Assembly: GCA_041665485.1 (NCBI GenBank)
Contig: JBAYIT010000001.1
Span: 277,156 to 341,155 of the forward strand
Source of the DNA: Candidatus Shapirobacteria bacterium
GTDB taxonomy: Bacteria; Patescibacteriota; Microgenomatia; UBA12405
DNA length: 64,000 nucleotides
Direction: 5' to 3'
Position numbers and translations under genes: made by a program. The notes beneath the pieces were generated by a model that saw nothing but the letters and a program-made list of their open reading frames with translations, did not search any database and was not told the origin of the DNA. Position 1 is the stretch's first letter. Each line of letters begins with the position of its first letter. This document shows positions 1 through 64,000 of the stretch, one piece after another.

Positions 1-3000
1 AAGCGACTCCTGATCAGAGAGAGATAGATAGCTATGGAAGAAGACTGGGAGAGTTGGGGGCAATAAAAGAGGCGAGATTGGATTTATCGGCCTTAACTGA
101 AGATCAAAGAATTGCAATTGATTGGGTGCAAAGGGATGTGGAGCATCGAACATCGATTGATGAGGACGGGGTAAGGATATCTCGACAGGCGCAGTCAGAA
201 TTGGTGGCAATTGGTTTGGCCGATGATGCGGTGGCAAAGGAACTGGTAACAGCCGGAGGTAAGACAATGGCAGGAGCGATTATTTTGAGGATTAAAACAG
301 AGGTATTTGGAATAGATACAGGTATATATTTAGCCAAAGAAGGGGCAGAACCTAATATTCAACGAAACTTGAATCGAATGACTAGGTTTGGTGACAAAGT
401 GGTAATACTTGATTCGCAAAAATTGTCTGACCCAGCTTATTTCAAATCATTGATGGAGGCCAAATACGTAGTGGTGTCTAATAATGAATTATCTTTTACT
501 AGGGATCATGTAATGGATGTGGAAAATCCGATGTCCAAACAAGCAAATAGTGTTTGGAAGAAACTGACAAGGAGGGCGGCCGGTTATGCCGATGAGGCGC
601 AAATTACTTTGGATATCAACACTCAAGGAATTATCTCTAAAGGGGAAAGTAGAATTTATTCGGATACAGATATTAAGGTATTGGCGACTAAGAAAGTGGC
701 TCAAGTTTTAAGCGAAGAAAAGATTTTAGTAAAAGGAGATCAAAAAGCTCATGAAGGGAGGTTGGTTACTAGTGTTACACACGAAGGTGAAACACTGAAA
801 ATTTCGAGATTCGACAAGACAACTGAAGAGGCGATTATGACAAATTTAGCCAAACAAAATGAAGTTTCGCCTGATTTTTTCAAGAAAGTAAGACAGAAAA
901 AGACTGAGTTAGATTTGATTTTAAAAAATGGTGGCGGTGAGGTGGAATTGAAATCGGTATTGGGTGAAGGCTTTGATGGGGTGGAGAATTTATCTCAAAG
1001 AGTGGGGGGAGTGCTGGAAGAGCTGTCGATGGTAAGAACTTTTGCTCAAGCCATGGAAACCGAATACACCAGAACGGTTGATACTAAAATTCAGGCGCAA
1101 GGAACGGCTACAGGAGACAGATATGCCAGGGAAGTGTCGGTGCCAACTGGCGGAGGTAAAGCAAACTTTGGCCAAACATATCAGGGTGATATGAATTTGG
1201 CAATGGAGGCGGTAGGAGCAATTCGGGCAGGGGGAACACCAGAGTTTAATGGACTAAAAGGAAGTGAAAACAAAGCCTTTAAGTCGTCAGCGGCTGATTG
1301 GGTGGCAGATTTGCAATTGGATCCGGAAAGCTCAATTGTGGCGGTAACTGGTACTTTGGGCGGAAACAGAGGAGTAGTGGAGACGGTTTTGGGGCTTCGA
1401 GTTCATGCCAATGGTGAGTCAACAATAAAAATAGTGGGTGAGGTTGATACCCCGACGGGTAGATTGGTTAATGAAGATAATTCGATGGCAGCTAAAGACA
1501 ATATTGATAGAAATCAGTTGATCGAAGATGCAGTGACGACAGGGAAATTTGACACCAGTCGGGGTAAAGATTCTAAGGGAAATTTAAAGGTAGCTATGAC
1601 CAATAAAAACGAAGATCCTTTAGAGGTAGCTGTGGCAATTGATAAGGGCCGGAGGCAAAAGGGATTGGAGGAGACAACTTATTTTGTCCAACAAGGAGGA
1701 AGTGATTATTTTGAAATTAAACTGGGAGGTGATGGCACTGTAGTTAGCCGGGTATTGGTTACTGATAAACAAATTCAGGCCAGATATAGTAATGGAGAGG
1801 GCAATTTAGTAACAGTGATTGGCCGAGGCGGAGCAACAGGGGATAGTATTTTAACGCCTGATAGTACGCCATTCTTATTGATTACTGCCAAAGGTGATCC
1901 AACTTATACGGTGGCGCAGGCGGGAGCAAGAGGAAATCGGGGAAGCGGGGACATGGATACGTTGGCGATTGTGGTTGGGGAGGGTAGTGGACGGGCGGGG
2001 GGCAACACTTCGGCAGAAAGATTGGAGGTAGCAAAGCAGGCACTCGATTTTCCGGCTTGGAAAAAAGAAATTGATCTAGCAGAAAAAACCTTAAACAAGG
2101 ACAATATTACTACAGGATTAAATAATGGAGTGGCGGCAGATAGTGCGCGGATGATGTTTGACGCTTTGAGTAATAGTTCTGATGCTGAAGTGAAAGCGTG
2201 GGCATCAAAACAGACGTTGGAAAAATTTAATAAGGCAGAAACAGGAAGGGATCTGACAGATAGTGATGGCTTTACAACTAATTTGGAAAAACGAAACCAA
2301 ATTGCGGTTGAGGAATCGAGGCGATGGAAAGCAATTATGGATGATCCGGATAATCAAACGATATTGGCTAAAGTTAAGGCGGAGTTGCCTAATATTTATG
2401 AAAATATGCGGATAAATGCCCAGGAAGCGGTGGATTATCCTGGTGGCGGTTATTCATATGCCAGTGGAAAAGAGGGAACTAAGGACGCAGTTTTAGTGGC
2501 AAGAAATTTAAGAGAAGCACGAGAAATGCATAATCGAAACATTACAGCGGATTTGGAAAATAAGTACGCAGTAGTGGGGAAAGCGGATAGTAGTACGGTG
2601 GCGGATTCTACGATTAAACCCGGTGATGGCGGGGGTGCCTTGTCGGCGGCGGAAATTGGGAGTGCGAGGGTGTGGGGAGTGGTTGATCCGGCAATACCGG
2701 TGGCGAGTTTAGATCCGGTGGTAGTCCGGGTGGCGGTGGTGGCAAAACAAGCAGAAGCCGAAAAAGAAAGGGCCAATGCTGAAAGATTACGAATAGCTGG
2801 TTCGACAAATGCTCCGACAAGACAGGAAACACTTGATAGATTGAAAGAAGCGATAAAAATTGCTGAAGCGGAGAACGCAGAGTGGGAGAGGTTGTCAGAG
2901 ATTCCGGCATATGGCGATGATGGGAAGGCTATTTGGGAACATTCGGAATACAAGAGGAGAGTTGAGGCAAAAATTGTGGCAGTGAACAAGGAAGCAGCAA

Positions 3001-6000
3001 AGCTGGGGGTGGCGACGGTAGATCCGGTTACGGGCAAACAAAGGCCAATAAAAGATATTAATGATGAAATTGCTCTTAAAAAGGGTACTGGGAGTGTGGG
3101 GATTGGGGAAGATGAAACTAAGAAACAAAATGATAGGGCTAAAGAATTTGGAACAGTAAGACGAAGCGGTGAGGAGAACAAAGAGTTGGAAATCAGACTG
3201 GATGGAATAAAAAGGGAATATGACGCGTTAAAGAGTTTAGGAATTGAAAGGGTAGCAGATACTAGTGGGAAATTACCAGCCTATGGTGTGTTTATGTCCG
3301 GAGCGATTAAGGAACTTGATAAACAGATGGAAAGCTATGGTTTGAGATATAACAGTAGTGATGGGATAGAGAAAAATGTGGAAGATTTGAAGGTGGCAAA
3401 GGCAGAAAAAAGAGACGAGGTAATCAGGTTGGCGGAGACGGCGGGGGTGGAGGGAGTTGATTGGAGTACTTTGACGACGACGGAGATCAAGAGAATGACT
3501 GTTGATAAAATTGCTGGAAATGAAGCAGACATTGTAAGGCAAAAAGCAGAAGCAGAGGCGGAGGCAAGAATTGCAACGATAGTGGGGCAAATTAGAGCCA
3601 TAAAAACAGACTATGTCCGGCCAGACGAATTGGATGAAAATGGGGCGAATGCTGATTTGGCAAAAGTGAAAGAAGAGAGAAGTGAATTGGTGGATCAGAT
3701 AAATGGAATTGATGGTGGTCAGAAGAAGGCAGATTTGGAAAAAATGACGATTGGAGATTTGGAAGCGAGGCTGGCCGATCGACAGGAAAAACTGACAAGT
3801 CTTAAGGCAGAATACAAAAGGCTGGCGGGAGAGGAAACTGGTGTGGGGGAGATACAAAAGTTGACAGGGCAGATAGGGAGTTTAGTGGCGACGAGAACTG
3901 GTTTGGAGACAACAGCCAAAATTAAGGGTATAACAGCGACAGTGACTGACGCTTTGTCAAATCCAGCGATTCAAGAAATGATTAATGATGATAATAATGC
4001 TGAGGCGGAGTTTAGAAATACGAGAAGTGGAGAAGGTTTTATGTGGAGAGATAGGAACAATGGAGAGTTGGAGGGAGATTATGAGTTTGAATGGAATAAG
4101 GAAAAAGAGGCCAAAAGACGGGAATTAAGAGCAGAGATTGCTAGGGTGGCGGGTGGTGAAGTGGCCGGGTTGGAAAATTTGACAGTGAAAGAGTTGGAAG
4201 TAAGGTTGAAACAGGAAGAACTGGTGGCGACAAGTCGGGCAAATTTGGTTCAACTGCAGGCAACATGGAGCGGTCTTGTGCCAGAGGCGGCTAGGTATGG
4301 ACGGGAACACGGAATAAGTCCTGACCAGACGGAAAACTCGTACAGAACGGCGATAACTGGTTTAAGGAACTGGATAGCAGAAGCAGAGAGGACGAGGCAA
4401 ACAACTTTAGGGAAAATTAGAGATTTGGATGGGGTGGTGGCAGTGGCAAATACAAACACAACTAATTTGGGTGTTTTGGATGAGGTTTTGACAACGGTGA
4501 AGAAAAATAATACTGATTTGATTGCTTTAGATAATGAGATTAAAAAATATTTGGGAGCGGATTATAAAACGGATAGAAGTCAGGGTTTAGTTAAGGCTTT
4601 GGAAGTGGCAGAAGCAAAACTGGCTGAAGTAAAAAGACAATGGAATGATTTGTGGACTCAAATTGATGAGATTCGTGGTGTGAGGACCAGTGACAAGGTT
4701 CGATTGGGCCAGAAAAATTTAACAACTTTGGGGAGGGTAAAAGAGTTGGCGAATACAAGAGCGTTACGGGCGAGTGAGGCAGAACAACAGAGGCAGGTAG
4801 AGGAAGTGACGAGGAATGAAACAAGAAGAGTTGCCTTGGTGGTGGAAGTAAGGAATATTTGGGGAGATGTGAGTTTGGAGCCGGATGGGTTAGAAAAGAT
4901 GACCATTGTTCAAGTGGGATTAGAGAAGGCTAAAGCCAATCAGGCCTTGGTACAGGCCAGGCAGGAGGCGACAAAAAATGGGGCGACGCCGACGGAGTTG
5001 GCTGGGGCGAAAAATATAAAAGCAATGAGGGATTTGGTGGCGAAAAAGGTGGAGGAGGCTACAATATTGGCGGATGAACAACGAAGGCAAGCCGAGGAAG
5101 TAGCAAGACAGGCTAAAGCTGAAGCAGATAGAAAAGCGGAGGAGGCTAGAGTGGTGGAAGAACAAAGATTAGCCAAAATTGCGGCGGATAAGCAATTAGT
5201 GGACCGGGTAATGGCGGAGGTAAATGGAATAGTGGTGACAACTGGTTCGAACCAGGATGAGACAAAAGAAGCCTTACAAGCGGCAGTAAATCGGTTGGTT
5301 GGAATTGATACTATAACTGCAAAAGGGGCAAATGATTTAATTAATCAAAAGAAAGCTTTGATAAAGAAAGTTGAAGAATATTATGAAGGTCAAGATGTAA
5401 ATGATGCACTGGTGACGGGAGTGGCAAGGGTGTTGGGGGTTGCTCAAGTTAACAATTGGAATACAAAACTGGGAGCTTTGCAAAACTATGTTGATGAACA
5501 GATGTTTAGTAATCCAACTTTCTGGCCGGATGTTGGCGAAGAAGTGGTGGTGCAAAAAATTGGTGAAAAATTGAAAGAATTGCTTGGCACTAGTGATCAG
5601 GTAATGGCAACAGAGATTAAAAATAGATGGAATACTAAATTAGTCGCGGAGAGAAGTCGTCGTGAAGAAATCAGAAGGGAAAACGAATTGTTTGCTCATA
5701 AGCAACAATATTTCTCTGGAGAAAAGGCAATTCCAAATTTAACAGACAAGGAAAAAGAATCGATCATGGATGCGGTGGATAGGAATGCGGTGGATACAAT
5801 AGTGGCGAGATTAAGGGTAGAGAAAGAATTGAAAAAAGCAATTGGAGAGGTGGTATCGAGAACCGGAGTAAATGGGGATTTGAAGGGACATTTGACTGAA
5901 GCGGATGTAAGGAAAGCAGAAAATATTGAGGCACTTAACCAAATGGTGGCGAAGGCAGAGGTAGCAAAAGGTTTGGCGGTGGCGGAGAGAGTGGCAGGAG

Positions 6001-9000
6001 GGGAATGGGCAGGGGAAAGGGGGAAATGGTTGAATATAACTAAAGGAAGGAATGAACTGGATATTGATTATATTAAAAAGGTAGAAAAAGCTGAAAGGAG
6101 GGTGGTTGTGGAGCAAGCCAACAAGATTTTGGCCGGATTGAATTCAGAGATGGCTAGGGAATTGGAAAGATACGTTGTGGAAAGAAAATCTATTCTTGAA
6201 AAAATGACAGCTGAAGGAGTTACTGTGGCAATTGGTGAGCATTTAGCTCAATACGCGCAGAGATGGTATTACCGAGATACTCCTGGATCTATATATCAGA
6301 CGGTGATAAAAAATATGAGAGACACCCCGGGAGAATTAGGCAATGTGTATGCCCTTTCGGTTGAGAGGGTGGTTGGGTCTCAACAACAAGCAATGATTGA
6401 CAACCAGCTGGCAAGGCTGAAAACAACTGTCGGAAAAGGGGTTGCGGCTAAAAGAGTGGCTTTGGGAGATGTTCATAGTGATGTGGAACAGCTTGCTCGT
6501 ATTCTTAGAGGTGAAGTCAACGTGGGAGCAGATTTTAAACCAGTGTTAGATAAAAGTAATAATTGGATCGGAGGAAAGACAGTTATTAGACTGACGGGAG
6601 ATTTGATTGATAAGTTACCGCCGGGGATGACAGGGATACAAGTTTTGCAGACAATTAGAAATTGGCAGAAACAGGCGAGAGATGCCGGGGGTGACATAAT
6701 CATTACCTTGGGGAACCATGATATTCATACAATTGCTATGGCAAATGGTGTATTGGAAGAACCGATGATTACCAGTGGTGTTGATATACATTTAATTTTG
6801 GAATTAAGGAAACCAGAATATGGAGACCTTTTAAATTGGTTTACCCAATTACCCTTGATAACTAAAAGTGAGGAGAGCGGAAACATTTACATACATTCAG
6901 ATACGGTGGCCTATTTGGAATATGGTGACACAATTGAGGAGATAGATCAAAACATCAGATCGATATTGACTACCGGCCGGGGATTGCCGGGAAAAATAGC
7001 ACCAACAAGTTATTTGCGTACCGATCCTGCAACCAAGGAAAGAAGTTGGGTGAGGGGGGTTTCTCCAATTGAAGCTTTAATGCACAATTTGACGGGCCGA
7101 AGGGGTGAATTTAAGGATCCAAATAATGTGACGAGATTTTTAACGATATTAGATGGTAAGGGAATAATCCATGGCCATAATCCTGGGGTTAGTTATGATG
7201 ATCCGAGGGTGATAAATGTTGATGCTGGGATGTCTTTGGGTATGTATAAACCAGGGGATGACCCAGGATTACAGAGAGGGCGAGCGATAGTATCAACAAT
7301 TTTGCCGGGTGGTGAGTTGAAGATAGATATCGAGAGAAGATTTGCCCAAGTTAAGATTTCGGATAAAGACTTGCCTGATGTGGCTGATTTGTGGCTAATT
7401 AAACCTACTTTAAGGCCGGAGAAAAACATTATTTTAGGGAGAAACGAAGGAGTAGATTTACCAGTAAATGATAGTAGAGTTTCTAGCAAACACGCGAGAC
7501 TAAGTCGTGATCTGGCTGGTTTCTGGTGGATTGAAGATAACTCTTCGACTAACGGGGTAGCAGTTTGGGAGGGGAAGTATTGGCGTGAATTAAAAAACAT
7601 TGACCCAGTGGCAAGAAACACTGGTTTAAGAGACAGGTCGAGGTTGGTTGATGGGTCGATAATATCGCTAAACAGAGATACGAATTTGTCGTTGTGGTTT
7701 CGGGTAAAAGTAGATGGTAATGGAGAAATTAGTTTGGAGCCTTACTCGAGTCAGCCACAACAGCCAGGTTTAGGTGTTGAGGCACCGGCAAAAACTAGTC
7801 AACAGGATGGGGATGTAGCAAAGAGTAATCTTTTGCAAGTGATGGCCCAAAATGCAGGGATAGAAGTTGGTTCGGTTGTTGAAAAAATGAACAATATGGC
7901 AAATGAAGCTCGTAGTGGTGGCTTCAAAAATTTGCCATCAAACTTAAATAATCAGAGCAACATAATCGAGATTGTTAATATGAATGCGGCCTTGGTGGTT
8001 TACTTTAAAGCTGATTATAGATCAAGAGCGGGTGTGGATTTAACTAAGCCGGTAGTTGTCGGGGCAACGGCGAATTGTTTTGATTGGCAAAAGGCTTATG
8101 TGATGGCCATTTCGGAAATTGGCAAACCAGCAAGTCAGCCAAGTGTGGCGCCGTCGGCAGCGCCGTCGGTAGCGCCAGCGCCGATAATTGTGCCACCGGC
8201 AGGAGATACTGGAGTTGTGTTGGGGGTTGATAGTAAAGGGAGAGAGGTGAGAATAAAGACGGTAAATGGGAAAGAGGAGGTAGTTGTTGAAAATTTGATT
8301 ATTAAACATAATTCAATTGGTACTGTTTTAGGAAATGGGACAAAATATGAGAAGTCGGTGGCTGGAGAACCAGGTGATGTGGTGGCGGTGAACGGAAAAG
8401 GGGAAAATCAGATTAGAGTTAGTTTTAGTAAAGACGGCAAGGTGGTGCAAGTAAAGGTGGGTGGGATAGTGGTGGAGAAAAAAGAGGCCAATGAGGCAAT
8501 TACTGTGGCTGATTTGGTAGTGAGAGAAGTAACTTTGAATACGGCGGCTGATCAAAGTGGAGTTAAAAAGGCAGTGACTAGGGCAAAAGCAGAATTAGAT
8601 AAAATTGATCCAAAAATAGCTAGTGAAGTGGAAAGTAAGCTGGGACCAATTAGAACCAGAATAGTAGAAATAGAGAATCATGTGGCAAGAGTGGAAGGGT
8701 ATTATGCGGGTAAGTCGAACATTGTGGTGGCAGAACAGGTGGCGAGGGTTTTGGGGGTGGTGGGAATGGATAAGGGAGATGATGTTTATGCGGTGGTGGA
8801 CGGATTATGGGGAGGGATAGAAATGGTACGAATTGAGGATGTGTCAACTGACACAAGCATAATTGCAAATATAAGAGGAGAGATAATGTCGAGGAGGTTA
8901 GGGATTAGTGATTCTCAAATTGTTGAACTGGCTAAATTTATCGCCGGAAATTGGACGACTCAAGTGGCGGCGGAGAGGGTAAGAAGAGCAGATTTAACAA

Positions 9001-12000
9001 AGGCTAAAACAGAATACTGGAGGGCGGAATCGGCTAAGTCAAATTTAGCGGCGGCGGCATTATATGAACTGGGGGGAGGGAGTTATGCGGTCAATTTGAC
9101 AAGCCGTTATCAAACACTAGACCAATTTAAAATTGCCGTGGAGGAGCAATTGCGAATTGCCAATTATCTGGTGGATGGTTATAAAACAGCAAATCCAGAA
9201 ATAACTGATGAGGATATTGAGTCGGCCTTTACTGGTTTTGGCACCAGTGGTTCAACCGCTTTTGCTTTTAAAAGTGTGATGAATGGTGTTGACGAAAGAG
9301 CAAAGGCGAGGGTGGCAGAGGCAAGAGTTAAAGCTTTACCAATAGAAGGGTTTTTGACAGTAGAAGAGGTTACGGCTAAAAAGACAGTTAAAGAGATAGA
9401 TGATTTGGTGGAGGAAAAAGGGCGCGAAAGAGATAGTTATATCGCAAAACAAAAAGAGGAGTTAAGGCAGGTGGCGCCATTAACTCAGGATGAAGAAAAG
9501 GCGATTGATGGGGCGAGTGGGAAAACAGCCATTGATAGAGAATTAGTTAAAATAAAGCAAGCAATAGCGACGAGGGTTTTGATTGAAGATCAGAAAAAGA
9601 ATCCGTTAGTAAAAGTGGGGAATGGTTATAAAAATAATAGTGGTAGGAGCATTAAATATCACACTACTGATAATCAAAAGACTTGGACGTGGGTAGCGGG
9701 ACAGGTAATTCCCGAAGAAACTTTAAAAAATAAAATAGTGGAAGTGGATGATGACCGAGTAATCTGGGTAAATGGTCAGGGAGTGGTGACTACCTACACG
9801 ATTGCTCTGACAAATGCCGATTACAAGCCATTGCAGGCAAAATTTTTAGATAAAAAGGGGAATGTAATAAAAGACAAGGATGGCAAGGTGGACTTGGATT
9901 CGAGTAAAGTGGAAGGGGTAGAGTCATATGAGGTGAAAGGTTCAGATGGGACAATAACAGTATTTCATGTAGCGAATGCTAAGTTTCCACAAGGCGTAAA
10001 GTCAAAAAGAGAATTGGTGGCTAATATGGCTTGGGTGGTTAGCCGGACAAGAGAAGTTATCGGGAATCAGGCAAAAGATGTCTCTAATGAGGTGTTGTTA
10101 GTGCCTCAAGAAGCAACGAGTTTTGGAGGAATGGCGCCAGGAGTGAAGAGTGAAGATGTTAATTCGGTAATGGTGGTTGTTTATGATTTGGTTAAGACGC
10201 AATCAGTTCTGGCTCATGAATTGGGGCATGAACATTTTGGTAGTTCTCCAGTAACCGATATTAGTGAGGGGGTGGCAATTAATGTGTCGATGGAAGCAAT
10301 TGGAGGCGGTGTTGATCAGGAACGGATGGATGGAATTTTAGATCAGCCGTTTGATGTGAAGGGGGAGGGAGAGGGAATAATAACTTCGACTGGTTTGGCT
10401 ACTTTGGATAAAGCCACAGAGAAGGATAGATGGCTTTATACTTATAAAAGTGGAACGTTTTTGATTAGGTCCTTGATTGAGGTGGTAGGAGATAGAAGTA
10501 AAGCTTGGGAAATGGTGGGTCGATTAATGGAGGCTGGCCGAAAGAAGTTTTATTGGAGTGAAGGATTGGTGGTCACGAGAATTTCTGGGGGAGCAACAGT
10601 TGATTATGCCACGGCAATAGATGAATTGTTGGTTGACGTAGGATTTAATGCAGAGCAGAGAACAGCAGTTTACGAAAAACAGAGTACGTATTTATACTTG
10701 GGTAATAAAGCTCAAATTAAATACGAAGAGTCCGAGGTGACCAAAAAAATTGGAACAAAACCAGGAAATGGAGGTTATGTGATCAGAGGAATGTTTTTAG
10801 CCAAAGAACACGTTGAAATGGTTAGAACTAGGAGGGGAGGATTGTTGTTGATATCGAATAAGTCGAAGATGGGGACACGTGTTTTTAGGGAAGGGCAATG
10901 GCAGGAAGTTCGGGTGGGAGGCGATCCGACAGAGTTAAGGGAAGGGGATGTGGTAAAACTGGGATCAATTGGAAGTTCGGTGTATTTTAAGGTGGTAGAT
11001 CTTTATGGTCGATTGGACCTAAAAGAAATTGAGGCATATGGGGTGAAGGGGAAAGAAAAAAATAAAGAGGAAAGAGTTTTGGGGGAAGATCCAGTGGTTA
11101 CAGAATATAGGCGAAAGTTATGGGATAATTATAGATATGAGGACCCCCATGAATGGAGACTAGGTATCTTGAGGACGGCGATGAACACGAGAATTAGTGA
11201 TGTGACGAGAATGAGGGCACGGGCGGCCAAATATGGAGTGGAAAACGATATTAGTTGGGCTGGTAGAACGACGGAAGAAATGAGGGCGGATTTGGAAGCA
11301 AAAGTTGGGCCAATGGTGGTAGCATTAAACGCTCGGGCGAAGGCGGTGGGATTGGTGGATATTAAAGATGAAGAGACAGTTGAAGATTTTGTAAAAAATA
11401 TTAGTGAAATTGAACGTTATATCGGTCTGTATAAATTATTGAATAAGGGGTCTGCCGACGGATTGAATTTTGGAGTTGAGGGATTTCAACAATTATCCAC
11501 GAGGCTAAAAGCTAAGATATGGGAGTTGGCTCGACAAAGAGGGGTGGCTTCAAATAAATTTGTCACTTTTTCAATAGCGACAGCCAAAGAGATGTTAAAT
11601 AGAATTGATGTGCTTAATGCCAGGGCGGAAAAAGTAGGATTAGCTCCGAAATCTTCGGATGTTAGTGAGATTGGTTATTTTTATGATTTGGAGAGAACAG
11701 AGTCGTTAATAAAGTTGTTGAAGTTTATGGGGAAGACTGATATTGGTGTTGGTAAATTGATGGAATCTGGTGAATTATACGAGAGACTGATTGGTTTACT
11801 TGAGGAGAGGGCAAAAGAATTAGGTTTGACTGACCTTGGTGACGTTTCGGATGAGAACAAAGTTTCAATGGTCAGGGATAGATTAAATGCCGGTTGGGTG
11901 GAGAAGGCCCAGAAAGAGGGTTTGACAGTGACGGTGGCGACAGGCGATTGGCCGGTGGATATGGAAAGAAAATATGAAAGTGCTAAGGAGCAATTTTTAA

Positions 12001-15000
12001 TAGCCGAGTATGGTGGTTTGGCAGTGGCTAGACCCAGGGGTGATGATACTTTTTTGGTTTGGGAAAGTTGGTTACGTAAGGCTAAGTCCGACAACAATAG
12101 GAAAATTGAGATGGCGGTTTTGGAGGGATTGAATGTTGGTGGTTTAACAAGTACTATGACGGAGTCTGAGTTAGTGGCCAAAATAAGTGAATTAAGGAGA
12201 AGAGCCAAAGAAGAATATTTGGGGAGAATTACGGACCGGGTTCGATTGGTGGGAGTGGCTGGTACTTCGTGGATTATTTTAGAAAAAGATACTCAAAGTT
12301 TAGAACAATTTAAGAAAGATGTTGATTCAGCGGGGGATCTCGCGGTTAGTTTAGTAGAACAGGCAAAAGAAGAAGTGCCGGAGATGAAACAAACAGATAT
12401 TGATGCCGAATTTGCTACGAGCAAAACTGGCACGGTGAATGGGAGATTAGTGGAGGCAAAATTAGTGGCAACCAGAAGATTAAATTTAGCAAAACAACCA
12501 GTCGTGGTTAGAACGATGACAGGTGGGGATTTGGAGGGATTTTTGACGACGACAGAAATAGAGGCCAAAAAGACAGTAAAAGAAATAAATGACTTAGTGG
12601 CGGAAAAAGGACGAGAAAGAGATAATTATAAAGTTAAACAAAAAGATGGGTTGGATTCGGGTGGAAAAGCAGTGATTGATAAGGCGAAAGGAAAAACAGC
12701 AATTGATAAGGCAGTGGCAGACATTAATCAGGAGAGAGTAAATTTGGAAGCTAGGGCTAAGGTGGTGGGAATGACGGTCACTAAACAGCAGTCTGGTGAA
12801 CAATTGGGAAGATTAATAAAGGCATTGGAGGAGGCAAATTCAATGATGGTAGATGCTAATAATTTAGCAGAAGCGAAGAAGTTATTGGCTAAATTAAATG
12901 CCGAGCCGGCATATAAAGGATCGCCGGTTATAGCAGAATTGGAAGGGAAAATTGGGGTGGTGGCGCTTCGGTCGGCTTTACCGAATGGACAAAGGCCGGA
13001 GGATTTGACGGTAAAAAATAAATTATTGCCGGAATATCAGGTGGCGTTGGAGGAAATGTATCAAGGGGTGCCGGATGGCTTTAAAAAACAAGCGAAATTG
13101 GCGGCCTATTATTTCCAGTCTTTAGATACTGGGGAGAAATTGGTGACAGCTCAGGGGTATGACTTGACTCCATACCGAGATCGATTTTTAGAGGCGTTTT
13201 CCCACACGGGTTTTGCCAATGTTGTTCAGCCTGGCTCGAAGATGTATGATGTGGCTCCGGCTGAGGCGTACCCAATTTGGCTACAGGAAAAGCAGGTGGC
13301 GATTAGAGAGGAGAGGAGAGTGGCTAGTGAAGGTTGGGATTATTCGAAAGTGGAAACATTTGTAAATCAATATTTAAGAAATTATGGTAAGTTGGATAGC
13401 TCAAGCGGGCAGGATTACTACTTTTTTGATAGCAGCCGTGGGGCAAAAGAGGTGGAAAAACCGTTGACCTACAACAATAAGATGTATATCGAAAATGGGC
13501 AGTTGATGGATTTGGACAAGTTAGGTGAATTTTTTGATCAACTAAAAATACTTGGTATACATCCCAATGAAATGAAGTCTTTTGAAGATGGAAGTAGCTT
13601 GGTGTTGTATTGGTCAGGCGGACTACTTGATAGCGAAGTTAAAATGATCCAAGATGTGTTGGCGAAGGTTGGTCTTAAGGCTAGGGGCCCGGCTCAAGAT
13701 CCAATACGCTTAGTCGTTGGTAAAGATGGTAAGTTGGGGATGACGGTTTTTGGTTCAAATGATGCAAGTTTAGGTGATGCGGGGAGAAATCCTTTTATTT
13801 GGAGTGATAAATATAACGAAGGAGAGTTTTTCAAGCAGTGGTTAAGGTTGACTTATTATGGGCAGAAGAATCCGGCTGATCCGTATCGAATGTCGTTTAT
13901 TAGAGCAGAGGTAGATAAAGCTAAATTAGCTGATGCGGAGTTAGAAAAAAAATTAAGAGAGGTGGATACAGCTGGGTTGCCGATCGTGATTAGTAGTAAC
14001 TTTGGCCCGAGTAGTAGTGAGTATCTGTTTGGAACAAGTTTTGGGAATAGCCAGGGAAAGATAATTTATAAAGCTGAAAGTAATGTTGATTTAGCCGAAG
14101 CTCAACAAGCCCAAGAGCAAAGTAAGAAACAACAACAAGCCGTAGGAGGGTTTTTTGGAGTGGCTGAAAGTACGTTTCGTTCGCTGGGTGATGATTTCGG
14201 AAGATGGAATGTGGCAAATCAAGCGGTAGGTTGGTATAACATGGCAAAAGTGGTGGAAGTTTATAATGCCATGGCGGAGGCTGAAGGAATAACAGATTTT
14301 AGTCAGGTAGTTGATGCTGATGATTCACTGAGAGAATTTTTAAGACAGAAGTTATTGGTAAAGAATTTAAGTTTAGAAGATGGGCAAATGAATGGTTTGG
14401 TGGAGTATTTGGAGGAGAAATTGAAGGGGGGGGTGGAGGAGGAGATAAGAGGGAGGAAAACAGAAAGGCGGTTACCTGCTGGTGTTAATTTATTATTTGT
14501 CCAGGACGATGTTGATTTAGGGGTTAACGAAGATGAAAATATCGTTTACTTGATTTCTGGGGAGAGTGTAAAAACGGTTGACTTGTCACAAATTCCAGAC
14601 CTTTTTTACTTTGATGAGACCCAACAAAATCACGTTCCTAAAGAGGCAACCATTGACCAAGATGGTTGGGAATTGCGGGGAATGTCTCCCTATGATGTGG
14701 AAATTAAAAAGGGTGCAGTTAAAATTTTTGTTAAATTTGGGCGAAGGATGCAATATGACAAAATTATGTGGCTACGGATGTACGTGTCAGATGGATTGGT
14801 GTTTGAATGGGTGAAGTTGGGTGATAATCCGCAGTTGACAGGTTATTTGTTAGAGGGTCAGTATTTAAGTGGAGACAGTCGAGGTGATGATTTGGCATAT
14901 ATTGAACAATTGCGGAGGCTTAGAAACTTGGCGATCAGAGTGCTTGGTAGTGATGTTTCGGGGGATGGTTTGAGACGTTTTTATGTTGTCGAAACTTTGC

Positions 15001-18000
15001 TCCCTAGTGCGAATGGAATGACAACCGACGAGATTTTAAACAAAATTGAAGAAAGATGGCAGAAAAAGATAGATGAGGTTAACTTGAAAGCAAGAAGATT
15101 GGGGCTTGCTCCGATGGGTGAAGGTGATGATTATGACGGATATAATGCAAAAGTTGCAAACTTTGAAAGTAGATTAAATGTTTTGCGTGGTGTTGGGAAA
15201 GAAGCACCAAGGCTTGAATATGCAAGAGTTTTAAATAGCGCTAGATATAGTGATTTCTATTGGCAAGTCAATAGACCCGCTTTGGAGAATGTTGATATGG
15301 CGACGGCTCAAGTTAATAATGGAATCGAGAGAAAAACGATTTGGGACAGCTGGTTGAAAACTGTGGTAGGTAAAGGTTTACGTGTTGTTAATGGAAACGT
15401 GGTTTGGGGAGTGATTGATTTTGGAAAAGAGCCAACAGCAGATGTTGTTGGTGAATTGGAAAGGCGTGCCCAAGAAATCGTGACCAAATATAATGATTCT
15501 GTTGTTGTGCTGGAAAGGTGGAGTGAAAGGGTTGGTCAGAGATTAGATTATGTGGGTGATATGGAAAAATTCTTGGAAGATAAGCAGGAGACATTGAATT
15601 CATGCAGAGAGGCAAACGAGAGGTTGCTTAAGTTTGGTCAAGAATATGGATTAAGGGAAGATGAGTTGACAGCCATAAAATCGATAGCGAGACTTAACCA
15701 AACAACCCAAGATTATTCTAGAAAAGAAGCAGAATTACCTGGACGTTTTTCTGCTTTGAATGTTGGAATAGTTAGAGATCCTAAACAAAGATTAGACGAG
15801 TATGAGAATCAATTAGTCGAGTTGCAGCAAATGGTTGATAATGGTTTGGCACTGTCGGACCAGCTTGATGGAGAAACAAATAGTCAATATTTGTCTAGAA
15901 TGAAGGAAAAAGAGTCTCTGGAGTATGGCAAACTAAAAGAAATTGCGAAACAAAATGGTCTCAATGATGTAGATATAAAACAATTTGGTACATTGGGTAA
16001 ATTAAGAAAAGAGATAGTTAGATTATTAAAAGAAGAGATTAAACTTCTTGGCGGAGACGTTGAGGCTGATGGAATCGAAGATATTGAGCAATTGGTGGTA
16101 TTAAAGGGAACAGTTCAGGAACAAAAAAGAATGGAAAAAGAAAATTTGTTAATTGAAATTATGAAATACTATCCAGATTATAGTAATGGAGGTATATCCG
16201 CTATTAAAAGTGACTTGGCAAAGGCGGTAGCGAGAAGAAATGAGGTAGCCGGGCAGATTATGATAGTTAATCCAAATTTGGCAGATAAAGTAAATGCAAC
16301 TAATAATATTGCTGAGTTGGAAAAGATGTTGGAGGTGGCTAAAGGGGCAAGGGAAGTGGATCAAAAAACAGCCGTGGCGAATAAAAGTGTTGGTGGTCAG
16401 ATTGACCAATATTTTGAAAAAATTAAAGATGATTTAGAGAGAGGTCGATTTGTGGCCAGAACGTTAGGGTGGTCAAATTTTGGTAGATGGGATGATGTTT
16501 ATAATGCCATGGCGGAGGTTGAAGGATTAACTGACTTTAGCCAGGTGACGGACTTGGATCAGTTAGCTAAATTTATTAGAGATCAAGACCGGATCAAGGC
16601 GTTGCAGTTAGAAAAAACACAAGAGGATCAGGTGGTGGAGTATGTGAGAAGGAAATTGGAGGGGAGGGTGAAAGAAGGATTGGAGAGGAGGGCAAAATCG
16701 GCTGGGGTAGAGGGTGAGCTTGGGAAAGTTAAGGTGGCGTTGGCTGGGTTGGTGGGAGTAGACAAGGTTGGGGGTTATGAGGTGTCGGCTGACGGACTGA
16801 CGCAAGCAAAGGCGGATTTGGCCGAAGCTAGCCGGAGCGCGGGAAAGTTGGCTCAAAGAATAATAGAGCTTGACCCGGCCAAATCTTTGGAGGTGACAAG
16901 ATTAAACATTCCGGCTTTGGAAAAGATGCTTAGAGAGATGGAAAGCGAGGCGAGGATTAAGGAGTTGGTTAGGAGAGGAGGTACTGTGGTGGCGGGAAAC
17001 ACACCGGTTTTGGCGGCACTAGAGGCCAAACCTCAAGTCCAAGATATAGCTAAATTGGAGGCGGTAGAGAGATCAGTGACGGCTATGCTTGGGGAATTAG
17101 AGACGGAGGTGGCCGATCCGAGGGTGGCTAAGGTCTTGGGAGATTTAAGGTTGCAGCAACAGAGGGCGGCTAGCTTAAGGGTGATTTTGGAACAAGAGGT
17201 TCTGGTGGCCGAGGGGCAACAATTGGCAGTGGAGGTTGGCGAGGTGAAAGGAAAGGTGGAAGCTCGGCAGGATTTGGCGAGGCAAAAAGGAGTGATTTCT
17301 TCTTTGTTGACCAGAGCTAGAGCATTGCAGGGAAAGTTGGAAAAGATTGTGTCTAGGGAGAGAAAAGTGGCCAGCGCCAGAGAAACAGTTAAGGGTAATA
17401 TTTCTACCCTTGAAAGGTTGGAGACTGAGGCCAACATGGTTGCCTTGTCGGAGAAGCTAGGGAGGGGAAAAGTAGAATTAATAATTCGGGAAAATGGCCA
17501 AGAGTCTGGAAACAGACTCGATGTAAATGTAGCCTACTTGGATGCGATCGCTTCGGACTTAGATGTTTTGATTGGACAACAAAGGCTGGTGATCGCTGAA
17601 CTGGATGGAGTATTGGGTGAGTTAGATTCAGTAGCCACTCTAGGTGATTTGTCGCCAAAGACAATGGCAGTGGTTAAGAAATATATACCAAAGATGGTTG
17701 TTACAGATAAGGTGGCAGAGGTTGTTGGTGAGTTGAGGGACCGGCGTCAGGAGTATCGTGATGTGGTTGGTGAGTTACTGGGTCTTCAGGCGGCATTGAG
17801 AAATAGGACTAAATTTGATGGATTGTCGAATGGTGCTGGTAAAATTGTTAAACGGAGCTTGGCGCGGAGATTTCACCCTGATACTGTTGGTGAGATAGTG
17901 ACGGTTAAGTTGGGCGGGGAGACCTTGTTGGTTGATTTAGAGAGTAGAAGAAATATTCAACCACTGATATCAGAGTTGTTTATAAACCCCAAGATTATAG

Positions 18001-21000
18001 GAAAATTTGAGTTTGGGGGAGCTATTGAGACTCCGAGTGGTTCGGGGGCGAGAAATGGCGGAACAGCCTCTGCTGGCCAAAATATACGGAAGTCGGGACA
18101 GGATGTTGTTGTCAGTTTTTATGACACTAAAGTTAGAATTCGAAGGGACAGGGGCCGTTATTATTTATATAACGATGGCCCCTCTTGGATGAATGTCGAT
18201 GTTGCTGGTCGGAATGAGCTTGTAATTGTGTTTTCGAGTAAAGTTTATGAATTGAAGAATGGGGACTTTTTCTATGATCAGTACGGAGTCGGGTATAGGT
18301 TTGTTGACAATGGTGGCGTGGCGTATTTGTTGGATGCTCAAGGTAACATAGTGTGGGTGTTTGATCAGGATCAGAGTAGGAGGAGTGACGAGGTAAGGAT
18401 TGAAACTAATAACGTGGTTTTTGATTTGCCATCTTTGGGGATTCTTGCCAATATTTTTGTTACTAATACCGATGCTAGTGGAGTAGTGAAAATTTACATA
18501 GACGAGACAACTACAGGCACGATATATGTTAAAAAGGAACAAATAGGGGGATTTAGTGTTAAGCAAAACTATCCCCCGGGAAGTTATCAGTTGGGTGATG
18601 GTGATGAGGTGACAATTGCCGGGGTAGTGTATACGGTTATAAATCAGCCTCAGTTGGGGACAATAATCATGGGTTCAGATGGAAAGCAATATAAGATTAG
18701 GGATCCATGGGGTGGCAAGTCGATGAGAGATAAGGCAAGAGAAGACAGAGAGCCGATTTCTCTTAAGTTCGCCGGTATTTTGGACAAGATGAACAAAATA
18801 GACGCCATATTATTGTCAATGGGGGTGGCTGATTATGAGAGCAAGATGGTTCAGGTAGAAGCAATAGCTGATCGTTTAGAGATTGATATGGCTGACGTGG
18901 AAGCCCAAATTGGCGGATGGTTTCGAAATTATGGAAATTATTTGGGGCCCAATGATGGTATCAGGCAAAGCATGGAGACAATGAGCCGTGATCTGAAACA
19001 GAAGCGTTTAAATTTGGTGGAACGGAAAAAGATGCTAGCCAATATTCAAAAATTTGCAATTAAGTGGAAACTTGGGATAAATCATGGTCTCGCTTATGAG
19101 ACTATGATCGGAAATTTGGGGAAACTGGATACGAAGTTGGCAGAGGAATATCGTCGCGGTCTTACAGATATTAGAACAGATATGGTGGCAAATGGATTTA
19201 TACTGAGAAGTGGGATGCCGGGTAGTGGTGAAACTAAGGCGGAGATTTTGAAATCGGTTGAAAGTGATTTGGTGGCAATTGATAGTTACATTGGAGTGGT
19301 AATGAGAATTAATGAATTAAAGAGCGGAAGGGCTAAGATCGGGGAATGGGAAATCGAGGCTGGGGAGGTTAGGCGATTAGGGCAGATTTTAGTGGCGGAG
19401 AGGACGGCGACTAGACCACTATCATCCTCGATGGTTTTTGACATACGGGAGAAGATGCTAAATGCTTTGAACCAATTAGTTGCTGAAAACGTGGCAAAGG
19501 CAAGGGGTTTAACCACTAAAGATCGCGACCAAATACTTTCATGGGAGGCGAGCCTGAAAAAAAATGTGTCAAATGTGCAAATGATGGAGGTCATAATTCA
19601 AGCGGAGGAGATGCAGGGGAGAGTGGGAGAGAGTAAAGGTTCAATTTCTGGAGTTGTTGGGGGGAATTGGCGTAATAGGTTGACGAAGATAATTGCCGAA
19701 AATTGGCGAAGATTAACTGAAAACTATTCCAACCTTTGGATTGGAAAGATGGTAGCTGATACAACCCAGGTAATTGAGAATGAGAAAAAAGCTGTGTCGT
19801 TTGCTAGCGAGGAGGAGGCAAGAAGGTGGGTTGTCGAGAGAATAGAAAATAGAATGTCTGCCTATTTGGACTCGCCTCCCGGAGGTTTGAGTTGGTTGCA
19901 GGGGCAGATAGAAAGTGGCGAGACATCGGTGCTGGCTAAAAGATTGGCCGGGGTGGTGGTTGCCACTTTGCAGGGGGCGAGGGGTGATTTATCGAAACAG
20001 ATTTTAGGGGCGGTGTCGTATTCATCGAAACCGGTGGATTACTCGCAGTGGTCTCAAGCAGCGAAAACTAATATCTCAATTCAAGTTGAGGAGAACTCTT
20101 TGAGAGTAGCAAGATTTCATCCATATGTGCGTCAAGGTAGAAGTAAAGAGGATAGGGCGGCAACGTTAGTAGATAGCCGGGGTTATGCAATTGGCCAGGT
20201 GATAGCAGATGGGCATTCGCGGGATAAGAAGGCTGGTCAGTTAGTGGAACAAGTAGTGGCCAATGTTCAGTCTAATTTGAAAAGATATGATTGGACGACG
20301 ATGGACAGAAAAGGAGCGGAGAGGATACTGGTGGGAATCTACAGTCAGATATCTTTAAATTTTGCATTTGAAGAGAGGGGTGCGGTACTTCAGGTGGCGG
20401 TAGTGACGACAGATGGTTATGTGGTAATGAATGTAGGTGATCCGACATTACTAACAGTTGATGTCAGAGGCAGGATAGTAGAACACGGAGGTGGAGATTG
20501 GGCCACGGTAGCCGAGGCAATGCAGAAATATGATAAGGCCATTTGGGATCGATGGGTGCCAGATCCTTTTTCTATTGATACCCGAGGTGTGTGGCGGGAC
20601 GATAGGTTGTTGATGGTGGCCAACACGATCGGAGATGATGCTAGCGCGAGGCGGGGTATTCAGATAGTAAGGGAATATTTGGCCAAAAACCAGGGACGAA
20701 TGAATCCTGAATTAAGGAGGATTTTGGATGGGGCAGTGAATTATAGAATGGAATATTTTGGGAAAGACGAAGTGGCAGGGGTGATAATAGGCTCGGATGC
20801 GGTGGTAGATAACTCGAAGAAGACTGGTGGTTTTGAGACAGTGGTGAAGAAAAGTTTGAGCCAGAATAGTGAAGACGTTATTAGTCGGATGGTGGGAATG
20901 ATAAGTCCGGACGTGTTGGGTAAGAGTGTTGATGATTTGTCGGTGGGCTACCTGAAGTGGAGTGAATATTTCGGTGGTGTTGGAAGTGTTGAGGTAACTT

Positions 21001-24000
21001 TGGATACAGCAAAAACGGGACAGATAAAGATAGGTAATGTAGTAGTAGGTGGGGGTCAAGGTAGCCAGACGAGTGGATCCGCGGCGGCGAAAGTAGTTTA
21101 CGAGCCAATAATTATTGGTCGGAACGAAAATGATTTGGATGGGATGTTTAGGTTTAATCAAACAGTGTCGCGCAGACAGGCAAATTTGACATTAGAGGGT
21201 GGCGATTTATTTATTGATGATGCTGGGTCGATGAATGGGACTTGGGTGAATGGTGTCAGAATCACAGGAAGGACAAAGCTATATTCTAGTGATGAAGTGA
21301 AATTTGGCTTAGGTTCACAAGAGGTGGTTTTACGGTTTGGACTGGAGGGGACGACTTGGGTGGCAGTTCAAAAAACCACCGGAAAAAGATATGTGTTTAA
21401 TTTTCAAAAAGCTGGTTTCCAGCCCAATGGTTGTTCTGATTGTTCGGTGGTGCGACAGACGGTGGAGAAATTGGTGGCGAAGGCGAAAGGTTTTTATGAG
21501 GCGGGCAATTCGGCAGAATTTCAAAGATTGATTGATTTGGCTTATGGTTATAACAATAATCACACTTTTGTGAATGAAGTAATTCAACAATATGGCATGG
21601 CGAATATTAGTTACGTGGAGGCAATAATGAAGAGGACAGCGGAAACAGTTAAGTATGCTCAAAAGATGGCGGCGTTGTCTTTGGAAAAAGTGGACGTGGT
21701 TAGGGACGGAGAAGCGCTAACAGGGGGAGCATTAGCAGAATTGGATGGCATAGAAAGTGATGTTAAAGCTAAACAAGGAGAATTGGGAAAAATTGAAGTA
21801 GTCAAACAAAGTGAAGAGGAACAGGCGGCAGAGGTAAAGGCAATTGACGAGAGGCAGAGGGCACTTGACGAAAAGAAAAAAGCAGGAGATGCTAAAACAG
21901 AACAACAAAAGAGTGAAGAAATGAAAGTAGTCGAGGATGAAGTGGCGGTGGTGGAGGAAATGGAACCGAGTGTGAAAGTGGTTGAAGAAAGTGATTTGGG
22001 CATAAAATCATCGGAATCGGTTAAAACAACTAGAGCCAGGATTATTAAAGACGGAAAGGACTTGGGGTGGTACATCGTTAAAGAATTTAGGTCGAGCGAG
22101 GTGGTACAAGACAATTTGGATGATTATCAGCTTTTAAAAGAAAAAGGATTTCCGGTTCCAGCAGAGGTAATGGTAATTCCAGGAAGGCCGAATTCAATAG
22201 CAGTTACCGACTTAACTGAAAACGGAAAATATGAAATTTATTCATATAACAATATTACTGACGGGGCCATTAAACCAAATATTTCTAACTTTGACGAAGT
22301 AAAACGGCAATTTAGAGACATAGCTCAGAGGGCGGATGACAACGGATGGTTGATGACCAATGATTCATATTTTTTAGTTCTTGACCCAATCACATATGTT
22401 GGAAGGGTAGTAGTGGGAGATTTTGGTGGGGCAGTGATGACAAAAGAGGAGGCAGTAAAACAATACGGATATTTGAAAAGCGACACTAGTTTGAAAATGG
22501 TGGAGAACTTTATGTTGCCGACCTTGGCGAGTGTGTTTAATGGAGGGGAAGTGGGAGCAGTGGCGGCGGCGGAATATAAACCTCTTGGTTGTTCGGATTG
22601 TGCGGTGTGTGATGTGACAGTTGATCAGATAATTACTCAGGCTAACGACGAGGCGATTAAGGGCAACGATCAAAAGGCTTTGGAAATATTACGAGGGTTA
22701 ACGGCCTATGCCAATAGTCACGTCTACGACAATAAGGTGGCTCAACGGCTGCAAAACTTGAGGATTGCGGTGGCAGAAGCAATTATCGCCAGAACATCAG
22801 AGACTCAAAGTTATGCTTTAATGCAGGCCAACTTGGCAATTGACGAAATAGAGAGAGTGTTGAAAGAACCAGGGTTGACCACGGGACAGATAATAGGTCT
22901 GGTTCATGAACGGGAGGAAGAAGTGAAACCGGCGATAAAAAAGGTGCGGGCGATTAGAGTGAGTCAATCGAAATTGGGTGAGATGTTTGAGAGTAGATTG
23001 AGAAGGGCGGAAATAAGTGTGGCTGGAGTAGTGGGGACGGAGGTGGAGGCGGTTAGACAGAGGATGGAAGCGGGAACGGAAGAATTGAGTGTTGTTTTAG
23101 AAAAAAAGTTAATGTCAGTGGATAGAGTAATCGAGCCACAAATAGGAGAGCATTTATTGGAGGCTAAAAATCCAAAGATGTTTTTGGCAGTTAAACGGCT
23201 GTTGAATTTTTCCAATCAAAACGAAAGATTTTTGGATGACAACGAAGGGGTGGTGGTTGGTTTGCAAAAAATTATGGACGATTTAACAATAGTGGTGAAC
23301 AAGGAAAGAGTGGCGGGCAAGAAAAAAGCTATGCCGGCGGTTAAAGTTTTTGTTCAAGTGGGGGGAGAGCCAAACGCCTTTAGTTTGCCGGATGGGTCGA
23401 TAGTGGTGACTCAGTCATTAATTAATTTAATGAGAACAGAGGATGAAATTGCGGCGATTTTGGTGCATGAATTTTCTCATTTTGAGGACCACTTTATGGA
23501 CTGGCGGGAAGATATTTTTGATAAGGGGGGGTTGGGCGAAGAGGTGGGTCAACCATTAGTAAGTAGATTGCAGGAGCATAAGGCTGATTACGTGGGAGCG
23601 AGGTTAAAGAAAATTGGTTTTAATGGCATGGCGATGACGTCGGCATTGGAAAACTTGCAAATTTATGTGGCTGATTTCGAAAAAGCCCAAAATGAAACGA
23701 TTCAGAAGGACTGGAGAAGAAAAATATGGAAATTTTTTGGCATAAAGACAGTTGATGAGTGGAAAGCGGGAACTGATGTGGCTCATGGGTCGATTGCTAA
23801 TAGAACGGCCGGCCAGGAGGTAGGTAATAAATTTATTGAGCATGGGGGGGAGGCAGTGGCGCCAAGAGAAGTGCCAAGTGGCTGGAAGGGTAAAGCGGGG
23901 GTGGATGAGATTTATGGCCATTTAGTGGGTGATAATTATGGTCCGGAATGGGAAAAAGCATTGAGGTCGGCGCCAAGCGAGGTGGTGCGGCAATACATGG

Positions 24001-27000
24001 AGAGTTTTACTAAGGAATGGTTGGTGGAAATGGCGAATCAGAAGACTTATTATGATGGCCGATTTACAAGGCGGAAGGATAAAAAAGGAGTAGAGCGGCT
24101 GGTTCAAACAGTATATGATGATCGCCTTTTTGAACAATTTAGTCAGTATCAGTTACAAATGCTGAAGAAGTTTGAGAGTTTGGAGAAATTGATGGCAGAA
24201 AGGATGGAAGTAAGTGGAGAGGATGAAGGAAAGATGATTAGACTGATGACAGTCATCAAACCAGGTCCACAAGGAGGAGAGCTTTATTCGCAATTATTGC
24301 ATCAACTGAAGGGGGAAATGATGCCGGGTAAGGCGCAGGAGGAGGGAAAAAAGCTTTTGGCTAGAATTGGAGTGGAAAATGGCCAAATGTCGCAGGAATA
24401 TGTGGCGAGGATAATTGATCAAAAATTTTGGGGAGAGAGATTGGCTAGAGTGGGATTAAGTGGGGCAGTTAACTTCCGTCCGGGGCCAATTATCAATAAG
24501 ATTTTTGATGAAAATCTTTGGAATGAAGCCAATGATATAACGGCATTAACTAGAATTTTGGATTGGGTGTTGGTTTTACCTATGTCTGATTATTACCCGA
24601 GCGTATCGATGGAGAAAAAGGTTTTAGGAATGATGTTAACTTTGGCGTTAAAAGGACCAACGCAGGGAGAGTTAGTGTTTAATGAAGAGGTGGCCAAGAG
24701 GCTGGTGGAGGCGGGCTTACGGGTGTTGGAAGCCAATCCAAAATTAAAACAAAGTGAGTTGTATTACGATATTTTGGGTGACAATTATAATTTCAGAGGA
24801 GCACCTTTTTTGGTAAAGTTGGCTTATAAGAAGTATTTAGTGGCGGGATGGGGAATAGTTGACCTGTTTACAGCAGAAGAAGATTTTTATATTGCGGTTT
24901 TGAATCAAGATGAAGTGGCCTTGCAAAAAGTTTTAGTGGAACATCCGGATGCATCTTTGAATTACATAATGGCGGCGGCAGGCAACGGGGTTGGTGAGGA
25001 AAGACAGAAATGGTTGATGGCCGAAGTTAAAAAGTTTTTAGAAGGGCCGCAGTTTGATGGGGCGGATTGGAACGTGATGCATCCGGAAGAATCTAAGTTT
25101 ATGTTTAACTATCAGGCATCGATGGTTTTAGTTGAGGGCTATGAAGAAAGGCTTCGAGTGGCGGATTTAGTTCAGAATAAATATGTTGAGGTGATGATAA
25201 GGATGGATGATTCGAAATTGGGTAATTTGGTTTTTAAAATTTTTGAAATTCAGAGTATGTATGGGATTAATAAGGAGAAGTATCAGGAAAATGTCGAGAA
25301 AGTTTTTGGCTTACCGGTTTTTGATTTAGTGCAAAAAAGGATATTGGCCGAGAGTGGAAAGACAGGATATTGGGGTCAGCCAAAATACTTATATCGGAGA
25401 GCGGTAGCATTTTTGGAGGGTACCAGACAGATGTATGGGGGTGGGGTAGATTCTACCACTGTGGCAAACTATCCATTTTTTGGGGAGAATGCTTATGAAG
25501 CTAAGTTTTTGCAGCCATTTATTGAGCTGATGCTCAAGCAAGTAACAGACACTTACCCGGCTGATTTCCCCAAGACGACGACCACGGCTTTGAAGTATTA
25601 CCAAATAATTAAGGACTTACCGAAGAGTGATGAAAGAAAAGCGTTGCTTGACAGGGCGGTAGAGATGATGGTTCAACAAATGCCATTTGATGATTTGCTA
25701 AAGTTTGTTCAGGCAGAAATAGCCGATGGCAATGCTGAAATTGGAATTAAGTTTTTGGAGAATCGGGTGCAGACAAATTTAGAGTATCAAAAAGTTAAAG
25801 AAGCTTTTGGGAGTGATTTTACCAAAATGTTAACTGGCGGGGCGGTGGCGAAAGGGTCGGTGGGAGTGCTTTTGGATACGTTGATGAGTAATGTTCTTAC
25901 CGGCGAACAGACTTTTGAATTTTTTGAAGCGGCGCTAACCGGAGATGATGCCAAACTGAGATATTTTATGGGTAAGGCGTTTAGTGAATATCTTGGGTAC
26001 AACCAAGATGGAATAATGGTGCACGAGGATGGTTCAATTACGGGGACAGGGGTGGGAAATTTACCTATTTTTGAGGACTTGATGGCGGAGCTTTACAGTA
26101 TGTCGAAGATGCAAAAGACGGCTTTAATTTACAAAATTTTAGCTGATGATAGCTCTGGGATATTAAAACATGAAGAATTACATCCGAGAATTGCCTCTAT
26201 GATGCTTTCTAGGGTTGAAGGTGAGCCCGGGATGAAAACGTTTATGAATAAGGCCATTTTGGCGGTGTTGAAACAGAGAAGGGGGAGGACAAAAGTGGCT
26301 TTGGGGGTGTCGAGTAGTTTGGCAGACATCTTTTTAATGAAGCCGAAGCAAGTGGCAAGTAATGACTATGCAGTGAAGAGAATTATCGAAGGGAATTCTA
26401 ATTACAACGTTCTAAAAGATACTACCGGATGGTTGGAAGAGCAGAAAAAATATTTTTTGAGGGTATTGGGAACAAAAAAAGATGATGTAATGAAAGATCC
26501 GAGGAATAACGATCCGGTGGTGGTGGAATTGAGAAATGAGGTGGCAGAGATGTACAAAACAATGTATCAACGGATGGGGGTGGTTGAGAACAGTGGCCAA
26601 CAAACTTTGGGCTTTGAAGAGCAAAAAGTGCCAGCGACTAAATTTGTAGTTGAGATCGGCAAAGCCTTAGGAGCGTTGGGAGTAAGATTTTTGCAGGTAA
26701 TGGGCCAATACTATGAAATTACCCCGGAGATGCGAAACGACTTTCAAGCGGTGTATGACAGTGCGTCAAGTTTGTTTATGGCTAATGCTTTCCAGACGAC
26801 GGAAATGGGGATAGCGGCACTTAAAGCGGAAGCAGATAAATTAGAAGCTGATGGAACCAATCCTCAAAGAGTAGTGTGGTTGCGAGGGGAGGTGGCGGCA
26901 ATGGAAGAAAGGCAAAGGACAATGTTGGTAGTGAGAAAAATTGGCGGCGGGTCAATTAATACTGCCTATGAGGTAACTAAAATTGGGGGCGGGGAGCGCG

Positions 27001-29645
27001 AGGTTTATAAAATCTTAAATCCAAATACGCAGGAGGAATTAATGGCAGACACGGAATTGGTACAGAACGTGTTGGCGGAATTGATCCGTTCGGATCGAGG
27101 TAGGAGGCAAGACTATGAGGTGGCGGGTAAGTTAGTTTCAACCCTGGCTAATTGGATTGCCGAAGATGTGGCCGATGCTAATTATTTAACTTACGACCCG
27201 TATTTTACTCAAGCTTATGAGAGTTATTGGGGGCCGGAAGGAACAAGGATGCGTGTGTCGGAAACCAGGAGCCCTTATAATAAATGGACCAAGGCAGAAG
27301 GCTTTGTTGAGGGCGATACTTTAAAAGCGGCGATCAACGGAGTGGTTGGAAATGATCCACGGAGGCTTAAAGACACAACCAGCGATGAGGGACAAAATTT
27401 AATTAAAGTGATGAGTGATACAGTGAGCGATTATGTTCGACATATGTTTATACCGGTCAAGTTGGCTGACGGCAGGGAAGTTTATTTGTTGCATTCGGAC
27501 ATTCACATAGGGAATATCATGTTATCCACCCAAGGCGAGGGTTATGTAATTGATAGGAGTTATTATCTGGTGTTGGAGAAAAAGGATGTGGATATGATTG
27601 ATCAACTTTTAGCTGGTGACATCTCGGAGACGAAGAAGCTGGATATTTTAATTAATTATTTGTTAGATGAAAATAAGGTTACAGGTTTTAATCGGAATGT
27701 TCTTTACGGTAAGATGTTTTTAGCGGCGGCAAAACATCGAGCCAATACCGATGCGGCGGTGAATGCCTTGATGCAGGAAGTAGGGAGGAATGATTTGGAA
27801 GTGCCACTACGATTGAGGTTGTTTATGAAAAATATGAGTTCGGCAAACCGAATGTTGGAGTATATTGGCAATGAAACTTTGGGTGATTATGTACGAAGGT
27901 ATCATGAAGCAGAAAAGTTTCAGCAAGAATATTTTGATGAAGTAAGAAAATTGTTGACAGATGCTGGCCAGGATCCGGATGGAGTAGTGGGTAAACTATT
28001 GACTGGTGATTTTGAGGGTGGTTTTAGAATGTTGGAGGAGGTAACCTCAGCCTATGAGCCTCAAGGTTGTACTGATTGTTCGGTGTTTGTTCATGAAGTT
28101 AAAAAGAAAATTGCAGAGATAAACGGATTAACCGAACAGCCAGCTAGGTTAGCAAAACTACAAGAATTAAGGGATTATGTGTTTAATCACAAATTTGAAT
28201 CGAATCGGGTGGTGGAGGCTGGCGCCGAAGCGGTGGTAGAAATCGAAGAAGTGGTGGTGATTAAGACAGAGGAAGAAAAAGATGATGCTTTAAGAGCAAT
28301 TGATTTGGCGATTCAAAGAATTGATGAAGCCCTAGAGGAGAGTGGGTTGAGTGTAGGGGCAAGGGAGGCGTTGGGGGGTTATAGAGGGGAGATGGAGAAG
28401 AAAATGTTAGAAGTAATCTTTGTGATGTATGATGATTTTCTAGACGACAAAAGACAGTTATTTATTGGCGATAAGTCGGGATATTCTTTTTACGGATTAG
28501 TTGGTGATGAGGAAAAAGAATGGCTTGAAGAAGGGTTTTTGCCGATGCAGTTTAATTATGAGGATATTACTCTTTTAAATCAATTTGGTCGAAAGGTTTA
28601 TGTGTTGCCTCCTGGTTTGAGCGTGGAAAAACGAGCTGAGGTTGTGGGTGAAATAATTAACGGTGGAGATCCGGAGATATTATTACGTAAATTTGGTGAG
28701 GCACATTTGCGAAGTGATAGGGGGACAGATTTGTATTTTAATAAAGATCAATCTCCACTATTATTTGTCTATGAGCCGGTTGGAGAAGGGCCGCAGGGTG
28801 AAAAGATGGCGGGGGATTTATTGGCGGTTCTATACTCCGATACACCTTATCCTTCAATTGGAAATTATGTTCAAGAGCTTGTTGGTGAGCATAGACCAAG
28901 CGCGATGGTGTTGGAGACGTACACGATACCTAAAGATAAAGCTGAAGTATTAGGAAAAAAGATTAATCCAAATCGTCATGTATTGATGCCAAAGGGTAGT
29001 TTTATGACGCAAAAGGCTTTTGAGGAGGAATATTTTTGGGTGAATAGAGATGGCCAACTTGGTTTGTGGTCAGGACACTTACCTTCGGAGATTACTAAGA
29101 GAGTTGAAATGGCTAGAGTGGCGGTAGCTAACGGAGGCATTGAATTTCAAGAGTGGAAACAGGAATTGGGTAAAAATGAACTTATAACTTCAACTGATTT
29201 ACTGGCCAAATCAGGAACGGTGGCTCGTGGGATAGGTGCGGAGTATGCCCTGGCGACGGTTAGCTTAGGATTAAGAGCGGGTAGTAACGGAATTTTTTAT
29301 TACGGTCCATTTGCTTCAAGTGGTGGCTATTCCGACCCAGGTCTATTTGTAAATATTAATAGTGGTGTTTCGTTTGTGGTTGGGAGAGATATCGGTGATG
29401 CACGTAGAAAAATTCAGACTGACGAGGCAGGAGATAAGCAATATATTGCACTTGAGGATGTTCCTGCAGTTTTGGTGGGTAATGAAAAAATAAGATTAGG
29501 TTTACTTGATGGGATAAAGGCGTTGGAAGATGGCAGGGTGGTGAGGCCAGGAACATATGATTTTTGGAAAGACAGGATAAGGTTAATAACTGATATTAGA
29601 GTTAGAGAAGATATTGATGGTCTTTTTGGGGAGAGGGGTAGATAA
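1..29645 (+). CDS. Giant multidomain protein (>=9,863 aa; 5' end probably outside window). Contains long coiled-coil regions, calcineurin-like metallophosphatase, 2 FHA domains, PP2C-like phosphatase, protein-kinase-like domain, M48 metalloprotease, 3x CxxC-helix modules
   Basis: Single stop-free frame of 29.6 kb (track start TTG at 54; same frame has no stop back to nt 3: ...ATPDQREIDSYGRRLGELGAIKE...). Recognisable domain motifs are distributed along the whole length (see domain features). Stop TAA at 29643-29645, 15 nt before ruvA. Confidence 0.85.
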   Translation, partial: ATPDQREIDSYGRRLGELGAIKEARLDLSALTEDQRIAIDWVQRDVEHRTSIDEDGVRISRQAQSELVAIGLADDAVAKELVTAGGKTMAGAIILRIKTEVFGIDTGIYLAKEGAEPNIQRNLNRMTRFGDKVVILDSQKLSDPAYFKSLMEAKYVVVSNNELSFTRDHVMDVENPMSKQANSVWKKLTRRAAGYADEAQITLDINTQGIISKGESRIYSDTDIKVLATKKVAQVLSEEKILVKGDQKAHEGRLVTSVTHEGETLKISRFDKTTEEAIMTNLAKQNEVSPDFFKKVRQKKTELDLILKNGGGEVELKSVLGEGFDGVENLSQRVGGVLEELSMVRTFAQAMETEYTRTVDTKIQAQGTATGDRYAREVSVPTGGGKANFGQTYQGDMNLAMEAVGAIRAGGTPEFNGLKGSENKAFKSSAADWVADLQLDPESSIVAVTGTLGGNRGVVETVLGLRVHANGESTIKIVGEVDTPTGRLVNEDNSMAAKDNIDRNQLIEDAVTTGKFDTSRGKDSKGNLKVAMTNKNEDPLEVAVAIDKGRRQKGLEETTYFVQQGGSDYFEIKLGGDGTVVSRVLVTDKQIQARYSNGEGNLVTVIGRGGATGDSILTPDSTPFLLITAKGDPTYTVAQAGARGNRGSGDMDTLAIVVGEGSGRAGGNTSAERLEVAKQALDFPAWKKEIDLAEKTLNKDNITTGLNNGVAADSARMMFDALSNSSDAEVKAWASKQTLEKFNKAETGRDLTDSDGFTTNLEKRNQIAVEESRRWKAIMDDPDNQTILAKVKAELPNIYENMRINAQEAVDYPGGGYSYASGKEGTKDAVLVARNLREAREMHNRNITADLENKYAVVGKADSSTVADSTIKPGDGGGALSAAEIGSARVWGVVDPAIPVASLDPVVVRVAVVAKQAEAEKERANAERLRIAGSTNAPTRQETLDRLKEAIKIAEAENAEWERLSEIPAYGDDGKAIWEHSEYKRRVEAKIVAVNKEAAKLGVATVDPVTGKQRPIKDINDEIALKKGTGSVGIGEDETKKQNDRAKEFGTVRRSGEENKELEIRLDGIKREYDALKSLGIERVADTSGKLPAYGVFMSGAIKELDKQMESYGLRYNSSDGIEKNVEDLKVAKAEKRDEVIRLAETAGVEGVDWSTLTTTEIKRMTVDKIAGNEADIVRQKAEAEAEARIATIVGQIRAIKTDYVRPDELDENGANADLAKVKEERSELVDQINGIDGGQKKADLEKMTIGDLEARLADRQEKLTSLKAEYKRLAGEETGVGEIQKLTGQIGSLVATRTGLETTAKIKGITATVTDALSNPAIQEMINDDNNAEAEFRNTRSGEGFMWRDRNNGELEGDYEFEWNKEKEAKRRELRAEIARVAGGEVAGLENLTVKELEVRLKQEELVATSRANLVQLQATWSGLVPEAARYGREHGISPDQTENSYRTAITGLRNWIAEAERTRQTTLGKIRDLDGVVAVANTNTTNLGVLDEVLTTVKKNNTDLIALDNEIKKYLGADYKTDRSQGLVKALEVAEAKLAEVKRQWNDLWTQIDEIRGVRTSDKVRLGQKNLTTLGRVKELANTRALRASEAEQQRQVEEVTRNETRRVALVVEVRNIWGDVSLEPDGLEKMTIVQVGLEKAKANQALVQARQEATKNGATPTELAGAKNIKAMRDLVAKKVEEATILADEQRRQAEEVARQAKAEADRKAEEARVVEEQRLAKIAADKQLVDRVMAEVNGIVVTTGSNQDETKEALQAAVNRLVGIDTITAKGANDLINQKKALIKKVEEYYEGQDVNDALVTGVARVLGVAQVNNWNTKLGALQNYVDEQMFSNPTFWPDVGEEVVVQKIGEKLKELLGTSDQVMATEIKNRWNTKLVAERSRREEIRRENELFAHKQQYFSGEKAIPNLTDKEKESIMDAVDRNAVDTIVARLRVEKELKKAIGEVVSRTGVNGDLKGHLTEADVRKAENIEALNQMVAKAEVAKGLAVAERVAGGEWAGERGKWLNITKGRNELDIDYIKKVEKAERRVVVEQANKILAGLNSEMARELERYVVERKSILEKMTAEGVTVAIGEHLAQYAQRWYYRDTPGSIYQTVIKNMRDTPGELGNVYALSVERVVGSQQQAMIDNQLARLKTTVGKGVAAKRVALGDVHSDVEQLARILRGEVNVGADFKPVLDKSNNWIGGKTVIRLTGDLIDKLPPGMTGIQVLQTIRNWQKQARDAGGDIIITLGNHDIHTIAMANGVLEEPMITSGVDIHLILELRKPEYGDLLNWFTQLPLITKSEESGNIYIHSDTVAYLEYGDTIEEIDQNIRSILTTGRGLPGKIAPTSYLRTDPATKERSWVRGVSPIEALMHNLTGRRGEFKDPNNVTRFLTILDGKGIIHGHNPGVSYDDPRVINVDAGMSLGMYKPGDDPGLQRGRAIVSTILPGGELKIDIERRFAQVKISDKDLPDVADLWLIKPTLRPEKNIILGRNEGVDLPVNDSRVSSKHARLSRDLAGFWWIEDNSSTNGVAVWEGKYWRELKNIDPVARNTGLRDRSRLVDGSIISLNRDTNLSLWFRVKVDGNGEISLEPYSSQPQQPGLGVEAPAKTSQQDGDVAKSNLLQVMAQNAGIEVGSVVEKMNNMANEARSGGFKNLPSNLNNQSNIIEIVNMNAALVVYFKADYRSRAGVDLTKPVVVGATANCFDWQKAYVMAISEIGKPASQPSVAPSAAPSVAPAPIIVPPAGDTGVVLGVDSKGREVRIKTVNGKEEVVVENLIIKHNSIGTVLGNGTKYEKSVAGEPGDVVAVNGKGENQIRVSFSKDGKVVQVKVGGIVVEKKEANEAITVADLVVREVTLNTAADQSGVKKAVTRAKAELDKIDPKIASEVESKLGPIRTRIVEIENHVARVEGYYAGKSNIVVAEQVARVLGVVGMDKGDDVYAVVDGLWGGIEMVRIEDVSTDTSIIANIRGEIMSRRLGISDSQIVELAKFIAGNWTTQVAAERVRRADLTKAKTEYWRAESAKSNLAAAALYELGGGSYAVNLTSRYQTLDQFKIAVEEQLRIANYLVDGYKTANPEITDEDIESAFTGFGTSGSTAFAFKSVMNGVDERAKARVAEARVKALPIEGFLTVEEVTAKKTVKEIDDLVEEKGRERDSYIAKQKEELRQVAPLTQDEEKAIDGASGKTAIDRELVKIKQAIATRVLIEDQKKNPLVKVGNGYKNNSGRSIKYHTTDNQKTWTWVAGQVIPEETLKNKIVEVDDDRVIWVNGQGVVTTYTIALTNADYKPLQAKFLDKKGNVIKDKDGKVDLDSSKVEGVESYEVKGSDGTITVFHVANAKFPQGVKSKRELVANMAWVVSRTREVIGNQAKDVSNEVLLVPQEATSFGGMAPGVKSEDVNSVMVVVYDLVKTQSVLAHELGHEHFGSSPVTDISEGVAINVSMEAIGGGVDQERMDGILDQPFDVKGEGEGIITSTGLATLDKATEKDRWLYTYKSGTFLIRSLIEVVGDRSKAWEMVGRLMEAGRKKFYWSEGLVVTRISGGATVDYATAIDELLVDVGFNAEQRTAVYEKQSTYLYLGNKAQIKYEESEVTKKIGTKPGNGGYVIRGMFLAKEHVEMVRTRRGGLLLISNKSKMGTRVFREGQWQEVRVGGDPTELREGDVVKLGSIGSSVYFKVVDLYGRLDLKEIEAYGVKGKEKNKEERVLGEDPVVTEYRRKLWDNYRYEDPHEWRLGILRTAMNTRISDVTRMRARAAKYGVENDISWAGRTTEEMRADLEAKVGPMVVALNARAKAVGLVDIKDEETVEDFVKNISEIERYIGLYKLLNKGSADGLNFGVEGFQQLSTRLKAKIWELARQRGVASNKFVTFSIATAKEMLNRIDVLNARAEKVGLAPKSSDVSEIGYFYDLERTESLIKLLKFMGKTDIGVGKLMESGELYERLIGLLEERAKELGLTDLGDVSDENKVSMVRDRLNAGWVEKAQKEGLTVTVATGDWPVDMERKYESAKEQFLIAEYGGLAVARPRGDDTFLVWESWLRKAKSDNNRKIEMAVLEGLNVGGLTSTMTESELVAKISELRRRAKEEYLGRITDRVRLVGVAGTSWIILEKDTQSLEQFKKDVDSAGDLAVSLVEQAKEEVPEMKQTDIDAEFATSKTGTVNGRLVEAKLVATRRLNLAKQPVVVRTMTGGDLEGFLTTTEIEAKKTVKEINDLVAEKGRERDNYKVKQKDGLDSGGKAVIDKAKGKTAIDKAVADINQERVNLEARAKVVGMTVTKQQSGEQLGRLIKALEEANSMMVDANNLAEAKKLLAKLNAEPAYKGSPVIAELEGKIGVVALRSALPNGQRPEDLTVKNKLLPEYQVALEEMYQGVPDGFKKQAKLAAYYFQSLDTGEKLVTAQGYDLTPYRDRFLEAFSHTGFANVVQPGSKMYDVAPAEAYPIWLQEKQVAIREERRVASEGWDYSKVETFVNQYLRNYGKLDSSSGQDYYFFDSSRGAKEVEKPLTYNNKMYIENGQLMDLDKLGEFFDQLKILGIHPNEMKSFEDGSSLVLYWSGGLLDSEVKMIQDVLAKVGLKARGPAQDPIRLVVGKDGKLGMTVFGSNDASLGDAGRNPFIWSDKYNEGEFFKQWLRLTYYGQKNPADPYRMSFIRAEVDKAKLADAELEKKLREVDTAGLPIVISSNFGPSSSEYLFGTSFGNSQGKIIYKAESNVDLAEAQQAQEQSKKQQQAVGGFFGVAESTFRSLGDDFGRWNVANQAVGWYNMAKVVEVYNAMAEAEGITDFSQVVDADDSLREFLRQKLLVKNLSLEDGQMNGLVEYLEEKLKGGVEEEIRGRKTERRLPAGVNLLFVQDDVDLGVNEDENIVYLISGESVKTVDLSQIPDLFYFDETQQNHVPKEATIDQDGWELRGMSPYDVEIKKGAVKIFVKFGRRMQYDKIMWLRMYVSDGLVFEWVKLGDNPQLTGYLLEGQYLSGDSRGDDLAYIEQLRRLRNLAIRVLGSDVSGDGLRRFYVVETLLPSANGMTTDEILNKIEERWQKKIDEVNLKARRLGLAPMGEGDDYDGYNAKVANFESRLNVLRGVGKEAPRLEYARVLNSARYSDFYWQVNRPALENVDMATAQVNNGIERKTIWDSWLKTVVGKGLRVVNGNVVWGVIDFGKEPTADVVGELERRAQEIVTKYNDSVVVLERWSERVGQRLDYVGDMEKFLEDKQETLNSCREANERLLKFGQEYGLREDELTAIKSIARLNQTTQDYSRKEAELPGRFSALNVGIVRDPKQRLDEYENQLVELQQMVDNGLALSDQLDGETNSQYLSRMKEKESLEYGKLKEIAKQNGLNDVDIKQFGTLGKLRKEIVRLLKEEIKLLGGDVEADGIEDIEQLVVLKGTVQEQKRMEKENLLIEIMKYYPDYSNGGISAIKSDLAKAVARRNEVAGQIMIVNPNLADKVNATNNIAELEKMLEVAKGAREVDQKTAVANKSVGGQIDQYFEKIKDDLERGRFVARTLGWSNFGRWDDVYNAMAEVEGLTDFSQVTDLDQLAKFIRDQDRIKALQLEKTQEDQVVEYVRRKLEGRVKEGLERRAKSAGVEGELGKVKVALAGLVGVDKVGGYEVSADGLTQAKADLAEASRSAGKLAQRIIELDPAKSLEVTRLNIPALEKMLREMESEARIKELVRRGGTVVAGNTPVLAALEAKPQVQDIAKLEAVERSVTAMLGELETEVADPRVAKVLGDLRLQQQRAASLRVILEQEVLVAEGQQLAVEVGEVKGKVEARQDLARQKGVISSLLTRARALQGKLEKIVSRERKVASARETVKGNISTLERLETEANMVALSEKLGRGKVELIIRENGQESGNRLDVNVAYLDAIASDLDVLIGQQRLVIAELDGVLGELDSVATLGDLSPKTMAVVKKYIPKMVVTDKVAEVVGELRDRRQEYRDVVGELLGLQAALRNRTKFDGLSNGAGKIVKRSLARRFHPDTVGEIVTVKLGGETLLVDLESRRNIQPLISELFINPKIIGKFEFGGAIETPSGSGARNGGTASAGQNIRKSGQDVVVSFYDTKVRIRRDRGRYYLYNDGPSWMNVDVAGRNELVIVFSSKVYELKNGDFFYDQYGVGYRFVDNGGVAYLLDAQGNIVWVFDQDQSRRSDEVRIETNNVVFDLPSLGILANIFVTNTDASGVVKIYIDETTTGTIYVKKEQIGGFSVKQNYPPGSYQLGDGDEVTIAGVVYTVINQPQLGTIIMGSDGKQYKIRDPWGGKSMRDKAREDREPISLKFAGILDKMNKIDAILLSMGVADYESKMVQVEAIADRLEIDMADVEAQIGGWFRNYGNYLGPNDGIRQSMETMSRDLKQKRLNLVERKKMLANIQKFAIKWKLGINHGLAYETMIGNLGKLDTKLAEEYRRGLTDIRTDMVANGFILRSGMPGSGETKAEILKSVESDLVAIDSYIGVVMRINELKSGRAKIGEWEIEAGEVRRLGQILVAERTATRPLSSSMVFDIREKMLNALNQLVAENVAKARGLTTKDRDQILSWEASLKKNVSNVQMMEVIIQAEEMQGRVGESKGSISGVVGGNWRNRLTKIIAENWRRLTENYSNLWIGKMVADTTQVIENEKKAVSFASEEEARRWVVERIENRMSAYLDSPPGGLSWLQGQIESGETSVLAKRLAGVVVATLQGARGDLSKQILGAVSYSSKPVDYSQWSQAAKTNISIQVEENSLRVARFHPYVRQGRSKEDRAATLVDSRGYAIGQVIADGHSRDKKAGQLVEQVVANVQSNLKRYDWTTMDRKGAERILVGIYSQISLNFAFEERGAVLQVAVVTTDGYVVMNVGDPTLLTVDVRGRIVEHGGGDWATVAEAMQKYDKAIWDRWVPDPFSIDTRGVWRDDRLLMVANTIGDDASARRGIQIVREYLAKNQGRMNPELRRILDGAVNYRMEYFGKDEVAGVIIGSDAVVDNSKKTGGFETVVKKSLSQNSEDVISRMVGMISPDVLGKSVDDLSVGYLKWSEYFGGVGSVEVTLDTAKTGQIKIGNVVVGGGQGSQTSGSAAAKVVYEPIIIGRNENDLDGMFRFNQTVSRRQANLTLEGGDLFIDDAGSMNGTWVNGVRITGRTKLYSSDEVKFGLGSQEVVLRFGLEGTTWVAVQKTTGKRYVFNFQKAGFQPNGCSDCSVVRQTVEKLVAKAKGFYEAGNSAEFQRLIDLAYGYNNNHTFVNEVIQQYGMANISYVEAIMKRTAETVKYAQKMAALSLEKVDVVRDGEALTGGALAELDGIESDVKAKQGELGKIEVVKQSEEEQAAEVKAIDERQRALDEKKKAGDAKTEQQKSEEMKVVEDEVAVVEEMEPSVKVVEESDLGIKSSESVKTTRARIIKDGKDLGWYIVKEFRSSEVVQDNLDDYQLLKEKGFPVPAEVMVIPGRPNSIAVTDLTENGKYEIYSYNNITDGAIKPNISNFDEVKRQFRDIAQRADDNGWLMTNDSYFLVLDPITYVGRVVVGDFGGAVMTKEEAVKQYGYLKSDTSLKMVENFMLPTLASVFNGGEVGAVAAAEYKPLGCSDCAVCDVTVDQIITQANDEAIKGNDQKALEILRGLTAYANSHVYDNKVAQRLQNLRIAVAEAIIARTSETQSYALMQANLAIDEIERVLKEPGLTTGQIIGLVHEREEEVKPAIKKVRAIRVSQSKLGEMFESRLRRAEISVAGVVGTEVEAVRQRMEAGTEELSVVLEKKLMSVDRVIEPQIGEHLLEAKNPKMFLAVKRLLNFSNQNERFLDDNEGVVVGLQKIMDDLTIVVNKERVAGKKKAMPAVKVFVQVGGEPNAFSLPDGSIVVTQSLINLMRTEDEIAAILVHEFSHFEDHFMDWREDIFDKGGLGEEVGQPLVSRLQEHKADYVGARLKKIGFNGMAMTSALENLQIYVADFEKAQNETIQKDWRRKIWKFFGIKTVDEWKAGTDVAHGSIANRTAGQEVGNKFIEHGGEAVAPREVPSGWKGKAGVDEIYGHLVGDNYGPEWEKALRSAPSEVVRQYMESFTKEWLVEMANQKTYYDGRFTRRKDKKGVERLVQTVYDDRLFEQFSQYQLQMLKKFESLEKLMAERMEVSGEDEGKMIRLMTVIKPGPQGGELYSQLLHQLKGEMMPGKAQEEGKKLLARIGVENGQMSQEYVARIIDQKFWGERLARVGLSGAVNFRPGPIINKIFDENLWNEANDITALTRILDWVLVLPMSDYYPSVSMEKKVLGMMLTLALKGPTQGELVFNEEVAKRLVEAGLRVLEANPKLKQSELYYDILGDNYNFRGAPFLVKLAYKKYLVAGWGIVDLFTAEEDFYIAVLNQDEVALQKVLVEHPDASLNYIMAAAGNGVGEERQKWLMAEVKKFLEGPQFDGADWNVMHPEESKFMFNYQASMVLVEGYEERLRVADLVQNKYVEVMIRMDDSKLGNLVFKIFEIQSMYGINKEKYQENVEKVFGLPVFDLVQKRILAESGKTGYWGQPKYLYRRAVAFLEGTRQMYGGGVDSTTVANYPFFGENAYEAKFLQPFIELMLKQVTDTYPADFPKTTTTALKYYQIIKDLPKSDERKALLDRAVEMMVQQMPFDDLLKFVQAEIADGNAEIGIKFLENRVQTNLEYQKVKEAFGSDFTKMLTGGAVAKGSVGVLLDTLMSNVLTGEQTFEFFEAALTGDDAKLRYFMGKAFSEYLGYNQDGIMVHEDGSITGTGVGNLPIFEDLMAELYSMSKMQKTALIYKILADDSSGILKHEELHPRIASMMLSRVEGEPGMKTFMNKAILAVLKQRRGRTKVALGVSSSLADIFLMKPKQVASNDYAVKRIIEGNSNYNVLKDTTGWLEEQKKYFLRVLGTKKDDVMKDPRNNDPVVVELRNEVAEMYKTMYQRMGVVENSGQQTLGFEEQKVPATKFVVEIGKALGALGVRFLQVMGQYYEITPEMRNDFQAVYDSASSLFMANAFQTTEMGIAALKAEADKLEADGTNPQRVVWLRGEVAAMEERQRTMLVVRKIGGGSINTAYEVTKIGGGEREVYKILNPNTQEELMADTELVQNVLAELIRSDRGRRQDYEVAGKLVSTLANWIAEDVADANYLTYDPYFTQAYESYWGPEGTRMRVSETRSPYNKWTKAEGFVEGDTLKAAINGVVGNDPRRLKDTTSDEGQNLIKVMSDTVSDYVRHMFIPVKLADGREVYLLHSDIHIGNIMLSTQGEGYVIDRSYYLVLEKKDVDMIDQLLAGDISETKKLDILINYLLDENKVTGFNRNVLYGKMFLAAAKHRANTDAAVNALMQEVGRNDLEVPLRLRLFMKNMSSANRMLEYIGNETLGDYVRRYHEAEKFQQEYFDEVRKLLTDAGQDPDGVVGKLLTGDFEGGFRMLEEVTSAYEPQGCTDCSVFVHEVKKKIAEINGLTEQPARLAKLQELRDYVFNHKFESNRVVEAGAEAVVEIEEVVVIKTEEEKDDALRAIDLAIQRIDEALEESGLSVGAREALGGYRGEMEKKMLEVIFVMYDDFLDDKRQLFIGDKSGYSFYGLVGDEEKEWLEEGFLPMQFNYEDITLLNQFGRKVYVLPPGLSVEKRAEVVGEIINGGDPEILLRKFGEAHLRSDRGTDLYFNKDQSPLLFVYEPVGEGPQGEKMAGDLLAVLYSDTPYPSIGNYVQELVGEHRPSAMVLETYTIPKDKAEVLGKKINPNRHVLMPKGSFMTQKAFEEEYFWVNRDGQLGLWSGHLPSEITKRVEMARVAVANGGIEFQEWKQELGKNELITSTDLLAKSGTVARGIGAEYALATVSLGLRAGSNGIFYYGPFASSGGYSDPGLFVNINSGVSFVVGRDIGDARRKIQTDEAGDKQYIALEDVPAVLVGNEKIRLGLLDGIKALEDGRVVRPGTYDFWKDRIRLITDIRVREDIDGLFGERGR
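6440..7250 (+). other. Domain in giant ORF: calcineurin-like/PPP-family metallophosphatase
   Basis: Ordered motifs RVALGDVHSD (GDxHG-like, nt ~6465), IRLTGDLIDK (GDxxDRG-like), IIITLGNHD (GNHE-like, nt ~6710), later IIHGHNPG...NVDAGMS (GH motif). Confidence 0.65.
7390..7715 (+). other. Domain in giant ORF: FHA (forkhead-associated, phosphothreonine-binding) domain 1
   Basis: NIILGRNEGVDLPVNDSRVSSKHARLSRD...WIEDNSSTNGVAVWEG...RLVDGSIISL...LSLWFRV matches FHA signature (GR...SR.HA...D..S.NGT...L.dGD.i.lG...f.f). Confidence 0.75.
10195..10245 (+). other. HExxH zinc-metallopeptidase-like motif in giant ORF
   Basis: VLAHELGHEHFGSS; motif only, family not assignable. Confidence 0.3.
20100..20835 (+). 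other. Domain in giant ORF: PP2C/PPM-like Ser/Thr phosphatase
   Basis: GQVIADGHSRD (cf. xADGMGGH), VVMNVGDPTLLTVDVRG (cf. NVGDSRaylxrdG), RDDRLLMVANTIGDDAS (cf. GDRYLLCSDGLSDxVS) in the order expected for PPM phosphatases such as PstP. Confidence 0.55.
21100..21345 (+). other. Domain in giant ORF: FHA domain 2
   Basis: PIIIGRNENDLDGMFRFNQTVSRRQANLTLEGGDLFIDDAGSMNGTWVNGVRITGRTKLYSSDEVKFGLGSQEVVLRF. Confidence 0.8.
21420..21600 (+). repeat. CxxC-helix module copy 1 (protein-level repeat in giant ORF)
   Basis: PNGCSDCSVVRQTVEKLVAKAKGFYEAGNSAEFQRLIDLAYGYNNNHTF. Confidence 0.5.
22030..22580 (+). other. Domain in giant ORF: degenerate kinase-like region with DFG-like motif
   Basis: ...DNGWLMTNDSYFLVLDPITYVGRVVVGDFGGAV... 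followed by the CxxC module; lacks clear glycine loop/catalytic HxD, possibly pseudokinase. Confidence 0.3.
22580..22780 (+). repeat. CxxC-helix module copy 2
   Basis: PLGCSDCAVCDVTVDQIITQANDEAIKGNDQKALEILRGLTAYANSHVY, preceded by GDFGG. Confidence 0.5.
23330..23690 (+). other. Domain in giant ORF: M48-family (Ste24/HtpX/BepA-like) zinc metalloprotease
   Basis: GEPNAFSLPDGSIVVTQSLINLMRTEDEIAAILVHEFSHFEDH (M48 HExxH signature) followed ~35 aa later by SRLQEHKADYVGARLKKIGFNGMAM (cf. SRxxExEADxxGxxLxxKAGYDPxxM with third-ligand Glu). Confidence 0.7.
26925..27600 (+). other. Domain in giant ORF: protein-kinase-like (PKL; ABC1/APH-like) domain
   Basis: Glycine-rich loop VVRKIGGGSINTAYEV, conserved lysine REVYKILNP, catalytic loop LLHSDIHIGNIML (cf. 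HADPHPGNILV of ABC1/APH kinases), Mg-binding YVIDRSY (DFG-equivalent). Confidence 0.6.
28055..28200 (+). repeat. CxxC-helix module copy 3
   Basis: PQGCTDCSVFVHEVKKKIAEINGLTEQPARLAKLQELRDYVFNHKF, preceded by GDFEGG at the end of the kinase-like domain. Confidence 0.5.
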
Positions 29646-29660
29646 ATGTTATAGTTGTCT

Positions 29661-30233
29661 ATGATTTCAAGCCTAAAGGGAGTAATAACTAAAATTTGGG
29701 GGAGTAACTTAGAAATAGAGGTGAATGGGGTTGGATATGATGTGAAGTTTAAAGATCAAAGATCAAAGTTTAAAGTTGGAGATGAAATTAGATTAAAAAT
29801 TCATATGGCGGTGAGTGAGCATGATATTAGCCTTTTTGGCTTTGAAACAGACGAAGAATTGGATTTATTTAAATTATTAATAACGGTTTCTGGGGTGGGG
29901 CCGAAAACCGGGGCGCAGATATTGGGAAATTCGACGAGTATGGAGATAATTAAAGCGATAGGGGAGGCGGATGTGGGCTTTTTTGGAAAAATTAAGGGGA
30001 TTGGTAAGAAAACGGCCCAAAGAATAATTGTCGATTTGAAATCAAAGATTGGGGGCTTGGGAGAGTTGAATTTGCGGGATGATTTGCCACTACTTGACGA
30101 TGACTTGGGGGCTAGTTTACGGCAATTGGGATTTGATAGAAAAGAGATAGACAAGGTTATAGTAAAGTTGCCATCTGAACTAGAAACATTAGAGGAAAAA
30201 CTGCAGTGGTGTTTGCAGAATATGGGAGGGTAG
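29661..30233 (+). CDS. ruvA: Holliday junction DNA helicase RuvA
   Basis: MISSLKGVI...NGVGYDVKF...LFGFETDEELDLFKLLITVSGVGPKTGAQILG (RuvA domains I-II, HhH). Track start 29655 is TTG; ATG at 29661 preferred. Confidence 0.9.
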   Translation: MISSLKGVITKIWGSNLEIEVNGVGYDVKFKDQRSKFKVGDEIRLKIHMAVSEHDISLFGFETDEELDLFKLLITVSGVGPKTGAQILGNSTSMEIIKAIGEADVGFFGKIKGIGKKTAQRIIVDLKSKIGGLGELNLRDDLPLLDDDLGASLRQLGFDRKEIDKVIVKLPSELETLEEKLQWCLQNMGG

Positions 30234-30262
30234 TTTTGGGTTATATTTGGTAAAATGAATCT

Positions 30263-31222
30263 ATGAGTAAGGATGATTTAGACCCGAAACCAACCAAGGA
30301 AGAAAAGGTGGTGGAAAAAAGTTTGCGACCACAAACTTTATCTGAATTTATTGGCCAGGAGAAAACTAGACAACAGCTTAGGATTTTTATTGAGGCGGCC
30401 AAAAGGCGAGAAGAGGCAGCTGATCATATTTTGTTTTATGGGCCGCCGGGATTGGGAAAAACAACCCTAGCGTTTTTAATGGCCAAGGAAATGGGAGCGG
30501 GAATTAAAATTACTTCCGGGCCGGCCATAACTCGGGCGGGGGATATAGCGGCCATTCTTTCCACCCTAAAAAAAGGTGATTTTTTGTTTATTGATGAAAT
30601 TCATCGGTTAAACAAGGCGGTGGAGGAAATGCTATATAGCGCCATGGAAGATTTTGCTTTAGATATAATTTTGGGCAAAGGGCCGTTGGCAAAAACTGTT
30701 AGATTAAATTTACCTAAATTTACAATTGTGGGAGCAACAACTCGAATTGGAATGTTGTCGGGGCCACTGCGGGATCGGTTTGGTTATGTTCAACAATTGG
30801 ATTTTTACGATGATAATGAATTAAGAGAAATTGTGGAAAGAACGGCTGATGTATTGAAAGTTAAAATAGAGAGGGAAGCGGCGGGGGAGATTGCCAGGAG
30901 GAGCCGAGGGACGCCACGGGTGGCTAATAGGCTTTTGCGGCGGGTGCGCGATTTTGCCCAGGTCAACAGTGATGGATTAGTAACTTTGAAGGAAGTAAAA
31001 GAGGCCTTAGAAATGCTTGGGGTGGATGAAATGGGCTTGTCTGATGCTGACAGGCGGTATTTGGATATAGTCAAAACGCAGTATGGCGGGGGGCCAGTGG
31101 GAGTAGAAAATATCGCTGCGGCTTTGACGGAAGACATCGATACTATAACAGAAGTTTATGAGCCGTTTTTGATGAAAAAGGGGTTGGTGAAGAGAACGCC
31201 CCGCGGACGAGTAACAAATTAG
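30263..31222 (+). CDS. ruvB: Holliday junction DNA helicase RuvB (AAA+ ATPase)
   Basis: [19 protein letters not shown]...[16 protein letters not shown] (Walker A), FIDEIHRL (Walker B), C-terminal winged helix. Confidence 0.95.
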
Positions 31223-31236
31223 GAGATTGACGCTAG

Positions 31237-31254
31237 TTGTACAAGGTTGTACAA
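31237..31254 (+). promoter_or_regulatory. Two tandem self-complementary octamers TTGTACAA-gg-TTGTACAA immediately upstream of the antitoxin gene; candidate autoregulatory operator
   Basis: agTTGTACAAggTTGTACAAttgggatATG; TTGTACAA is its own reverse complement. Confidence 0.45.
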
Positions 31255-31261
31255 TTGGGAT

Positions 31262-31537
31262 ATGAATACAAAAGTAAAATTTGTTGATTCAAGTAAGGCG
31301 AGGGCAGAGTTTTTTGATATTTTGACGGCCATATACACCAAGGGTGAGGAGTTTGTGGTGAGAAAATCAGGGATACCGATGATAAAAATGATACCTTATG
31401 GTGATAAACCAAATGATTTTAAGCGTTTTTCCGGAATAATCAGTGAAAAGGAGGCTGATAGAATGACCAAGCTGGTTAAAAGTGGAAGGAAAGACGGGTC
31501 CAGTAAAAAGAAATATTTAGCTAATTGGGGTGACTAA
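31262..31537 (+). CDS. Type II antitoxin, Phd/YefM-like (VapB role)
   Basis: MNTKVKFVDSSKARAEFFDILTAIYTKGEEFVVRKSGIPMIKMIPYGD; stop 3 nt before the PIN-toxin gene. Track start at 31247 is TTG. Confidence 0.6.
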   Translation: MNTKVKFVDSSKARAEFFDILTAIYTKGEEFVVRKSGIPMIKMIPYGDKPNDFKRFSGIISEKEADRMTKLVKSGRKDGSSKKKYLANWGD

Positions 31538-31539
31538 AA

Positions 31540-31914
31540 ATGTATTTGATTGATACGGACTATTTAATTGGATATTTGAGAGGAAAGAAGGATGTGGTGG
31601 AGGAATTAGATTTATTTGATATAAACTTGTGGTCTACAAGTGTTATTTGTGTGGGTGAGGTGTTGGAAGGGGTGGTAGACAAGAACAAACAAAAAGTAGA
31701 AAAGTGGTTTGAAGAAATGAAGATTTTTGAGGTTGATTTAAGGGTGGCAAGAGTTTTTGCTGAAATTAGGAGAGAGTTGAGGAAGCAAGGAAATTTGATT
31801 GACAATATGGATTTGTTGATTGCTTCGACTTGCTTGGCTTACGATTTGATCCTAGTAACGAGCAATAAAAAACATTTTGAGAGGATTGGTGGATTGAAAA
31901 TTTGGGAGAAATAA
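31540..31914 (+). CDS. vapC: PIN-domain toxin VapC
   Basis: MYLIDTDYLIGYLRGKK...VLEGV...LLIASTCLAYDLILVTSNKKHFERI (PIN acidic residues D6, E, D, D). Confidence 0.8.
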   Translation: MYLIDTDYLIGYLRGKKDVVEELDLFDINLWSTSVICVGEVLEGVVDKNKQKVEKWFEEMKIFEVDLRVARVFAEIRRELRKQGNLIDNMDLLIASTCLAYDLILVTSNKKHFERIGGLKIWEK

Positions 31915-31969
31915 ATCAAAAAAGGAGCCCTCCTAAGAGAACCCCTTTTAAGTCAAAGTAATTGTCGTT

Positions 31970-32224
31970 TTATTCAGTTTGAATTCCCAAAAGCCAGAGA
32001 ACGGCTTCTTTGCGATAGCGGCGGTCGCCACGAGCATTGATGCGGATAGCGGGGAGCTTACCCCGTTTGCCCCAGCGCTTAACAGTTAGTTTGCTAACAC
32101 GAAGGAGATCGGCCACTTCGGCAACGGTTAAAAGATCAGGAAGATTGTCAATGGAAACTCCGTTGACTTTCTTGGCGGGTACTTGTTTCACAAGTTTATC
32201 TTGTGACATATTTTGTTCGTCCAT
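31970..32224 (-). CDS. Excisionase/MerR-type helix-turn-helix DNA-binding protein
   Basis: LLTVAEVADLLRVSKLTVKRWGKRGKLPAIRINARGDRRYRKEAVLWL (excisionase-family HTH). Confidence 0.65.
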   Translation of the reverse strand: MDEQNMSQDKLVKQVPAKKVNGVSIDNLPDLLTVAEVADLLRVSKLTVKRWGKRGKLPAIRINARGDRRYRKEAVLWLLGIQTE

Positions 32225-32445
32225 GGTGTGTATCGGGGCAGGTCTAAATAATGTTTAACTATAAAGAGTAAACCATAAAGGATGTTAGTGTGTCAATATG
32301 ATAGTCGAATGTAGAAAGTTAAAAGTTTATAAAGTTTGGGAAAGTGAGGAAAAGTACAACAAGAGAGCAATGGGGAGGGGAAGAAAGGGAGGGGAGGATA
32401 GCCGGGCCCAGGGTGTCAGAAGATGACAGTGGGCCCGGCAGGAGA

Positions 32446-32610
32446 TTAGCGGAGAAGACGTTCGAGGACAATTCCGAGAAGAATTCCGGTAATACCACCG
32501 CCAACACCGCCGATGAGCCAAGCTACATCACCTTGCAAACCGACTGCGAAAGCGACGAACCAGCCGATCAGGAGCCCCCCGAAGGCGAACCTACCAAGAT
32601 TGTTTTTCAT
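32446..32610 (-). CDS. Small glycine-zipper membrane protein, GlsB/YeaQ/YmgE-like (paralog 3 of 3)
   Basis: MKNNLGRFAFGGLLIGWFVAFAVGLQGDVAWLIGGVGGGITGILLGIVLERLLR; ATG at 32610 inside track ORF 32446..32697. Confidence 0.5.
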   Translation of the reverse strand: MKNNLGRFAFGGLLIGWFVAFAVGLQGDVAWLIGGVGGGITGILLGIVLERLLR

Positions 32611-32618
32611 TTTGTCCC

Positions 32619-32795
32619 CTATCCGTTGATGATTCGATCTACGATGACCCCAATTGCCGCTGCTACAATGCCACCGACTACGCCGGAGAGGAACCATTCC
32701 AGTCCCTTTAGGTTAACTATTGCTCCGACGATCCAGCCGATGAGAATTCCGATTTTTATGAGCTGTGTCATTCGTGGATCAGTCCCATAGTCCAT
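32619..32795 (-). CDS. Small glycine-zipper membrane protein, GlsB/YeaQ/YmgE-like (paralog 2 of 3; below track length cutoff)
   Basis: Hand-translated: MDYGTDPRMTQLIKIGILIGWIVGAIVNLKGLEWFLSGVVGGIVAAAIGVIVDRIING*; 58 aa, not in the ORF track. Confidence 0.5.
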   Translation of the reverse strand: MDYGTDPRMTQLIKIGILIGWIVGAIVNLKGLEWFLSGVVGGIVAAAIGVIVDRIING

Positions 32796-32796
32796 T

Positions 32797-33024
32797 TTAT
32801 TTTCTCCTTCCGTAGTAGAGAACTAGATTTGGTGCGAGGCCGATCATGAAACCGATGGCCAAATCGGAGTCTAACCCGACTACTAGTACAAGACCGAAGA
32901 CTAACCCAGTCAGGACGATGTACCCCACAAAGTTGACGAAAAATCCAACCTTGCGAAGTATCCAGCCGACTGCTAGGCCGGCAAAAACACCAGTGGTGGT
33001 GGGAAACAATAATAGAACTTCCAC
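32797..33024 (-). CDS. Small glycine-zipper membrane protein, GlsB/YeaQ/YmgE-like (paralog 1 of 3)
   Basis: (GTG)EVLLLFPTTTGVFAGLAVGWILRKVGFFVNFVGYIVLTGLVFGLVLVVGL...; AAGGAAG Shine-Dalgarno 7 nt upstream of GTG. Confidence 0.5.
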   Translation of the reverse strand: MEVLLLFPTTTGVFAGLAVGWILRKVGFFVNFVGYIVLTGLVFGLVLVVGLDSDLAIGFMIGLAPNLVLYYGRRK

Positions 33025-33169
33025 TCTTTATCTTCCTTTCTTCTGTTTTTTCCGCTCAAACTACAGCAGAGATCGAGGTGTGGCGAGCACACTCCGGTTT
33101 CTGCCGTAGCTTTTCCATTGCTCTCTTGTAAAAGATCCGGTTAGCTGGCCGATTGGATTGGTGCGTTTA

Positions 33170-33198
33170 CCAAAAAACCGGCCATTTCTTGGCCGGTT
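33170..33198 (-). terminator. Rho-independent terminator-like hairpin on minus strand (AACCGGCCA-loop-TGGCCGGTT followed by TTTTTTGG)
   Basis: Minus-strand reading aaccggccaagaaatggccggttttttgg; lies ~150 nt upstream of the YeaQ-like gene cluster with no annotated upstream minus-strand gene. Confidence 0.5.
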
Positions 33199-33381
33199 AT
33201 AAATCTTGAAGCGAATGAGTCAAAAAGCTTAAAGAGCTCCGATATTTGACTCTAAGGTAGCTTCAAGCAAGGCGTTGTTAGATTAACTAACTTAGCTTAC
33301 TAGAACAACCTATAATAACATGGTGGAATGGATTTGTCAACTGTTTGTTGCTAAAAAAATATTTTTTAGTAATATGGATGT

Positions 33382-33684
33382 ATGGATATATTAGGTGTTG
33401 TTGTAGAAAAATTGAGACCAAAGTCACCTGCAGAGAAGCGGATGAGTGATTGGGTTAAAGAGCAAAAGAGGAGTGGGAGAGAGGCGGTGGCCGCAGCTCA
33501 GAGGGACTTTATTGATGTAGTGACAGCGCCGATTGCTCCGCCAACAGTAGAAGAGTTAATGGATACGGAGAGGGCAATTAAAGCCGATGCAACTATTGAT
33601 GAAGTAAACAGAAGGTTAGATGCTCAAGTGGAAGTGAGGAGGCATGTGGCACAAATAAGACAAATTGTTGGTAGTAAGAAATAA
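33382..33684 (+). CDS. Hypothetical protein
   Basis: ORF with ATG start, 100 aa, charged/helical; no recognisable motif. Confidence 0.4.
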   Translation: MDILGVVVEKLRPKSPAEKRMSDWVKEQKRSGREAVAAAQRDFIDVVTAPIAPPTVEELMDTERAIKADATIDEVNRRLDAQVEVRRHVAQIRQIVGSKK

Positions 33685-33686
33685 TA

Positions 33687-33956
33687 ATGGCCGACATTAC
33701 AGTAAAACAACTTTTGGAACTTCAACGGCAACAGGCGGAAGAGTCGTATCAGGGTGTTGATGATTTGGAGATTGCCAAGGAAGAACTAGGGATAAAGGAT
33801 GGCACAGATCCTGACTTTGTGGCTTTGTGCCAAAAGTTGCAGGTAGAGATGGATGGCCAAAACGTTTTGAAGGTTATTGGCTTTGCAAGGAGGTTTGTGG
33901 ATATTTTTTTGGGGATTAAATATGAGGGAAAGCCGTTAGAAGAGAAGGTTGTCTAG
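33687..33956 (+). CDS. Hypothetical protein
   Basis: 89 aa ORF, 2 nt after preceding stop (operon-like packing). Confidence 0.4.
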   Translation: MADITVKQLLELQRQQAEESYQGVDDLEIAKEELGIKDGTDPDFVALCQKLQVEMDGQNVLKVIGFARRFVDIFLGIKYEGKPLEEKVV

Positions 33957-33963
33957 AATATTA

Positions 33964-35031
33964 ATGGTGGCTAAAGATGTTTTTGAATTGCGGATGGTTG
34001 GTGGTAAGGGTGTTGGTGAGGCAGAGTTGGCCAGTATGAAAGCTGATTTTGAGGCAGAAAGAGAGATGGTTAGAGCGATGCCGGGGGAAGGCTTAGAACC
34101 AGCAAAATTGTCGGAGGGGACAATGCGGGTATTGAGGGGTATGGAGGCCAGTGCCCGTGAATTTTTAATCGAAAAAATTCAGAGACTGGGAATTGAGGGA
34201 TATGAGCCGGACTTATTGCCTGTTCAATATGTTCGCCATGCTTCCAGCGATTTGGGTTTTTTGGGGATGAGCAGTGAGGGTGGATATGTTGATGTTTATA
34301 ACCGACTAGTGGTTGGGGTAGATCATGGTCCGTTGTCGACGATAGCTACTCTTGGTCACGAATTAAGCCATGCTGCGGCTAGAACCAGATTGGTGTTGTA
34401 TATGACCAAAGGAGTTGATGGAAAAGTTGAACTAAAAAGCGGAGCCCACGTAAAGGGTCTTAATTTACCTTCTGGCCAAAGGTGTTCGGAGATTTGTATT
34501 TTGCCCGAAGAATTGGTAGCAACTATGGATGAGGTAGATTTTATGGGCGAGCGAGTGGCCAGAGAATTACCCCAATTATACGTAAAAGAGAGAGCTAAAA
34601 TTGACGACGAGGTAAATGGTTTTTTAGTTAGAGACGCAATAGAGGAAATGAGGAGAGGTGGCTGGGAGATTCCGCCTGATTTAGATTTAGTGCCTTTTGT
34701 TCAGGAGTTGGGGGTTAGCGAAAGTGGTGATGAGTGCCTATTGTTGCTGGATGGGGTTATTATTAGAAGGTACTTATTGGGTTTGAGAATATCTGAACTG
34801 ATCGGACGTTTTCAGAAAGGGGAAGGTTTTACCAAGGAGGATTATTATCGTGTAGGTAGATGTGTTTTAGATAGGGACAGATATGTACAGGGTAATGATG
34901 TTCATCGGATGTTGGTTAAGATTTTTGGTGGTAAGGAATCAAAGGTGTTATTTACGGCTGGAGATGGTTTGGCTGATTTAGAGAAGGTACACGAGTTGGT
35001 GTCTAAGAAAGAATTGGAATATAAAATTTAA
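33964..35031 (+). CDS. Hypothetical protein with HExxH motif (possible zincin-like)
   Basis: ...VGVDHGPLSTIATLGHELSHAAARTRLVLYM...; track start 33949 is TTG overlapping previous stop, ATG at 33964 preferred. Confidence 0.45.
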   Translation: MVAKDVFELRMVGGKGVGEAELASMKADFEAEREMVRAMPGEGLEPAKLSEGTMRVLRGMEASAREFLIEKIQRLGIEGYEPDLLPVQYVRHASSDLGFLGMSSEGGYVDVYNRLVVGVDHGPLSTIATLGHELSHAAARTRLVLYMTKGVDGKVELKSGAHVKGLNLPSGQRCSEICILPEELVATMDEVDFMGERVARELPQLYVKERAKIDDEVNGFLVRDAIEEMRRGGWEIPPDLDLVPFVQELGVSESGDECLLLLDGVIIRRYLLGLRISELIGRFQKGEGFTKEDYYRVGRCVLDRDRYVQGNDVHRMLVKIFGGKESKVLFTAGDGLADLEKVHELVSKKELEYKI

Positions 35032-35082
35032 AGATTGAGGGTGCCAATAGAAGAAATTTATATTTTGCTGTAAAATGGGTTT

Positions 35083-35808
35083 ATGACAAAAACAAATCGT
35101 GGTGGAGAGGGATTTGGGGGATATGTTGATGGTTTAAATGATGTAGATATTGCTCCAGGGAGACCGGGGGCGTTAGGTGGGGCGGTTGACTATGTGATTC
35201 AGAAAGCTGGTTTGGAGGAAGTATTAGACGGGGAAATGTTGGTAACACCGGATAGACACAAGGAGGCGGTTTCGTATTTACTTGATGTTCAGAGAGGGGC
35301 GGGGCAACCGGCGGTGTTGCACTTGGTGGCGCCAACTGGTGATGATCAAGCAAATAGGAGGGGTGAACAAGGTACGGCTAGTTCGATGGCTTTACAGGTA
35401 ATAAAATTAGCTAGAAAGGTGAAGCAATGTGGGGGAGATTGGAATACTGAGAGACAATTAGTTGGCGGTTCGCCGAGACTGGAAATTGAGGTGCCGTTTG
35501 ATCCAAAGGATTTTAATACGACGTTGGGGTTAGAACTAGGTACTATTGAGGACGTGCTAGCCAACGGAGGAGTAGAAGGTAAAGATCCGATTAAAGAAAC
35601 TCGTGATTGGCAGAGAAAAATAATGTTGGATGGGAGAAATTATGCTTTGCCGCCAGAAGTTCCTGAAGGAGGATGTGTAGTGGTTGATAGATTAAAAGGT
35701 GAAAACGGAGGAAAATTGGTGGTTTTTGGCTCGGAGAGCTTTATTGGGGTGGTTGCTATTGGTGTGGTTGGAAAACCCAATCCAGAAGTGTTTTTGGTGG
35801 AGAGGTAA
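35083..35808 (+). CDS. Hypothetical protein
   Basis: 241 aa ORF, Gly-rich N-terminus (MTKTNRGGEGFGGYVDG); no recognisable family. Confidence 0.45.
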   Translation: MTKTNRGGEGFGGYVDGLNDVDIAPGRPGALGGAVDYVIQKAGLEEVLDGEMLVTPDRHKEAVSYLLDVQRGAGQPAVLHLVAPTGDDQANRRGEQGTASSMALQVIKLARKVKQCGGDWNTERQLVGGSPRLEIEVPFDPKDFNTTLGLELGTIEDVLANGGVEGKDPIKETRDWQRKIMLDGRNYALPPEVPEGGCVVVDRLKGENGGKLVVFGSESFIGVVAIGVVGKPNPEVFLVER

Positions 35809-35821
35809 AATTTAGAGCTTT

Positions 35822-36478
35822 TTATTGTTGCGCTTTGCCACCGTACCAAGCTGAGTTGTCTCTGACGTAAGCAAAGGCCTTGTCGGCAGATGTTTGATCA
35901 AGTATTCTGGTGTCTCGGCCAAGTCTTAATTCGTGAAGACGCATTTGGTTTTGAGGGTTTGCACTGGCGATTTCAGCTTCAATTTCGGTTTGTTCGTGTT
36001 GAGAACGGCGCAAAAATTGGTGAGCAAGCTCACGGGTGCATTGGACGAGAGAAGCATCAAGAGGCTGTGTGCCAGTCAAGTAATCGAGAGCTCTTTGGAA
36101 GCCGTTTCGGGAAGTAGTTAATTCTTCAACAGTTGCTTCGGGTTGTTTGATACCAAAATCTAAGATGGCAATTTCGGCTTGGAATAGTTCGGCCAATTGG
36201 GTTGGGTCTGGAGTGGGGAAGTCTGTATTTGGTAGAACCAAGTCAGATGGCATGGGGAATCTGATGTCGTGGAAAGCTATTGACCGTTCTAGAGCTTTGG
36301 AGTTAGATTCAGGGAGGGTTCCTGCTTTGGCTTGAGACAGAAGGTCCCATTCGTCTTTTAAGGTGGTGGCTCCGTAAACCGTAACTTCTTGAGCACCGAA
36401 ACAGGCAGTTTGGGCTTGGAGTAATCTGGTTTGGAGTTGATCAATAGTTGGTTGTGGAGCTTCTGGTGTTTGTGTCAT
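35822..36478 (-). CDS. Hypothetical protein
   Basis: 218 aa ORF on minus strand, convergent with upstream block. Confidence 0.4.
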   Translation of the reverse strand: MTQTPEAPQPTIDQLQTRLLQAQTACFGAQEVTVYGATTLKDEWDLLSQAKAGTLPESNSKALERSIAFHDIRFPMPSDLVLPNTDFPTPDPTQLAELFQAEIAILDFGIKQPEATVEELTTSRNGFQRALDYLTGTQPLDASLVQCTRELAHQFLRRSQHEQTEIEAEIASANPQNQMRLHELRLGRDTRILDQTSADKAFAYVRDNSAWYGGKAQQ

Positions 36479-36512
36479 ATAAGAAATATATCATAAAAAT
36501 AGTAAAAGTGAG

Positions 36513-36575
36513 GTAAAATGGATTAATGGACTACAAAATTGGTTTTTTTGGGGTGAAGAGTTGGGAGAGGGAGGC
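36513..36575 (+). pseudogene. Orphan copy 1 of the 5' end (start codon + ~17 codons) of the 2-hydroxyacid dehydrogenase gene found intact at 41574
   Basis: gtaaaatggattaatggactacaaaattggtttttttggggtgaagagttgggagagggaggc ~ 41561-41625 (MDYKIGFFGVKSWEREA); diverges afterwards. Confidence 0.7.
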
Positions 36576-36593
36576 AGGGATTAAAACGAAGTA

Positions 36594-36622
36594 TTGACAA
36601 TATGTGGTGTTGGGTATATACA
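36594..36622 (+). promoter_or_regulatory. Sigma70-like promoter for brnT copy 1 (TTGACA-N17-TATACA)
   Basis: TTGACA at 36594-36599, 17-nt spacer, TATACA 36617-36622, ATG 11 nt downstream (short leader). Confidence 0.5.
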
Positions 36623-36633
36623 TATAACAGACA

Positions 36634-36927
36634 ATGAGATTTGATATTTCAACTGATTTTGAGTGGGATGCCGGTAATGAAGACAAAAATTGGCTAAAGC
36701 ATCAAGTTTCAAAGTCGGAATGCGAAGAGATTTTTTTTGACCCAGAAAAAATCGAATTAAGAGATTCAGAGCATTCTAAAATAGAAGACAGATTAATCGT
36801 TTTGGGAAAAACCAAAAAGGAAAAATTATTGTTTGTGGTTTATACCAGAAGAAAGGACAAAATTAGAGTTATTTCGGCAAGGACGGCCGATAAAAAGGAA
36901 GAAAAATTATATGAAAAAAATGCTTAA
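36634..36927 (+). CDS. brnT: BrnT-family ribonuclease toxin (DUF497)
   Basis: MRFDISTDFEWDAGNEDKNWLKHQVSKSECEEIFFDPEKIELRDSEHSKIEDRLIVLGKTKKEKLLFVVYTRRKDKIRVISARTADKKEEKLY. Confidence 0.7.
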   Translation: MRFDISTDFEWDAGNEDKNWLKHQVSKSECEEIFFDPEKIELRDSEHSKIEDRLIVLGKTKKEKLLFVVYTRRKDKIRVISARTADKKEEKLYEKNA

Positions 36928-37171
36928 ACTACCAAAATTTAAGAACGAGGACGAAGAAAGAGATTTTTGGGCCAAAATTAGTTTGGCGGACTATTTTGAG
37001 GCTAAAGATTTTCAAAAAGTAAGCTTTCCTAATTTAAAGCCAACGTCGGAGGCAATTTCTATCAGGATACCTCAATATATGTTAGTAAGGATAAAAGAGA
37101 GAGCAAACGAGATAAACGTGCCGTATCAGACACTGATTAAAACCTATATTCAAGCGGGATTAGTGGCGTAG
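36911..37171 (+). CDS. brnA: BrnA-family antitoxin (RHH/CopG-like)
   Basis: MKKMLKLPKFKNEDEERDFWAKISLADYFE...SIRIPQYMLVRIKERANEINVPYQTLIKTYIQAGL; overlaps brnT by 17 nt. Confidence 0.65.
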   Translation: MKKMLKLPKFKNEDEERDFWAKISLADYFEAKDFQKVSFPNLKPTSEAISIRIPQYMLVRIKERANEINVPYQTLIKTYIQAGLVA

Positions 37172-37413
37172 TGTAAAATGGATTAATGGACTACAAAATT
37201 GGCTTTTTTGGAGTTAAGAGTTGGGAGAGGGAGGCGATTGAGAAAGAAATAATTAGATTGCCTTCGTTTGGGGTGGGGATATTTGAAAAAGAAGTCCAGG
37301 ATGATGTGGAATTGTGGTTGATGAGAGAGTTCTTTCCTGGTGGGAGTGTTCCTGTTTTAAGTGGGCAGGAAATGTCGGTGGCAAAAGGTGTGGAGGAGTT
37401 GTATGGATTGTAG
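37165..37413 (+). pseudogene. Orphan copy 2 of the dehydrogenase 5' end (~45 codons then divergent)
   Basis: ggcgtagtgtaaaatggattaatggactacaaaattgg...gatgtggaatt matches 41553-41705 incl. 20 nt upstream of ATG; ORF MDYKIGFFGVKSWEREAIEKEIIRLPSFGVGIFEKEVQDDVELW then unrelated tail. Confidence 0.7.
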
Positions 37414-37493
37414 CTAAGAGGCCATGTTGTTTTGTTAACTTTTTTGTCGGTTTGGTTAAAAAGGGGAGGAGGTGAAGATGTTAAAATGAGCCA

Positions 37494-38621
37494 ATGAATG
37501 GGGATGGAAATCGAGAAAAGCCACTGCAAGCACTCGATGTGGTTACATACATAAGTAGAGGGGATAGATTAGGTCTAGAAGAATTGGAAAGGTGTGGAGG
37601 TAAGAATTGGAAAGTTGTGGCGGAAGTTGTGGCTCAAATCGGCGAGGATAAAAATATCGCTTGGTTTGGGAGCGGGGCGCATGAAGTGTTAGCCGGTGTG
37701 GCCGATGAGAGAATGAGAGGTGCGGTTGCTTATGATGTTGAGCATTACAGCTTGAGGAGTGTTTCTGATCTTGATCTAATAGTGGAAGATGATGTTGATT
37801 TGGTTGGCTTAATGGGAAAGATTGCTAGTATGGGTAACTGTTGCTTATTGACGCCAGAGGCTAATGGAGTTAGCCGAAACAGATTGGAATTGACGTTGGA
37901 TAACGGGTTAATAGTAGAAATTTCGCAGGTGGAAAATATCGAGGAACAAATGAAGAAAGTGATGTTGAGGCATCAAGGAGTAGGTTTAAGGCCGGTGTTG
38001 GAAAGTGGTAGAGTGGTGGGAGTAGAGGTTCTTGATGAAACTGATTATTTGGCAGACAATCCGGCTCCGTTTCGGGTGACTTCAATAAACCCGAATTGGG
38101 AGGGGAGTATAAAGTGGGGCGATTTGAAAATGGCCTTAAAGGCAGTGGCTTGGATGGCTCAAAAAGGCGGATCAGTGAAAAGTATTGATTGGAGAGTAAT
38201 TGGCGAGAAATTAATTGGTGAGGTAGAGGGTGGCCAAATTGGAGGAGAACAAATTGACTATATTAGGCAAAAAATGGCCAAGATGATGACGGATACATAT
38301 GCTTACAATCGGTTTGATTTTTGGCAGGCAATGGTGTTTAAAGTACCAGCGGTGGCGGTTTTTAGCCCAACGATGGCTAATGGGTTTATGGACCATCCGG
38401 AATGGCAGAATGGGATTTTACTGAAACTGCTGGCAGATGAGACGAGTGGAAGTAAAATTGAGGTTGAGCCACAAGTAATGTGGGAAGGGGTGATTGGGTT
38501 GATGGTAGCAGAAGCTACCAATGATGTTGACTTGGGGGTAGTGATAAGCGAATTGGCTGAAAATTGGCCAGATAAACATCGTGTTGATTGGGGTAAAATA
38601 AGTTCTGAAGATGGCAGATAA
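37494..38621 (+). CDS. Hypothetical protein
   Basis: 375 aa ORF; AAGGGGAGGAGG upstream; no recognisable family. Confidence 0.5.
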   Translation: MNGDGNREKPLQALDVVTYISRGDRLGLEELERCGGKNWKVVAEVVAQIGEDKNIAWFGSGAHEVLAGVADERMRGAVAYDVEHYSLRSVSDLDLIVEDDVDLVGLMGKIASMGNCCLLTPEANGVSRNRLELTLDNGLIVEISQVENIEEQMKKVMLRHQGVGLRPVLESGRVVGVEVLDETDYLADNPAPFRVTSINPNWEGSIKWGDLKMALKAVAWMAQKGGSVKSIDWRVIGEKLIGEVEGGQIGGEQIDYIRQKMAKMMTDTYAYNRFDFWQAMVFKVPAVAVFSPTMANGFMDHPEWQNGILLKLLADETSGSKIEVEPQVMWEGVIGLMVAEATNDVDLGVVISELAENWPDKHRVDWGKISSEDGR

Positions 38622-39852
38622 AAAGAAATTATTTGAAATGTTGCCGGCGACGAAAGAGTACTTTTTGACTTGGTTGCCAGCGATTTTAGATAAAGTAGAT
38701 AGAGGTGAGTCGGCGCAATTGGTGCATTTACCCTATACCGGAGCAACAGCTTTAATGAAGTTTTTTTTAGAGTGTGGCGAGATGGTGGTTGATGATTGGC
38801 AAGAAAGATGTGGCCAAAAAAAGTGGTTGTGGCTGGATTTGGAAAAAGAGGTTTTTGAGGTGGCTGACTTAAGTGGAGGAGAGGTGTATTTGGAAAAAGA
38901 AGTAACGGCTAAAATTAAAGAATGGAGCTGGGGTGAACAAAAACAGGTGGTGGTGGTGATAGATGAGGCGGCAAGATTAATTGATGGCAAGCCGGAATGG
39001 AGAAAGAGACTATATGATTGGTGGCGGATTAACCCAATGAAAATAAGCTTTGTTTATATTGTGGGCAGGGAAGTGGAGCCGGAAGCAACGAAAAAAAACT
39101 TGGGTTATCTTTGGACCAGTTTTTGGCAGGGGAGAGTTTGGATGCCCTTCCAAGACAAGCAAAGCCTAAGTAACACGGTTTCGAACCAGAAAAAGTGGCA
39201 TGGAATAAAAATAAGTAATAAAGAAGTGGAGCAAGTTGCTGGGGTGTGGGGAGGCTGGCCGTGTTTGGCGAGAGTATTATTGAGGCGACTTAACGATGAA
39301 AATCGAGCAGTGGCGGTGGGGTGGTTGGATGAGCCGAATTCGGAAAAAACAATAAATGAAGTTTTGGCAGACAAAGAGATTGACGGGTATTTTGCCGATT
39401 TGTGGCAGGCGATGGCTAAAGAGAGCCAAGATAATTTTTGGAGTGAGGACAAAAGCGAGTATGTGGTAAAAACTGGATTATGGGCAAGGAATGGGGGCAA
39501 GTGGGAGCTTAAAGTGCCCTGGTTTGGGGCATATGTAAAGCAAATTCAGGCTAAGAGTAACCCGGTGGTGGGGGAGAGTAAGGGAAAAATAAAGTGGAAT
39601 GGGAAAAATTTGGCTGACTTTTTAACCGCCAATGAATTGGCGATAATGGAGTTGTTGTGGGCCAGGGGCGGCGGGGTGGTGAGCCGGGAGGAATTGGCAA
39701 AAAGAGTCTGGGGAGAAAAGATGACGGAGAAATATTCGGATTGGGCGATTGATAAAATGCTGGCTCGGTTGAGAAAAAAACTAGGCGATAGTAGCCAGCG
39801 GCGGTGGATTCAGGTGGTAAAAGGCAGAGGTGTGCGACTAAATGTCCAGTAA
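38611..39852 (+). CDS. Putative transcriptional regulator: N-terminal ATPase-like region + C-terminal OmpR/PhoB-type winged helix
   Basis: C-terminus LTANELAIMELLWARGGGVVSREELAKRVWGEKMTEKYSDWAIDKMLARLRKKLGDSSQRRWIQVVKGRGVRL (trans_reg_C-like); N-terminal VVVVIDEAARLIDG (Walker-B-like). Confidence 0.55.
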   Translation: MADKKKLFEMLPATKEYFLTWLPAILDKVDRGESAQLVHLPYTGATALMKFFLECGEMVVDDWQERCGQKKWLWLDLEKEVFEVADLSGGEVYLEKEVTAKIKEWSWGEQKQVVVVIDEAARLIDGKPEWRKRLYDWWRINPMKISFVYIVGREVEPEATKKNLGYLWTSFWQGRVWMPFQDKQSLSNTVSNQKKWHGIKISNKEVEQVAGVWGGWPCLARVLLRRLNDENRAVAVGWLDEPNSEKTINEVLADKEIDGYFADLWQAMAKESQDNFWSEDKSEYVVKTGLWARNGGKWELKVPWFGAYVKQIQAKSNPVVGESKGKIKWNGKNLADFLTANELAIMELLWARGGGVVSREELAKRVWGEKMTEKYSDWAIDKMLARLRKKLGDSSQRRWIQVVKGRGVRLNVQ

Positions 39853-39910
39853 AGGTCAAGATTGTTGGTGAATAGTGTTTTATTATAGGGCTGTTAAAGG
39901 TTAAATATAT
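39841..39910 (+). repeat. 70-bp inter-cassette repeat, copy A
   Basis: aatgtccagtaaaggtcaagattgttggtgaatagtgttttattatagggctgttaaaggttaaatata; begins at the stop of the preceding gene. Confidence 0.8.
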
Positions 39911-39911
39911 T

Positions 39912-40223
39912 ATGAGACATGATACATTAAATGCTATTGTTGGTTTTTCTATGTTTATTACTGGTGCTGTTGCGGGTACAATTTCAACAGTAGATATCGC
40001 GGTAAATAGGATGGGTTTTTTAGGTTTGCCTACCTGTAGAACTCAAGGCAATGCGTCTCTTCCAGACGTAGGATTTCCAGGGGATGCTTCTGAGCGAGGA
40101 ATTAGTGCTGATGCCAATGGAACTCGGGTAAGTTATGTTTGGAATGGAACTGAATATGAGGTTTATTTTGGTCCAGGTTGCCAGATGTCAAAACTGTCAA
40201 CTTCTCCAGCGCCTGTTAAATAG
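39912..40223 (+). CDS. Hypothetical small secreted protein (N-terminal signal/TM helix)
   Basis: MRHDTLNAIVGFSMFITGAVAGTISTVDIAVN...; 103 aa. Confidence 0.4.
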   Translation: MRHDTLNAIVGFSMFITGAVAGTISTVDIAVNRMGFLGLPTCRTQGNASLPDVGFPGDASERGISADANGTRVSYVWNGTEYEVYFGPGCQMSKLSTSPAPVK

Positions 40224-40255
40224 TGTAAAGGAAAAAATGAATACTTATCAAATGT

Positions 40256-40324
40256 CCAGTAAAGGTCAAGATTGTTAGGGAATAGTGTTTTATTATAGGG
40301 CTGTTAAAGGTTAAATATAAAAAT
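40256..40324 (+). repeat. 70-bp inter-cassette repeat, copy B
   Basis: aatgtccagtaaaggtcaagattgttagggaatagtgttttattatagggctgttaaaggttaaatata (2 mismatches vs copy A). Confidence 0.8.
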
Positions 40325-40628
40325 GAGTGAGAGAAACATTGGTTTTCAACCAGAACCCAAACTTACAACTAGAGACCGATTAGAGTCGCTAATTAATGGT
40401 GGGGATTCGGTTTGGCTGGCGTTTTTGAATTTGCTTTTTATTTTCATAACTCCGGAAGCCTATGAACAAATTGGGCCTTGTGGGTTACTTCCGGTTCTTA
40501 CCCTTACAATAGCGGTTGCTGAGGATATATCACATAATTATAGTAAGGGTTGTAGACGGATTATTGAAGAGAAGAGATCTGTGGAGGCTATGGTGAATCG
40601 TGAAATGTCCAGTAAAGGTCAAGATTAA
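40323..40628 (+). CDS. Hypothetical small membrane protein
   Basis: 101 aa; hydrophobic core VWLAFLNLLFIFITP; C-terminal MSSKGQD* is encoded by the repeat. Confidence 0.4.
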   Translation: MSERNIGFQPEPKLTTRDRLESLINGGDSVWLAFLNLLFIFITPEAYEQIGPCGLLPVLTLTIAVAEDISHNYSKGCRRIIEEKRSVEAMVNREMSSKGQD

Positions 40629-40670
40629 ATATGAATAGTATTTTAATATAGGGTATTGAAAGTTAATTAA
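40603..40670 (+). repeat. 70-bp inter-cassette repeat, copy C (degenerate)
   Basis: aatgtccagtaaaggtcaagatt-aaatatgaatagtattttaatatagggtattgaaagttaat. Confidence 0.6.
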
Positions 40671-40675
40671 GAAAA

Positions 40676-41176
40676 ATGATAAACCCAATTGAGGCTAGTT
40701 GCCAAGGTCGTCCGAAATGGTGTAAATATGAATCTGGTCCTTATCATGATTATGCTGGTTACTATTTTCATGTTTTGACAGACAGATTTATTGGGTTGAG
40801 TCGATTTATTCCCAGAAGGGAATGGGAAATAATAATTGGTGGTGCTCGTTGGGTTGACAAAAAATGGGAAGATGGAGATGGAGTTCTTTGGGGTGTTGAG
40901 CTGTGGAAAGATGTAATTGACCATGCTTGCGACGGTCTTTTTCTGCGTAGGTTTGGCAAGCAAGTCATAAGAATAGAGGTTAAGGATTTGGGGTCGGTTG
41001 GACGAAAGTTGAGTTGTCAAGATTATAACGCAGGAAATTGGTCTGGAGATGAGTGGAGTGTGGGAGACAGTGATCAAAATGACGTGGTTTGGAGCAACTA
41101 TTGGGATAAGATGCTGAAGTTGGATAACTTTAGGGACGAATTTCAAGAAGCGTTGGAGCGAAGGAGGGAGAAATGA
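40676..41176 (+). CDS. Hypothetical protein
   Basis: 166 aa ORF, Trp-rich; no recognisable family. Confidence 0.4.
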   Translation: MINPIEASCQGRPKWCKYESGPYHDYAGYYFHVLTDRFIGLSRFIPRREWEIIIGGARWVDKKWEDGDGVLWGVELWKDVIDHACDGLFLRRFGKQVIRIEVKDLGSVGRKLSCQDYNAGNWSGDEWSVGDSDQNDVVWSNYWDKMLKLDNFRDEFQEALERRREK

Positions 41177-41559
41177 GTGAGAGAATTAGGGTTGTTGACT
41201 TGCCAAGGGGGTTTACGCCAACGGATGTACCGGTTAAGGTTGTTAAGATCGGATTAGGAGATTGTGGGGTGGTGGTTGAGTGTCCGAAGGTGGGGGTGGC
41301 GGATGTGCGACTTGTGAAGGGAGATTGTGGAATAAATTGGGTTAGTTCTCCTATTTCGTATGGAGATAGGGTGGTGGGGGTGGGGGTGGACGAGGTGCCA
41401 GCAGAACAGCGAGAAGAAATGTGGAAGGGATTATTGACGAGGGCGAGGGAGGGTGGTGGGGATAGATACTTATTAAACGCTCTGCCGGAATTATTGGTTA
41501 AATTGGGATATGTTTGGGACGGAAAAACAGATTTTGAAGGAGTTAGTCTACGGCGGTAG
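41173..41559 (+). CDS. Hypothetical protein
   Basis: 128 aa ORF overlapping previous stop by 4 nt (ATGA). Confidence 0.4.
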   Translation: MSERIRVVDLPRGFTPTDVPVKVVKIGLGDCGVVVECPKVGVADVRLVKGDCGINWVSSPISYGDRVVGVGVDEVPAEQREEMWKGLLTRAREGGGDRYLLNALPELLVKLGYVWDGKTDFEGVSLRR

Positions 41560-41573
41560 TGTAAAATGAACTA

Positions 41574-42560
41574 ATGGACTACAAAATTGGTTTTTTTGGA
41601 GTGAAGAGTTGGGAGAGGGAGGCGATTGAAAGGGAAATAATCAGATTGCCTTCGTTTGGGGTGGGAATATTTGAAAAAGAGGTGCAGGACGATGTGGAAT
41701 TAGCCTCTAAATACGATGTAATTTCGACCTTCATTTATTCGAATTTAACCAAGGACGTTTTGAAAAAGTTGCCGAATTTAAAAATGGTGGCGGCTAGATC
41801 AACGGGAACAGATCATGTGGACTGTGATGAGTGCATGAAAAGGTCAATTGTGGTGAAAAATGTGCCGGAATATGGGTCTCGAACGGTGGCAGAATACGCG
41901 ATTGCCCTGATGATGGCGATAACCAAAAAAATAATTCCGGCCCACCAGTCGGTGGAGGATGGAGAATTTAGCCCGGAAGGGTTGACGGGGATTGATCTAT
42001 TTGGTAAGACTTTGGGAGTAGTGGGAGTGGGTAAGATTGGTGAGAATGTGGTTAAACTAGGGCGAGCACTGGGAATGAAAGTAGTTGGGGTGGAGAGAAA
42101 GAGAGATGAAAAGCTGGCCAAGAGATTGGGATTTAGGTATGTGGAACTAGAGGAGTGCTTAAAGATAGCAGATGTAATTAGCTTGCATGTGCCGTCAATT
42201 CCGGCAACATATCATCTGATTAACAAACAAAATATTAAATTAATGAAAAAAGGCTCGTATTTGATTAATACTTGTCGGGGGCCGGTGGTGGAATCGTCGG
42301 CTTTGGTGTGGGCCCTTAATAATAAAATTTTGGCGGGAGTGGGCTTGGATGTGGTGGAGGAGGAAAACAAAGTAGAGAGTATATCGGTGGTGATGACTGA
42401 TGAGACAAAAAAGTCGGATTTGCAGGATATCTTAAGTTTTCATTTGCTACGTGATAGAGACGATGTGGTGATGACGCCCCATAATGCTTTTAATACCAGG
42501 GAAGCAATTGGGCGGATTGTGGCAACAACGGTGGATAATATAATACAGTTTATCAAGTGA
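41574..42560 (+). CDS. D-isomer-specific 2-hydroxyacid dehydrogenase (D-lactate/phosphoglycerate dehydrogenase family)
   Basis: NAD-binding GKTLGVVGVGKIGENVVKLGRALGMKVVGVER; catalytic region ...HVPS...TCRGPVV...MTPHNAF. Confidence 0.85.
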   Translation: MDYKIGFFGVKSWEREAIEREIIRLPSFGVGIFEKEVQDDVELASKYDVISTFIYSNLTKDVLKKLPNLKMVAARSTGTDHVDCDECMKRSIVVKNVPEYGSRTVAEYAIALMMAITKKIIPAHQSVEDGEFSPEGLTGIDLFGKTLGVVGVGKIGENVVKLGRALGMKVVGVERKRDEKLAKRLGFRYVELEECLKIADVISLHVPSIPATYHLINKQNIKLMKKGSYLINTCRGPVVESSALVWALNNKILAGVGLDVVEEENKVESISVVMTDETKKSDLQDILSFHLLRDRDDVVMTPHNAFNTREAIGRIVATTVDNIIQFIK

Positions 42561-42660
42561 CAAGTTAGAAAGTTTATCAAGTGACAAGTTAGAAAGTTTA
42601 TCAAGTGACAAGTTAGAAAGTTTATCAAGTTGCAAGTTCGTCAAGTTAAAAGTTTGTCTA
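42548..42660 (+). repeat. Tandem 24-bp repeat (gtttatcaagtgacaagttagaaa) x3 perfect + degenerate copies, first copy includes the dehydrogenase stop codon
   Basis: Units at 42548, 42572, 42596, degenerate from 42620. Confidence 0.85.
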
Positions 42661-42663
42661 GTT

Positions 42664-43008
42664 GTGGGGTTTGAAAGATTTGAGGAAATTTTAAGTTGGA
42701 AAAAAGCGAGAGAGTTGAATATTGTTGTTTATAAGTTATTTGGAACTTGTAGGGATTTTTCGTTTAAAGACCAGATTTGCAGAGCTTCGGTCTCAATAAT
42801 GAATAACATTGCTGAAGGGTATGAAAGAAAAACGAACTTGGAATTCAAAAGATTTTTGTACATTTCGAAAGGTTCGTGTGGTGAAGTTAGATCAATGCTG
42901 TATTTGGCCAATGATTTGGGTTATATTGATGGTGGAATGATGGTGAATTTGTCGGATATGTGTATTGAGATTTCAAAAATGCTTTCTGGTTTGATAAAAT
43001 CTTTGTAG
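42664..43008 (+). CDS. Four-helix-bundle protein (family typically encoded inside 23S rRNA intervening sequences)
   Basis: ...VVYKLFGTCRDFSFKDQICRASVSIMNNIAEGYERKTNLEFKRFLYISKGSCGEVRSMLYLANDLGYI... Confidence 0.65.
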   Translation: MGFERFEEILSWKKARELNIVVYKLFGTCRDFSFKDQICRASVSIMNNIAEGYERKTNLEFKRFLYISKGSCGEVRSMLYLANDLGYIDGGMMVNLSDMCIEISKMLSGLIKSL

Positions 43009-43009
43009 G

Positions 43010-43049
43010 TTTACTTGATAAACTTTATAACTTTAAACTTGTAACTTAT
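43010..43049 (+). promoter_or_regulatory. Conserved AT-rich upstream element TTTACTTGATAAACTTTATAACTTT (shared with rplJ upstream region)
   Basis: gtttacttgataaactttataactttaaacttgtaacttatATG; gene-sense copy upstream of rplJ: ttttacttgataaactttataaacttttaactttataactaaacATG. Confidence 0.4.
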
Positions 43050-44090
43050 ATGAAACCAATATTGATCTGTGGCGGTGTTGGAACTAAAATGTGGCCGGAG
43101 TCGAGACCAGAGAAGCCGAAACATTTTTTGCCGTTGATTGATGATAAGTCGCTTTTTAGGTTGAATTATGAAACTTTGTTGAAAAAATTCAAGCCGGAAG
43201 AAATTTTTGTACAAACCACCGAATTTCAAAAGGGGTTAGTGAAGACTGAGGCACCAGAGATCCCCGAAAAGAATATTTTTTTGGAGCCGGAAGTAAGAAA
43301 TACTGGTCCGGCAATTGGACTGACGGCGGCCTTGTTGTCAAGAATGGGTTATGGGGATGAGCCGTTTGTATTGATTCAAGTTGATGATTTAAGAGAACCC
43401 GATGATAGATTTTTGGAAATGATAGAAGTGACGGGAAAGATGGCATTGGAGAGCGATAAATATATAACTGGTGGTTTTAAGCCAGAGAGAGTGGTGCGGG
43501 GGGTTGATTATTTGGTAAAAGGGAGACTCCTTTCTAAGGAGAATGGAATTGTGGTTTATGAAGTAGCAGATTATATAGACAGAACTGAAACGGAAAAGAT
43601 TGAGAAGTATCTTGGTTCAGAGGATTTGCTGTTGCATACAAATCACACAACGATGACCCCAAATAATTATCTGAAAATGTACCGTGAATTAAGAAGTGAT
43701 TGGTATGAACCTTTGGCGGCAATTGTTGCTGGTGGTGATGTTAATGAAAACTTTATGAAGATGACGAAGGGGCCTCAAGAAGAGGTAACACCGACGATGC
43801 ATCGAAGTGGACGGTCTATTGTGGTGGAGATACCATTTAAATGGGTGGATTTTGGAACATGGGAATCGGTAGCAATTTATCAAGAGACAAGAGATAAGAA
43901 GCCAGAGTTAAGAGCTAAGATTGAAATAGAAGCAAGTAATAATTTTGTCAGGATGAGTGATCCGAATAAGCCGGTGGCGTTGATTGGAGTCAGTGATTTA
44001 GTGGTGGTGGATACGCCAAATGGATTATTGATTTGTAAAAAAGATCAGTCGGGAAGAGTGGGTGAAGTAGTGAAAGCATTAGAAGCATGA
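43050..44090 (+). CDS. Sugar-1-phosphate nucleotidyltransferase, mannose-1-phosphate guanylyltransferase-like (paralog 1)
   Basis: MKPILICGGVGTKMWPESRPEKPKHFLPL (ICGGxGTxxWP signature), NTGPAIGL. Confidence 0.7.
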   Translation: MKPILICGGVGTKMWPESRPEKPKHFLPLIDDKSLFRLNYETLLKKFKPEEIFVQTTEFQKGLVKTEAPEIPEKNIFLEPEVRNTGPAIGLTAALLSRMGYGDEPFVLIQVDDLREPDDRFLEMIEVTGKMALESDKYITGGFKPERVVRGVDYLVKGRLLSKENGIVVYEVADYIDRTETEKIEKYLGSEDLLLHTNHTTMTPNNYLKMYRELRSDWYEPLAAIVAGGDVNENFMKMTKGPQEEVTPTMHRSGRSIVVEIPFKWVDFGTWESVAIYQETRDKKPELRAKIEIEASNNFVRMSDPNKPVALIGVSDLVVVDTPNGLLICKKDQSGRVGEVVKALEA

Positions 44091-45112
44091 ATTTAGTATT
44101 AATCTGTGGGGGGACGGGGACAAAGATGTGGCCGGAGTCAACTCCCGACAAACCAAAACAGTTTTTGCCGTTTATAGATGGCAAGTCGACTCTAAGAGTT
44201 AATTTTGAGCGGTTAGCCAAATTTGTCTATCTTAATAAAATTTGGGTACTGACGACGAAGGATTTGGCGCCGTTGGTAAAACTGGAGTTACCGGAGGTTG
44301 ATGTAGATCATTATGTGATTGAACCAGCCAGGAAAAATCATGGGCCGGCAATTGGTTTGTTATCGACAAGATTAGCCAAAATTGACCCAAATGAGCCATT
44401 TATGATTGTCCAAACGGATGTAATTCGGGAGCCAGAAACTGCTTTTCGGGAGATGGTGATGTTGGCCGAAGAGGTGGTTAATCGAACCGGTAAATTGATT
44501 ACTGCTGGTTATAGGGCTAAAGAAATGGTGGCAGGGGTAGATTATATGGAAATTGAGGAATTGAAAAGTAATCATCATGTGACTTATGGGAAGGTTAAAA
44601 AGTGGTTAACTAGGGACAAAGTTGTGGAAATTAAACGGGCAGTAAAATTGGGAAAGGCCTATGTTCATGCGACCCATATTTGTTGGAGGCCAGGGTTGAT
44701 GTTGGAAGCAATAAAAGAACTTAAACCGGATTGGTGGAATTGTCTTAAAGACGTTTTGGAGGCAGAAAGCCAGTATCTAAAGATGGAGCCGGGGTCGATT
44801 GAAAATGAAATTATTAGTCACAAAATTAAGGGAGGTTATGTGATAGAAATGCCATTTGAATGGCATGACTTGGGGACGTGGGCGTCTGTGGCAATTTATC
44901 AAGAGACAAGAGATAAGAAGCCAGAGTTAAGAGCTAAGATTGAAATAGAAGCAAATAATAATTTTGTTCGGGTGAGTGATGAAAAAAAGCCAGTGGCATT
45001 GATTGGAGTCAGTGATTTGGTGGTGGTGGATACGCCAAATGGATTATTGATTTGTAAAAAAGATCAGAGCGGGAGAGTGGGGGAGGTGGTGAAGGAGTTG
45101 GAAGGATTATAA
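44087..45112 (+). CDS. Sugar-1-phosphate nucleotidyltransferase, mannose-1-phosphate guanylyltransferase-like (paralog 2)
   Basis: MNLVLICGGTGTKMWPESTPDKPKQFLPF; last ~75 aa almost identical to paralog 1. Confidence 0.7.
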   Translation: MNLVLICGGTGTKMWPESTPDKPKQFLPFIDGKSTLRVNFERLAKFVYLNKIWVLTTKDLAPLVKLELPEVDVDHYVIEPARKNHGPAIGLLSTRLAKIDPNEPFMIVQTDVIREPETAFREMVMLAEEVVNRTGKLITAGYRAKEMVAGVDYMEIEELKSNHHVTYGKVKKWLTRDKVVEIKRAVKLGKAYVHATHICWRPGLMLEAIKELKPDWWNCLKDVLEAESQYLKMEPGSIENEIISHKIKGGYVIEMPFEWHDLGTWASVAIYQETRDKKPELRAKIEIEANNNFVRVSDEKKPVALIGVSDLVVVDTPNGLLICKKDQSGRVGEVVKELEGL

Positions 45113-45209
45113 TGAATTATGAAAGATAGAAATCGGGTAAGTAAATTTATTTTGAATAAAGTGGAATTAAGGAAATTAGTGGCCGGAATAAAAGAGTTTA
45201 GAAAGTCGT

Positions 45210-46082
45210 TTAAGTTTGATTTTTGATTAGGTGGGGAAGGGAGGCGGAAATAAGTATTAGTAAACCGCCGATAATAATGCCTAAATTTAGCGACTCATTA
45301 AAAAATAAAATGCCAAAAAAGACACCAAACAAAATTTCGGCCAGGCCGATTAGACTGCCAATGCTGGCATCGAAGTGCCGATAGCCTTCAATGGCGGCCC
45401 AGTTAGCCAAGAGCATACTTGAGGCATAACCGAGTTGGGCCAGCCAAGAAATTGGTTGATTAAGTGATGGTAGTGGGTCGTGAAAAAGTGAACTTAGAAA
45501 ACCATTGGCAATGACTTGGATGACAAGATAACCGATCATGATTTGAAATTCAGGATAACCGCCAACTAGTTTTCTGGGAATAATAACGGTGGCGCTACCC
45601 ATAAGCCCGGCAAGAATAGTAAGAATGGCAGGAAGAATTTGAGACGGGGAGAGATTAAGGTGATAAATAAAGAGCAGGCCAACAACAGCAAGAAGGAGGT
45701 TGAAAATTTTTGTTGGAGTTAATTTTTCTTGGAAGACTATTTTGCCAATAAAATAGCCACCAATAACGAGAGCGGCGTAAAAAAAGAGAGTAGCAGTGCC
45801 AATACTTAGGTGTTTAAAGCCAAAAAAATAGGGTGCTTGGTTGAGGCCACCGGCCATGGCGATAAGGGCAAGCCAGGGGAGATCTCTTTTAACTAGGGGT
45901 TTAAAAATATGAAATTTAAGATTAATAAGGATAATGACTATTAGTAGAAATAGACCTCGAGTCCAGGCCTGGGAAAACTCGCCAAAAGATGAGGACATAA
46001 GGCGGGACCAGATGCCATAGGTGCCGTAGAAAAATGCCGAAGTTAGAATAAGACGGGCTCCTTTATTTTGATTCATGGCCAA
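45210..46082 (-). CDS. EamA/DMT-family transporter (10-TM drug/metabolite transporter)
   Basis: 290 aa, ~10 hydrophobic helices in two EamA-like halves. Confidence 0.7.
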   Translation of the reverse strand: MAMNQNKGARLILTSAFFYGTYGIWSRLMSSSFGEFSQAWTRGLFLLIVIILINLKFHIFKPLVKRDLPWLALIAMAGGLNQAPYFFGFKHLSIGTATLFFYAALVIGGYFIGKIVFQEKLTPTKIFNLLLAVVGLLFIYHLNLSPSQILPAILTILAGLMGSATVIIPRKLVGGYPEFQIMIGYLVIQVIANGFLSSLFHDPLPSLNQPISWLAQLGYASSMLLANWAAIEGYRHFDASIGSLIGLAEILFGVFFGILFFNESLNLGIIIGGLLILISASLPHLIKNQT

Positions 46083-46114
46083 TTATCTCTTAAAAATAGT
46101 TTATAATCTAACTG

Positions 46115-46942
46115 ATGTCCGAAATGACAGACAACGATGTTAAATTACTTAAGCCGTACGGTTTGGAGGCGGAAGAAACTCTAATTTACCTGTATTTGCT
46201 TGAAAATAGCGAATTGTCGGCCTTAAAAATTAGTCGAGGAGTAAAGATGCCAAGAACAAAGGTGTATCGACTACTGGACAAATTAATTGAGAAAAGATTG
46301 GTGGTGCAGGAATTAGAAAGCACCGGTTTTAAGTTTAGGGGAAGCGACCCGTCGGAGTTGGGGAGAATGGTTTCCAGAAAAGAAAATGAAATTGTAGATT
46401 TAAGGGAAATGTTGCCGGAGGTAATAAAGAGATTAGAAAGTAAGTTGGGGGTAAGTAGGGGCGGGTCAAAAATTAAATATTATCGGGGGACGAAAGGATT
46501 ATCGCAGGTAAATTGGAATTTATTGGAAGCTAAGGGAGAAATCTTGAGTTTCGAAGTAGCCACGGCTGATGCCTATATGCCACAAGCAGAGGCAGAAAAG
46601 CTTAGGAGGGCTTTGGTAGAAGGGAAAATTTTGACAAGAACTATTACCAACAAAGAGAAAATAGAACCGTTTACTAAAGTGACAGAACTGGTGGAGAAGT
46701 GGTGGGAAATCAGAAATGTGACAACTGAAGTGTTGGATATCAAGGCAGATACCTTTATCTATAACGACATTTTTGCGGTATGTAATTATTTGGAAAATGG
46801 CAACGTGTTTTGTTTTGAATTAGAAAACAAACTGGTAGCCCAAATGCAAAGGCAGATGTTTGAAGTAATGTGGAAAACAGCAAGAAAAATGAGGTTGATT
46901 GGTAATGAGGGCAGGGCAGATATTAGATTTAATAATACTTGA
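46115..46942 (+). CDS. TrmB-family transcriptional regulator
   Basis: YGLEAEETLIYLYLLENSELSALKISRGVKMPRTKVYRLLDKLIEKRLVVQ (TrmB-type wHTH) + C-terminal sensor region. Confidence 0.65.
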   Translation: MSEMTDNDVKLLKPYGLEAEETLIYLYLLENSELSALKISRGVKMPRTKVYRLLDKLIEKRLVVQELESTGFKFRGSDPSELGRMVSRKENEIVDLREMLPEVIKRLESKLGVSRGGSKIKYYRGTKGLSQVNWNLLEAKGEILSFEVATADAYMPQAEAEKLRRALVEGKILTRTITNKEKIEPFTKVTELVEKWWEIRNVTTEVLDIKADTFIYNDIFAVCNYLENGNVFCFELENKLVAQMQRQMFEVMWKTARKMRLIGNEGRADIRFNNT

Positions 46943-46986
46943 AAGATAGGAGTTGAATAGGGGGATGATCGGGCTAGAATGAGAGC

Positions 46987-48591
46987 ATGAAATATATTTT
47001 TGTTTGTGGTGGAGTGGTGTCGGGATTGGGTAAGGGGATTGTGTCCTCCTCTTTGGGAATGTTGCTTAAACAATGTGGTTTTAAGGTTAATATGGTGAAA
47101 ATTGATCCATATTTGAATGTTGATGCCGGAACATTGCGCCCTGAAGAGCACGGAGAGACATTTGTAACCGATGATGGGGGGGAAACAGATCAGGATATGG
47201 GTAATTATGAGAGATTTTTAAATCAAAATGTGATTAAAGATGGGAATATAACTAGCGGAAAAGTGTATGGAACAATAATTGCCAGGGAAAGAGCATTTGA
47301 GTATGGTGGGAGAGATGTAGAAATGATTCCCGATGCGCCAAATGAGGTTAAGAGAAGATTATACGAAATGGAGGGTAAGAGTGATTTTGTGGTGGTAGAA
47401 ATTGGAGGAACGACAGGAGATATTGAAAATTTGATCTATCTTTACGCGGCCAGGGACATAAAGAGAGAGCGGGAAACAATGTATGTGATGGTGTCGTATG
47501 TGCCAATGTTGCGAAACGTGGGGGAGCTAAAAACTAAACCGACACAACAGGCGATTTCGAATTTGCGAGCCACCGGGATTAGCCCGGATATGTTGATTAC
47601 TAGGAACGAAACCCCCCTAGATAAGCCGAGATTGGAAACATTGGCTAAAAGATGTTTTCTGGACGATGACGCTATTTTTGACGATCCGGATTGTGAATCG
47701 ATTTACGATGTGCCCTTGGTTTTGGAAAAACAAGGAATCCTAAAAAAGATTTTTAAACATTTTAAAATGAGAACTAGAAGCCCTAATCTGACCAAATGGA
47801 AAAAGTTTACTAAAAATTCAAAAATTAAAAGCCCAGTGGTGCGGTTGGCATTGGTGGGGAAATATATTGGAAAAGGAGGAAAAATGCATCGGGATGTTTA
47901 TATGTCAGTAACCGAAGCCATAAAACATGCGGCGGCGGTTAATAAAATCAGAGCGGAAGTAGTGCCAGTGGAAGCTAGAGAGGGTTGTGGTGAAGAACTC
48001 CGAGAAGGAAATTTTAACGGGATGGTAGTTCCCCAGGGGTGGGGGAGCCGAGGGGTGGAAGGGAAAATTGAGGCGGTGAAGTGGGCGCGAGAGAATAAAA
48101 TACCGTATTTAGGGCTATGTTTTGGGATGCAGATGGCGGTGATTGAATTGGCGAGAAATGTCTGTGGCTTTAAAGGGGCTAATTCAACTGAAGCTGATCC
48201 GGAGACAAAATTTCCAGTGGTACATATAATGCCGGAACAGAAAAAGTATTTGGAAGCCCATCAGTATGGAGGAACGATTCGATTGGGGGCTTGGCCGTGT
48301 GTGATCAAAAAAGGGACGAGGTTGGAGAAATTGTATGGAAAGAATGAGATCCAAGAGAGACATCGACACCGATATGAGGTGAATAATGAATTTAGAGAGA
48401 GGTTGGAAAAGGCGGGAATGGTGATTTCGGGAACCAGCCCCGATGGAAAACTAGTGGAGGCAATTGAATTGCCAAAAGAAGTCCATCCGTTTTTTGTGGC
48501 CACCCAATTTCATCCGGAGTATTTATCTCGGCCATTAACCCCCCATCCGATATTTGTGGGATTTTTGAAAGCGGCGAAAGAAAAAGAGTAG
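46987..48591 (+). CDS. pyrG: CTP synthase
   Basis: MKYIFVCGGVVSGLGKGI...; glutamine amidotransferase LGLCFGMQMAV, HPEY. Confidence 0.95.
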   Translation: MKYIFVCGGVVSGLGKGIVSSSLGMLLKQCGFKVNMVKIDPYLNVDAGTLRPEEHGETFVTDDGGETDQDMGNYERFLNQNVIKDGNITSGKVYGTIIARERAFEYGGRDVEMIPDAPNEVKRRLYEMEGKSDFVVVEIGGTTGDIENLIYLYAARDIKRERETMYVMVSYVPMLRNVGELKTKPTQQAISNLRATGISPDMLITRNETPLDKPRLETLAKRCFLDDDAIFDDPDCESIYDVPLVLEKQGILKKIFKHFKMRTRSPNLTKWKKFTKNSKIKSPVVRLALVGKYIGKGGKMHRDVYMSVTEAIKHAAAVNKIRAEVVPVEAREGCGEELREGNFNGMVVPQGWGSRGVEGKIEAVKWARENKIPYLGLCFGMQMAVIELARNVCGFKGANSTEADPETKFPVVHIMPEQKKYLEAHQYGGTIRLGAWPCVIKKGTRLEKLYGKNEIQERHRHRYEVNNEFRERLEKAGMVISGTSPDGKLVEAIELPKEVHPFFVATQFHPEYLSRPLTPHPIFVGFLKAAKEKE

Positions 48592-48626
48592 AAATCAAAA
48601 ACCCCTCCGATATTATTCGGAGGGGT
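48592..48626 (-). terminator. Rho-independent terminator (bidirectional position between pyrG and rplL; strong T-tract on rplL strand)
   Basis: CCCCTCCG-atattatt-CGGAGGGG, minus-strand tail TTTTTGATTTC. Confidence 0.7.
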
Positions 48627-48648
48627 AAAAGTCTAAAAGAAAAAGCTT

Positions 48649-49035
48649 TTATTTGAGTTCGACGGTAGCACCTGCTGCTTCCAGTTTGGTTTTGGCATCA
48701 TTGGCGGCGTCTTTTTTCATGGTGCCGAGTTCGGCCGGGCAAGCATCAACCATATCTTTGGCTTCTTTGAGGCCGAGTTCTGGTTTGAATTCACGAACGA
48801 CTTTGATGACGGCGATTTTGTTGGTGCCGGCATTAGCGATGACGACGTCGAATTCAGTTTTCTCTTCGGCTGTCGGGGCATTAGCTGCGCCCGCCCCGGT
48901 GGGAGCTGGTGCGGCGACTGCCGCTGCAACCGCTTTGACGTCGAATTTTTCTTCTAAAGCTTTAACGAGGTCGGACAATTCCAAAACGGTCAGTTCGGAA
49001 ATGTCGGTTAGAATTTTGTCTAATTTTTTATCCAT
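48649..49035 (-). CDS. rplL: 50S ribosomal protein L7/L12
   Basis: [33 protein letters not shown]...[24 protein letters not shown]...ATVELK. Confidence 0.9.
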
Positions 49036-49156
49036 AATTTGGTTAATTTATAAAATTAATTTTCAATTTTCAAACTCCAATTTTCAATGAATGTTTTAAT
49101 TATTAAATTTAAAAATTAAAGAATTCATTGGTTTTTGAAAATTGTAAATTGAAAAT

Positions 49157-49669
49157 TTATTGTTTTTTGCTCTCAAGGGCTTTTAGTGTTAGAACCAATT
49201 GGGTTTGGTTGAAACGGAGAGCGTAGGAAAGGCGAAGTAGCGGGTTTTGCAAACCGCCAAGAAGCTGAGAGATAAGAGCGGATTTTGAAGGTAGGGAAAG
49301 AAATTTCTTAAGCTCGTCGGCAAGAAGAAGTTTTTGATTGTAGATGCCGTATTTGAAACTGGTTTTTTCTTTGTCTTTGTTAACAGTTTCAATTTCTTTG
49401 AGAGGAGCAATTTCATCCTGATCACAGTAAACAATGGCAGTGGGGCCGGTGAGAGCTTCCGGCATTTGAATACCAATTTTTGCTAGTGCTCTGGTTAAAA
49501 GGGTGTTTTTGACGACAGTAATCTCACCGCCGACTTGTCTGACTTTAGCGCGAAGATCACTGACTTGGCCGGCAGTTAGGCCTTGATATTGAAGAAGAGC
49601 GGCTGATTTGGTGGCTTCAAGCCGTTTGGTAACTTCTTTAAGTTGTTGAATGTTTTTAGAATTTGGCAT
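49157..49669 (-). CDS. rplJ: 50S ribosomal protein L10
   Basis: MPNSKNIQQLKEVTKRLEATKSAALLQYQGLTAGQVSDLRAKVRQVGGEITVVKNTLL. Confidence 0.9.
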   Translation of the reverse strand: MPNSKNIQQLKEVTKRLEATKSAALLQYQGLTAGQVSDLRAKVRQVGGEITVVKNTLLTRALAKIGIQMPEALTGPTAIVYCDQDEIAPLKEIETVNKDKEKTSFKYGIYNQKLLLADELKKFLSLPSKSALISQLLGGLQNPLLRLSYALRFNQTQLVLTLKALESKKQ

Positions 49670-49707
49670 GTTTAGTTATAAAGTTAAAAGTTTATAAAGT
49701 TTATCAA

Positions 49708-49738
49708 GTAAAAACGAAAAGCCCCGCCGGAGCGGGGC
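49708..49738 (-). terminator. Rho-independent terminator downstream of the GT-C gene / upstream of rplJ promoter region
   Basis: Minus strand: GCCCCGC-tccg-GCGGGGC followed by TTTTCGTTTTT. Confidence 0.65.
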
Positions 49739-49852
49739 GAGCACAATCTAACTTGTGGGCCTCGGCAGGACTTAGATGCTTTCGCAAAGCCGGCTATCTT
49801 CGGTGGACAGGGGGATTATAAAGTGGTTTGAGAGAAAAGACAAGGTTTTGGT

Positions 49853-51304
49853 TTATTGGTAGTTAATGTAGAGCCAGGAGAAAATTAATCTAGATGTCAG
49901 GGGATAGATCTTGGATCCTGGATCCTGGATGTTAGGAGATTGGAGTAAGTATAAATAGTAGGTTTGGGTGGGGGAGAGGGATTCCTTGGCAATTAGTTGG
50001 CCATTAGATTGACAATTAATACAGGCAAGAATGGGGGTGCCGGTGTCGGAGATGCGATTTTGGCGATACAACAAATAAAAAATGGGCAGAGAAAGCATGT
50101 TGGAATTGGGGTCTGAATATAAAGAGATAGGACCGGGGATTTGGGAGTCAAGTTTCGACTTAAGGGAATAGATAAGAGGAGCCTGGGATTTAATTTGGAT
50201 GGTTTTTAGATTAGAGAGGGTTGATAGAACTAAGAAACAAGAGATAAGAACTAAGAATAAAGGTTTAGATTTTTGGGAAATAATAAAGAGAGCCAAGCCG
50301 GTGAAAAAGATAACAAAGGGGTGGAAGGCAATTAAATATTCGCGAGAGCGGGTGCCGGGGTAGTAACGAAGGAGTAAGATTTGCAATAGGAAAGAAAGAG
50401 CTATAGGAATTAAGAATCTAGAATCTAGAATCTGGAATCTAGATTTAGAAATAAGAAACAAGAAATAAGAACTAAGAATTAGGAAAATTAGAAAATAGCC
50501 AAAGAGGGGGGAGCCGACGGTGACTTGGCCGAAAAGATGGGGCCAGAAGGTGCCAAGGTCTATTCGCCAAGAGGTGGGGGCCCAGAATTTGTGGACGTCG
50601 ATGGTGTAGTAATAGATGACACTTTTGATCCAGACTAAATTGTGAGTAAGATCGAAGTAGATTAGAGGAGCAAGAGATAAGAAAAAAGAGATAAGAGCTA
50701 AGAAGCAAGATTTAATGTTTTTGCGAAATAATAGGCTGGTGGCGAGAAGGGTGGAGAGGCCAAGAGATTGAAAGTGTTGTTGGAGGGTGAAGCCTCCGCC
50801 TAGGCCAATTAAAAAAGCGAATTTAAGAGACCCCGAAACTAGAAACTTGACGACAAAGTAGAGAGTCAGGGTGACGCCGAAGGCAACAATGACGGTATTA
50901 AGCATATCGGGCGAATTAGAGACTAATTCGACAGATACGGCAGAAAGTAGACTCATTATCAAACCTAAGCATGGAGTGCTAAGAGCAGTACCGATAAGAT
51001 AAAAAAGATAGACAGTTAAAAGGGAGAGGAGAGTAAAGCCAATCCAAGGGCCGGAGTCGAAAGGAAGGATGATTGAGAAAAAGGCGATTAAATAATCGTA
51101 GGCTGGGCCAAAGTTAAAGGCGCCAGCGCTGGAGGGCGAACCAACCAGAGGAAGGGTATGGTTCCTAATTGAGTAAAGAGCGATGGTGGCGTCGCGGGCT
51201 TGGTCTTGGTTTAGGACCCAACGGCTGGGGTAGTTGGCAAAGCGCCAAAAGGTAGCCAGGAGAAGAATCAAAATTAGATAAAACTTGGAATTAAATGTTG
51301 GCAA
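49853..51304 (-). CDS. GT-C fold membrane glycosyltransferase (ArnT/PMT-like), with low-complexity internal repeats
   Basis: 483 aa polytopic membrane protein; N-terminal loop NQDQARDATIALYSI resembles the DExxY/DEAxxA loop of GT39/GT83 enzymes. Confidence 0.5.
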   Translation of the reverse strand: MPTFNSKFYLILILLLATFWRFANYPSRWVLNQDQARDATIALYSIRNHTLPLVGSPSSAGAFNFGPAYDYLIAFFSIILPFDSGPWIGFTLLSLLTVYLFYLIGTALSTPCLGLIMSLLSAVSVELVSNSPDMLNTVIVAFGVTLTLYFVVKFLVSGSLKFAFLIGLGGGFTLQQHFQSLGLSTLLATSLLFRKNIKSCFLALISFFLSLAPLIYFDLTHNLVWIKSVIYYYTIDVHKFWAPTSWRIDLGTFWPHLFGQVTVGSPLFGYFLIFLILSSYFLFLISKSRFQILDSRFLIPIALSFLLQILLLRYYPGTRSREYLIAFHPFVIFFTGLALFIISQKSKPLFLVLISCFLVLSTLSNLKTIQIKSQAPLIYSLKSKLDSQIPGPISLYSDPNSNMLSLPIFYLLYRQNRISDTGTPILACINCQSNGQLIAKESLSPTQTYYLYLLQSPNIQDPGSKIYPLTSRLIFSWLYINYQ

Positions 51305-51819
51305 TAGGTTATTATAACGTGGTGAGGAAATTAGTATTATTTATAATAATTATTGGAGGGTGGGGGTGGAGTTTACTAAAGGAACCAAGCCATTGGAGTT
51401 TGGAAACGATTTTTTATCCGGCTGTTGGTGAGGAAAAGAGATTGTTTGAAGAGAAAAAAGGACTGGATATTTCGCCGGTTAAGCGGTTTTATTATAATAA
51501 AGCGACTATATATTTCAATCGCTATACGGCAAATTTTTTTGGACTGTTGGATGTTAATAGCTATTTTTTTGGTGGCCATCCGAGGGAGGATGTTTCGGGA
51601 AGAGTTTTCAGGCCCAAAATGTTTTGGCTGTTAGTGGTGCCGTTTTTCTGGGGTTTATGGCGGATGAGATTGGGAAGTAAGTGGTGGATAGCGTTGGCGG
51701 TATTGGCAGTATTGAGAAATCCGGATGGTTGGGATTTGATAATGGTGGTGCCGATGGGGCTGATTATTGATAACGGCTTTACTAATTTAGAGCAATGGTG
51801 GCGAAGATTGAGAAAATAG
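51295..51819 (+). CDS. Hypothetical membrane protein
   Basis: 174 aa, several Trp-rich hydrophobic helices. Confidence 0.4.
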   Translation: MLAIGYYNVVRKLVLFIIIIGGWGWSLLKEPSHWSLETIFYPAVGEEKRLFEEKKGLDISPVKRFYYNKATIYFNRYTANFFGLLDVNSYFFGGHPREDVSGRVFRPKMFWLLVVPFFWGLWRMRLGSKWWIALAVLAVLRNPDGWDLIMVVPMGLIIDNGFTNLEQWWRRLRK

Positions 51820-53411
51820 TTTCGATTTTGGGGATGGTGGTTTTATTTTTACTGGCGGGGTGGTTGCGGACAAACAAGGTTGGCCAAGTACCAGCAGGAT
51901 TTTATGCTGATGAGGCGGCGATTGCCTACAATGGCTATTCACTATTGGAGACTGGCCGGGACGAATATGGTAAGAGTTGGCCGGCACTATTTCGGTCGTT
52001 TGGGGAGTATAAAACACCAACTTACAGTTATCTTTTGGTGCCTATTTTTAAAATTTGGGGAAAATCGGTGGTAGTGGCAAGAGATTTAACTGTAATATCG
52101 GGATTATTGGCGATAATTGGAGTGATGGTTTTAGCGAAGATGTGGTTTAAAAGGTGGCCGGTATTATGGCTTTCGGGTTTGGTTTTGGCACTGATGTCTT
52201 GGCACATACTTTATAGCCGAAGTGTATATGAGGTGAACTTGGCGCTAACGATGACGATTTGGGGGGTGGTGTGTTTGGAATCAGGGTTAAAGAAGACAAG
52301 GTGGAATTGGGCGGTGGGTTTTGGTTTGTTGGCAATGAGTATTGTTACTTACAATGGGGCGAGAGTAGTGACGCCATTGTTGGGGTTGATATGGTTAATT
52401 TTGAATAGAAAAGAGATTTTTAGTAACAATAATCGAAAATGGGTGGTGGTAGCAGTTTTAGTCGGGCTGGTTTGTTTGTGGCCGGTGTGGCGGGTGGTAG
52501 CAACAACTGGATTTTGGGAAAGAGCTGGGATAAATATTTTTAATAACGGGCAGGGGAATTCTTACGACAGAATTTGGGAATGGGCATCGCTTTTGGTAGC
52601 CTACTTTAATCCTTTTTATTGGTTTAAGTTGGGAGACCCGGGGGGTAGATCGAGTTGGGTTGATTTGGCCTTGATGTTTGGCTGGCAATTGCCGTTTATT
52701 GCTTTTGGATGGAAACGGTTGGAAAAAGAAAGTAACAGGGTGATTTTTTGGGTGGTGGGGTGGTTGCTAGTGGCGCCAGTGGCGGCATCTTTGACCCGAG
52801 ACCCAATGGCGTCGATTAGGTCTTTATCAATGGTGGTGCCGTTGAGTTTGTTGATAGGACTGGGGATGGGAGAAATCGTAGAAAAATATAAGAATTGGGG
52901 CAGAGTGATAATTTTTGGATTATTTCTGGTAGGAACAGGGAGACTATATTTATCGATTTTTAAAATGACAGATTATTATCGTTTTCGGGATTGGGATTAT
53001 GGGCTGGCTCAAGTAGCAAGAGAAGTAAAGAAAATACCTGAAAATATCCCTATTTTGTATACAGGTAAGAAAATAAATTATATTCAATTAGCCTATTTTC
53101 TGGCTAAACCATTAGGTTATATTGAAGATAACTATGGTAGGAATGGAAGTGATTATTATAATACCGGCTGGTGGCCTGATAATAAGAAAATTGGTAGAGT
53201 TGAGGTGAGAGAGATTGTTTGGAAGGAAGATATTTTTAAGGATCAGATAATAATTTTTGGAGAGTTGGGATTAGAGCAAGATCAGGCAAATGAACATTGT
53301 TTGGCAACAGTATTTGAGATTAGAGGATTAGATGGGAAGAGAATTTTTTGGGGAGTGAGAACTAACCCGGAGTTAAAAAGGCTAATGGGAGATAGGGGGT
53401 GTGGAGAGTGA
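51795..53411 (+). CDS. GT39/GT83-family membrane glycosyltransferase (PMT/ArnT-like)
   Basis: GFYADEAAIAYNGYSLLETGRDEYGKSWP (N-terminal catalytic loop), ~11 TM helices + C-terminal soluble domain. Confidence 0.7.
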   Translation: MVAKIEKIVSILGMVVLFLLAGWLRTNKVGQVPAGFYADEAAIAYNGYSLLETGRDEYGKSWPALFRSFGEYKTPTYSYLLVPIFKIWGKSVVVARDLTVISGLLAIIGVMVLAKMWFKRWPVLWLSGLVLALMSWHILYSRSVYEVNLALTMTIWGVVCLESGLKKTRWNWAVGFGLLAMSIVTYNGARVVTPLLGLIWLILNRKEIFSNNNRKWVVVAVLVGLVCLWPVWRVVATTGFWERAGINIFNNGQGNSYDRIWEWASLLVAYFNPFYWFKLGDPGGRSSWVDLALMFGWQLPFIAFGWKRLEKESNRVIFWVVGWLLVAPVAASLTRDPMASIRSLSMVVPLSLLIGLGMGEIVEKYKNWGRVIIFGLFLVGTGRLYLSIFKMTDYYRFRDWDYGLAQVAREVKKIPENIPILYTGKKINYIQLAYFLAKPLGYIEDNYGRNGSDYYNTGWWPDNKKIGRVEVREIVWKEDIFKDQIIIFGELGLEQDQANEHCLATVFEIRGLDGKRIFWGVRTNPELKRLMGDRGCGE

Positions 53412-53427
53412 GGAAATGTGTTTTGAA

Positions 53428-53694
53428 TTAAATTTGTCCACAAAAGGTTTTTTGAAGAGATGATTTAATGAGTGACTGGTAGGGGATGTTGATTTCATTG
53501 GCCTGCTCTTTAATACGGTTTAAGAGGGTCTCGGGGAGACGAATTGAAATAGATCGACTAGTTGGTTTTAGGTTGGGGAAAGAGACCGGTTGAAAGTCGG
53601 TTGACTCAAAATAGTCAGAAATATCGATTTTGGCCCAAAAATCTCTTTCTTGATCTTCGTTTTGAAAATGAGGAATGTTAAGTTTTTTGATCAT
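53428..53694 (-). CDS. brnA: BrnA-family antitoxin, copy 2
   Basis: MIKKLNIPHFQNEDQERDFWAKIDISDYFE...SIRLPETLLNRIKEQANEINIPYQSLIKSSL; ~55% identical to copy at 36911. Confidence 0.65.
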   Translation of the reverse strand: MIKKLNIPHFQNEDQERDFWAKIDISDYFESTDFQPVSFPNLKPTSRSISIRLPETLLNRIKEQANEINIPYQSLIKSSLQKTFCGQI

Positions 53695-53974
53695 ATATTT
53701 TTGTTGATTTTCGGCCAATGTCTCTGGCTGAAATTATTCTAATTTTTTCTTTTCTAATGGTAAAAAAGATAAATAAAACCCTTTTTTTCTTGGTTTGGCC
53801 CAAAAGAATAAAACGTTTTTCTTTTTGGGAATGGAGAATATCTTTTTGGATTTTTTTGTTGGGGTCAAAAAATACTTCTTCGGCTTCGGAGTTGCCAACG
53901 GAGTGTTTTTGCCAATTTTTATTGATGTTGCCTTGATCCCAAATAAATTTAATTGGCTTGGGAATAGTTAACAT
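53678..53974 (-). CDS. brnT: BrnT-family toxin (DUF497), copy 2
   Basis: MLTIPKPIKFIWDQGNINKNWQKHSVGNSEAEEVFFDPNKK...KRFILLGQTKKKRVLFIFFTIRKEKIRIISARDIGRKSTKIY. Confidence 0.7.
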   Translation of the reverse strand: MLTIPKPIKFIWDQGNINKNWQKHSVGNSEAEEVFFDPNKKIQKDILHSQKEKRFILLGQTKKKRVLFIFFTIRKEKIRIISARDIGRKSTKIYDQKT

Positions 53975-53983
53975 TTATAAGTT

Positions 53984-54011
53984 ATTGTATATACTGGGTT
54001 ATACATTGTCA
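53984..54011 (-). promoter_or_regulatory. Sigma70-like promoter for brnT copy 2 (TTGACA-N16-TACAAT)
   Basis: Minus strand cTTGACAatgtataacccagtataTACAATaacttataaATG. Confidence 0.5.
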
Positions 54012-54030
54012 AGTAGAGTAAAATTAGAGA

Positions 54031-55053
54031 GTGAGGAGAAAGATGTTAATTTCGGGATTTGGAGTGGCAGTAATTTTGGGGGTGGTGGGGGGGTATTGGC
54101 GGTGGCGGAATTACTGGCTGGTGCCGACGTGGAACGGTGGGCAAATTATTACGAATAATTTAGAGAAATATGATTTCGATAGCCTTCGTCGAGTTTATAA
54201 AGTTGAAAGTTTATCAAGTGACAAGATCGAAATACTAGGACCGATCAGAGAAGTTGAGGATAGGCGAGCCGTCTTCGCTAAAGCTACGACGAGCCAAGTT
54301 AAATTTAAGAGCCAGGGGAAGTGGATTACGGGGATGATAAATTATTATCCCGAAAAAAGTAGTTTAAGTAAGGTGATTATTATGATTCGGGGGTATGCCG
54401 AAAAGGCGGGCTACTATAGTGGCTTTGGCAGTTGGCGGGTGGCTGACGAGCTAGCCAAGGCCGGCTATGCCACTATTAGTTTGGATTTTTTGGGCTATGG
54501 GGGCTCGGATATGGAGAGTACAGATATGATGGAAGCCAGATTTGAGAAAGTAGTGAATGTCTTGGATTTGATTGGGGCAGTAGAGAATTTGCCGTGGGTG
54601 GATAAAACTAAAATTGGAATATGGGCGCATAGTAATGGCGGGCAAATTGCCTTATCGGTCCTTGAGGTAACTGGCAAGAATTATCCAACAGTGTTGTGGG
54701 CGCCAATGACCAACCCCTTTCCCCAAAGTATTATTGACACAGCCAATGATTTGGACGATGGCGGGGTAGCAGTTAAGGCAACTTTGGCACAATTTGAAAA
54801 AAAATATGATGCCAGGCGGTATGCTTTTGAGAATTATTACAGCTGGATAAACGCGCCGGTGCTGATTTTGCAGGGGGACAAAGATCCGTGGTGTAAAGTT
54901 TCATGGCAAGAGGCGGTGGTTAATAGTCTAAAAAACCTTGGAAAACAGGCAGAATTAGTGATTTTTTCAGGGGCCGGACATAATTTGGAGACGAAGTGGG
55001 AGGAGGGAGTAGTTGTTACAAAAAATTTTTTTGATGGTAAAATTCCCTGGTGA
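54031..55053 (+). CDS. Membrane-anchored alpha/beta hydrolase (dienelactone hydrolase/S9-like)
   Basis: N-terminal TM; nucleophile elbow GIWAHSNGGQIAL; C-terminal ...GDKDPW...GAGHN. Confidence 0.65.
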   Translation: MRRKMLISGFGVAVILGVVGGYWRWRNYWLVPTWNGGQIITNNLEKYDFDSLRRVYKVESLSSDKIEILGPIREVEDRRAVFAKATTSQVKFKSQGKWITGMINYYPEKSSLSKVIIMIRGYAEKAGYYSGFGSWRVADELAKAGYATISLDFLGYGGSDMESTDMMEARFEKVVNVLDLIGAVENLPWVDKTKIGIWAHSNGGQIALSVLEVTGKNYPTVLWAPMTNPFPQSIIDTANDLDDGGVAVKATLAQFEKKYDARRYAFENYYSWINAPVLILQGDKDPWCKVSWQEAVVNSLKNLGKQAELVIFSGAGHNLETKWEEGVVVTKNFFDGKIPW

Positions 55054-55562
55054 ATTTTAAATATTGTCCCTTTTGTGCCATGGAACTGGATAATGCTGGT
55101 ATTTATCCGGTGTGTCATCGATGCAACCAGACGTTTTATAGAAATTCAAAACCGACAGCAAGTGTGATAATAGTGAAAGATGGTAAGGTTTTGTTACCGA
55201 CGAGGGCAAAGGAGCCATATAAGGGAGCTTTAGATGTGGTGGGTGGATTTTTGGAGTTTGGAGAGCATCCAATTGACGGAGCAATTCGTGAAGTTAAGGA
55301 GGAGACAGGGCTAGATGTTGAGTTGGTAAGGATGTTGGGAATCTACATGGATGGTTACGGCGAGGAGGATTGTAGTACTTTGAACATCCATTATGTTGGT
55401 AGAGTGATAGGAGGAGAGTTAACTCCTAGTGAAGATGTTTTGTCCCTTAATTGGGTAGAAATTGAGAAATTAGAATGCAATCAGGGATCAAAGAATACAA
55501 GAGAGGCTATTAGGGATTTTAAACACTATTGGCTATTTGAAGGTGGTAAAGATAACTGGTAG
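55050..55562 (+). CDS. NUDIX hydrolase with N-terminal zinc ribbon (NudC-like)
   Basis: CPFC...CHRC then Nudix box GGFLEFGEHPIDGAIREVKEETGL. Confidence 0.75.
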   Translation: MNFKYCPFCAMELDNAGIYPVCHRCNQTFYRNSKPTASVIIVKDGKVLLPTRAKEPYKGALDVVGGFLEFGEHPIDGAIREVKEETGLDVELVRMLGIYMDGYGEEDCSTLNIHYVGRVIGGELTPSEDVLSLNWVEIEKLECNQGSKNTREAIRDFKHYWLFEGGKDNW

Positions 55563-55565
55563 TAT

Positions 55566-56147
55566 ATGTTTATGAAAGTATATTTTTCGGGTTCAGCTTT
55601 TTATAGAGATGATTACTTGGCTATTTACAAAAAAATAAAATTAACATTGACCGGGTTGAGTTTGACGGTTTTGGGGAATATTGTTGAACTATCTACGAGT
55701 GATTATAATAATTGGACGAATGATAATCGAGTGTCTAATTATAAGCAAATATTAAAGTGGGTTGATCAGTGTGATTTTGCGGTGATAGAGTCTTCTTTTC
55801 CATCAACGTTGCATGTAGGTCATGAAATAAGCTTGTTGTTAGATAAAGGAAAGCCGGTCATTGGAGTCTATAAAAATGGTCATGAGCCAAAGATGTTTAT
55901 GGGTATCCATGATGATCGGATTAGATGGGTGGGGTATAGAAATGAGGCGGATATAGAGAAAATACTAAAGGAGGCTGTAATTGAAGCCAAGAAGAACATG
56001 GATGTCAGATTTAATTTTTTTGTTTCCCCAAAAATTTTAAATTATCTTGATTATGTGGCGAAGAATAGGATGATTCCGAGGGCGGTATTTTTGAGAGATC
56101 TGATTGAGAGGGAAATGAAAAAGGATAAGGATTTTGCTGAACAGTGA
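55566..56147 (+). CDS. Hypothetical protein: nucleoside 2-deoxyribosyltransferase-like N-terminal fold + RHH-like C-terminus
   Basis: KVYFSGSAFY...CDFAVIESSFPSTLHVGHEISLLLDKGKPVIGV (NDT-like D...GTxxExG pattern); C-term PRAVFLRDLIEREMKK. Confidence 0.35.
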   Translation: MFMKVYFSGSAFYRDDYLAIYKKIKLTLTGLSLTVLGNIVELSTSDYNNWTNDNRVSNYKQILKWVDQCDFAVIESSFPSTLHVGHEISLLLDKGKPVIGVYKNGHEPKMFMGIHDDRIRWVGYRNEADIEKILKEAVIEAKKNMDVRFNFFVSPKILNYLDYVAKNRMIPRAVFLRDLIEREMKKDKDFAEQ

Positions 56148-56848
56148 TTGATTATTTAGATAAAGGCAAGGGGGGGGAGGTGGTGGTGTGGTTGCATGGC
56201 TGGGCTAAGGGTTACAGCAAAGAGAAATATCAAGAGTTGATTGATAAGTTGAGTGAAAAATACCGGGTGATAGCTTTAGATTTTCCCGGATTTGGGGGGT
56301 CGTCTTTGCCGCCAAGACCTTGGGGTGTAGATGATTATGCTGAATCAGTGGCTATTTTTCTAAAAAAGATGAGAGTTAAAGAGTATGTGTTGGCGGGGCA
56401 TTCTTTTGGAGGAAGGGTGGCGATAAAAATGGCAGTTAATAAGAATAATAAGATTAAGAAAATAATTTTGGTGGATAGTGCGGGAATTGAGAGAAAAGGG
56501 ATGGTAGTTAAATTAAGATTAGTGTTGGCAAAGTTGGTGCCGGAGAAATTGAAAGCTGTCATTGGAGGTAATCTGGGGGCAAAAGATTATCGGGAAACAA
56601 CCGGAGTAATGAGAGAAAGTATGAAATTAGTGGTGGAGGAAAATTTAGAAAAATATTTGCCAAAAATTAAGACATCAACCCTCTTGGTGTGGGGAAAAAA
56701 TGATGGTTTGACGCCATTATGGCAGGGAAAATTAATGAATCGGCTTATCGAGGGCTCGAAACTGGTGATTATTCCAGACGCGAATCACCGTTTACCGCTC
56801 GATTGGGTGGCAAGATTGGCCAAAGAGATGGTAGAATTTATAGGATGA
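56144..56848 (+). CDS. Alpha/beta hydrolase (esterase/lipase-like)
   Basis: VVWLHGWAKGY...ALDFPGFGGS...VLAGHSFGGRVAI (GxSxG)...DANH. Confidence 0.7.
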   Translation: MIDYLDKGKGGEVVVWLHGWAKGYSKEKYQELIDKLSEKYRVIALDFPGFGGSSLPPRPWGVDDYAESVAIFLKKMRVKEYVLAGHSFGGRVAIKMAVNKNNKIKKIILVDSAGIERKGMVVKLRLVLAKLVPEKLKAVIGGNLGAKDYRETTGVMRESMKLVVEENLEKYLPKIKTSTLLVWGKNDGLTPLWQGKLMNRLIEGSKLVIIPDANHRLPLDWVARLAKEMVEFIG

Positions 56849-58155
56849 TTAATATTTTGGGGTTAGTATTGTTCTTGCATCAGTGGTTGTATTGGTGTTT
56901 TTGGTGGCAGACTAAAGAATATCGGCGGGATCGGATGTGGTCAATGTTTCGGGTTGAGTGGATGGGAATGTTAACAGGGCAATTTGATATCAGACAGTGG
57001 TGGCGGCCAAAGTGGACAGCCAGGGCAGTGATGATGGTGGCTTTGGGGGTGATAGTGTGGCCAGTAGGATTGATTTTGGGAATAGTGTTGGCGCCGGTGT
57101 TGGCCGGTTTGGTTAACTTGATGGTGGCGCCGATATTTGTAATAGAAAAGAGAAGAATGATAAAGAGGGCAAGAATCAAGATGGAAAAGTTTAGGGGTCA
57201 AGTAATTGGAATAACGGGGAGCTATGGCAAAAGTTCAACTAAGGAAAAAATTACCTGGGTGTTGGCGGGAAAATATAAAATTGTAAAAACACCGAGGAAT
57301 TATAACTCATTGATAGGGGTGGCAAAGACTATTTTGGAAGAAGTGAAGGGGGACGAAGATTTTTTTGTGGTGGAGATGGGGGCATACAAAAGAGGGGAAA
57401 TTAAGGAAATTTGCGATTTGGTAAAACCAAAGTATGGCATAGTGACCGGGATTGGAGACCAGCATTTGGATTTGTTTGGCAGTTTGGAAAATATCAGATT
57501 GGCAAAAATGGAGCTAATTGAAGCCTTGCCAAAGAATGGCTTTGGGCTAGTGGCGGAAAGAGATTTTAAGGGAGAAGAGGCAAGTAAGATTAAACAAGAA
57601 ATTGAGGGAGTGTCGTTTGAGTATTTGGGGCAGAAATTCTGGCTACCAATTAAGGGAGTGAGTAAGGTTCGGAATGTAATGGGGGTGATTAAATTGGCTC
57701 TTAATTTGGGAATAAATTTAAAAGAAATCTCTTCTCGGCTGAAAACTTTTCCGGCAGAAGAATTGCATCCATTATTAACTAAAGTCAGAGGTAATTATTT
57801 GTTGGACGATAGTTATAATATTAGTGTCGAGTCGGCGTTATCGGTGTTGAAATACATGGAGATATTTTCTGGGTATAGAAAAATGGTGATTACTTCGGGA
57901 TTGTTGGAGATCGGAAAGAGATCGGCTGAGGATCATAGAGTCATTGGTGGAAAAATGGTGGGGTGCAGGGTGGTGGCAACTAATAGTAAATGTTATAACG
58001 AATTAAAAGATAGCTGTCAGTGTGAACTTATTACTACTTCAGAGAAAATACGGGAAATGGTGGCAAAGTGGCTTTTGGAAGACAAGGGATTGGTGTTGTT
58101 TTTGGGGAGAAGTTTTAGTGGTTTAATTAAGATGATAAAAGATGATTTCAATTAA
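56845..58155 (+). CDS. murF: Mur-ligase family protein, MurF-like, with N-terminal multi-TM segment instead of the usual N-domain
   Basis: GQVIGITGSYGKSSTKEKI (Mur ligase P-loop), DDSYNISVESALSVL (cf. MurF DDSYNANP); first ~130 aa are hydrophobic helices. ATG 56845 overlaps previous stop (ATGA). Confidence 0.6.
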   Translation: MINILGLVLFLHQWLYWCFWWQTKEYRRDRMWSMFRVEWMGMLTGQFDIRQWWRPKWTARAVMMVALGVIVWPVGLILGIVLAPVLAGLVNLMVAPIFVIEKRRMIKRARIKMEKFRGQVIGITGSYGKSSTKEKITWVLAGKYKIVKTPRNYNSLIGVAKTILEEVKGDEDFFVVEMGAYKRGEIKEICDLVKPKYGIVTGIGDQHLDLFGSLENIRLAKMELIEALPKNGFGLVAERDFKGEEASKIKQEIEGVSFEYLGQKFWLPIKGVSKVRNVMGVIKLALNLGINLKEISSRLKTFPAEELHPLLTKVRGNYLLDDSYNISVESALSVLKYMEIFSGYRKMVITSGLLEIGKRSAEDHRVIGGKMVGCRVVATNSKCYNELKDSCQCELITTSEKIREMVAKWLLEDKGLVLFLGRSFSGLIKMIKDDFN

Positions 58156-59323
58156 CTTAACCCCAAATTTTTCCTTGGAGGAGGTGGATTATGCCAAGAG
58201 GGTACTGGCTAATAAAGAAGGTGGAGTGGAGCCAGAAGTAATTGAAAAAAAAATAGAGAAGTATTTGGGTGGGTGGGTGAGAGTGGTGGATAGCGGGCGG
58301 GCGGGCATGTGGCTTCTAATGAAAGCATTGGGGTTGTGGCCCGGTGACGAGGTAATAATTCAGGGATTTACTTGCTCTGTGGTGCCAATGGCGATGATGG
58401 CGGTGGGAGCGAGGCCGGTATATGCCGATATTGATGAAAATTATAATTTGGACCCAGAAAATTTAGAGAAATTAATTACCAAAAAAACCAAGGCGGTGGT
58501 AGTGCAACACACTTTTGGAACTCCAGCAAAAATTGACGAAATTCAAGCAATTTGCGATAAACACAAAGTGTTATTAATTGAAGATTTGGCTCATGGTTTG
58601 GGAGGGAGCTATAGAGGTAGGAAACTGGGAACATGGGGGCAGGTAGCGGTGTTAAGTTTTGGCCGGGATAAAGTAATTTCGGGAGTATGGGGTGGAGCTG
58701 TGACGGTGGCAGATCATAAAATCGGCGAGGCTTTAAAATTAAATTTAAGATGTCGTGATGTGAATTGGGCAAAAAGACAGATGAGATATGTGGTACGGAT
58801 GGATTGGATAAAGAAAAATTATGATTCGGGCTGGGGTAAATTAGTTCACTTGGGATTGAGAAAATTAAAACTAGTTGATGATGCAATAACTTTGGGGGAG
58901 AAACAAGGAAGAATGGGGGAGATTTATGGTGGATTGCCAAAACCACTGTTGGGATTAATAAATTTGCAATGGGAGAAAATGGAAAAAATGATTACGAGAA
59001 GAAAGGAAATTGCAAAATATTATGCCGAACGTTTAGGAATTAAATTTAATGATGAAGCGACCTATTTGAGATTTACGGTGGAGAGTTTGAGGGCGGATGA
59101 ATTAAGAATAAAGGCGGCCTCGGAGAACTTATTTTTGGGTGATTGGTATTCACAAGTAGTGGCACCGAGGAGTGTTGATCCGGCTGATTTTGGTTACGTG
59201 AAGGGTAGTTGCCCGGTGGCCGAGGCAAAAGCTAAAGTGGTAATTAATTTACCGACAAATCCGAGCTTGACAGACGAAGAAGTGGAAAAAGTTATAAAAT
59301 GGTGGCAGGAAAATGGAAATTAA
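58142..59323 (+). CDS. DegT/DnrJ/EryC1/StrS-family PLP-dependent sugar aminotransferase
   Basis: ...DEVIIQGFTCSVVPMAMM...LIEDLAHGLGGSY...AVLSFGRDKVISG (PLP-lysine region). Confidence 0.7.
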   Translation: MISINLTPNFSLEEVDYAKRVLANKEGGVEPEVIEKKIEKYLGGWVRVVDSGRAGMWLLMKALGLWPGDEVIIQGFTCSVVPMAMMAVGARPVYADIDENYNLDPENLEKLITKKTKAVVVQHTFGTPAKIDEIQAICDKHKVLLIEDLAHGLGGSYRGRKLGTWGQVAVLSFGRDKVISGVWGGAVTVADHKIGEALKLNLRCRDVNWAKRQMRYVVRMDWIKKNYDSGWGKLVHLGLRKLKLVDDAITLGEKQGRMGEIYGGLPKPLLGLINLQWEKMEKMITRRKEIAKYYAERLGIKFNDEATYLRFTVESLRADELRIKAASENLFLGDWYSQVVAPRSVDPADFGYVKGSCPVAEAKAKVVINLPTNPSLTDEEVEKVIKWWQENGN

Positions 59324-60329
59324 AGAGGTTTCAGATAAACAAGTTTGGGATGGGTTTGTGACTAGTTGCTCTGACTATACCTTTGTGGCGGGTTGGAGTT
59401 GGGGGGAGATTAATAAGAAAGATGGAGAAAAGGTGTTTCGATTGGGCTTGTATCAAGAAGAGGAGATATTGGGAGTGGCGCAAGCGATAACGATTAGTGC
59501 TAGGCGGGGGAAGATTTTGTTTGTGCCCCATGGGCCATTAATTAAAGATGATTTTGAAAAGAAGTTTGTTGAGTTTAAAAATTATCTATTTGGCTTAGCT
59601 AAAAGAGAAAAATGCGTTTGTTTGAGGATAAGTCCGTGGTTAATAGATAGTGAATCAAATCGAAGAATGTTTAAGACCAATGGGTTTATCGATAGCCCAA
59701 GTATTATGCATGCCGAAGATACGTGGCTGGTTGATGTTACCGGGACTGAAGAGGAAGTGATGAGCAGAATGCGAAAAACAACTCGAAATTTAGTTAGAAG
59801 AGGGGAAAGAGAGGGAATTAAAATTTCCCAGAGCCAAGAACTTGAAGAGGTGGAGCATTTGTACGAGCTACAAATGGAGGTGGTGAAGAGAAATAATTTT
59901 GTGCCGTTTTCAAAAAGATACCTAAAGTTGGAAATGGAGGAGTTTTTCAAGAACGACGAGGCGGTGTTGTTTTTAGGGGGAGTGGGGAATGATATTAGCG
60001 GGGTGGCGCTGATTGTGTTTTTGGGCAAAAGGGCTTTTTATTATCAGAGTGGGTCTAAAGAAACAAAAGAGCCGGTGAATTATCTGTTGCAGTGGCGGGT
60101 GATTCAGGAGGCGAGAAAGCGAGGGTGTACGATTTATAACATGTGGGGAATTGCGCCGGAAAATGTGCCAAATCACCCTTGGCGAGGGCTAACGATTTTT
60201 AAAACCGGATTTGGTGGCGAGGCGAAAAAATATATGCATGCCCAAGATTTGCCAATAAGCTGGCAGTATCACCCATTACGTTTGATTGAAAAAATTCCTA
60301 AGAAGTGGAGACAAAAAGTAAAAATTTGA
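59313..60329 (+). CDS. FemAB-family peptidoglycan interpeptide-bridge aminoacyltransferase
   Basis: ...SCSDYTFVAGWSWGEI...ILFVPHGPLI...YLLQWRVIQEARKRGCTIYNMWGI. Confidence 0.65.
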   Translation: MEIKEVSDKQVWDGFVTSCSDYTFVAGWSWGEINKKDGEKVFRLGLYQEEEILGVAQAITISARRGKILFVPHGPLIKDDFEKKFVEFKNYLFGLAKREKCVCLRISPWLIDSESNRRMFKTNGFIDSPSIMHAEDTWLVDVTGTEEEVMSRMRKTTRNLVRRGEREGIKISQSQELEEVEHLYELQMEVVKRNNFVPFSKRYLKLEMEEFFKNDEAVLFLGGVGNDISGVALIVFLGKRAFYYQSGSKETKEPVNYLLQWRVIQEARKRGCTIYNMWGIAPENVPNHPWRGLTIFKTGFGGEAKKYMHAQDLPISWQYHPLRLIEKIPKKWRQKVKI

Positions 60330-60363
60330 TTAATTTGAGAAGTGGTGTTAATCTAGGTTTCAG

Positions 60364-61449
60364 GTGAGAGATAAAAAGGCAGGGGTTTTGTCGGTATCTT
60401 TTGGCTTTGTTGGGGCGTTTGTTGGGGCCGGTTTTATCTCCGGTCAAGAATTGGTTCAATTTTTTATCAGGTTCGGAGTTGGCGGTTGGTGGGCATGGTT
60501 GGCAACGGTGGTGATAATTAGTTTGGGCGGAGGGTGGTTATTGGGATGGATTGTGGAGAGAAAATACGAGTCATTTAAAGAAATGAGTGAAGATTTCTTT
60601 GGTTTAAAGTGGTCGAAAGTGGTATCGGCCGTGATTGGGGGGTATTTGGCAGGAGGGTTGATGATTATGTTGTCTGGAGCAGGAAATTTAGTAGAAGAGT
60701 TGCTAGGAGTAGAAATGTTTTGGGCGGTGTTACTGGTAGCTGGATTGATGCTTTTAGTTATCCTGGGGGGAGGAGAGAGAATGATGACGGTTAATCGATT
60801 ATTGGTGCCGGTTTTAATAATTTCGACTTTAGTGGCGACGGTTAGACTTTGTTGGAGTAGAAGTTGGGGTGGAATCGGAGAGGAAATTGTGATTAAAAAT
60901 CCGAGTCCAATGTTAATTAACCCGCTAGTTTCTTTTTTGCTATATATTGGCTACAACGCTTTGGGAGCGATAGTAGCGTTGATTAATATTGCCAGACAAA
61001 CAAAAAAAGGAGTTGGGGTGGCTGGAGGAGTTTTGGGTGGATTAATAATTTCGATTTTAGGGAGTTTATTAATGTTGGCGTTGTGGTTGACATATCCTAT
61101 TTGGAATCAAGCAGATTTACCGATAATGTGGGTATTGAGAGAAAATTGGCGATGGTTTTATTATTTGTTTGCGCCATCAGTTTTGGTGGCGATGTTTGGA
61201 GTGGCAACGGCTTATGCTTTGGGGATGTCAAAATATCTTAACTGCCAGTTCAAATTACCATTTCGGTTATGTTGTTTTTTGTTGGTCTTAGTATCAGTGC
61301 CGATTGCCACACTTGGATTTTCCCGTTTGTTGGGTATAATTTACCCGTTTTTTGGCATGATGGCGGTGGGAATTTTAGTAATGATGATAACTAAATTATT
61401 GATTAATAAAAATAGAAATTATGATAAACCATTTAATTCCATCAACTGA
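60364..61449 (+). CDS. Polytopic membrane protein (YkvI/transporter-like)
   Basis: 361 aa, ~10-11 TM helices, GTG start. Confidence 0.45.
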   Translation: MRDKKAGVLSVSFGFVGAFVGAGFISGQELVQFFIRFGVGGWWAWLATVVIISLGGGWLLGWIVERKYESFKEMSEDFFGLKWSKVVSAVIGGYLAGGLMIMLSGAGNLVEELLGVEMFWAVLLVAGLMLLVILGGGERMMTVNRLLVPVLIISTLVATVRLCWSRSWGGIGEEIVIKNPSPMLINPLVSFLLYIGYNALGAIVALINIARQTKKGVGVAGGVLGGLIISILGSLLMLALWLTYPIWNQADLPIMWVLRENWRWFYYLFAPSVLVAMFGVATAYALGMSKYLNCQFKLPFRLCCFLLVLVSVPIATLGFSRLLGIIYPFFGMMAVGILVMMITKLLINKNRNYDKPFNSIN

Positions 61450-61726
61450 CGGTTCTCGCTCGGTTTTTGAACAGCAAGTTTGGGTGAGGAGAGACGATGG
61501 TGGAATTTTGTCTTCTGGGTTTGTCGTAGGTGATAGTCCGAATGATTTGTGTTTAGTGGTTGACGGAACAGCGGTTGGTCAAGGTTCTCTTGGTTTTCGA
61601 GCGACACAGGAATCTGGTAGGCAGATGACAACGGCCTTTGTCAAGGTGTTGGGCTATGAAGACATTGTTTTATGGCAGGTACCTTTGCCGGAAAGGCGTT
61701 TGGCGGGGGCGGAAAGACGGGGGTAG
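61421..61726 (+). CDS. Hypothetical protein (weak)
   Basis: 101 aa ORF overlapping the previous gene end; antisense ORF of similar size exists, coding status uncertain. Confidence 0.25.
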   Translation: MINHLIPSTDGSRSVFEQQVWVRRDDGGILSSGFVVGDSPNDLCLVVDGTAVGQGSLGFRATQESGRQMTTAFVKVLGYEDIVLWQVPLPERRLAGAERRG

Positions 61727-61738
61727 TTTGCGTTAGAG

Positions 61739-61963
61739 TTGGTAAAATGCTATACTAAATTAGTTATGACAAGCGAGGTTGTTGGGCAAGGGAGACTGCC
61801 CAACTTGTTTTTTTTGGAATTAAGAGAAAGAATTGGTGTTCTTCGAAAAAGGATTCCAAGTAGGGCAGATATAAATAGATGGCTTGATGTTGAGGTTGGG
61901 GGTCAAATGGGAAAAGTTGAAGATTTGCTTCCAAAATGGATGTTGCGGAGGCATTTTAACTAA
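61739..61963 (+). CDS. Hypothetical small protein (weak)
   Basis: 74 aa ORF, ATG start. Confidence 0.25.
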   Translation: MVKCYTKLVMTSEVVGQGRLPNLFFLELRERIGVLRKRIPSRADINRWLDVEVGGQMGKVEDLLPKWMLRRHFN

Positions 61964-63323
61964 AAACTTCTTCAGCCCGGAGGGCGAGGCCTTGGGCGAC
62001 GGCGGTAAAGTGGTCGGAGGTGACTAGTTTTTGTTGAGTAAAAATTTTGGTGATCATGTCAATAAAAATCGGGATTTGAGAGGAGCCACCGGTGAGAATA
62101 ACTTGATCGATATTTTCCGGTTTGAGGTTGGCAAGAGATAAAGAGTCAAAAATACACTGGCGGGAGTCTTGGAGATCGTCGGCGATAGAATGCTCAAAAT
62201 CGGAGCGGGAGATGGGCTCTTGAATAGATAAACCGGGGCGGGAAAAGTCGAATAACTCTTGGGCGGTAGAAGAGAGGTTTATCTTGGTTTGGTCGATAGT
62301 ACGGAAAAAGTCAAATCCATAGTCGTTGTTAATTAGGTTGATTAGATTTCGAACTAAGGCGGGGTTATTTGATTTAATGGCAAGATCTTCCAGATTGCCA
62401 ATGTTCTTGACAGTTTTTTGAAGAGTAGTCTGATACCAGGAATTAAAGGCGGAAAAATGGTGGCGGGGGAAAGGCATTTTACCGTTGATAATAGTATTGG
62501 CGCCAAAATAATGAATTACTTTTGATTTAATTAAGTGACTATTGAGAAGATCGCCACCAATAGGGCGACCGGAAACAGCAATAACTTTCTTTTCGGGAAA
62601 TTTCATAATGCAAACGTCGAGGGTGCCGCCACCGAAATCAAAAACAAGAATCTTTTGATTTTTGACTACATTTAGACCATAGTTAAGGGCGGCGCCAACC
62701 GGCTCAAATTCAAAGTGGATATTTTTAAACCCCGATTTTTTAGCAATTTTTGTCATACGGTTGATGGCTGTTTTGTCTTGGGAAGAGCCAACGTAGCGGA
62801 CGGGACGGCCAATGACGACCGATTCAAGGGAATGTTTAATTTGGGATTCGGCCCGAATTTTAATTTGGGAGAGAAGAATGGTGAGGAGATCCTCGAGGGA
62901 ATAAAACTGTTCAAATATTTTGGTGCCGGTAAAAGAAGAACTGGTTAGAACAGATTTGAGGGATTGGAGAAGGCGACCACGGCCACTATCATCGACTTCG
63001 ATAATTTCAGGAACAAAAATTGGTGGGCCAACACCGCTACCGGTGGATGGGCCAAAAGTTTTAATAAAACGGCCGGTGTATTTGAGCCGAAGAGGTTTTG
63101 AGGGGAAGTTTTTTAGATCGTTGAGGTAGTGGCTGATGGCATCGGAGCTAAGAAAGTATTGGTTTTGGGGGTTGAAATAAATAAGAGATTTGAAGACGAA
63201 AGGATTAGTGTTTTGGGGGTCGAGAGGAATACTTTGGGGGATTTTGCCGAGAGAAATGGAGAGAGAAGAATTAATGGTGCCAAAATCGATACCGCAATGA
63301 AGGGCTTTAGGGTGAACAGACAT
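61956..63323 (-). CDS. Hsp70-family ATPase lacking substrate-binding domain (YegD/actin-like)
   Basis: HCGIDFGTINSSL (phosphate-1), ILVFDFGGGTLDV (phosphate-2), VILTGGSSQIPIF (adenosine motif); 455 aa. Confidence 0.7.
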   Translation of the reverse strand: MSVHPKALHCGIDFGTINSSLSISLGKIPQSIPLDPQNTNPFVFKSLIYFNPQNQYFLSSDAISHYLNDLKNFPSKPLRLKYTGRFIKTFGPSTGSGVGPPIFVPEIIEVDDSGRGRLLQSLKSVLTSSSFTGTKIFEQFYSLEDLLTILLSQIKIRAESQIKHSLESVVIGRPVRYVGSSQDKTAINRMTKIAKKSGFKNIHFEFEPVGAALNYGLNVVKNQKILVFDFGGGTLDVCIMKFPEKKVIAVSGRPIGGDLLNSHLIKSKVIHYFGANTIINGKMPFPRHHFSAFNSWYQTTLQKTVKNIGNLEDLAIKSNNPALVRNLINLINNDYGFDFFRTIDQTKINLSSTAQELFDFSRPGLSIQEPISRSDFEHSIADDLQDSRQCIFDSLSLANLKPENIDQVILTGGSSQIPIFIDMITKIFTQQKLVTSDHFTAVAQGLALRAEEVFS

Positions 63324-63332
63324 GGTAAACGT

Positions 63333-64000
63333 CTATTTTACCACCAACACTTTGACTCCTGGGCCCATGGTGGCGCAAAGAGAAAGCCTCTTGATTTTTA
63401 CTGGACCAATGACTTTGATGAGTTCTTCAATGTTGGCAACTAACTCGGTTTCTTTTTGGGAAACTTTACCAACAATTTGATGAACAACCGGTGATTTTTT
63501 CTCGGTTTTAATGACGGTTTTGGCGGTGCCTAGCTTTTTGACAGCATCTTCGGGCTTGTCGGTGAGAGTGCCATTTTTTGGATTAGGCATTAAGCCTTTA
63601 GGGCCTAAGGTTCGGGCAAAAGGTAGGAGCTTTGGCATAGTAATGGGGGTGGCGATGAGAATATCAAAATCAATCTTGCCGGCTTTGATGTCAGCCAAAA
63701 CGGCGTCGTTAACAATAACCACTTTTTTCGTGGCAGTTTCCAAATGAGGAAAAGTAATTTCGCCACAGTTGCCGATTTCCAGAACGGTGACATGGGCTTC
63801 GACTTTACCGTCGAACTTGGAAAGAGAGGTTTTTTTAATTAATTCGACCGCCTCGGAGAGGGGATAGAATTTATTAACGTCGATTAGCTTCTTGGCGGCT
63901 AAATACTTTTTGCCACGGATTTTGGCAGTTTTAATAGTAGCTTCGACAGTTTCAGCAACTTCAGTTGTTTCGACTGGAGTAGCCTCGACTTTTTCTTCCG
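63333..64000 (-). CDS. rplA: 50S ribosomal protein L1 (partial; start beyond window end)
   Basis: Minus-strand frame open to nt 64000: ...IRGKKYLAAKKLIDVNKFYPLSEAVELIKK...GLMPNPKNGT...; stop at 63333-63335. Confidence 0.8.
   Translation of the reverse strand, partial: EEKVEATPVETTEVAETVEATIKTAKIRGKKYLAAKKLIDVNKFYPLSEAVELIKKTSLSKFDGKVEAHVTVLEIGNCGEITFPHLETATKKVVIVNDAVLADIKAGKIDFDILIATPITMPKLLPFARTLGPKGLMPNPKNGTLTDKPEDAVKKLGTAKTVIKTEKKSPVVHQIVGKVSQKETELVANIEELIKVIGPVKIKRLSLCATMGPGVKVLVVK

Follow-up and report, generated by a model that had tools for sequence, protein, structure and literature searches.

A strongly diverged UbiB/ABC1-like kinase domain in an M48-paired module of a giant protein from Candidatus Shapirobacteria

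UbiB/ABC1 proteins and the locus under study

The UbiB/ABC1 proteins (PF03109; ADCK/COQ8, plant ABC1K) are an ancient kinase-like family, one of the oldest and also one of the least understood, and it is still debated whether they are protein kinases. Normally, they are anchored in membranes and linked with the metabolism of quinones or prenyl lipids, and in the UbiB fold the cleft for protein substrates is usually blocked by the KxGQ domain. The structures of human ADCK3/COQ8A (4PED) and of mycobacterial Rv3197/MABP-1 (5YJZ) and MSMEG_1954 (7CZ2) served as references in this work. Besides the KxGQ domain, UbiB proteins show an Ala-rich loop (AAAS) instead of a Gly-rich one, and the Ala-to-Gly exchange in this loop of human ADCK3 (A339G) results in a gain of kinase activity with autophosphorylation (PMC8956952). 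Mn-dependent autophosphorylation in vitro was described for ABC1K6 and ADCK3, and the status of UbiB-family domains as trans protein kinases is not established (PMC8956952). The closest known systems also include the RIO kinases (PF01163; A. fulgidus Rio1 1ZP9, human RIOK1), the APH family (PF01636; APH(9)-Ia 3I0O, APH(2'')-IVa 4DBX) and the Hanks-type PknB/PstP/FhaA/GarA systems.

The window, i.e., the whole stretch of 64,000 nucleotides analysed here, bears on its forward (+) strand a giant ORF (54..29645) encoding at least 9,863 amino acids; all the features described below lie in this strand. Because the frame is stop-free between the left window edge and position 54, the true start lies outside the window. 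The ruvA and ruvB genes are found directly downstream of the ORF. The host is an ultra-small CPR/Patescibacteria bacterium near Candidatus Shapirobacteria, since its CTP synthase shares 67-72% identity with proteins of that group. An earlier note on this DNA had placed a protein-kinase-like (PKL) domain at 26925-27600. We are highly confident that the domain encoded by nt 26640-27917 genuinely belongs, despite its strong divergence, to the UbiB/ABC1 branch of the PKL superfamily; it forms part of a module with an M48 protease. The domain belongs to a previously known family, being a new divergent variant of it. The interval initially proposed does span the N-lobe through the metal-binding Asp, but the core is in fact longer (26916..27917, aa 8955-9288) and comprises the N-lobe strands, a helical N-lobe insert, the hinge, the catalytic loop and a helical C-lobe, with an N-terminal extension starting from about 26640.

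Active site and family assignment of the domain

All five strings on which the earlier note was based proved to be in frame within the giant ORF. Four of them fall within 26.9-27.6 kb, namely the glycine loop IGGGSINTAYEV (aa 8963, nt 26940), EVYKIL (aa 8983, nt 27000), HSDIHIGNIM (aa 9147, nt 27492) and VIDRS (aa 9165, nt 27546), and their co-occurrence far exceeds chance. Their kinase-like arrangement was borne out both by independent alignments and by conservation of the same columns in 135 homologues drawn from 50%-identity cluster representatives. The nucleotide-binding loop G8964-G-G-S8967 (26943..26954) is kept in 119 of these relatives, the others having AGGS, GAGS or GGGA; this Gly triad stands where UbiB proteins have the Ala-rich loop, and it can be aligned both with ASAS in a canonical UbiB protein and with the Gly-loops of CK2alpha and PknB. 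The beta3 lysine K8986 (EVYK-ILNPN, 27009..27011) aligns with VAVKIQYPG in Rv3197, VAIKVQRPE in the canonical UbiB and Lys68 of CK2alpha. The catalytic loop H9147-S-D9149-I-H-I-G-N9154 (27492..27515) corresponds to HGDAHPGN in Rv3197, HSDIHAGN in APH(9) and HADPHPGN in UbiB, with the catalytic Asp present in 135/135 relatives and the Asn in 134/135. Finally, the metal-binding D9167 aligns with the DFG Asp of UbiB and the Asp of Rv3197 and APH(9), and both residues of the D9167-R9168 pair (27552..27557) are invariant (135/135). The alignment with M. tuberculosis Rv3197 covers the Lys, hinge, catalytic loop and Asp. The residues characteristic of PKL enzymes (K8986, D9149, N9154, D9167) are all in place. 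Judged by its sequence, the domain retains everything needed for binding ATP and divalent metal and for transfer or hydrolysis of the gamma-phosphate, including GGGS, Lys8986, Asp9149, Asn9154 and Asp9167.

When the domain was compared with curated models as a single sequence, it remained below every threshold. Pfam ABC1 scored 13.9-16.0 bits (gathering threshold 22.9) and gave no match in a scan of the 980-aa piece holding the domain, and NCBIfam UbiB scored 17.8 bits, likewise below its curated threshold. The giant ORF taken in 10 pieces and in 9 overlapping pieces yielded no kinase family above the Pfam and NCBIfam thresholds; the sub-threshold Pfam matches (ABC1, APH, fructosamine-kinase, EcKL) all fell on the catalytic-loop segment. 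The family assignment is therefore based on transitive and profile evidence together with the predicted structure, which point to UbiB/ABC1. The HMM search suggested by the earlier note thus failed for the query itself (PF03109, PF01636 and PF00069 alike) and pointed to ABC1 through the relatives and the family profile.

An exhaustive HMMER search revealed 368 homologues at E<=1e-3, of which 196 reached E<=1e-10. A word-indexed search with the single domain as a query gave no match, and with the family alignment it returned only 4 proteins; similarly, a scan of a genome collection found no relatives with the single domain, and with a 4-sequence alignment it placed the nearest ones in Patescibacteria, Kerfeldbacteria and Paceibacterota MAGs. 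Pfam ABC1 matched 26 of 37 aligned members individually (E<=0.01; best E 1.9e-20), with 42.7 bits for P0026 and 52.3 bits for P0042 against the cutoff of 22.9, whereas Pfam APH weakly matched 7 of 37. In the PDB, the family profile matched the ABC1 family protein Rv3197 with E 2.2e-4. Comparison by hhalign of A1 with P0152, a canonical UbiB reference bearing KFGQ, ASAS, HADPHPGN, LDFG and C-terminal TM helices, gave a probability of 97.7% (E 1.4e-12) over 271 columns spanning both lobes.

The single-sequence AlphaFold2 model of the domain was uninformative (pLDDT 38). In the structural prediction, the domain shows the bilobal kinase fold, with a five-stranded N-lobe, nucleotide loop, beta3 Lys, hinge and helical C-lobe. 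Its nearest predicted structural neighbours are the UbiB proteins ADCK3/COQ8A and Rv3197/MSMEG_1954, with which it has the UbiB-specific helical insertions in common. The proposal of a PKL fold with an ABC1/APH-type catalytic loop is supported by both lines of evidence: a PKL match and a bilobal structure were found, the match requiring the family profile. The likeness to APH concerns the HSDIHxGN-x(n)-ID loop, which is almost the same in APH(9) (HSDIHAGNVLV...YIID, E 2.5e-4); neither a score above the Pfam threshold of 23.2 bits nor an APH-type fold as the nearest neighbour was obtained, so that the domain does not qualify as an APH/choline kinase. PknB came up in both the sequence and the structure comparisons, as one of the weaker matches, and a PF00069 match with a DFG...APE activation segment, as in Hanks-type kinases, was not found.

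Just as in UbiB/ABC1, the motifs follow the order loop-S-[IL]-x-[QT]-V-[HY], V-x-K-V-x-x-P, hinge E-x-x-x-G, H-[SA]-D-x-H-x-G-N and Asp, and a C-lobe motif "VP..." aligns as well. At the same time, the domain differs from UbiB in having GGGS for AAAS and hence no Ala-rich loop, RFLQ for KxGQ, and an invariant D-R for D-F-G, with NPN following the Lys. The N-terminal extension (26640..26915, aa 8863-8954) is a putative counterpart of the UbiB KxGQ domain and bears G-V-R-F-L-Q (aa 8876-8881, nt 26679-26696) where a canonical UbiB has F-I-K-F-G-Q; in the relatives this upstream block is conserved as LGxxGVRFLQxxGQYxxxP. The NCBIfam UbiB models align to the relatives from about 73 aa before the Gly-loop (profile position 57-60), and hhalign superimposed GVRFLQ on FIKFGQ with E 5.6e-4 and a probability of just 30%. 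A profile of the extension retrieved no UbiB structures from the PDB, and the structural model covered the domain without the extension. By the NCBIfam and hhalign alignments, a counterpart of the KxGQ region appears to be present.

Further upstream, the in-frame VVGDFGG (aa 7453, nt 22410) had been taken for a second, degenerate DFG-containing region at about 22.4 kb. This assumption had to be abandoned: Pfam produced nothing at E<=10, the hhalign probability for the family profile was 0.4%, and phmmer against the PDB returned no kinase, only insignificant matches to dodecin. By eye, the plausibly spaced YIVKEF ... NDSYF ... GDFGG of this region loosely recall a minimal kinase, but there is no HxD...N loop.

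The M48 module and other domains of the giant protein

A BLASTP comparison showed that the region 23094..28025 (aa 7681-9324) is colinear not only with stand-alone proteins of ~1,500-1,700 aa but also with parts of further giant proteins (38% identity of P0001 over aa 7681-9324; likewise P0002, P0003, P0008, P0012 and others). The kinase-like domain is, by this colinearity, the C-terminal half of a conserved, putatively two-enzyme module of ~1,600 residues, and the N-terminal half is a predicted zinc metalloprotease of the M48 family in which HExxH is intact. The Peptidase_M48 core (23307..23633) matched PF01435 with 46-47 bits (cutoff 20.3) over the profile core alone (positions 13-77 of 186); its zinc site HEFSH (aa 7805-7809, nt 23466-23480) is intact and is followed by QEHKAD. 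The same order, M48 N-terminal and ABC1 C-terminal, was found by Pfam in P0021, P0026 and P0042, of which P0026 (1,613 aa) is a complete gene on its own contig. In many uncultured bacteria the module is a stand-alone protein, and here it is embedded in a giant one; in either form the predicted kinase-like domain of the relatives is always paired with an N-terminal M48. This sets it apart from UbiB/ABC1 proteins, as does its occurrence in proteins of 1,500 to ~10,000 residues. The M48 protease is presumably its conserved functional partner, a link deduced from the fusion alone.

No transmembrane-like segments were found in the 9,863 residues, except for one marginal 19-residue window at 1.65, unlike the canonical P0152 with its C-terminal hydrophobic helices. 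Two FHA domains are above the Pfam PF00498 cutoff of 20.7: the one at 21108..21308 (aa 7019-7085, 49-50 bits) is the nearest phospho-threonine reader upstream of the module, and the other lies at 7431..7565 (aa 2460-2504, 34.4 bits). An ApaH/PPP-like metallophosphoesterase at 6456..7178 (aa 2135-2375) matched PF00149 with 26.0 bits (cutoff 21.5), and its phmmer matches in the PDB include ApaH (4.7e-6) and a Shewanella protein-tyrosine phosphatase (2.4e-5). A third FHA candidate is below the threshold, and so is a possible PP2C-like segment at 20130..20477 (aa 6693-6808; PP2C_2 21.3-22.7 bits, cutoff 24), for which the PDB gave no sequence matches at E<=0.1. The fusion of writer, reader and eraser envisaged in the earlier note gains from the first three domains, but the third FHA and PP2C fall short and the set does not recur in relatives. 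FHA, PP2C and metallophosphatase domains like those here were not detected in the best 150 relatives, as judged by single-sequence phmmer, which is a weak search in a sample with many partial proteins; in three large homologues Pfam found none of them either, and two of these bear HATPase_c instead. Pfam scans detected no further kinase-like domain across the 9,863 residues, and an anti-phage defence library had no match in the entire ORF. Matches to known domains cover just a few hundred residues of the protein. Proteins of this type are not described in a preprint on giant genes of Omnitrophota (10.1101/2023.11.21.568195).

Possible activities of the domain

We infer that the domain is probably an active ATP-dependent enzyme and not a pseudokinase. 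A dead domain serving as a purely structural or ATP-sensing scaffold within the giant protein would agree with a single sequence lying far from all curated models and with DR for DFG and RFLQ for KxGQ; yet all or almost all of the 135 diverged relatives retain the catalytic Asp, the Asn and the metal-binding Asp, and 117 of them have the Lys. A pseudokinase would not be expected to experience such purifying selection at its catalytic positions, which makes this explanation very improbable. The idea that short kinase-like strings came together by chance in so long an ORF deserves practically no credence: D[FLI]G occurs 9 times in the ~10,000 residues of the ORF, which we ascribe to chance, and VVGDFGG is apparently such a case, but for the main region this explanation is refuted by the homologue search, by the predicted structure with its UbiB neighbours and by the hhalign match to canonical UbiB. 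The favoured reading has its own difficulties, in that two hallmark UbiB motifs are altered, the trans kinase activity of UbiB proteins has resisted demonstration, and the beta3 Lys is replaced by Arg in 14/135 relatives and by a non-basic residue in 4/135.

Within the UbiB/ABC1 assignment, the domain could be a UbiB-style ATPase or an enzyme directed at a small molecule or lipid, hydrolysing ATP in response to a ligand without protein phosphorylation, as proposed for COQ8 and the macrolide-stimulated Rv3197/MABP-1. We consider this a serious, if tentative, possibility: the nearest structures are of this kind, one relative weakly matches the NCBIfam MABP-1 ATPase model, and the UbiB-specific helices and the N-terminal extension are seemingly kept. 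On the other hand, a membrane anchor was not found, a candidate ligand cannot be named, and Gly has taken the place of the Ala-rich loop, to which suppression of protein kinase activity is attributed; moreover, Patescibacteria reportedly have no electron-transport chains and hence no quinones. Somewhat less likely is an active Ser/Thr kinase whose phospho-threonines, in the giant protein or in partners, would be recognised by the FHA domains and dephosphorylated by the PPP-like and PP2C-like domains of the same chain. The presence of two FHA domains and a metallophosphatase in the same ORF recalls the Hanks-type systems, where a kinase-like fold is combined with FHA and phosphatase domains, suggesting the same signalling logic. 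The active site is complete, the Gly triad is a natural counterpart of the kinase-unmasking A339G in ADCK3, which, like ABC1K6, autophosphorylates (PMC8956952), and the domain is the sole candidate writer, since no second kinase-like domain was detected in 9,863 residues. However, the relatives do not share the reader and eraser domains, PP2C is under the threshold, the conserved partner is a protease, the cleft-occluding KxGQ counterpart appears present, and the FHA ligands might derive from another kinase encoded elsewhere in the genome.

Phosphorylation of proteins in cis, or autophosphorylation, is plausible for the UbiB/ABC1-like domain because its loop naturally has three Gly in place of the Ala-rich sequence, and the Ala-to-Gly exchange switches on autophosphorylation of ADCK3. 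The domain may, for example, gate or regulate the M48 protease or the conformation of the module in an ATP-dependent manner. A role in quinone biosynthesis is unlikely since the lineage is thought to be quinone-deficient, another difference from typical UbiB/ABC1 proteins. Coupling to the FHA and phosphatase domains is possible, but it would be particular to this protein. In its fullest form, with a soluble UbiB-type Gly-triad domain acting as a true protein kinase on threonines of its own polypeptide, FHA reading and PPP/PP2C-like domains erasing the marks, and ATP turnover controlling M48, the scheme is quite unlikely.

Hundreds of 50%-identity clusters make up the clade, and none of the members examined for their source annotation had a functional name. 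It is soluble, and its relatives with a nameable source are Patescibacteria MAGs, i.e., a lineage believed to be quinone-deficient. The clade thus represents a natural experiment on the role of the UbiB fold beyond quinone biology and on the purpose of the Ala-rich loop and the KxGQ motif, and the domain with its module provides an initial functional clue to a portion of this giant protein (at least 9,863 residues). If the protein-kinase reading were true, an ultra-small, quinone-free CPR bacterium would possess a self-contained machine for phospho-signalling and proteolysis, and the UbiB family would gain its first clear protein-kinase branch.

A UbiB-type kinase fold in the giant ORF

The giant ORF is a single frame on the + strand (54-29645) of at least 9,863 aa, being open at the left window edge; the frame is free of stops from this edge to position 54, which puts the start of the gene outside the window. 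The genes ruvA and ruvB lie directly downstream. All strings quoted in the earlier note were located in frame on the + strand: the glycine loop IGGGSINTAYEV (aa 8963, nt 26940), EVYKIL (aa 8983, nt 27000), HSDIHIGNIM (aa 9147, nt 27492), VIDRS (aa 9165, nt 27546) and VVGDFGG (aa 7453, nt 22410). The giant ORF was scanned with Pfam in ten pieces and then in nine overlapping pieces, and neither scan gave a match to kinase families. The matches obtained were Peptidase_M48 (46-47 bits), Metallophos (26.0 bits), FHA (three matches of 34.4, 18.6 and 49-50 bits) and PP2C_2 (21-23 bits, under the cutoff of 24). Pfam, NCBIfam and PADLOC models cover just a few hundred of the at least 9,863 residues, and anti-phage defence models found no match in the giant ORF. 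With a 250-aa excerpt, Pfam gave sub-threshold matches to ABC1 (E 0.007), fructosamine kinase (0.007), APH (0.0099) and EcKL (0.16), all sharing one stretch of 30-45 residues around HSDIHIGN, where the NCBIfam UbiB match (E 9.6e-4) also falls. A PDB phmmer search aligned the Gly-loop and Lys68 of CK2alpha to the Gly-loop and EVYKIL of the domain (E 0.1). Each of these single-sequence matches, taken alone, is no more than a hint.

A word-indexed protein search with the domain returned no homologues and a later one four, while an exhaustive HMMER search over 1.84 billion cluster representatives yielded 368 with E<=1e-3, of which 196 also passed E<=1e-10. The aligned block, of about 320 residues, is the same in every one. 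Hence, for domains so diverged, a negative indexed search is no evidence of orphan status. Among 37 aligned members tested individually with Pfam, ABC1 matched 26 (best E 1.9e-20), APH seven and RIO1 one; the query domain itself had no match in this test. Compared with PDB sequences, the family profile placed the ABC1 family protein Rv3197 of M. tuberculosis at the top (E 2.2e-4), in one alignment through the beta3 Lys (VAVKIQYPG), the hinge (EWIEG), the catalytic loop (HGDAHPGNFM) and the Asp, followed by APH(9)-Ia (2.5e-4), CK2alpha, another ABC1 protein, PknB and OspG. The profile comparison with a canonical UbiB, P0152, which bears KFGQ, ASAS, VAIKVQRPE, HADPHPGN, LDFG and C-terminal hydrophobic helices, gave 97.7% probability (E 1.4e-12) over 271 columns extending into the C-lobe.

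AlphaFold2 modelled the domain (aa 8955-9288, 26916-27917) with pLDDT 94 and pTM 0.89 from the 37-sequence alignment; from a single sequence the pLDDT was 38 and no usable model was obtained. Foldseek ranked the mycobacterial ABC1 proteins 7cz2, 5yk0 and 5yjz at the top of the PDB (E 4.7e-10 to 1.5e-8), with more than 1,000 further matches at E<=1e-3 and protein kinases throughout among the matches listed. ADCK3 aligned over about 100 more residues than other kinases did, showing that UbiB-specific helical elements are common to both, beyond the generic kinase core. Thus, PKL matches and a bilobal predicted structure both bear out the kinase fold proposed in the earlier note: the kinase-like domain is real, and ABC1/UbiB is the correct one of the families it named. 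The domain belongs to this known family as a variant form.

Of 135 HMMER homologues aligned, 119 keep the GGGS loop, and at the beta3 position 117 have K and 14 have R. The catalytic Asp is found in all and the Asn in 134; the metal-binding Asp and the Arg right after it are invariant (135/135 each).

The same note had also proposed a degenerate second DFG region at about 22.4 kb. Around VVGDFGG, nothing in Pfam matched at E<=10, the hhalign comparison with the family profile scored 0.4%, and PDB phmmer returned insignificant dodecin matches only. The giant ORF has nine D[FLI]G strings, and this one is treated as a chance occurrence.

The M48 protease-kinase module and its relatives

The majority of homologues have about 1,450-1,700 aa, with the kinase-like domain at the extreme C-terminus. 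Pfam detected Peptidase_M48 near the N-terminus of all four such proteins scanned (P0012, P0021, P0026 and P0040), two of which also carry a C-terminal ABC1. The P0026 gene, encoding 1,613 aa, lies complete on its contig. Within the giant ORF, 1,150 residues separate the M48 core (HEFSH at aa 7805, QEHKAD further downstream) from the kinase-like core that follows it. By BLASTP, aa 7681-9324 run colinear with these homologues and with parts of other giant proteins, 5,400-7,400 aa long. The conserved unit is therefore M48 followed, after some 1,100 aa of linker, by the UbiB-like domain. This M48-UbiB-like family, with many more members (including loci L005 and L006), is large, and those looked up are annotated at source without a functional name or as hypothetical. 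A second HExxH site, HELGHEHF (aa 3388, window ~10215-10230), coincides with a sub-threshold Peptidase_M60 (enhancin-like) match (E 0.026, aa ~3293-3394), so the giant protein may carry two different metalloprotease domains.

The writer-reader-eraser fusion proposed in the earlier note stands as a hypothesis only. FHA and Metallophos are found in the giant ORF, PP2C_2 stays sub-threshold, and none of the three (FHA, PP2C, metallophosphatase) is detectable in the 150 closest relatives. Three large homologues also lack all three, and two of them have HATPase_c instead. In some large relatives HATPase_c (GHKL ATPase) and HEAT repeats are joined to the module, as in P0014 (aa 2721-2823) and P0042 (aa 103-184).

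The closest named relatives of the domain come from MAGs of Patescibacteria (UBA10108; one open frame over the whole 12.2-kb locus), Candidatus Kerfeldbacteria and Paceibacterota (a 3,283-aa ORF). Together with the CTP synthase described below, these relatives place the window in a CPR/Patescibacteria genome; literature on this lineage suggests that quinone metabolism may be lacking there. In locus L003 (CAZWWE010000001.1, a 320-kb contig) a 39%-identical copy of the domain forms part of an ORF longer than 2,397 aa; the label of this locus, uncultured Pseudomonadales, conflicts with the other close relatives, which are of Patescibacteria origin, and could reflect mis-binning or lateral transfer. 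Locus L001 (ENA ERZ1286166 contig_5524, 47.6 kb) has a 49%-identical domain fragment; its contig shows a long series of short same-strand gene calls that looks like a homologous giant gene split by assembly frameshift errors.

Elsewhere in the window, the CTP synthase is 67-72% identical to Candidatus Shapirobacteria proteins (metagenomic matches up to 93%). Pfam at E<=1e-3 matched none of three + strand ORFs of 241-375 aa (33949-35031, 35083-35808, 37494-38621). The ORF that follows them (38611-39852) showed a C-terminal Trans_reg_C (OmpR-type DNA-binding) only, with no recognisable receiver domain. Two adjacent overlapping + strand paralogues (43050-44090, 44087-45112) both carry NTP_transferase and a ManC beta-helix, resembling mannose-1-phosphate guanylyltransferase.

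Departures from canonical UbiB and proposed function

The Ala-rich loop (AAAS) and the KxGQ domain are defining features of the UbiB family (PMC8956952). The domain has the Gly triad GGGS where UbiB has AAAS, and an invariant D-R in its family replaces DFG. Unlike P0152 with its hydrophobic helices, the giant ORF has no transmembrane-like segment across the 9,863 residues inside the window, the N-terminus lying beyond it. About 85 residues upstream of the GGGS loop is a conserved block, LGxxGVRFLQxxGQYxxxP, at which the alignments of NCBIfam UbiB models to relatives begin (profile positions 57-60, E 1e-9 to 8e-15). Hhalign set GVRFLQ over FIKFGQ of canonical UbiB (K->R, G->L; E 5.6e-4, probability just 30%), and a profile of the upstream RFLQ region retrieved no UbiB structures from the PDB. 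Judging from these alignments, the RFLQ block is probably the counterpart of KxGQ.

What the domain puts out was weighed as three possibilities, whose probabilities are independent estimates that form no partition and need not sum to one. A ligand-responsive ATPase, the role proposed for COQ8 and Rv3197, is a tentative but real possibility. Protein phosphorylation in cis or in trans draws support from the Gly triad, which parallels the A339G substitution that brings ADCK3 a gain of kinase activity, and from the autophosphorylation of both ABC1K6 and ADCK3 with Mn2+ (PMC8956952); the full writer-reader-eraser reading appears rather doubtful. The very diverged sequence might speak for a mere scaffold, but the conserved catalytic residues disfavour this, making it highly improbable.

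The giant ORF thus encodes a kinase fold of UbiB type whose ATP/metal site is complete and strongly constrained by purifying selection, fused to an M48 domain with an intact zinc site. The domain is probably an active ATP-dependent enzyme. Because the fusion to M48 is strict, the architecture suggests that ATP turnover may regulate the M48 protease, or may be regulated by it.

Follow-up and report, generated by a model that had tools for sequence, protein, structure and literature searches.

In Rhs arrays, the displacement of C-terminal segments has been explained by homologous recombination that needs no dedicated recombinase (Jackson et al., 2009; PMC2935791), and the T6SS effector-immunity arrays of Vibrio cholerae, which are attributed to sequential displacement by homology-facilitated illegitimate recombination (HFIR), have been explicitly likened to integrons (Kirchberger et al., 2017; PMC5361080). 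The locus that we compare with these systems lies in a 64,000-nt stretch from a Candidatus Shapirobacteria bacterium (GCA_041665485.1, JBAYIT010000001.1:277156-341155), hereafter the window, from whose first letter all positions are counted. Campbell-type single crossover and HFIR are laboratory-defined mechanisms, and the latter reportedly operates during natural transformation (de Vries & Wackernagel, 2002; Prudhomme et al., 2002; cited in PMC5361080). Tandem accretion is known from the SXT/R391 elements at the 5' end of prfC, from CIME-ICE at fda and from the SCCmec composites at rlmH.

The window contains three direct copies (R1, R2 and R3) of the promoter and 5' end of a D-isomer 2-hydroxyacid dehydrogenase gene (DH), the third of which belongs to the intact gene. 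The features of the locus are as follows.

31970–32224, minus strand: small DNA-binding gene of the HTH_17/MerR type (Pfam HTH_17, 3.4e-11), a conserved divergent neighbour of DH
32225–32349, no strand assigned: apparent remnant of the ancestral HTH_17–DH spacer, with the conserved upstream region of HTH_17, an AAGTT-type motif (32312–32337) and the left copy (32341–32349) of the 9-nt repeat AAAGTGAGG
32350–36504, no strand assigned: block 0, ~4.16 kb, with AAAGTGAGG[W]AAA[R] at either edge (32341 and 36505)
32446–33024, minus strand: three small membrane ORFs in block 0
33170–33340, minus strand: ORF-free promoter-terminator unit in block 0
33382–35808, plus strand: four ORFs in block 0
35822–36478, minus strand: 218-aa ORF in block 0
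36505–36575, plus strand: R1 stub, DH positions −21 to +50, with a −10-like TAAAAT
36576–37159, plus strand: cassette A, the type II toxin-antitoxin pair brnTA (Pfam)
36634–36927, plus strand: brnT (Pfam BrnT_toxin PF04365, E = 1.6e-25)
36911–37171, plus strand: brnA (Pfam CopG_antitoxin PF12441, E = 6.5e-25), whose last codons extend into R2
37160–37313, plus strand: R2 stub, DH positions about −26 to +128, with an intact extended −10, TGTAAAAT
37314–41547, plus strand: cassette B, the 4.4 kb block between R2 and R3, beginning with a 180-nt leader
37494–38621, plus strand: p375, a 375-aa orphan
38611–39852, plus strand: p413, 413 aa, with a C-terminal OmpR/PhoB-type wHTH (Pfam 2.2e-14; PDB CpxR 4.7e-7)
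39840–39909, 40250–40319 and 40603–40672, plus strand: three copies of a 70-nt promoter-like repeat, each 5' of a small ORF
39912–40223, 40323–40628, 40676–41176 and 41173–41559, plus strand: small ORFs s103, s101, s166 and s128
41548–41701, plus strand: R3, the 5' end of the intact DH gene at 41574–42560 (Pfam 2-Hacid_dh and 2-Hacid_dh_C)

In R1, the start codon (36526) is followed by 17 DH codons, 6 foreign codons and a stop, and in R2 the start codon (37186) is followed by 43 DH codons and 32 foreign ones that carry the ORF on to 37413. R1 is 95% identical to both other copies over 63 nt (36513–36575), R2 is 92% identical to R3 over 146–150 nt, and the window has exactly three occurrences of the 19-mer TAATGGACTACAAAATTGG, where chance would give 0.04. 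The preliminary description had placed the three copies at 36513, 37165 and 41553 and had assigned brnTA, a 375-aa gene, a wHTH regulator and small ORFs to the segments between them; the copies are indeed there, and ORF and Pfam analyses returned the same content. A fourth, very short repeat (9–14 nt) is the AAAGTGAGG[W]AAA[R] that bounds block 0 (0.02 expected). The pattern is one of an intact anchor gene at one end and co-oriented truncated copies, each tied to different cargo (block 0, brnTA and cassette B), and no remnant of the DH 3' part is found after R1 or R2. The left (gene-proximal) limits of the repeats are roughly common, −13 to −26, whereas the right limits differ (−13, +50 and +128), which fits variable join points beside a single homology anchor but neither a target-site duplication nor a fixed att core. 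The repeats, of 9, about 70 and about 154 nt, have substitutions scattered over the whole overlap, and no exact core is common to all junctions.

Orthologues of DH were found in 79 related loci (56–76% identity). Homologues of the HTH_17 gene (67 tblastn hits, mostly with 76–92% identity) adjoin DH in nearly all of the related loci that reach far enough upstream, and the gene is, judging from this conservation, the left border of the ancestral site and a core neighbour of DH, not part of a mobile element. The two genes are 108–270 bp apart in 47 of 63 loci of distant relatives, where the site is therefore empty, as against 9,349 bp in the window, so that the genes at 32350–36504 also constitute an insert. 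By eye, the spacer remnant preceding them can be aligned with the relatives' spacers, that of L010 giving the clearest match. An empty site had been anticipated in the preliminary description, but with DH directly downstream of 35822–36478; that gene turned out to lie inside the older block 0, and the true ancestral neighbour is the very gene at 31970 that had been taken for an excisionase-like, recombination-related HTH. Roughly a quarter of the related lineages hold something in the HTH_17–DH spacer, and the adjoining spacers are equally variable; the term 'hotspot' is thus apt on the evolutionary scale but not within the strain, all contigs of which have one fixed arrangement. No intermediate arrangement was found among close relatives or public contigs of the strain.

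Our reading, which we hold to be probable though far from certain, is that the 9.35 kb HTH_17–DH interval is a stack of three sequential insertions, anchored by homology in DH and accompanied by displacement, a process like that put forward for the Rhs and T6SS orphan arrays. Each time, incoming DNA from a related lineage would have carried an accessory block straight upstream of its own DH allele. Its right end would have been joined by homologous recombination inside DH, for which the intact gene would have served as the anchor, and its left end a short way into the resident copy, at −13, then at +50 and then at +128. This left join may be an illegitimate one of the sort that HFIR produces with linear DNA; alternatively, a single crossover could have taken place with a circular molecule bearing the cassette together with the DH 5' end. 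In both cases, the incoming 5' end would restore DH, and the resident promoter and gene start would end up upstream, as a stub, so that the newest block adjoins the intact gene; the order of insertion would then be block 0 (the oldest), brnTA and cassette B (the newest). The pattern suggests that the genes were gained through ordinary recombination and that no dedicated mobile-element enzyme was at work. In relatives, DH is preceded by a conserved TGnTAnAAT located 5–6 nt 5' of the ATG. Because the stub holds the extended −10 and the start codon of an apparently leaderless gene, transcription into cassette B probably starts from R2 now, and R3 probably maintains DH expression.

Orphan arrays of the Rhs/CDI type are similarly composed of one intact anchor and a string of co-oriented truncated anchor fragments of variable length, each with different laterally acquired cargo, and there, too, the newest cargo adjoins the intact anchor gene. 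Unlike in those arrays, what serves as anchor here is the 5' end (promoter and start codon) of a housekeeping dehydrogenase, so that the stubs pile up upstream; the cargo is made up of free-standing genes (toxin-antitoxin, regulator, small ORFs) instead of a polymorphic toxin tip joined in frame to the anchor and accompanied by its cognate immunity gene; and the host is a CPR bacterium. Furthermore, Rhs core fragments were reported to be identical within a locus (PMC2935791), whereas the copies described here have diverged by 5–8%. The T6SS arrays share with the DH locus a conserved flanking anchor, successive insertions that push older modules outward, the lack of an integrase, and alleles within one array that stem from different strains and not from duplication. 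In Vibrio, however, the effector is displaced and the immunity gene is kept, while only a gene-start stub is displaced here, and the rationale of immunity retention is inapplicable. Both the Campbell-type crossover and HFIR leave a truncated 5' copy, then the insert and then the intact gene if the homology on the incoming DNA holds the start of the gene and not its end, the duplication being the shared segment; here, the sequence alone would fit either.

The differences between the copies bear on their origin. Between R2 and R3 there are 11 differences, of which 10 are synonymous and the only nonsynonymous one is conservative (pS 0.41, pN 0.01, pN/pS 0.02; P = 5e-7 against neutral change), and R1 differs from R2 at four sites and from R3 at two, all of them synonymous. 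Estimated from the site counts, neutral in situ decay of R2 would have produced about 20 nonsynonymous changes instead of one. Such nearly synonymous-only divergence indicates that the stubs are not in situ copies but distinct functional alleles united by inter-lineage recombination; in terms of this substitution pattern they are foreign or older functional alleles, not decayed local copies. A later allelic replacement of the intact DH 5' end would also yield pN << pS, and the test therefore proves inter-lineage recombination at the locus, not its coincidence with each insertion. Stub-to-gene identities of 80–92% are low for efficient RecA-dependent exchange, which counts against our reading. 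These data make it highly improbable that the DH 5' region or whole paralogues were copied in situ, whether by slippage, by unequal crossing-over or as a long target-site duplication, and now decay as pseudogene remnants, with the cargo inserted by unrelated means. The direct repeats do lie near each other in one orientation, and the tandem ManC paralogues with a homogenised 3' end just downstream of DH show that local duplication or gene conversion happens in the region. Yet three full-length tandem paralogues truncated from one side, with no DH 3' remnant left behind, would be an unparsimonious outcome, no transposase or terminal inverted repeat was found, and the stubs of relatives, of other genes, display the same low pN.

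Those stubs derive from RuvB and RuvC. Stubs of the RuvB 3' end bracket brnTA and other cargo in three related loci (L052, L091 and L070), and stubs of the RuvC 3' end bracket brnTA in L089 and again in L091; pooled, they have pS 0.52 and pN 0.08 (P = 5e-10). In L052, the outermost RuvB stub still adjoins HTH_17, as RuvB does in the empty loci.

No recombinase, integrase, transposase or phage-like gene was detected among the scanned window genes, where the only Pfam, PHROG or PADLOC matches of the cargo were brnT, brnA and p413, and none was evident, on reading by eye, among the ORFs of the 5.6 kb insert that L054 carries at the same site, in agreement with the earlier remark that no integrase is nearby. 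We rejected transposon or IS insertion, as we found no transposase, no terminal inverted repeats at the block ends and no fixed-length target-site duplication (the duplications range from 9 to 154 nt). An integron was likewise rejected: there is no integrase, and the repeats, being DH 5' ends and a promoter-like 70-mer, are not attC sites and gave no sign of inverted-repeat structure.

It also seems unlikely to us that cassettes A and B are integrase-less integrative elements (cis-mobilizable, SCC-like or MGI-like) with an attP that includes a gene-restoring copy of the DH 5' end and that they were inserted in tandem by a tyrosine or serine recombinase acting in trans and encoded elsewhere in the genome or on a helper element. 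Tandem direct gene-end repeats bracketing cargo, with DH restored on one side, are what such elements would leave, with precedents in SXT at the prfC 5' end and in the CIME-ICE and SCCmec composite arrays; diverged element-side alleles are also the expected look of a gene-restoring attP, and GGCG(G)TAGTG is common to the two upstream junctions, that of A and that of B. Those accreted elements resemble the DH locus, too, in that some units lack a recombinase of their own and the target is restored by element-borne sequence, but they have a dedicated recombinase as well as a fixed att core; here, neither was found, and the repeat lengths at DH vary 17-fold. No viral contig was found to carry the DH 5' segment, no excision product appeared in public contigs, and the RuvB and RuvC stubs, in several lineages and with varied cargo, would demand several different recombinases acting in trans. 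The earlier proposal that one target was repeatedly duplicated by site-specific or homology-driven insertion is supported in its core by the empty site, the allele-like stubs and the RuvB/RuvC recurrence. Of its two versions, the homology-driven one fits, while the variable lengths and the failure to find a shared core or a recombinase speak against the site-specific one.

Contigs 99.8–100% identical to the window were found in four other samples; three of these (ENA ERZ27249449, JGI 3300037810 and Logan SRR6484324) span all three junctions and the fourth (Logan SRR18595301) spans R1 and R2, so the junctions are not assembly artefacts. The assembled public contigs of the strain contain no polymorphism, deletion variant or alternative or circle/excision junction. 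An arrangement that is fixed and identical in four samples would be in keeping with the whole array, R1-A-R2-B-R3, having been built in another lineage and having arrived by double-crossover homologous replacement, in which case the window would be silent on events at the site in this lineage. Complex arrays are thought to spread as units via homologous recombination in Vibrio (PMC5361080), and all blocks are like the host in composition: the cargo genes share its extreme strand-specific third-position bias (C3 of 0.05–0.10 in plus-strand genes), as would also be seen had the cargo come from related genomes in which the locus is oriented alike. We nevertheless consider such wholesale import a rather doubtful proposition; it relocates the question, as stub-forming events would still be needed to build the array, and no other lineage was found to carry any part of it, except for a 2.2 kb contig with a p375/p413 pair (67%) that has no DH stub in its 156 bp upstream. 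None of the cargo genes and no DH 5' stub occurs in the 79 related loci, and for none of the three blocks was a donor arrangement found in which the cassette is followed directly by an intact DH and no stub is present. Among relatives with another arrangement, the closest has only 76% DH identity, so that no event is directly dated or polarised.

Patescibacteria have been reported to encode ComEC/pilus DNA-uptake and recombination genes (PMC12455944). We tentatively suggest that Shapirobacteria-like CPR bacteria may routinely gain accessory genes at the borders of core genes by integrase-free, homology-anchored recombination, probably through natural DNA uptake, leaving behind allele-distinct gene-end stubs, those of leaderless genes supplying the cassettes that follow with ready-made expression signals. 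If so, the locus would act as a recombinase-free analogue of an integron: as in integron cassette arrays, small and mostly orphan cassettes, toxin-antitoxin pairs among them, are stacked proximal to a promoter, but intI, attI and attC hairpins are lacking and the repeats are gene-start copies.

As to the cargo, the ORFs of block 0 are all orphans, with zero Pfam, PHROG and PADLOC matches, and the block is missing from all 79 related loci; its 9-nt repeat could be a microhomology scar of some other process. In cassette A, a BrnT (DUF497) toxin gene is followed, with a 17-nt overlap, by the gene for a CopG-like BrnA antitoxin, which is the organization of BrnTA systems. A promoter-like TTGACA-17-TATACA, read by eye and not listed by the promoter scan, is found at 36594–36622, and the closest BrnT homologues (64–70% identity) reside in the RuvC–RuvA spacer of relatives. 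In cassette B, a search of 1.84 billion representative proteins for relatives of p375 gave a single homologue (67%). The N-terminal part of p413 is a domain of unknown function, for which one distant homologue bears Pfam PF24883; apart from the wHTH, the protein has one PHROG match, of unknown function, and homologues of 400–460 aa are present in other CPR genomes. The 70-nt repeat contains an invariant 24 nt, AAATGTCCAGTAAAGGTCAAGATT, in which two GTC(C/A)AG half-sites lie 11 nt apart; TATTAT or TAATAT comes next (three matches to the motif vs none expected). To judge from how OmpR/PhoB-family proteins are known to behave, the repeat could serve as an operator for p413.

The promoter-proximal 5′ end of the D-isomer 2-hydroxyacid dehydrogenase gene (DH) is present three times in the window, always in direct orientation. 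Coordinates, identities and a 19-mer count confirm the preliminary description, in which three such copies bracketed brnTA and a ~4.4 kb block.

Copies of the DH 5′ end and the segments beside them
32350–36504, block 0
36505/36513–36575, R1, stub of the DH 5′ end with ATG at 36526 and 17 DH codons
36576–37159, cassette A, the overlapping pair brnT and brnA (Pfam 1.6e-25 and 6.5e-25)
37160–37313, R2, stub of the DH 5′ end with ATG at 37186 and 43 DH codons
37314–41547, block B, comprising a 375-aa orphan (p375), a 413-aa protein (p413) with an OmpR/PhoB-type winged helix (wHTH) at its C-terminus, and four small ORFs (s103, s101, s166 and s128)
41548–41701, R3, 5′ end of the intact DH gene (41574–42560)

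R2 and R3 are 92% identical over 146–150 nt, R1 shares 95% identity with each of them over 63 nt, and a 19-mer of the repeat has exactly three occurrences in the window versus 0.04 expected. Four other samples (ENA ERZ27249449, JGI 3300037810 and Logan runs SRR6484324 and SRR18595301) yielded contigs 99.8–100% identical to the window, three of them spanning every junction and the fourth spanning R1 and R2. The junctions are identical across these samples and the structure is therefore not an assembly artefact. An identical BrnT is labelled Candidatus Shapirobacteria by NCBI.

A DH search of genomes and metagenomes gave 79 related loci (L-numbers below) with 56–76% protein identity and a strongly conserved gene order: RuvA, RuvB, HTH_17 (opposite strand), DH, ManC. 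Of the 63 loci with both genes, 47 have a gap of 108–270 bp between HTH_17 and DH and the other 16 a larger one, up to 5.6 kb; in the window it measures 9349 bp. Because this adjacency is conserved, the HTH gene at 31970–32224, earlier regarded as excisionase-like and recombination-related, is a core neighbour of DH and not a gene of an element. For the same reason the empty site, which those 47 loci do possess, consists of HTH_17 beside DH and not, as had been proposed, of the 218-aa gene (35822–36478) beside DH. Block 0, the 4.2 kb to the left of R1, is missing from every relative. It is bordered by AAAGTGAGG[W]AAA[R] at 32341 and 36505 (two matches versus 0.02 expected), and the plain 9-mer AAAGTGAGG occurs only three times in the 64 kb. 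When the three blocks are taken out, each with one repeat copy, the rebuilt spacer is ~137 nt long, which is typical of the family.

Within block 0, an ORF-free stretch at 33170–33340 (−) has a strong promoter-like site (TTGACA-17-TATTAT with TG, 11/12 matches) and, ~110 nt past it, a 9-bp GC-rich terminator hairpin. This unit lies upstream of three small glycine-rich membrane ORFs (32446–33024, −) and may encode a small RNA or serve as an attenuator leader; Rfam gave no significant match in 31000–44000, this stretch included.

The differences among the copies are nearly all silent. Over 43 codons, 11 positions separate R2 from R3, 10 of them synonymous and one changing K to R (pS, synonymous differences per site, 0.41; pN, the nonsynonymous equivalent, 0.01; binomial P = 5e-7 against neutrality), while R1 differs only synonymously, at four sites from R2 and two from R3. 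If R2 were an in-place copy that had since drifted, ~20 nonsynonymous changes should be seen at this synonymous distance by our estimate from site counts. Judged from their sequences, and because the differences are near-exclusively synonymous, R1, R2 and R3 are three alleles that evolved in working genes of different lineages and were later joined. The excess of pS over pN excludes slippage, decay of a pseudogene and a long target-site duplication. It would also arise if the 5′ end of the intact DH had later undergone allelic replacement, and the variant sites are too few to place crossover points in the R1/R2/R3 mosaic. Three alleles joined from different lineages require recombination between related genomes at the DH locus.

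In line with the earlier remark that no integrase lies nearby, searches of the cargo with Pfam, PHROG and PADLOC detected no integrase, transposase or phage-like gene, the only matches being brnT, brnA and the wHTH region of p413. None was found among the other scanned genes of the window and none was apparent by eye in the ORFs of the 5.6 kb same-site insert of L054. No terminal inverted repeats were found at the block ends. The left limits of the repeats are similar (−13 to −26), the right ends lie at −13, +50 and +128, and substitutions are spread along the entire repeat length, a pattern contrary to that of a fixed att core. Neither the 180 nt that follow R2 nor the 58 nt that follow R1 resemble DH, the rest of the window or any related locus. 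The extents of the repeats fit insertion anchored by DH homology, with the other join falling at varying points just inside the resident copy. The proposal of repeated insertion at one target is supported by the allele-like stubs and the empty sites; of its two forms the homology-driven one fits, whereas the site-specific one is disfavoured by the lack of a recombinase in the genes scanned and by the variable repeat ends.

As to the pathway, we infer either that linear DNA was inserted by homology-facilitated illegitimate recombination (HFIR) or that a single crossover took place with a circle bearing a cassette and a DH 5′ end. Either would truncate the resident copy, now on the left, and restore the gene on the right, with the newest insert adjoining the intact DH, and the order of events would have been block 0, brnTA, block B. 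The extreme strand-specific bias at third positions that marks the host is present in all cargo genes, as would be the case if the donors were related genomes with the cargo at the same locus. No DH 5′ stubs were found in other lineages among the 79 loci, nor any donor arrangement, intermediate state, polymorphism or excision junction in related loci or public contigs. Close strains gave no empty or intermediate site: contigs with the 218-aa gene, the stub ORF or s128 all share the arrangement of the window. At least three stacked insertions have left a real, fixed relic at this locus, and homology-anchored displacement explains it best.

The compositional bias is general. Throughout the window, as measured at 28000–48000 and in 13 genes, the + strand shows a GC skew of +0.3 to +0.6 whatever the gene orientation, with third-position C at 0.05–0.10 in + strand genes and third-position G at 0.06–0.09 in most − strand genes, which points to a very strong mutational strand bias.

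In relatives, a conserved extended −10 box (TGnTAnAAT) lies 5–6 nt before the DH ATG and there is no Shine-Dalgarno sequence, so that DH is probably leaderless. The box is intact in R2 and R3, and R1 retains TAAAAT. The locus shows that an essential-looking gene can take an insertion at its 5′ end without harm, since a replacement promoter and start codon arrive with the incoming DNA.

p375 adjoins R2, a position at which an integrase would be looked for. A single homologue (67%) turned up among 5.8 billion proteins and 1.84 billion representative proteins, on a contig (L087) too short to reveal context, and the AlphaFold model of p375 is unusable (pLDDT 39.8); these searches gave no support for p375 as a hidden recombinase. 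A GS...DLD motif hints at a nucleotidyltransferase, which is only a lead. An unrelated gene lies upstream of a p413 homologue in L088, and a conserved p375–p413 pair is thus not supported either. A phage or plasmid origin of the cargo was rejected: PHROG matches were confined to the wHTH end of p413, PADLOC gave none, IMG/VR contained no relatives of p375 or p413, and no viral contigs carried the DH 5′ end or the following 70-nt repeat, found downstream of p413.

Copies of the 70-nt repeat
39840–39909, first copy
40250–40319, second copy
40603–40672, third copy

Each copy precedes an unrelated small ORF, and the copies bracket cassette-sized units of 410 and 353 bp, as the DH stubs do. In the invariant 24 nt, AAATGTCCAGTAAAGGTCAAGATT, two GTC(C/A)AG half-sites stand 11 nt apart ahead of a TATTAT or TAATAT box, and the repeat looks like a private operator/promoter set for p413. 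The all-orphan cargo, with a wHTH regulator and three putative operator copies before small ORFs, may be a small self-contained regulon. In L065 (5116–7500) and L071 (about 4148–4279), a wHTH protein related to the p413 C-terminus is followed by a small-ORF array that includes a 161-nt direct repeat (86% identity) and occupies another spacer of this neighbourhood; a wHTH regulator with such an array may be a recurrent accessory module.

The closest BrnT homologues (64–70%) occur in the corresponding neighbourhood of relatives, where they occupy the RuvC–RuvA spacer. Inserts in this spacer and in the RuvB–HTH_17 spacer are bracketed by 3′-end stubs of the adjacent core gene, RuvC in L089 and L091 and RuvB in L052 (two), L091 (two) and L070. 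These stubs retain the encoded C-terminal peptide (e.g. ...LIKRTPKGR...) and differ mostly synonymously (pooled pS 0.52, pN 0.08, P = 5e-10); the outermost stub of L052 still abuts HTH_17, the position RuvB occupies in empty loci. When 659 kb of related loci were scanned blindly for self-similarity, more repeat-bracketed units emerged at gene borders (L021, L026, L029, L065 and L072). All of these relatives sample one neighbourhood.

In L009/L083, a RuvB 5′-end stub (EDKLIDPKAKD, twice in tandem) lies at 7285–7356 within a 293-aa ORF, 2.4 kb downstream of the intact ruvB; the simple displacement model does not explain a 5′ stub on this 'wrong' side of the gene. In the window, the RuvB–HTH_17 spacer, just 9–25 nt long in many relatives, is occupied by an antitoxin–PIN (VapBC-like) pair at 31247–31914, where no RuvB stub was found. 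L045 holds the same pair at the same position (54–59% identity), which makes it an older shared insert.

Genomes in the CPR/Patescibacteria are tiny, with few mobile elements that can be recognised, yet there is clear gene exchange among these bacteria, by means that are, to our knowledge, poorly understood. The DH locus and the RuvB and RuvC stubs of relatives provide a searchable footprint, a gene-end stub with pN << pS beside orphan cargo, that marks gene gain via ordinary recombination with conserved genes as anchors. Should the pattern prove general, scanning for stubs could show by what route, and from what distance, streamlined bacteria gain accessory genes. The architecture matches that of Rhs 'displacement' arrays and of T6SS effector–immunity arrays, the latter explained by HFIR (PMC5361080). 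Unlike in those arrays, the 5′ end of a housekeeping gene serves as the anchor, so that the stubs carry promoter and start codon and pile up upstream, the cargo consists of free-standing genes and not of fused toxin tips, and the host is a CPR bacterium, a group in which DNA-uptake and recombination genes have been reported (PMC12455944). In the genes and repeats examined, the locus lacks the defining features of site-specific accretion, integrons and transposons. No earlier description of a gene-end-stub footprint in CPR was found in the literature searched, and the stacked insertions would best be explained as a variant, not described before in that literature, of known displacement arrays.

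Several neighbouring spots are also variable. Short AAGTT-type arrays with a period of ~8 nt (AAGTTAGA, AAGTTTAT, CAAGTGAC) account for 20 matches in the window versus 1.2 expected.

AAGTT arrays in the window
32312–32337
42547–42668
42991–43047 (−)
49674–49717
54184–54251

Such arrays, also found in L054, L053, L010, L084, L017 and L024, cluster intergenically at conserved-gene borders, coinciding with variable spacers: immediately past the DH stop, after RuvB and, in relatives, ahead of DH. In the variable DH–ManC spacer (42554–43041), a 114-aa 23S_rRNA_IVP-family gene (PF05635; 42664–43008), shared at this position by a single relative (L084), is flanked by 29–51 nt inverted repeats built of the AAGTT motif. 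Two tandem ManC (NTP_transferase) paralogues follow at 43050–45112, overlapping at ATGA, where relatives have a single ManC. They are ~39% identical over most of their length, rising to 86% in the last 269 nt and 93% in the last 96 nt, which may reflect gene conversion or another homology-anchored insertion. At the other end, a single 9863-aa ORF (54–29645; annotated at 11 461 aa in the 411 kb ENA contig) lies directly upstream of ruvA, where relatives have RuvC and sometimes brnTA.

Follow-up and report, generated by a model that had tools for sequence, protein, structure and literature searches.

CPR bacteria contain small genomes and cannot be cultured alone, and to our knowledge almost nothing is known about their promoters, their regulators, and the acquisition of lineage-specific genes. 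A locus in a stretch of 64,000 nucleotides from a Candidatus Shapirobacteria bacterium (in the following the window) raises the question why a series of small genes should each be preceded by a copy of the same short repeat. A first-pass annotation had offered two answers, namely an array of cassettes joined by a junction element that resembles the attC sites of integrons in logic, or a duplicated promoter and ribosome-binding site (RBS) module, and it had furthermore reported that the repeat encodes a mini-peptide, MSSKGQD. Judged from anatomy and conservation, the ~72-base module is probably a control module, i.e., an activator-dependent promoter, and with moderate confidence we favor the reading that it is a duplicated regulatory cassette, which is activated in a PhoB-type manner and doubles as homology for recombination.

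A repeat search of the 64-kb window returned a unit of 70 nt that occurs three times in direct orientation, at positions 39840–39909, 40250–40319, and 40603–40672, in agreement with the earlier count of three copies of a 70-bp repeat, two of which (A and B) had been put at ~97% identity and the third (C) been called degenerate; measured over 70 nt, the identity to copy A is 97% for B and 76% for C. Extended to the following start codons, the units, all on the plus strand, span 39840–39911 (A), 40250–40322 (B), and 40603–40675 (C). All three contain the exact 23-nt core AATGTCCAGTAAAGGTCAAGATT (39841–39863, 40251–40273, and 40604–40626), a conserved block (39870–39890, 40280–40300, and 40633–40653), and a −10-like hexamer, which is TATTAT in A (39881–39886) and B (40291–40296) and TAATAT in C (40644–40649); in unit A a variable AT-rich leader runs to the ATG at 39912. 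No other match to the core with up to three mismatches exists in the 64-kb window or in 100 shuffles, and the next-best match in the window has seven mismatches. Neighboring boxes are spaced by 353–410 bp, all in direct orientation and with coding sequence in between. The 70-nt units stop 2–3 nt short of the ATG of ORFs of 103, 101, and 166 aa, which lies within the ~2–10 nt described before. At the other end, the description that each copy starts at or overlaps the upstream stop codon applies to A (TAA, 39850–39852) and to C (TAA, 40626–40628), but not to B, which begins 27 nt past the stop codon of the preceding gene (40221–40223).

The small proteins encoded in the array show no similarity among themselves, and an origin by diverged tandem gene duplication was rejected for this reason. 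The first gene, o103 (39912–40223, plus strand), encodes an orphan, fast-evolving protein of 103 aa with a hydrophobic N-terminal segment according to its hydropathy. Its orthologue in the lineage L007 shares 49% amino acid identity with the reading frame kept, at nucleotide identities of 68/66/62% by codon position, and no other homologue was found in 5.8 billion proteins; the hydrophobic segment and the very fast evolution would suit a role at the surface or in host interaction, which is speculation. The second gene, the orphan o101 (40323–40628, plus strand, 101 aa), takes its final eight codons and the stop codon from unit C, and the ORF confirms the earlier observation that copy C is in frame and supplies the last residues …REMSSKGQD. 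The assignment of one small gene to each copy is correct for the ORFs of 103, 101, and 166 aa, but the last unit holds two genes: o166 (40676–41176) and o128 (41173–41559, 128 aa) form a two-gene cassette (40676–41559, plus strand) with an ATGA overlap at 41173–41176. Between the window and the lineage L018, the identities by codon position are 82/88/79% for o166 and 88/95/73% for o128, a pattern which is, as the codon positions indicate, a coding signature. Only two relatives of o166 were found in databases.

The array lies in cellular surroundings (RuvAB, the ribosomal proteins L10/L12, and CTP synthase) and in an insertion hot-spot, which measures ~9.4 kb here vs. ~160 nt in L016. The ~4.4-kb array segment is bracketed by a direct repeat of 146 nt, the two plus-strand copies of which are 92% identical and spaced by 4388 nt: the left copy (37168–37313) duplicates the 5′ end of a 2-hydroxyacid dehydrogenase gene and forms the left border, and the right copy (41556–41701) contains the true start of this gene (41574–42560) and forms the right border. 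Pfam revealed no integrase, recombinase, or transposase domain in the called genes of a stretch that extends ~10 kb to either side of the regulator gene described below, no protein of the segment gave a recombinase-type match in Pfam, NCBIfam, PHROGs, or PADLOC, and the PADLOC defense-system models did not match in the segment. The cumulative GC skew does not change locally at the segment. That the ~4.2-kb segment derives from a phage or a plasmid was rejected, since blastn gave no match in either collection and no viral relative of the regulator was found.

For a comparison among lineages, six units were aligned, namely A, B, and C of the window, L007A, L007B, and the unit of L018, representing three lineages of which two are on short contigs. 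In the window, the regulator gene is followed by a unit, o103, a unit, o101, a unit, and o166/o128; in L007, it is followed by a unit, the o103 orthologue, a unit, and an unrelated gene; and in L018, the orthologues of o166 and o128 both stand directly after a single unit. The L007 gene in the place of o101 is homologous only up to 21 nt into ORF2, and its shuffle z-score is 0.0 when the first eight residues are omitted. The logic of the earlier cassette-array proposal is thus upheld, as the number and identity of the units differ in the three lineages with the repeat at every junction, and the copy-number variation by which it was to be judged exists, with three units in the window, at least two in L007, and one in L018. 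Logan contigs which break inside units (L002, L005, and L006) reflect the behavior of assemblers at repeats and were not counted as variation. Further copies of the repeat, a search for which had also been proposed, are absent elsewhere from the 64-kb window and appeared in public scans only in orthologous loci: the core has no match in the GTDB species genomes or in viral contigs, and two contigs matched in a public metagenome scan, one of which, L008, was rejected as a chance match inside an aldehyde-oxidoreductase gene.

The conservation of the core exceeds that of the neighboring coding sequence. Between the window and L007, a 24-nt core is identical at 48 of 48 positions over two copies, compared with identities of 83% at the third codon positions of the regulator gene, ~80% in the rest of the unit, and 66% in o103, and the chance of 48/48 at 83% per site is ~1e-4. 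Outside the core, copies A and B of the window differ at 2/45 positions and L007A and L007B at 5/45, whereas the orthologous pairs differ at 8/45 and 11/45; two copies from the same genome are closer to each other than orthologous copies are, and the units are, on this pattern, evolving in concert. In the single unit of L018, A/B-like positions alternate as in a mosaic with C-like ones. As the units are direct repeats of near-identical sequence, we propose homologous recombination and gene conversion between them, which would homogenize the copies within a genome and would also delete, insert, or replace the genes in between and thereby generate arrays of one, at least two, and three units. 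The module thus appears to mark sites of gene gain, loss, or swap.

The anatomy of the units suggests what else they do. No position of the 23-mer varies in any of the 15 pairwise comparisons among the six units, and the alignment contains no indel from the core through TATAGGG. Counted on this alignment, exactly 17 nt separate the core from the −10-like hexamer in all six units, 25–28 nt separate the hexamer from the ATG, and the RBS-proximal tail is the least conserved part of the unit. Regarding the earlier idea of a duplicated promoter/RBS module, the promoter part describes the anatomy best (box-17-TATTAT), but the RBS part has to be given up with its non-conserved tail. The −35 position is occupied by AAGATT, the last six bases of the box, and as this sequence bears no likeness to a −35 element, transcription from the promoter would require an activator that binds both over and upstream of this position. 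A strict sigma-70 scan reported no plus-strand promoter in the units, and the minus-strand candidate it gave in unit B (TTTATA-18-TATAAT) arises because ATTATA reads TATAAT on the opposite strand. The sequence TATTATAGG occurs at one other place in the window, where it supplies the −10 in an extended promoter of the canonical type (TTGACA-17-TATTAT, preceded by TG), followed by an intrinsic terminator. In the box itself, two half-sites of 11 nt can be read in tandem, AAATGTCCAGT and AAAGGTCAAGA; the adjacent 11-mers match at 8/11 positions, a value that 0.3% of the window positions equal and for which offsets of 10 and 11 tie, and the pattern was noticed post hoc. We infer promoter activity and its orientation from this arrangement: an invariant 23-bp protein-binding box, a 17-nt spacer, a −10 hexamer, and a short unstructured leader would constitute a self-contained regulatory cassette, in which an activator would sit over the box in place of the −35 element as in PhoB-type promoters. 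Transcription would start ~7 nt past the hexamer, near positions 39893, 40303, and 40656, and with a promoter copy owned by each small-gene unit (o103, o101, and o166 + o128) all of them would be co-regulated.

The candidate for the activator is encoded in front of the array. The 413-aa DNA-binding protein (38611–39852, plus strand), the gene of which has its last three codons and its stop codon inside unit A, combines an Orc1/Cdc6-like AAA+ domain with a C-terminal OmpR/PhoB winged helix. The winged helix is matched by Pfam Trans_reg_C (aa 338–409, E = 2e-14) and by NCBIfam models for the effector domains of RpaB, CpxR, PhoB, and PhoP, and a profile of the family compared with the PDB resembles CpxR, PhoB, and others at its C-terminus. 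Positions 4–214 of the profile match Cdc6/Orc1 (2qby_A, E = 5e-8), and the best Foldseek matches of the structural model (pLDDT 70) are ORC2 (1w5t/1w5s), 2qby, and RuvB. In the window, the Walker A motif is degenerate (PYTGATAL vs. PGxGK in the family) and lacks the lysine. This protein is the most likely activator and a candidate binder of the invariant box, which it would recognize next to its own gene. Distant homologues of the regulator (22–30% identity) are located in contexts without small-ORF arrays or comparable repeats, and the family therefore gives no independent support for a link of box and regulator. In the L007/L019 lineage an IS-like element interrupts the regulator gene and yet both boxes are perfect, so that the insertion is recent, or else the box is independent of the protein. 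No box is present upstream of the regulator operon or elsewhere in the window beyond A, B, and C, and a wider regulon is therefore not visible. The same operon includes a 375-aa orphan gene, the first of the segment (37494–38621, plus strand, from the ORF list), the 3′ end of which overlaps the start of the regulator gene by 11 nt. Its product shows a weak, sub-threshold Pfam match of the MdcG nucleotidyltransferase type (E = 0.028) and one true homologue, P0013, with 67% identity in an exhaustive search of 1.84 billion representatives; the AlphaFold model (mean pLDDT 40) was unusable and was kept out of the fold search. The 375-aa protein was rejected as a conserved partner of the regulator, as it is not homologous to the product of the 379-aa gene upstream of the regulator homologue in L009.

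The alternative which survives best, although we consider it unlikely, places the role of the repeat at the level of RNA or translation, as a processing or stability site within a polycistronic mRNA, as an antisense promoter or target, or as a leader peptide starting with MSSKGQD, by which translation would be coupled to the gene downstream. The unit would be transcribed anyway if the mRNA of the regulator reads through, as no terminator was found between the genes, a perfect TATAAT is present on the minus strand in 5/6 units, and every copy contains an ATG-started mini-ORF (ATG TCC AGT AAA GGT CAA GAT…). However, the units have less structure than their shuffled counterparts (RNA z = +0.1 to +1.5, i.e., no conserved secondary structure with z ≥ 0), the minimum free energies of single-stranded DNA lie between −0.1 and −1.4 kcal/mol for both strands and are weaker than those of shuffles, and neither inverted repeats nor a stem-loop or terminator component was found inside the units. 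Rfam returned no match at E ≤ 1 in the region, and at the gathering score it returned none in the entire window. For a promoter on the minus strand, the −35 would fall into the tail, which is not conserved. The mini-ORF comprises 9, 8, and 7 codons in the window vs. 20 in L007, where L007B contains no in-frame stop; a Shine-Dalgarno sequence does not precede it consistently, and it shares sequence with the upstream ORF in units A and C. Moreover, none of its codon positions varies, which speaks against a peptide under selection and, together with the variable length, places the constraint on the nucleotides. The mini-peptide of the first-pass annotation is therefore real as an ATG-started reading frame in all copies, but its length is not conserved and a function of the peptide was rejected. 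Stops in all three frames, which are present in the units of the window and of L018 and not in L007, were dropped as a designed feature.

Still less likely, to our judgment, is that the invariant box serves site-specific recombination (att/attC-like), with some recombinase capturing and excising cassettes there while the promoter-like part is incidental. The variable number and identity of the cassettes with a unit at every junction, the sharp break of homology in L007 21 nt into ORF2, the 23-bp invariant core, which fits the size of a recombinase site, and the position in an insertion hot-spot, in which the 5′ end of the dehydrogenase gene was duplicated repeatedly, are all compatible with such a site. 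It is opposed by the lack of a tyrosine or serine recombinase or transposase domain in the called genes within ~10 kb on either side of the regulator gene and by a box without dyad symmetry, inverted repeats, or a single-stranded DNA hairpin. Furthermore, a conserved −10-like block at a fixed distance from the start codons would be superfluous for it, and concerted evolution of whole units is a prediction of homologous exchange. The attC-like junction in particular fails: with no fold, no inverted repeats, no Rfam family, and no integrase domain nearby, and with conservation of sequence and not of structure, the units are not attC-like. Identities as attC site, MITE, terminator, or riboswitch were rejected on the missing fold, inverted repeats, and Rfam match.

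The AAA+ half of the adjacent protein gives rise to another reading, of low probability and ranked below the former, in which the Orc1/Cdc6-like protein belongs to an integrated replicon, which may be defective, and the boxes are its origin-recognition, iteron, or partition sites, with a role in replication or maintenance instead of transcription. Archaeal Orc1/Cdc6 genes typically adjoin the repeated origin boxes which they bind, the N-terminal half of the protein is Orc1/Cdc6-like, and the 146-nt direct repeat brackets a 4.4-kb segment as it would for an inserted element. On the other hand, the boxes share one orientation, lie 353–410 bp apart with coding sequence in between, and keep a fixed distance to hexamer and start codon, and L018 has a single box only. 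The DNA-binding domain is of the OmpR/PhoB type and not the winged helix of the Cdc6 C-terminus, comparisons with plasmids, phages, and viral contigs gave no similarity, the cumulative GC skew shows no local change, and the Walker A motif is degenerate. Lower again we rate a more far-reaching idea, which we mention as a long shot, that the AAA+ winged-helix protein and the boxes form an integrase-free platform for cassette acquisition and expression in CPR bacteria, a functional analogue of the integron built from unrelated parts, in which the AAA+ protein, besides turning on each cassette, would label the boxes for local replication or for recombination and thereby actively drive capture, loss, and exchange of orphan genes at the chromosomal hot-spot. 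That the repeats are functionless remnants of a recent segmental duplication or an assembly artifact, as the 97% identity of A and B and the short-read contigs breaking inside units (L002, L005, and L006) could suggest, is very improbable and disfavored by the same arrangement in independent ENA, JGI, and Logan assemblies, by flanking genes which are not paralogues, and by a core that is invariant across lineages with neighboring genes of 66–92% identity.

The duplicated regulatory cassette that we prefer has its closest known counterpart in T4-type phages. Their PeSL (promoter-early stem-loop) cassettes are repeated intergenic modules of ~70–100 bp, which extend from the upstream stop to the next start codon and carry a promoter, which precede small ORFans in a hyperplastic region, and which border insertions, deletions, and replacements between close relatives, such that where one genome has an ORFan between two modules, the other has a single module, which may be chimeric (Arbiol et al., 2010, PMC2839356; Comeau et al., 2014, PMC4122927). 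Excised mini-circles have been shown for PeSLs (PMC2839356). The locus shares the repeated stop-to-start module in front of ORFans in a plastic region, with the exception of unit B at 27 nt past the stop, and window and L018 reproduce the pattern of two modules vs. a single chimeric one with exchanges bounded by the motif. It differs in being part of a CPR chromosome without phage matches, in units without a stem-loop or terminator component, and in units without an evident sigma-70 −35, in place of which the 23-bp box suggests dependence on an activator. In addition, three copies at one locus compare with ~50 per phage genome, and there is no sequence similarity. Another related concept is that of putative mobile promoters (PMPs), upstream regions of 50–100 nt with at least 80% identity before non-homologous genes, which are defined by similarity alone and are usually dispersed (Matus-Garcia et al., 2012, PMC3488235). 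Units A and B fall within this definition (97% over 70 nt, unrelated genes downstream) and C, at 76%, lies just under the threshold, but the copies described here are adjacent, stand beside a candidate cognate regulator, and show cassette turnover in comparative data.

The PHO box of E. coli has the pattern TGTCA-N6-TGTCA, and the box of the units, which can be parsed in 11-nt steps as TGTCC-N6-GGTCA, replaces the −35 and lies next to a gene for a winged-helix OmpR/PhoB domain. Members of the OmpR/PhoB family bind tandem direct repeats of 7 bp with a 4-bp spacer, i.e., 11-nt units (PMC4832192; PMC2275107; PMC4415409), and shortening of the 11-nt unit abolishes binding of the PhoP type (PMC2275107). 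In contrast to these response regulators, the 413-aa protein carries an Orc1/Cdc6-like AAA+ domain and no receiver domain, nothing ties the locus to phosphate, and the periodicity of the candidate box is statistically weak. Integron cassettes, in turn, are usually promoterless and carry the attC site at their 3′ end. Like these, the array consists of small genes of a single orientation that are unrelated and for the most part orphans, with a repeat at the junctions and a content which varies between relatives; however, no integrase was found here, and the junction element is conserved in sequence without a hairpin, located 5′ of each gene, and promoter-like. From MITE and REP elements the units differ by the absence of inverted repeats or a fold and by copies that are confined to this and orthologous loci in the scans of the window and of public data.

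The principle itself is already known from repeated and mobile promoters and from PeSL-type shuffling. The locus provides a testable case of it, with a candidate 23-bp operator and a −10, an unusual candidate activator, and naturally occurring arrays of one, at least two, and three cassettes. If our reading is true, the shuffling of regulatory cassettes as known from T4-type phages would extend to a cellular chromosome, and the protein and its box would be among the first regulator-operator pairs for the phylum.

The repeat is real and consists of three direct 70-nt units, A (39840-39909), B (40250-40319; 97% identical to A) and C (40603-40672; 76% identical to A), all of which contain the same 23-mer core, AATGTCCAGTAAAGGTCAAGATT, without a mismatch. 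No further copy of the 23-mer was found at up to three mismatches elsewhere in the 64 kb, nor in 100 shuffles, and the closest other site in the window has seven mismatches. The start codons of the ORFs encoding 103, 101 and 166 aa (o103, o101 and o166) lie 2–3 nt past the end of units A, B and C, respectively. The first-pass annotation had the repeat starting at or overlapping each upstream stop codon; this applies to unit A, in which the 413-aa regulator ORF (38611-39852) ends (last three codons plus stop), and to unit C, in which o101 ends (last eight codons plus stop), but unit B starts 27 nt past the stop of o103. The ORFs o166 and o128 (128 aa) overlap by ATGA, so that the third unit heads a two-gene cassette. 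The layout was recovered in independent assemblies from ENA, JGI and Logan data, in which short-read contigs end inside the units, the behavior expected at a repeat. Diverged tandem gene duplication is ruled out, as the four small proteins are not similar to one another.

Scanning of public collections with the core, together with tracing of the few homologs of the cassette proteins, yielded a sample of three lineages, two of them on contigs of <1.4 kb. In the window the order is regulator, unit, o103, unit, o101, unit, o166/o128; in L007, a locus from JGI data, it is regulator, unit, an o103 ortholog (49% amino acid identity), unit, gene X; and in L018, from ENA data, the regulator is followed by one unit and by orthologs of o166 (71% amino acid identity) and o128, with o103 and o101 absent. 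Gene X matches o101 over the first 21 nt alone and is unrelated to it beyond them (shuffle z = 0.0). Cassette number and identity thus vary with a unit at each junction, and the variation among relatives that had been proposed as a check is found: three units in the window, one in L018 and a different second gene in L007. The single unit of L018 mixes A/B-like with C-like positions, as expected of a recombinant or ancestral form. The ORFs o101 (40323-40335) and o128 (41173-41185) open with identical 13 nt, ATGAGTGAGAGAA (MSER...), and the L007 replacement gene opens with ATGCGTGAGAGAG (MRER...); given these common gene starts, homology between cassettes may reach a few codons into the genes.

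In an alignment of the six units (three from the window, two from L007 and one from L018), no indel occurs between the core and TATAGGG and the 23-mer is unchanged in 15 of 15 pairwise comparisons. The 7 nt after it change freely, GAATnGTnTTTTAnTATAGGG forms a nearly invariant block, and a variable tail leads up to the ATG. Between the window and L007, identity amounts to 92% at the 3′ end of the regulator gene (83% at third codon positions), 100% over the 24-nt core in both copies, ~80% over the rest of the unit and 66% over o103, there without codon-position bias; the chance of 48/48 core identities at 83% per neutral site is ~1e-4. Copies within a genome differ at 2 and 5 of 45 positions and orthologous copies at 8 and 11, which means that the units of a genome underwent gene conversion or arose by recent duplication. 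In o103 (39912-40223) the frame is kept and the codon positions diverged alike (68/66/62%); the comparison indicates very fast or diversifying evolution of this small protein with a hydrophobic N-terminus.

The conserved mini-peptide MSSKGQD proposed earlier does not withstand this comparison: the window's mini-ORFs have 9, 8 and 7 codons vs. 20 in L007, and in the second L007 unit the frame has no stop at all. Its sequence is unchanged at all codon positions, which together with its variable length argues for a constraint on the DNA rather than on the peptide. No stable fold was obtained for the units, whether RNA (z = +0.1 to +1.5) or single-stranded DNA of either strand (-0.1 to -1.4 kcal/mol) was modeled, no inverted repeats and no terminator-like site were found within them, and they matched no Rfam family. 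Over a stretch reaching from ~10 kb before to 10 kb after the regulator gene, none of the called genes encodes an integrase, recombinase or transposase domain. An attC-like junction, as suggested in the first-pass annotation, is thus not supported; of the cassette array the variation with a unit at the junctions stands, but the array lacks integrase and attC hairpin, the two defining features of integrons, with which it has the array logic alone in common.

The notion of a duplicated promoter module is, like that of a cassette array, partly right. In all six units, counted on the alignment, the core is followed after exactly 17 nt by the hexamer TATTAT (TAATAT in C), which lies 25–28 nt from the ATG. 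TATTATAGG occurs at one further window site only, where it is the -10 element in an extended promoter of textbook form (TTGACA-17-TATTAT, TG upstream), which makes TATTAT credible as a -10 element in this genome. That minus-strand stretch (33170-33345), in which an intrinsic terminator (AACCGGCCaagaaatGGCCGGTTTTTT) follows ~130 nt on with no ORF between, is a candidate small RNA without an Rfam family. While this fixed geometry favors a promoter, the -35 position of the units is occupied by AAGATT, the last six bases of the core, which is not -35-like, and a strict sigma-70 scan of the units gave no plus-strand promoter and a minus-strand candidate in unit B. PhoB targets are activator-dependent promoters, in which the PHO box stands in for the -35 element, and the core at the -35 position would resemble this layout; promoter activity oriented toward the following ATG, with transcription starting beyond the hexamer, would fit it. 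OmpR/PhoB-family domains bind tandem direct-repeat units of 11 nt (PMC4415409, PMC2275107, PMC4832192). The core splits into AAATGTCCAGT|AAAGGTCAAGA with 8/11 positions identical, a match equaled at only 0.3% of window positions, but offsets 10 and 11 tie and tandem half-sites are therefore suggestive only.

A putative binding protein is encoded next to the array of this Candidatus Shapirobacteria (CPR/Microgenomates) MAG. The 413-aa protein ends in a winged helix of the OmpR/PhoB type (Pfam Trans_reg_C, E = 2e-14), matching the effector domains of RpaB, CpxR, PhoB and PhoP in NCBIfam and, among others, CpxR and PhoB in the PDB. Its N-terminal half is an Orc1/Cdc6-like AAA+ domain (family profile vs. 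2qby_A, E = 5e-8), and the predicted model (pLDDT 70) has ORC2, Orc1/Cdc6 and RuvB as top Foldseek matches; the Walker A lysine is absent from the window's copy (PYTGATAL vs. PGxGK). Proteins combining both domains form a small family (9 matches among 5.8 billion proteins, mostly 22–30% identical), and the distant homologs have different gene contexts and no arrays. The regulator start is overlapped by a 375-aa orphan gene with one true homolog among 1.84 billion representatives, for which structure modeling gave no usable model. In the lineage of L007 and contig L019, an IS-like element (L019 1-156 and 2040-2178; L007, minus strand, 1367-1240) with terminal inverted repeats TGACCCACCTACAC/GTGTAGGTGGGTCA and a duplicated target about GGTATTTTGC interrupts the regulator near codon 262. 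Both boxes are still perfect there, so the box is independent of the regulator protein unless the insertion is recent. A ~30-nt palindrome lies near the end of the element, and another copy of this element's end lies just upstream of the homolog of the 375-aa gene.

The 4.4-kb array segment (37314-41555) is flanked by a 146-nt direct repeat (37168-37313 and 41556-41701), a duplication of the 5′ end of the 2-hydroxyacid dehydrogenase gene that follows it, and a third, shorter copy (36513-36578) likewise brackets a BrnT/CopG toxin-antitoxin pair. The copies comprise ~15 nt upstream and the first 50–128 nt coding, and look like serial insertions at one site that regenerated the gene start each time, without an integrase nearby. 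A 75-aa ORF (37186-37413) is the stranded N-terminus of the dehydrogenase. While ~160 nt separate the dehydrogenase gene from a conserved HTH_17 gene on the related contig L016 (452-615), and a single gene, for a 592-aa repeat protein, does so in L017 (7941-9965), the window has ~9.4 kb of mostly orphan genes (32209-41574) between the minus-strand HTH_17/MerR-like gene and the dehydrogenase. By this comparison, the array sits in a strain-variable insertion hot-spot; no phage or plasmid resemblance of the segment was found. A 24-nt sequence (AGTTTATCAAGTGACAAGTTAGAA; 42546-42654) is repeated four to five times in tandem between the dehydrogenase and 23S-IVP genes, and a related motif, TACTTGATAAACTTTATAAC, recurs upstream of two genes, those with starts at 43050 (plus strand; motif at 43013-43041) and 49669 (49157-49669, minus strand), which may be another repeated regulatory motif. 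The former gene (43050-44090) and its neighbor (44087-45112) are paralogous NTP-transferase (ManC-like) genes with common segments 86% identical; in strain L004 the second is called differently (328 aa; no Pfam match on record). Strand asymmetry is very strong: nearly all window genes are on the plus strand, and GC skew is +0.2 to +0.6 in all 400-nt bins over 33000-46000. A giant ORF (54-29645) encodes 9,863 aa within the window; on the complete 411-kb contig its call is 11,461 aa long.

In T4-type phages, the PeSL cassette is a repeated ~100-bp module that spans the interval between the stop codon of one gene and the start codon of the next, carries an early promoter, precedes ORFans in hyperplastic regions and mediates insertions, deletions and replacements (PMC2839356, PMC4122927). 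It is the closest functional analog of the Shapirobacteria units, and two flanking modules vs. one chimeric module is a pattern common to PeSL and these lineages (PMC2839356). However, the units lie in a cellular chromosome, lack a stem-loop, have an invariant box in place of the -35 element and share no sequence similarity with PeSL. Units A and B also qualify as putative mobile promoters by the operational definition of that class (PMC3488235), and the units are a newly found variant of an already known type of element. We propose that each unit is a regulatory cassette in which a putative operator, to which the neighboring AAA+/winged-helix protein would bind, is followed by a -10 element and then by a short leader without structure, and that the near-identical direct copies would serve as substrate for homologous exchange by which orphan genes are added, removed or swapped between them. 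In a CPR bacterium, the array would thus offer a regulator-operator pair that can be tested, together with a mechanism by which orphan genes turn over.
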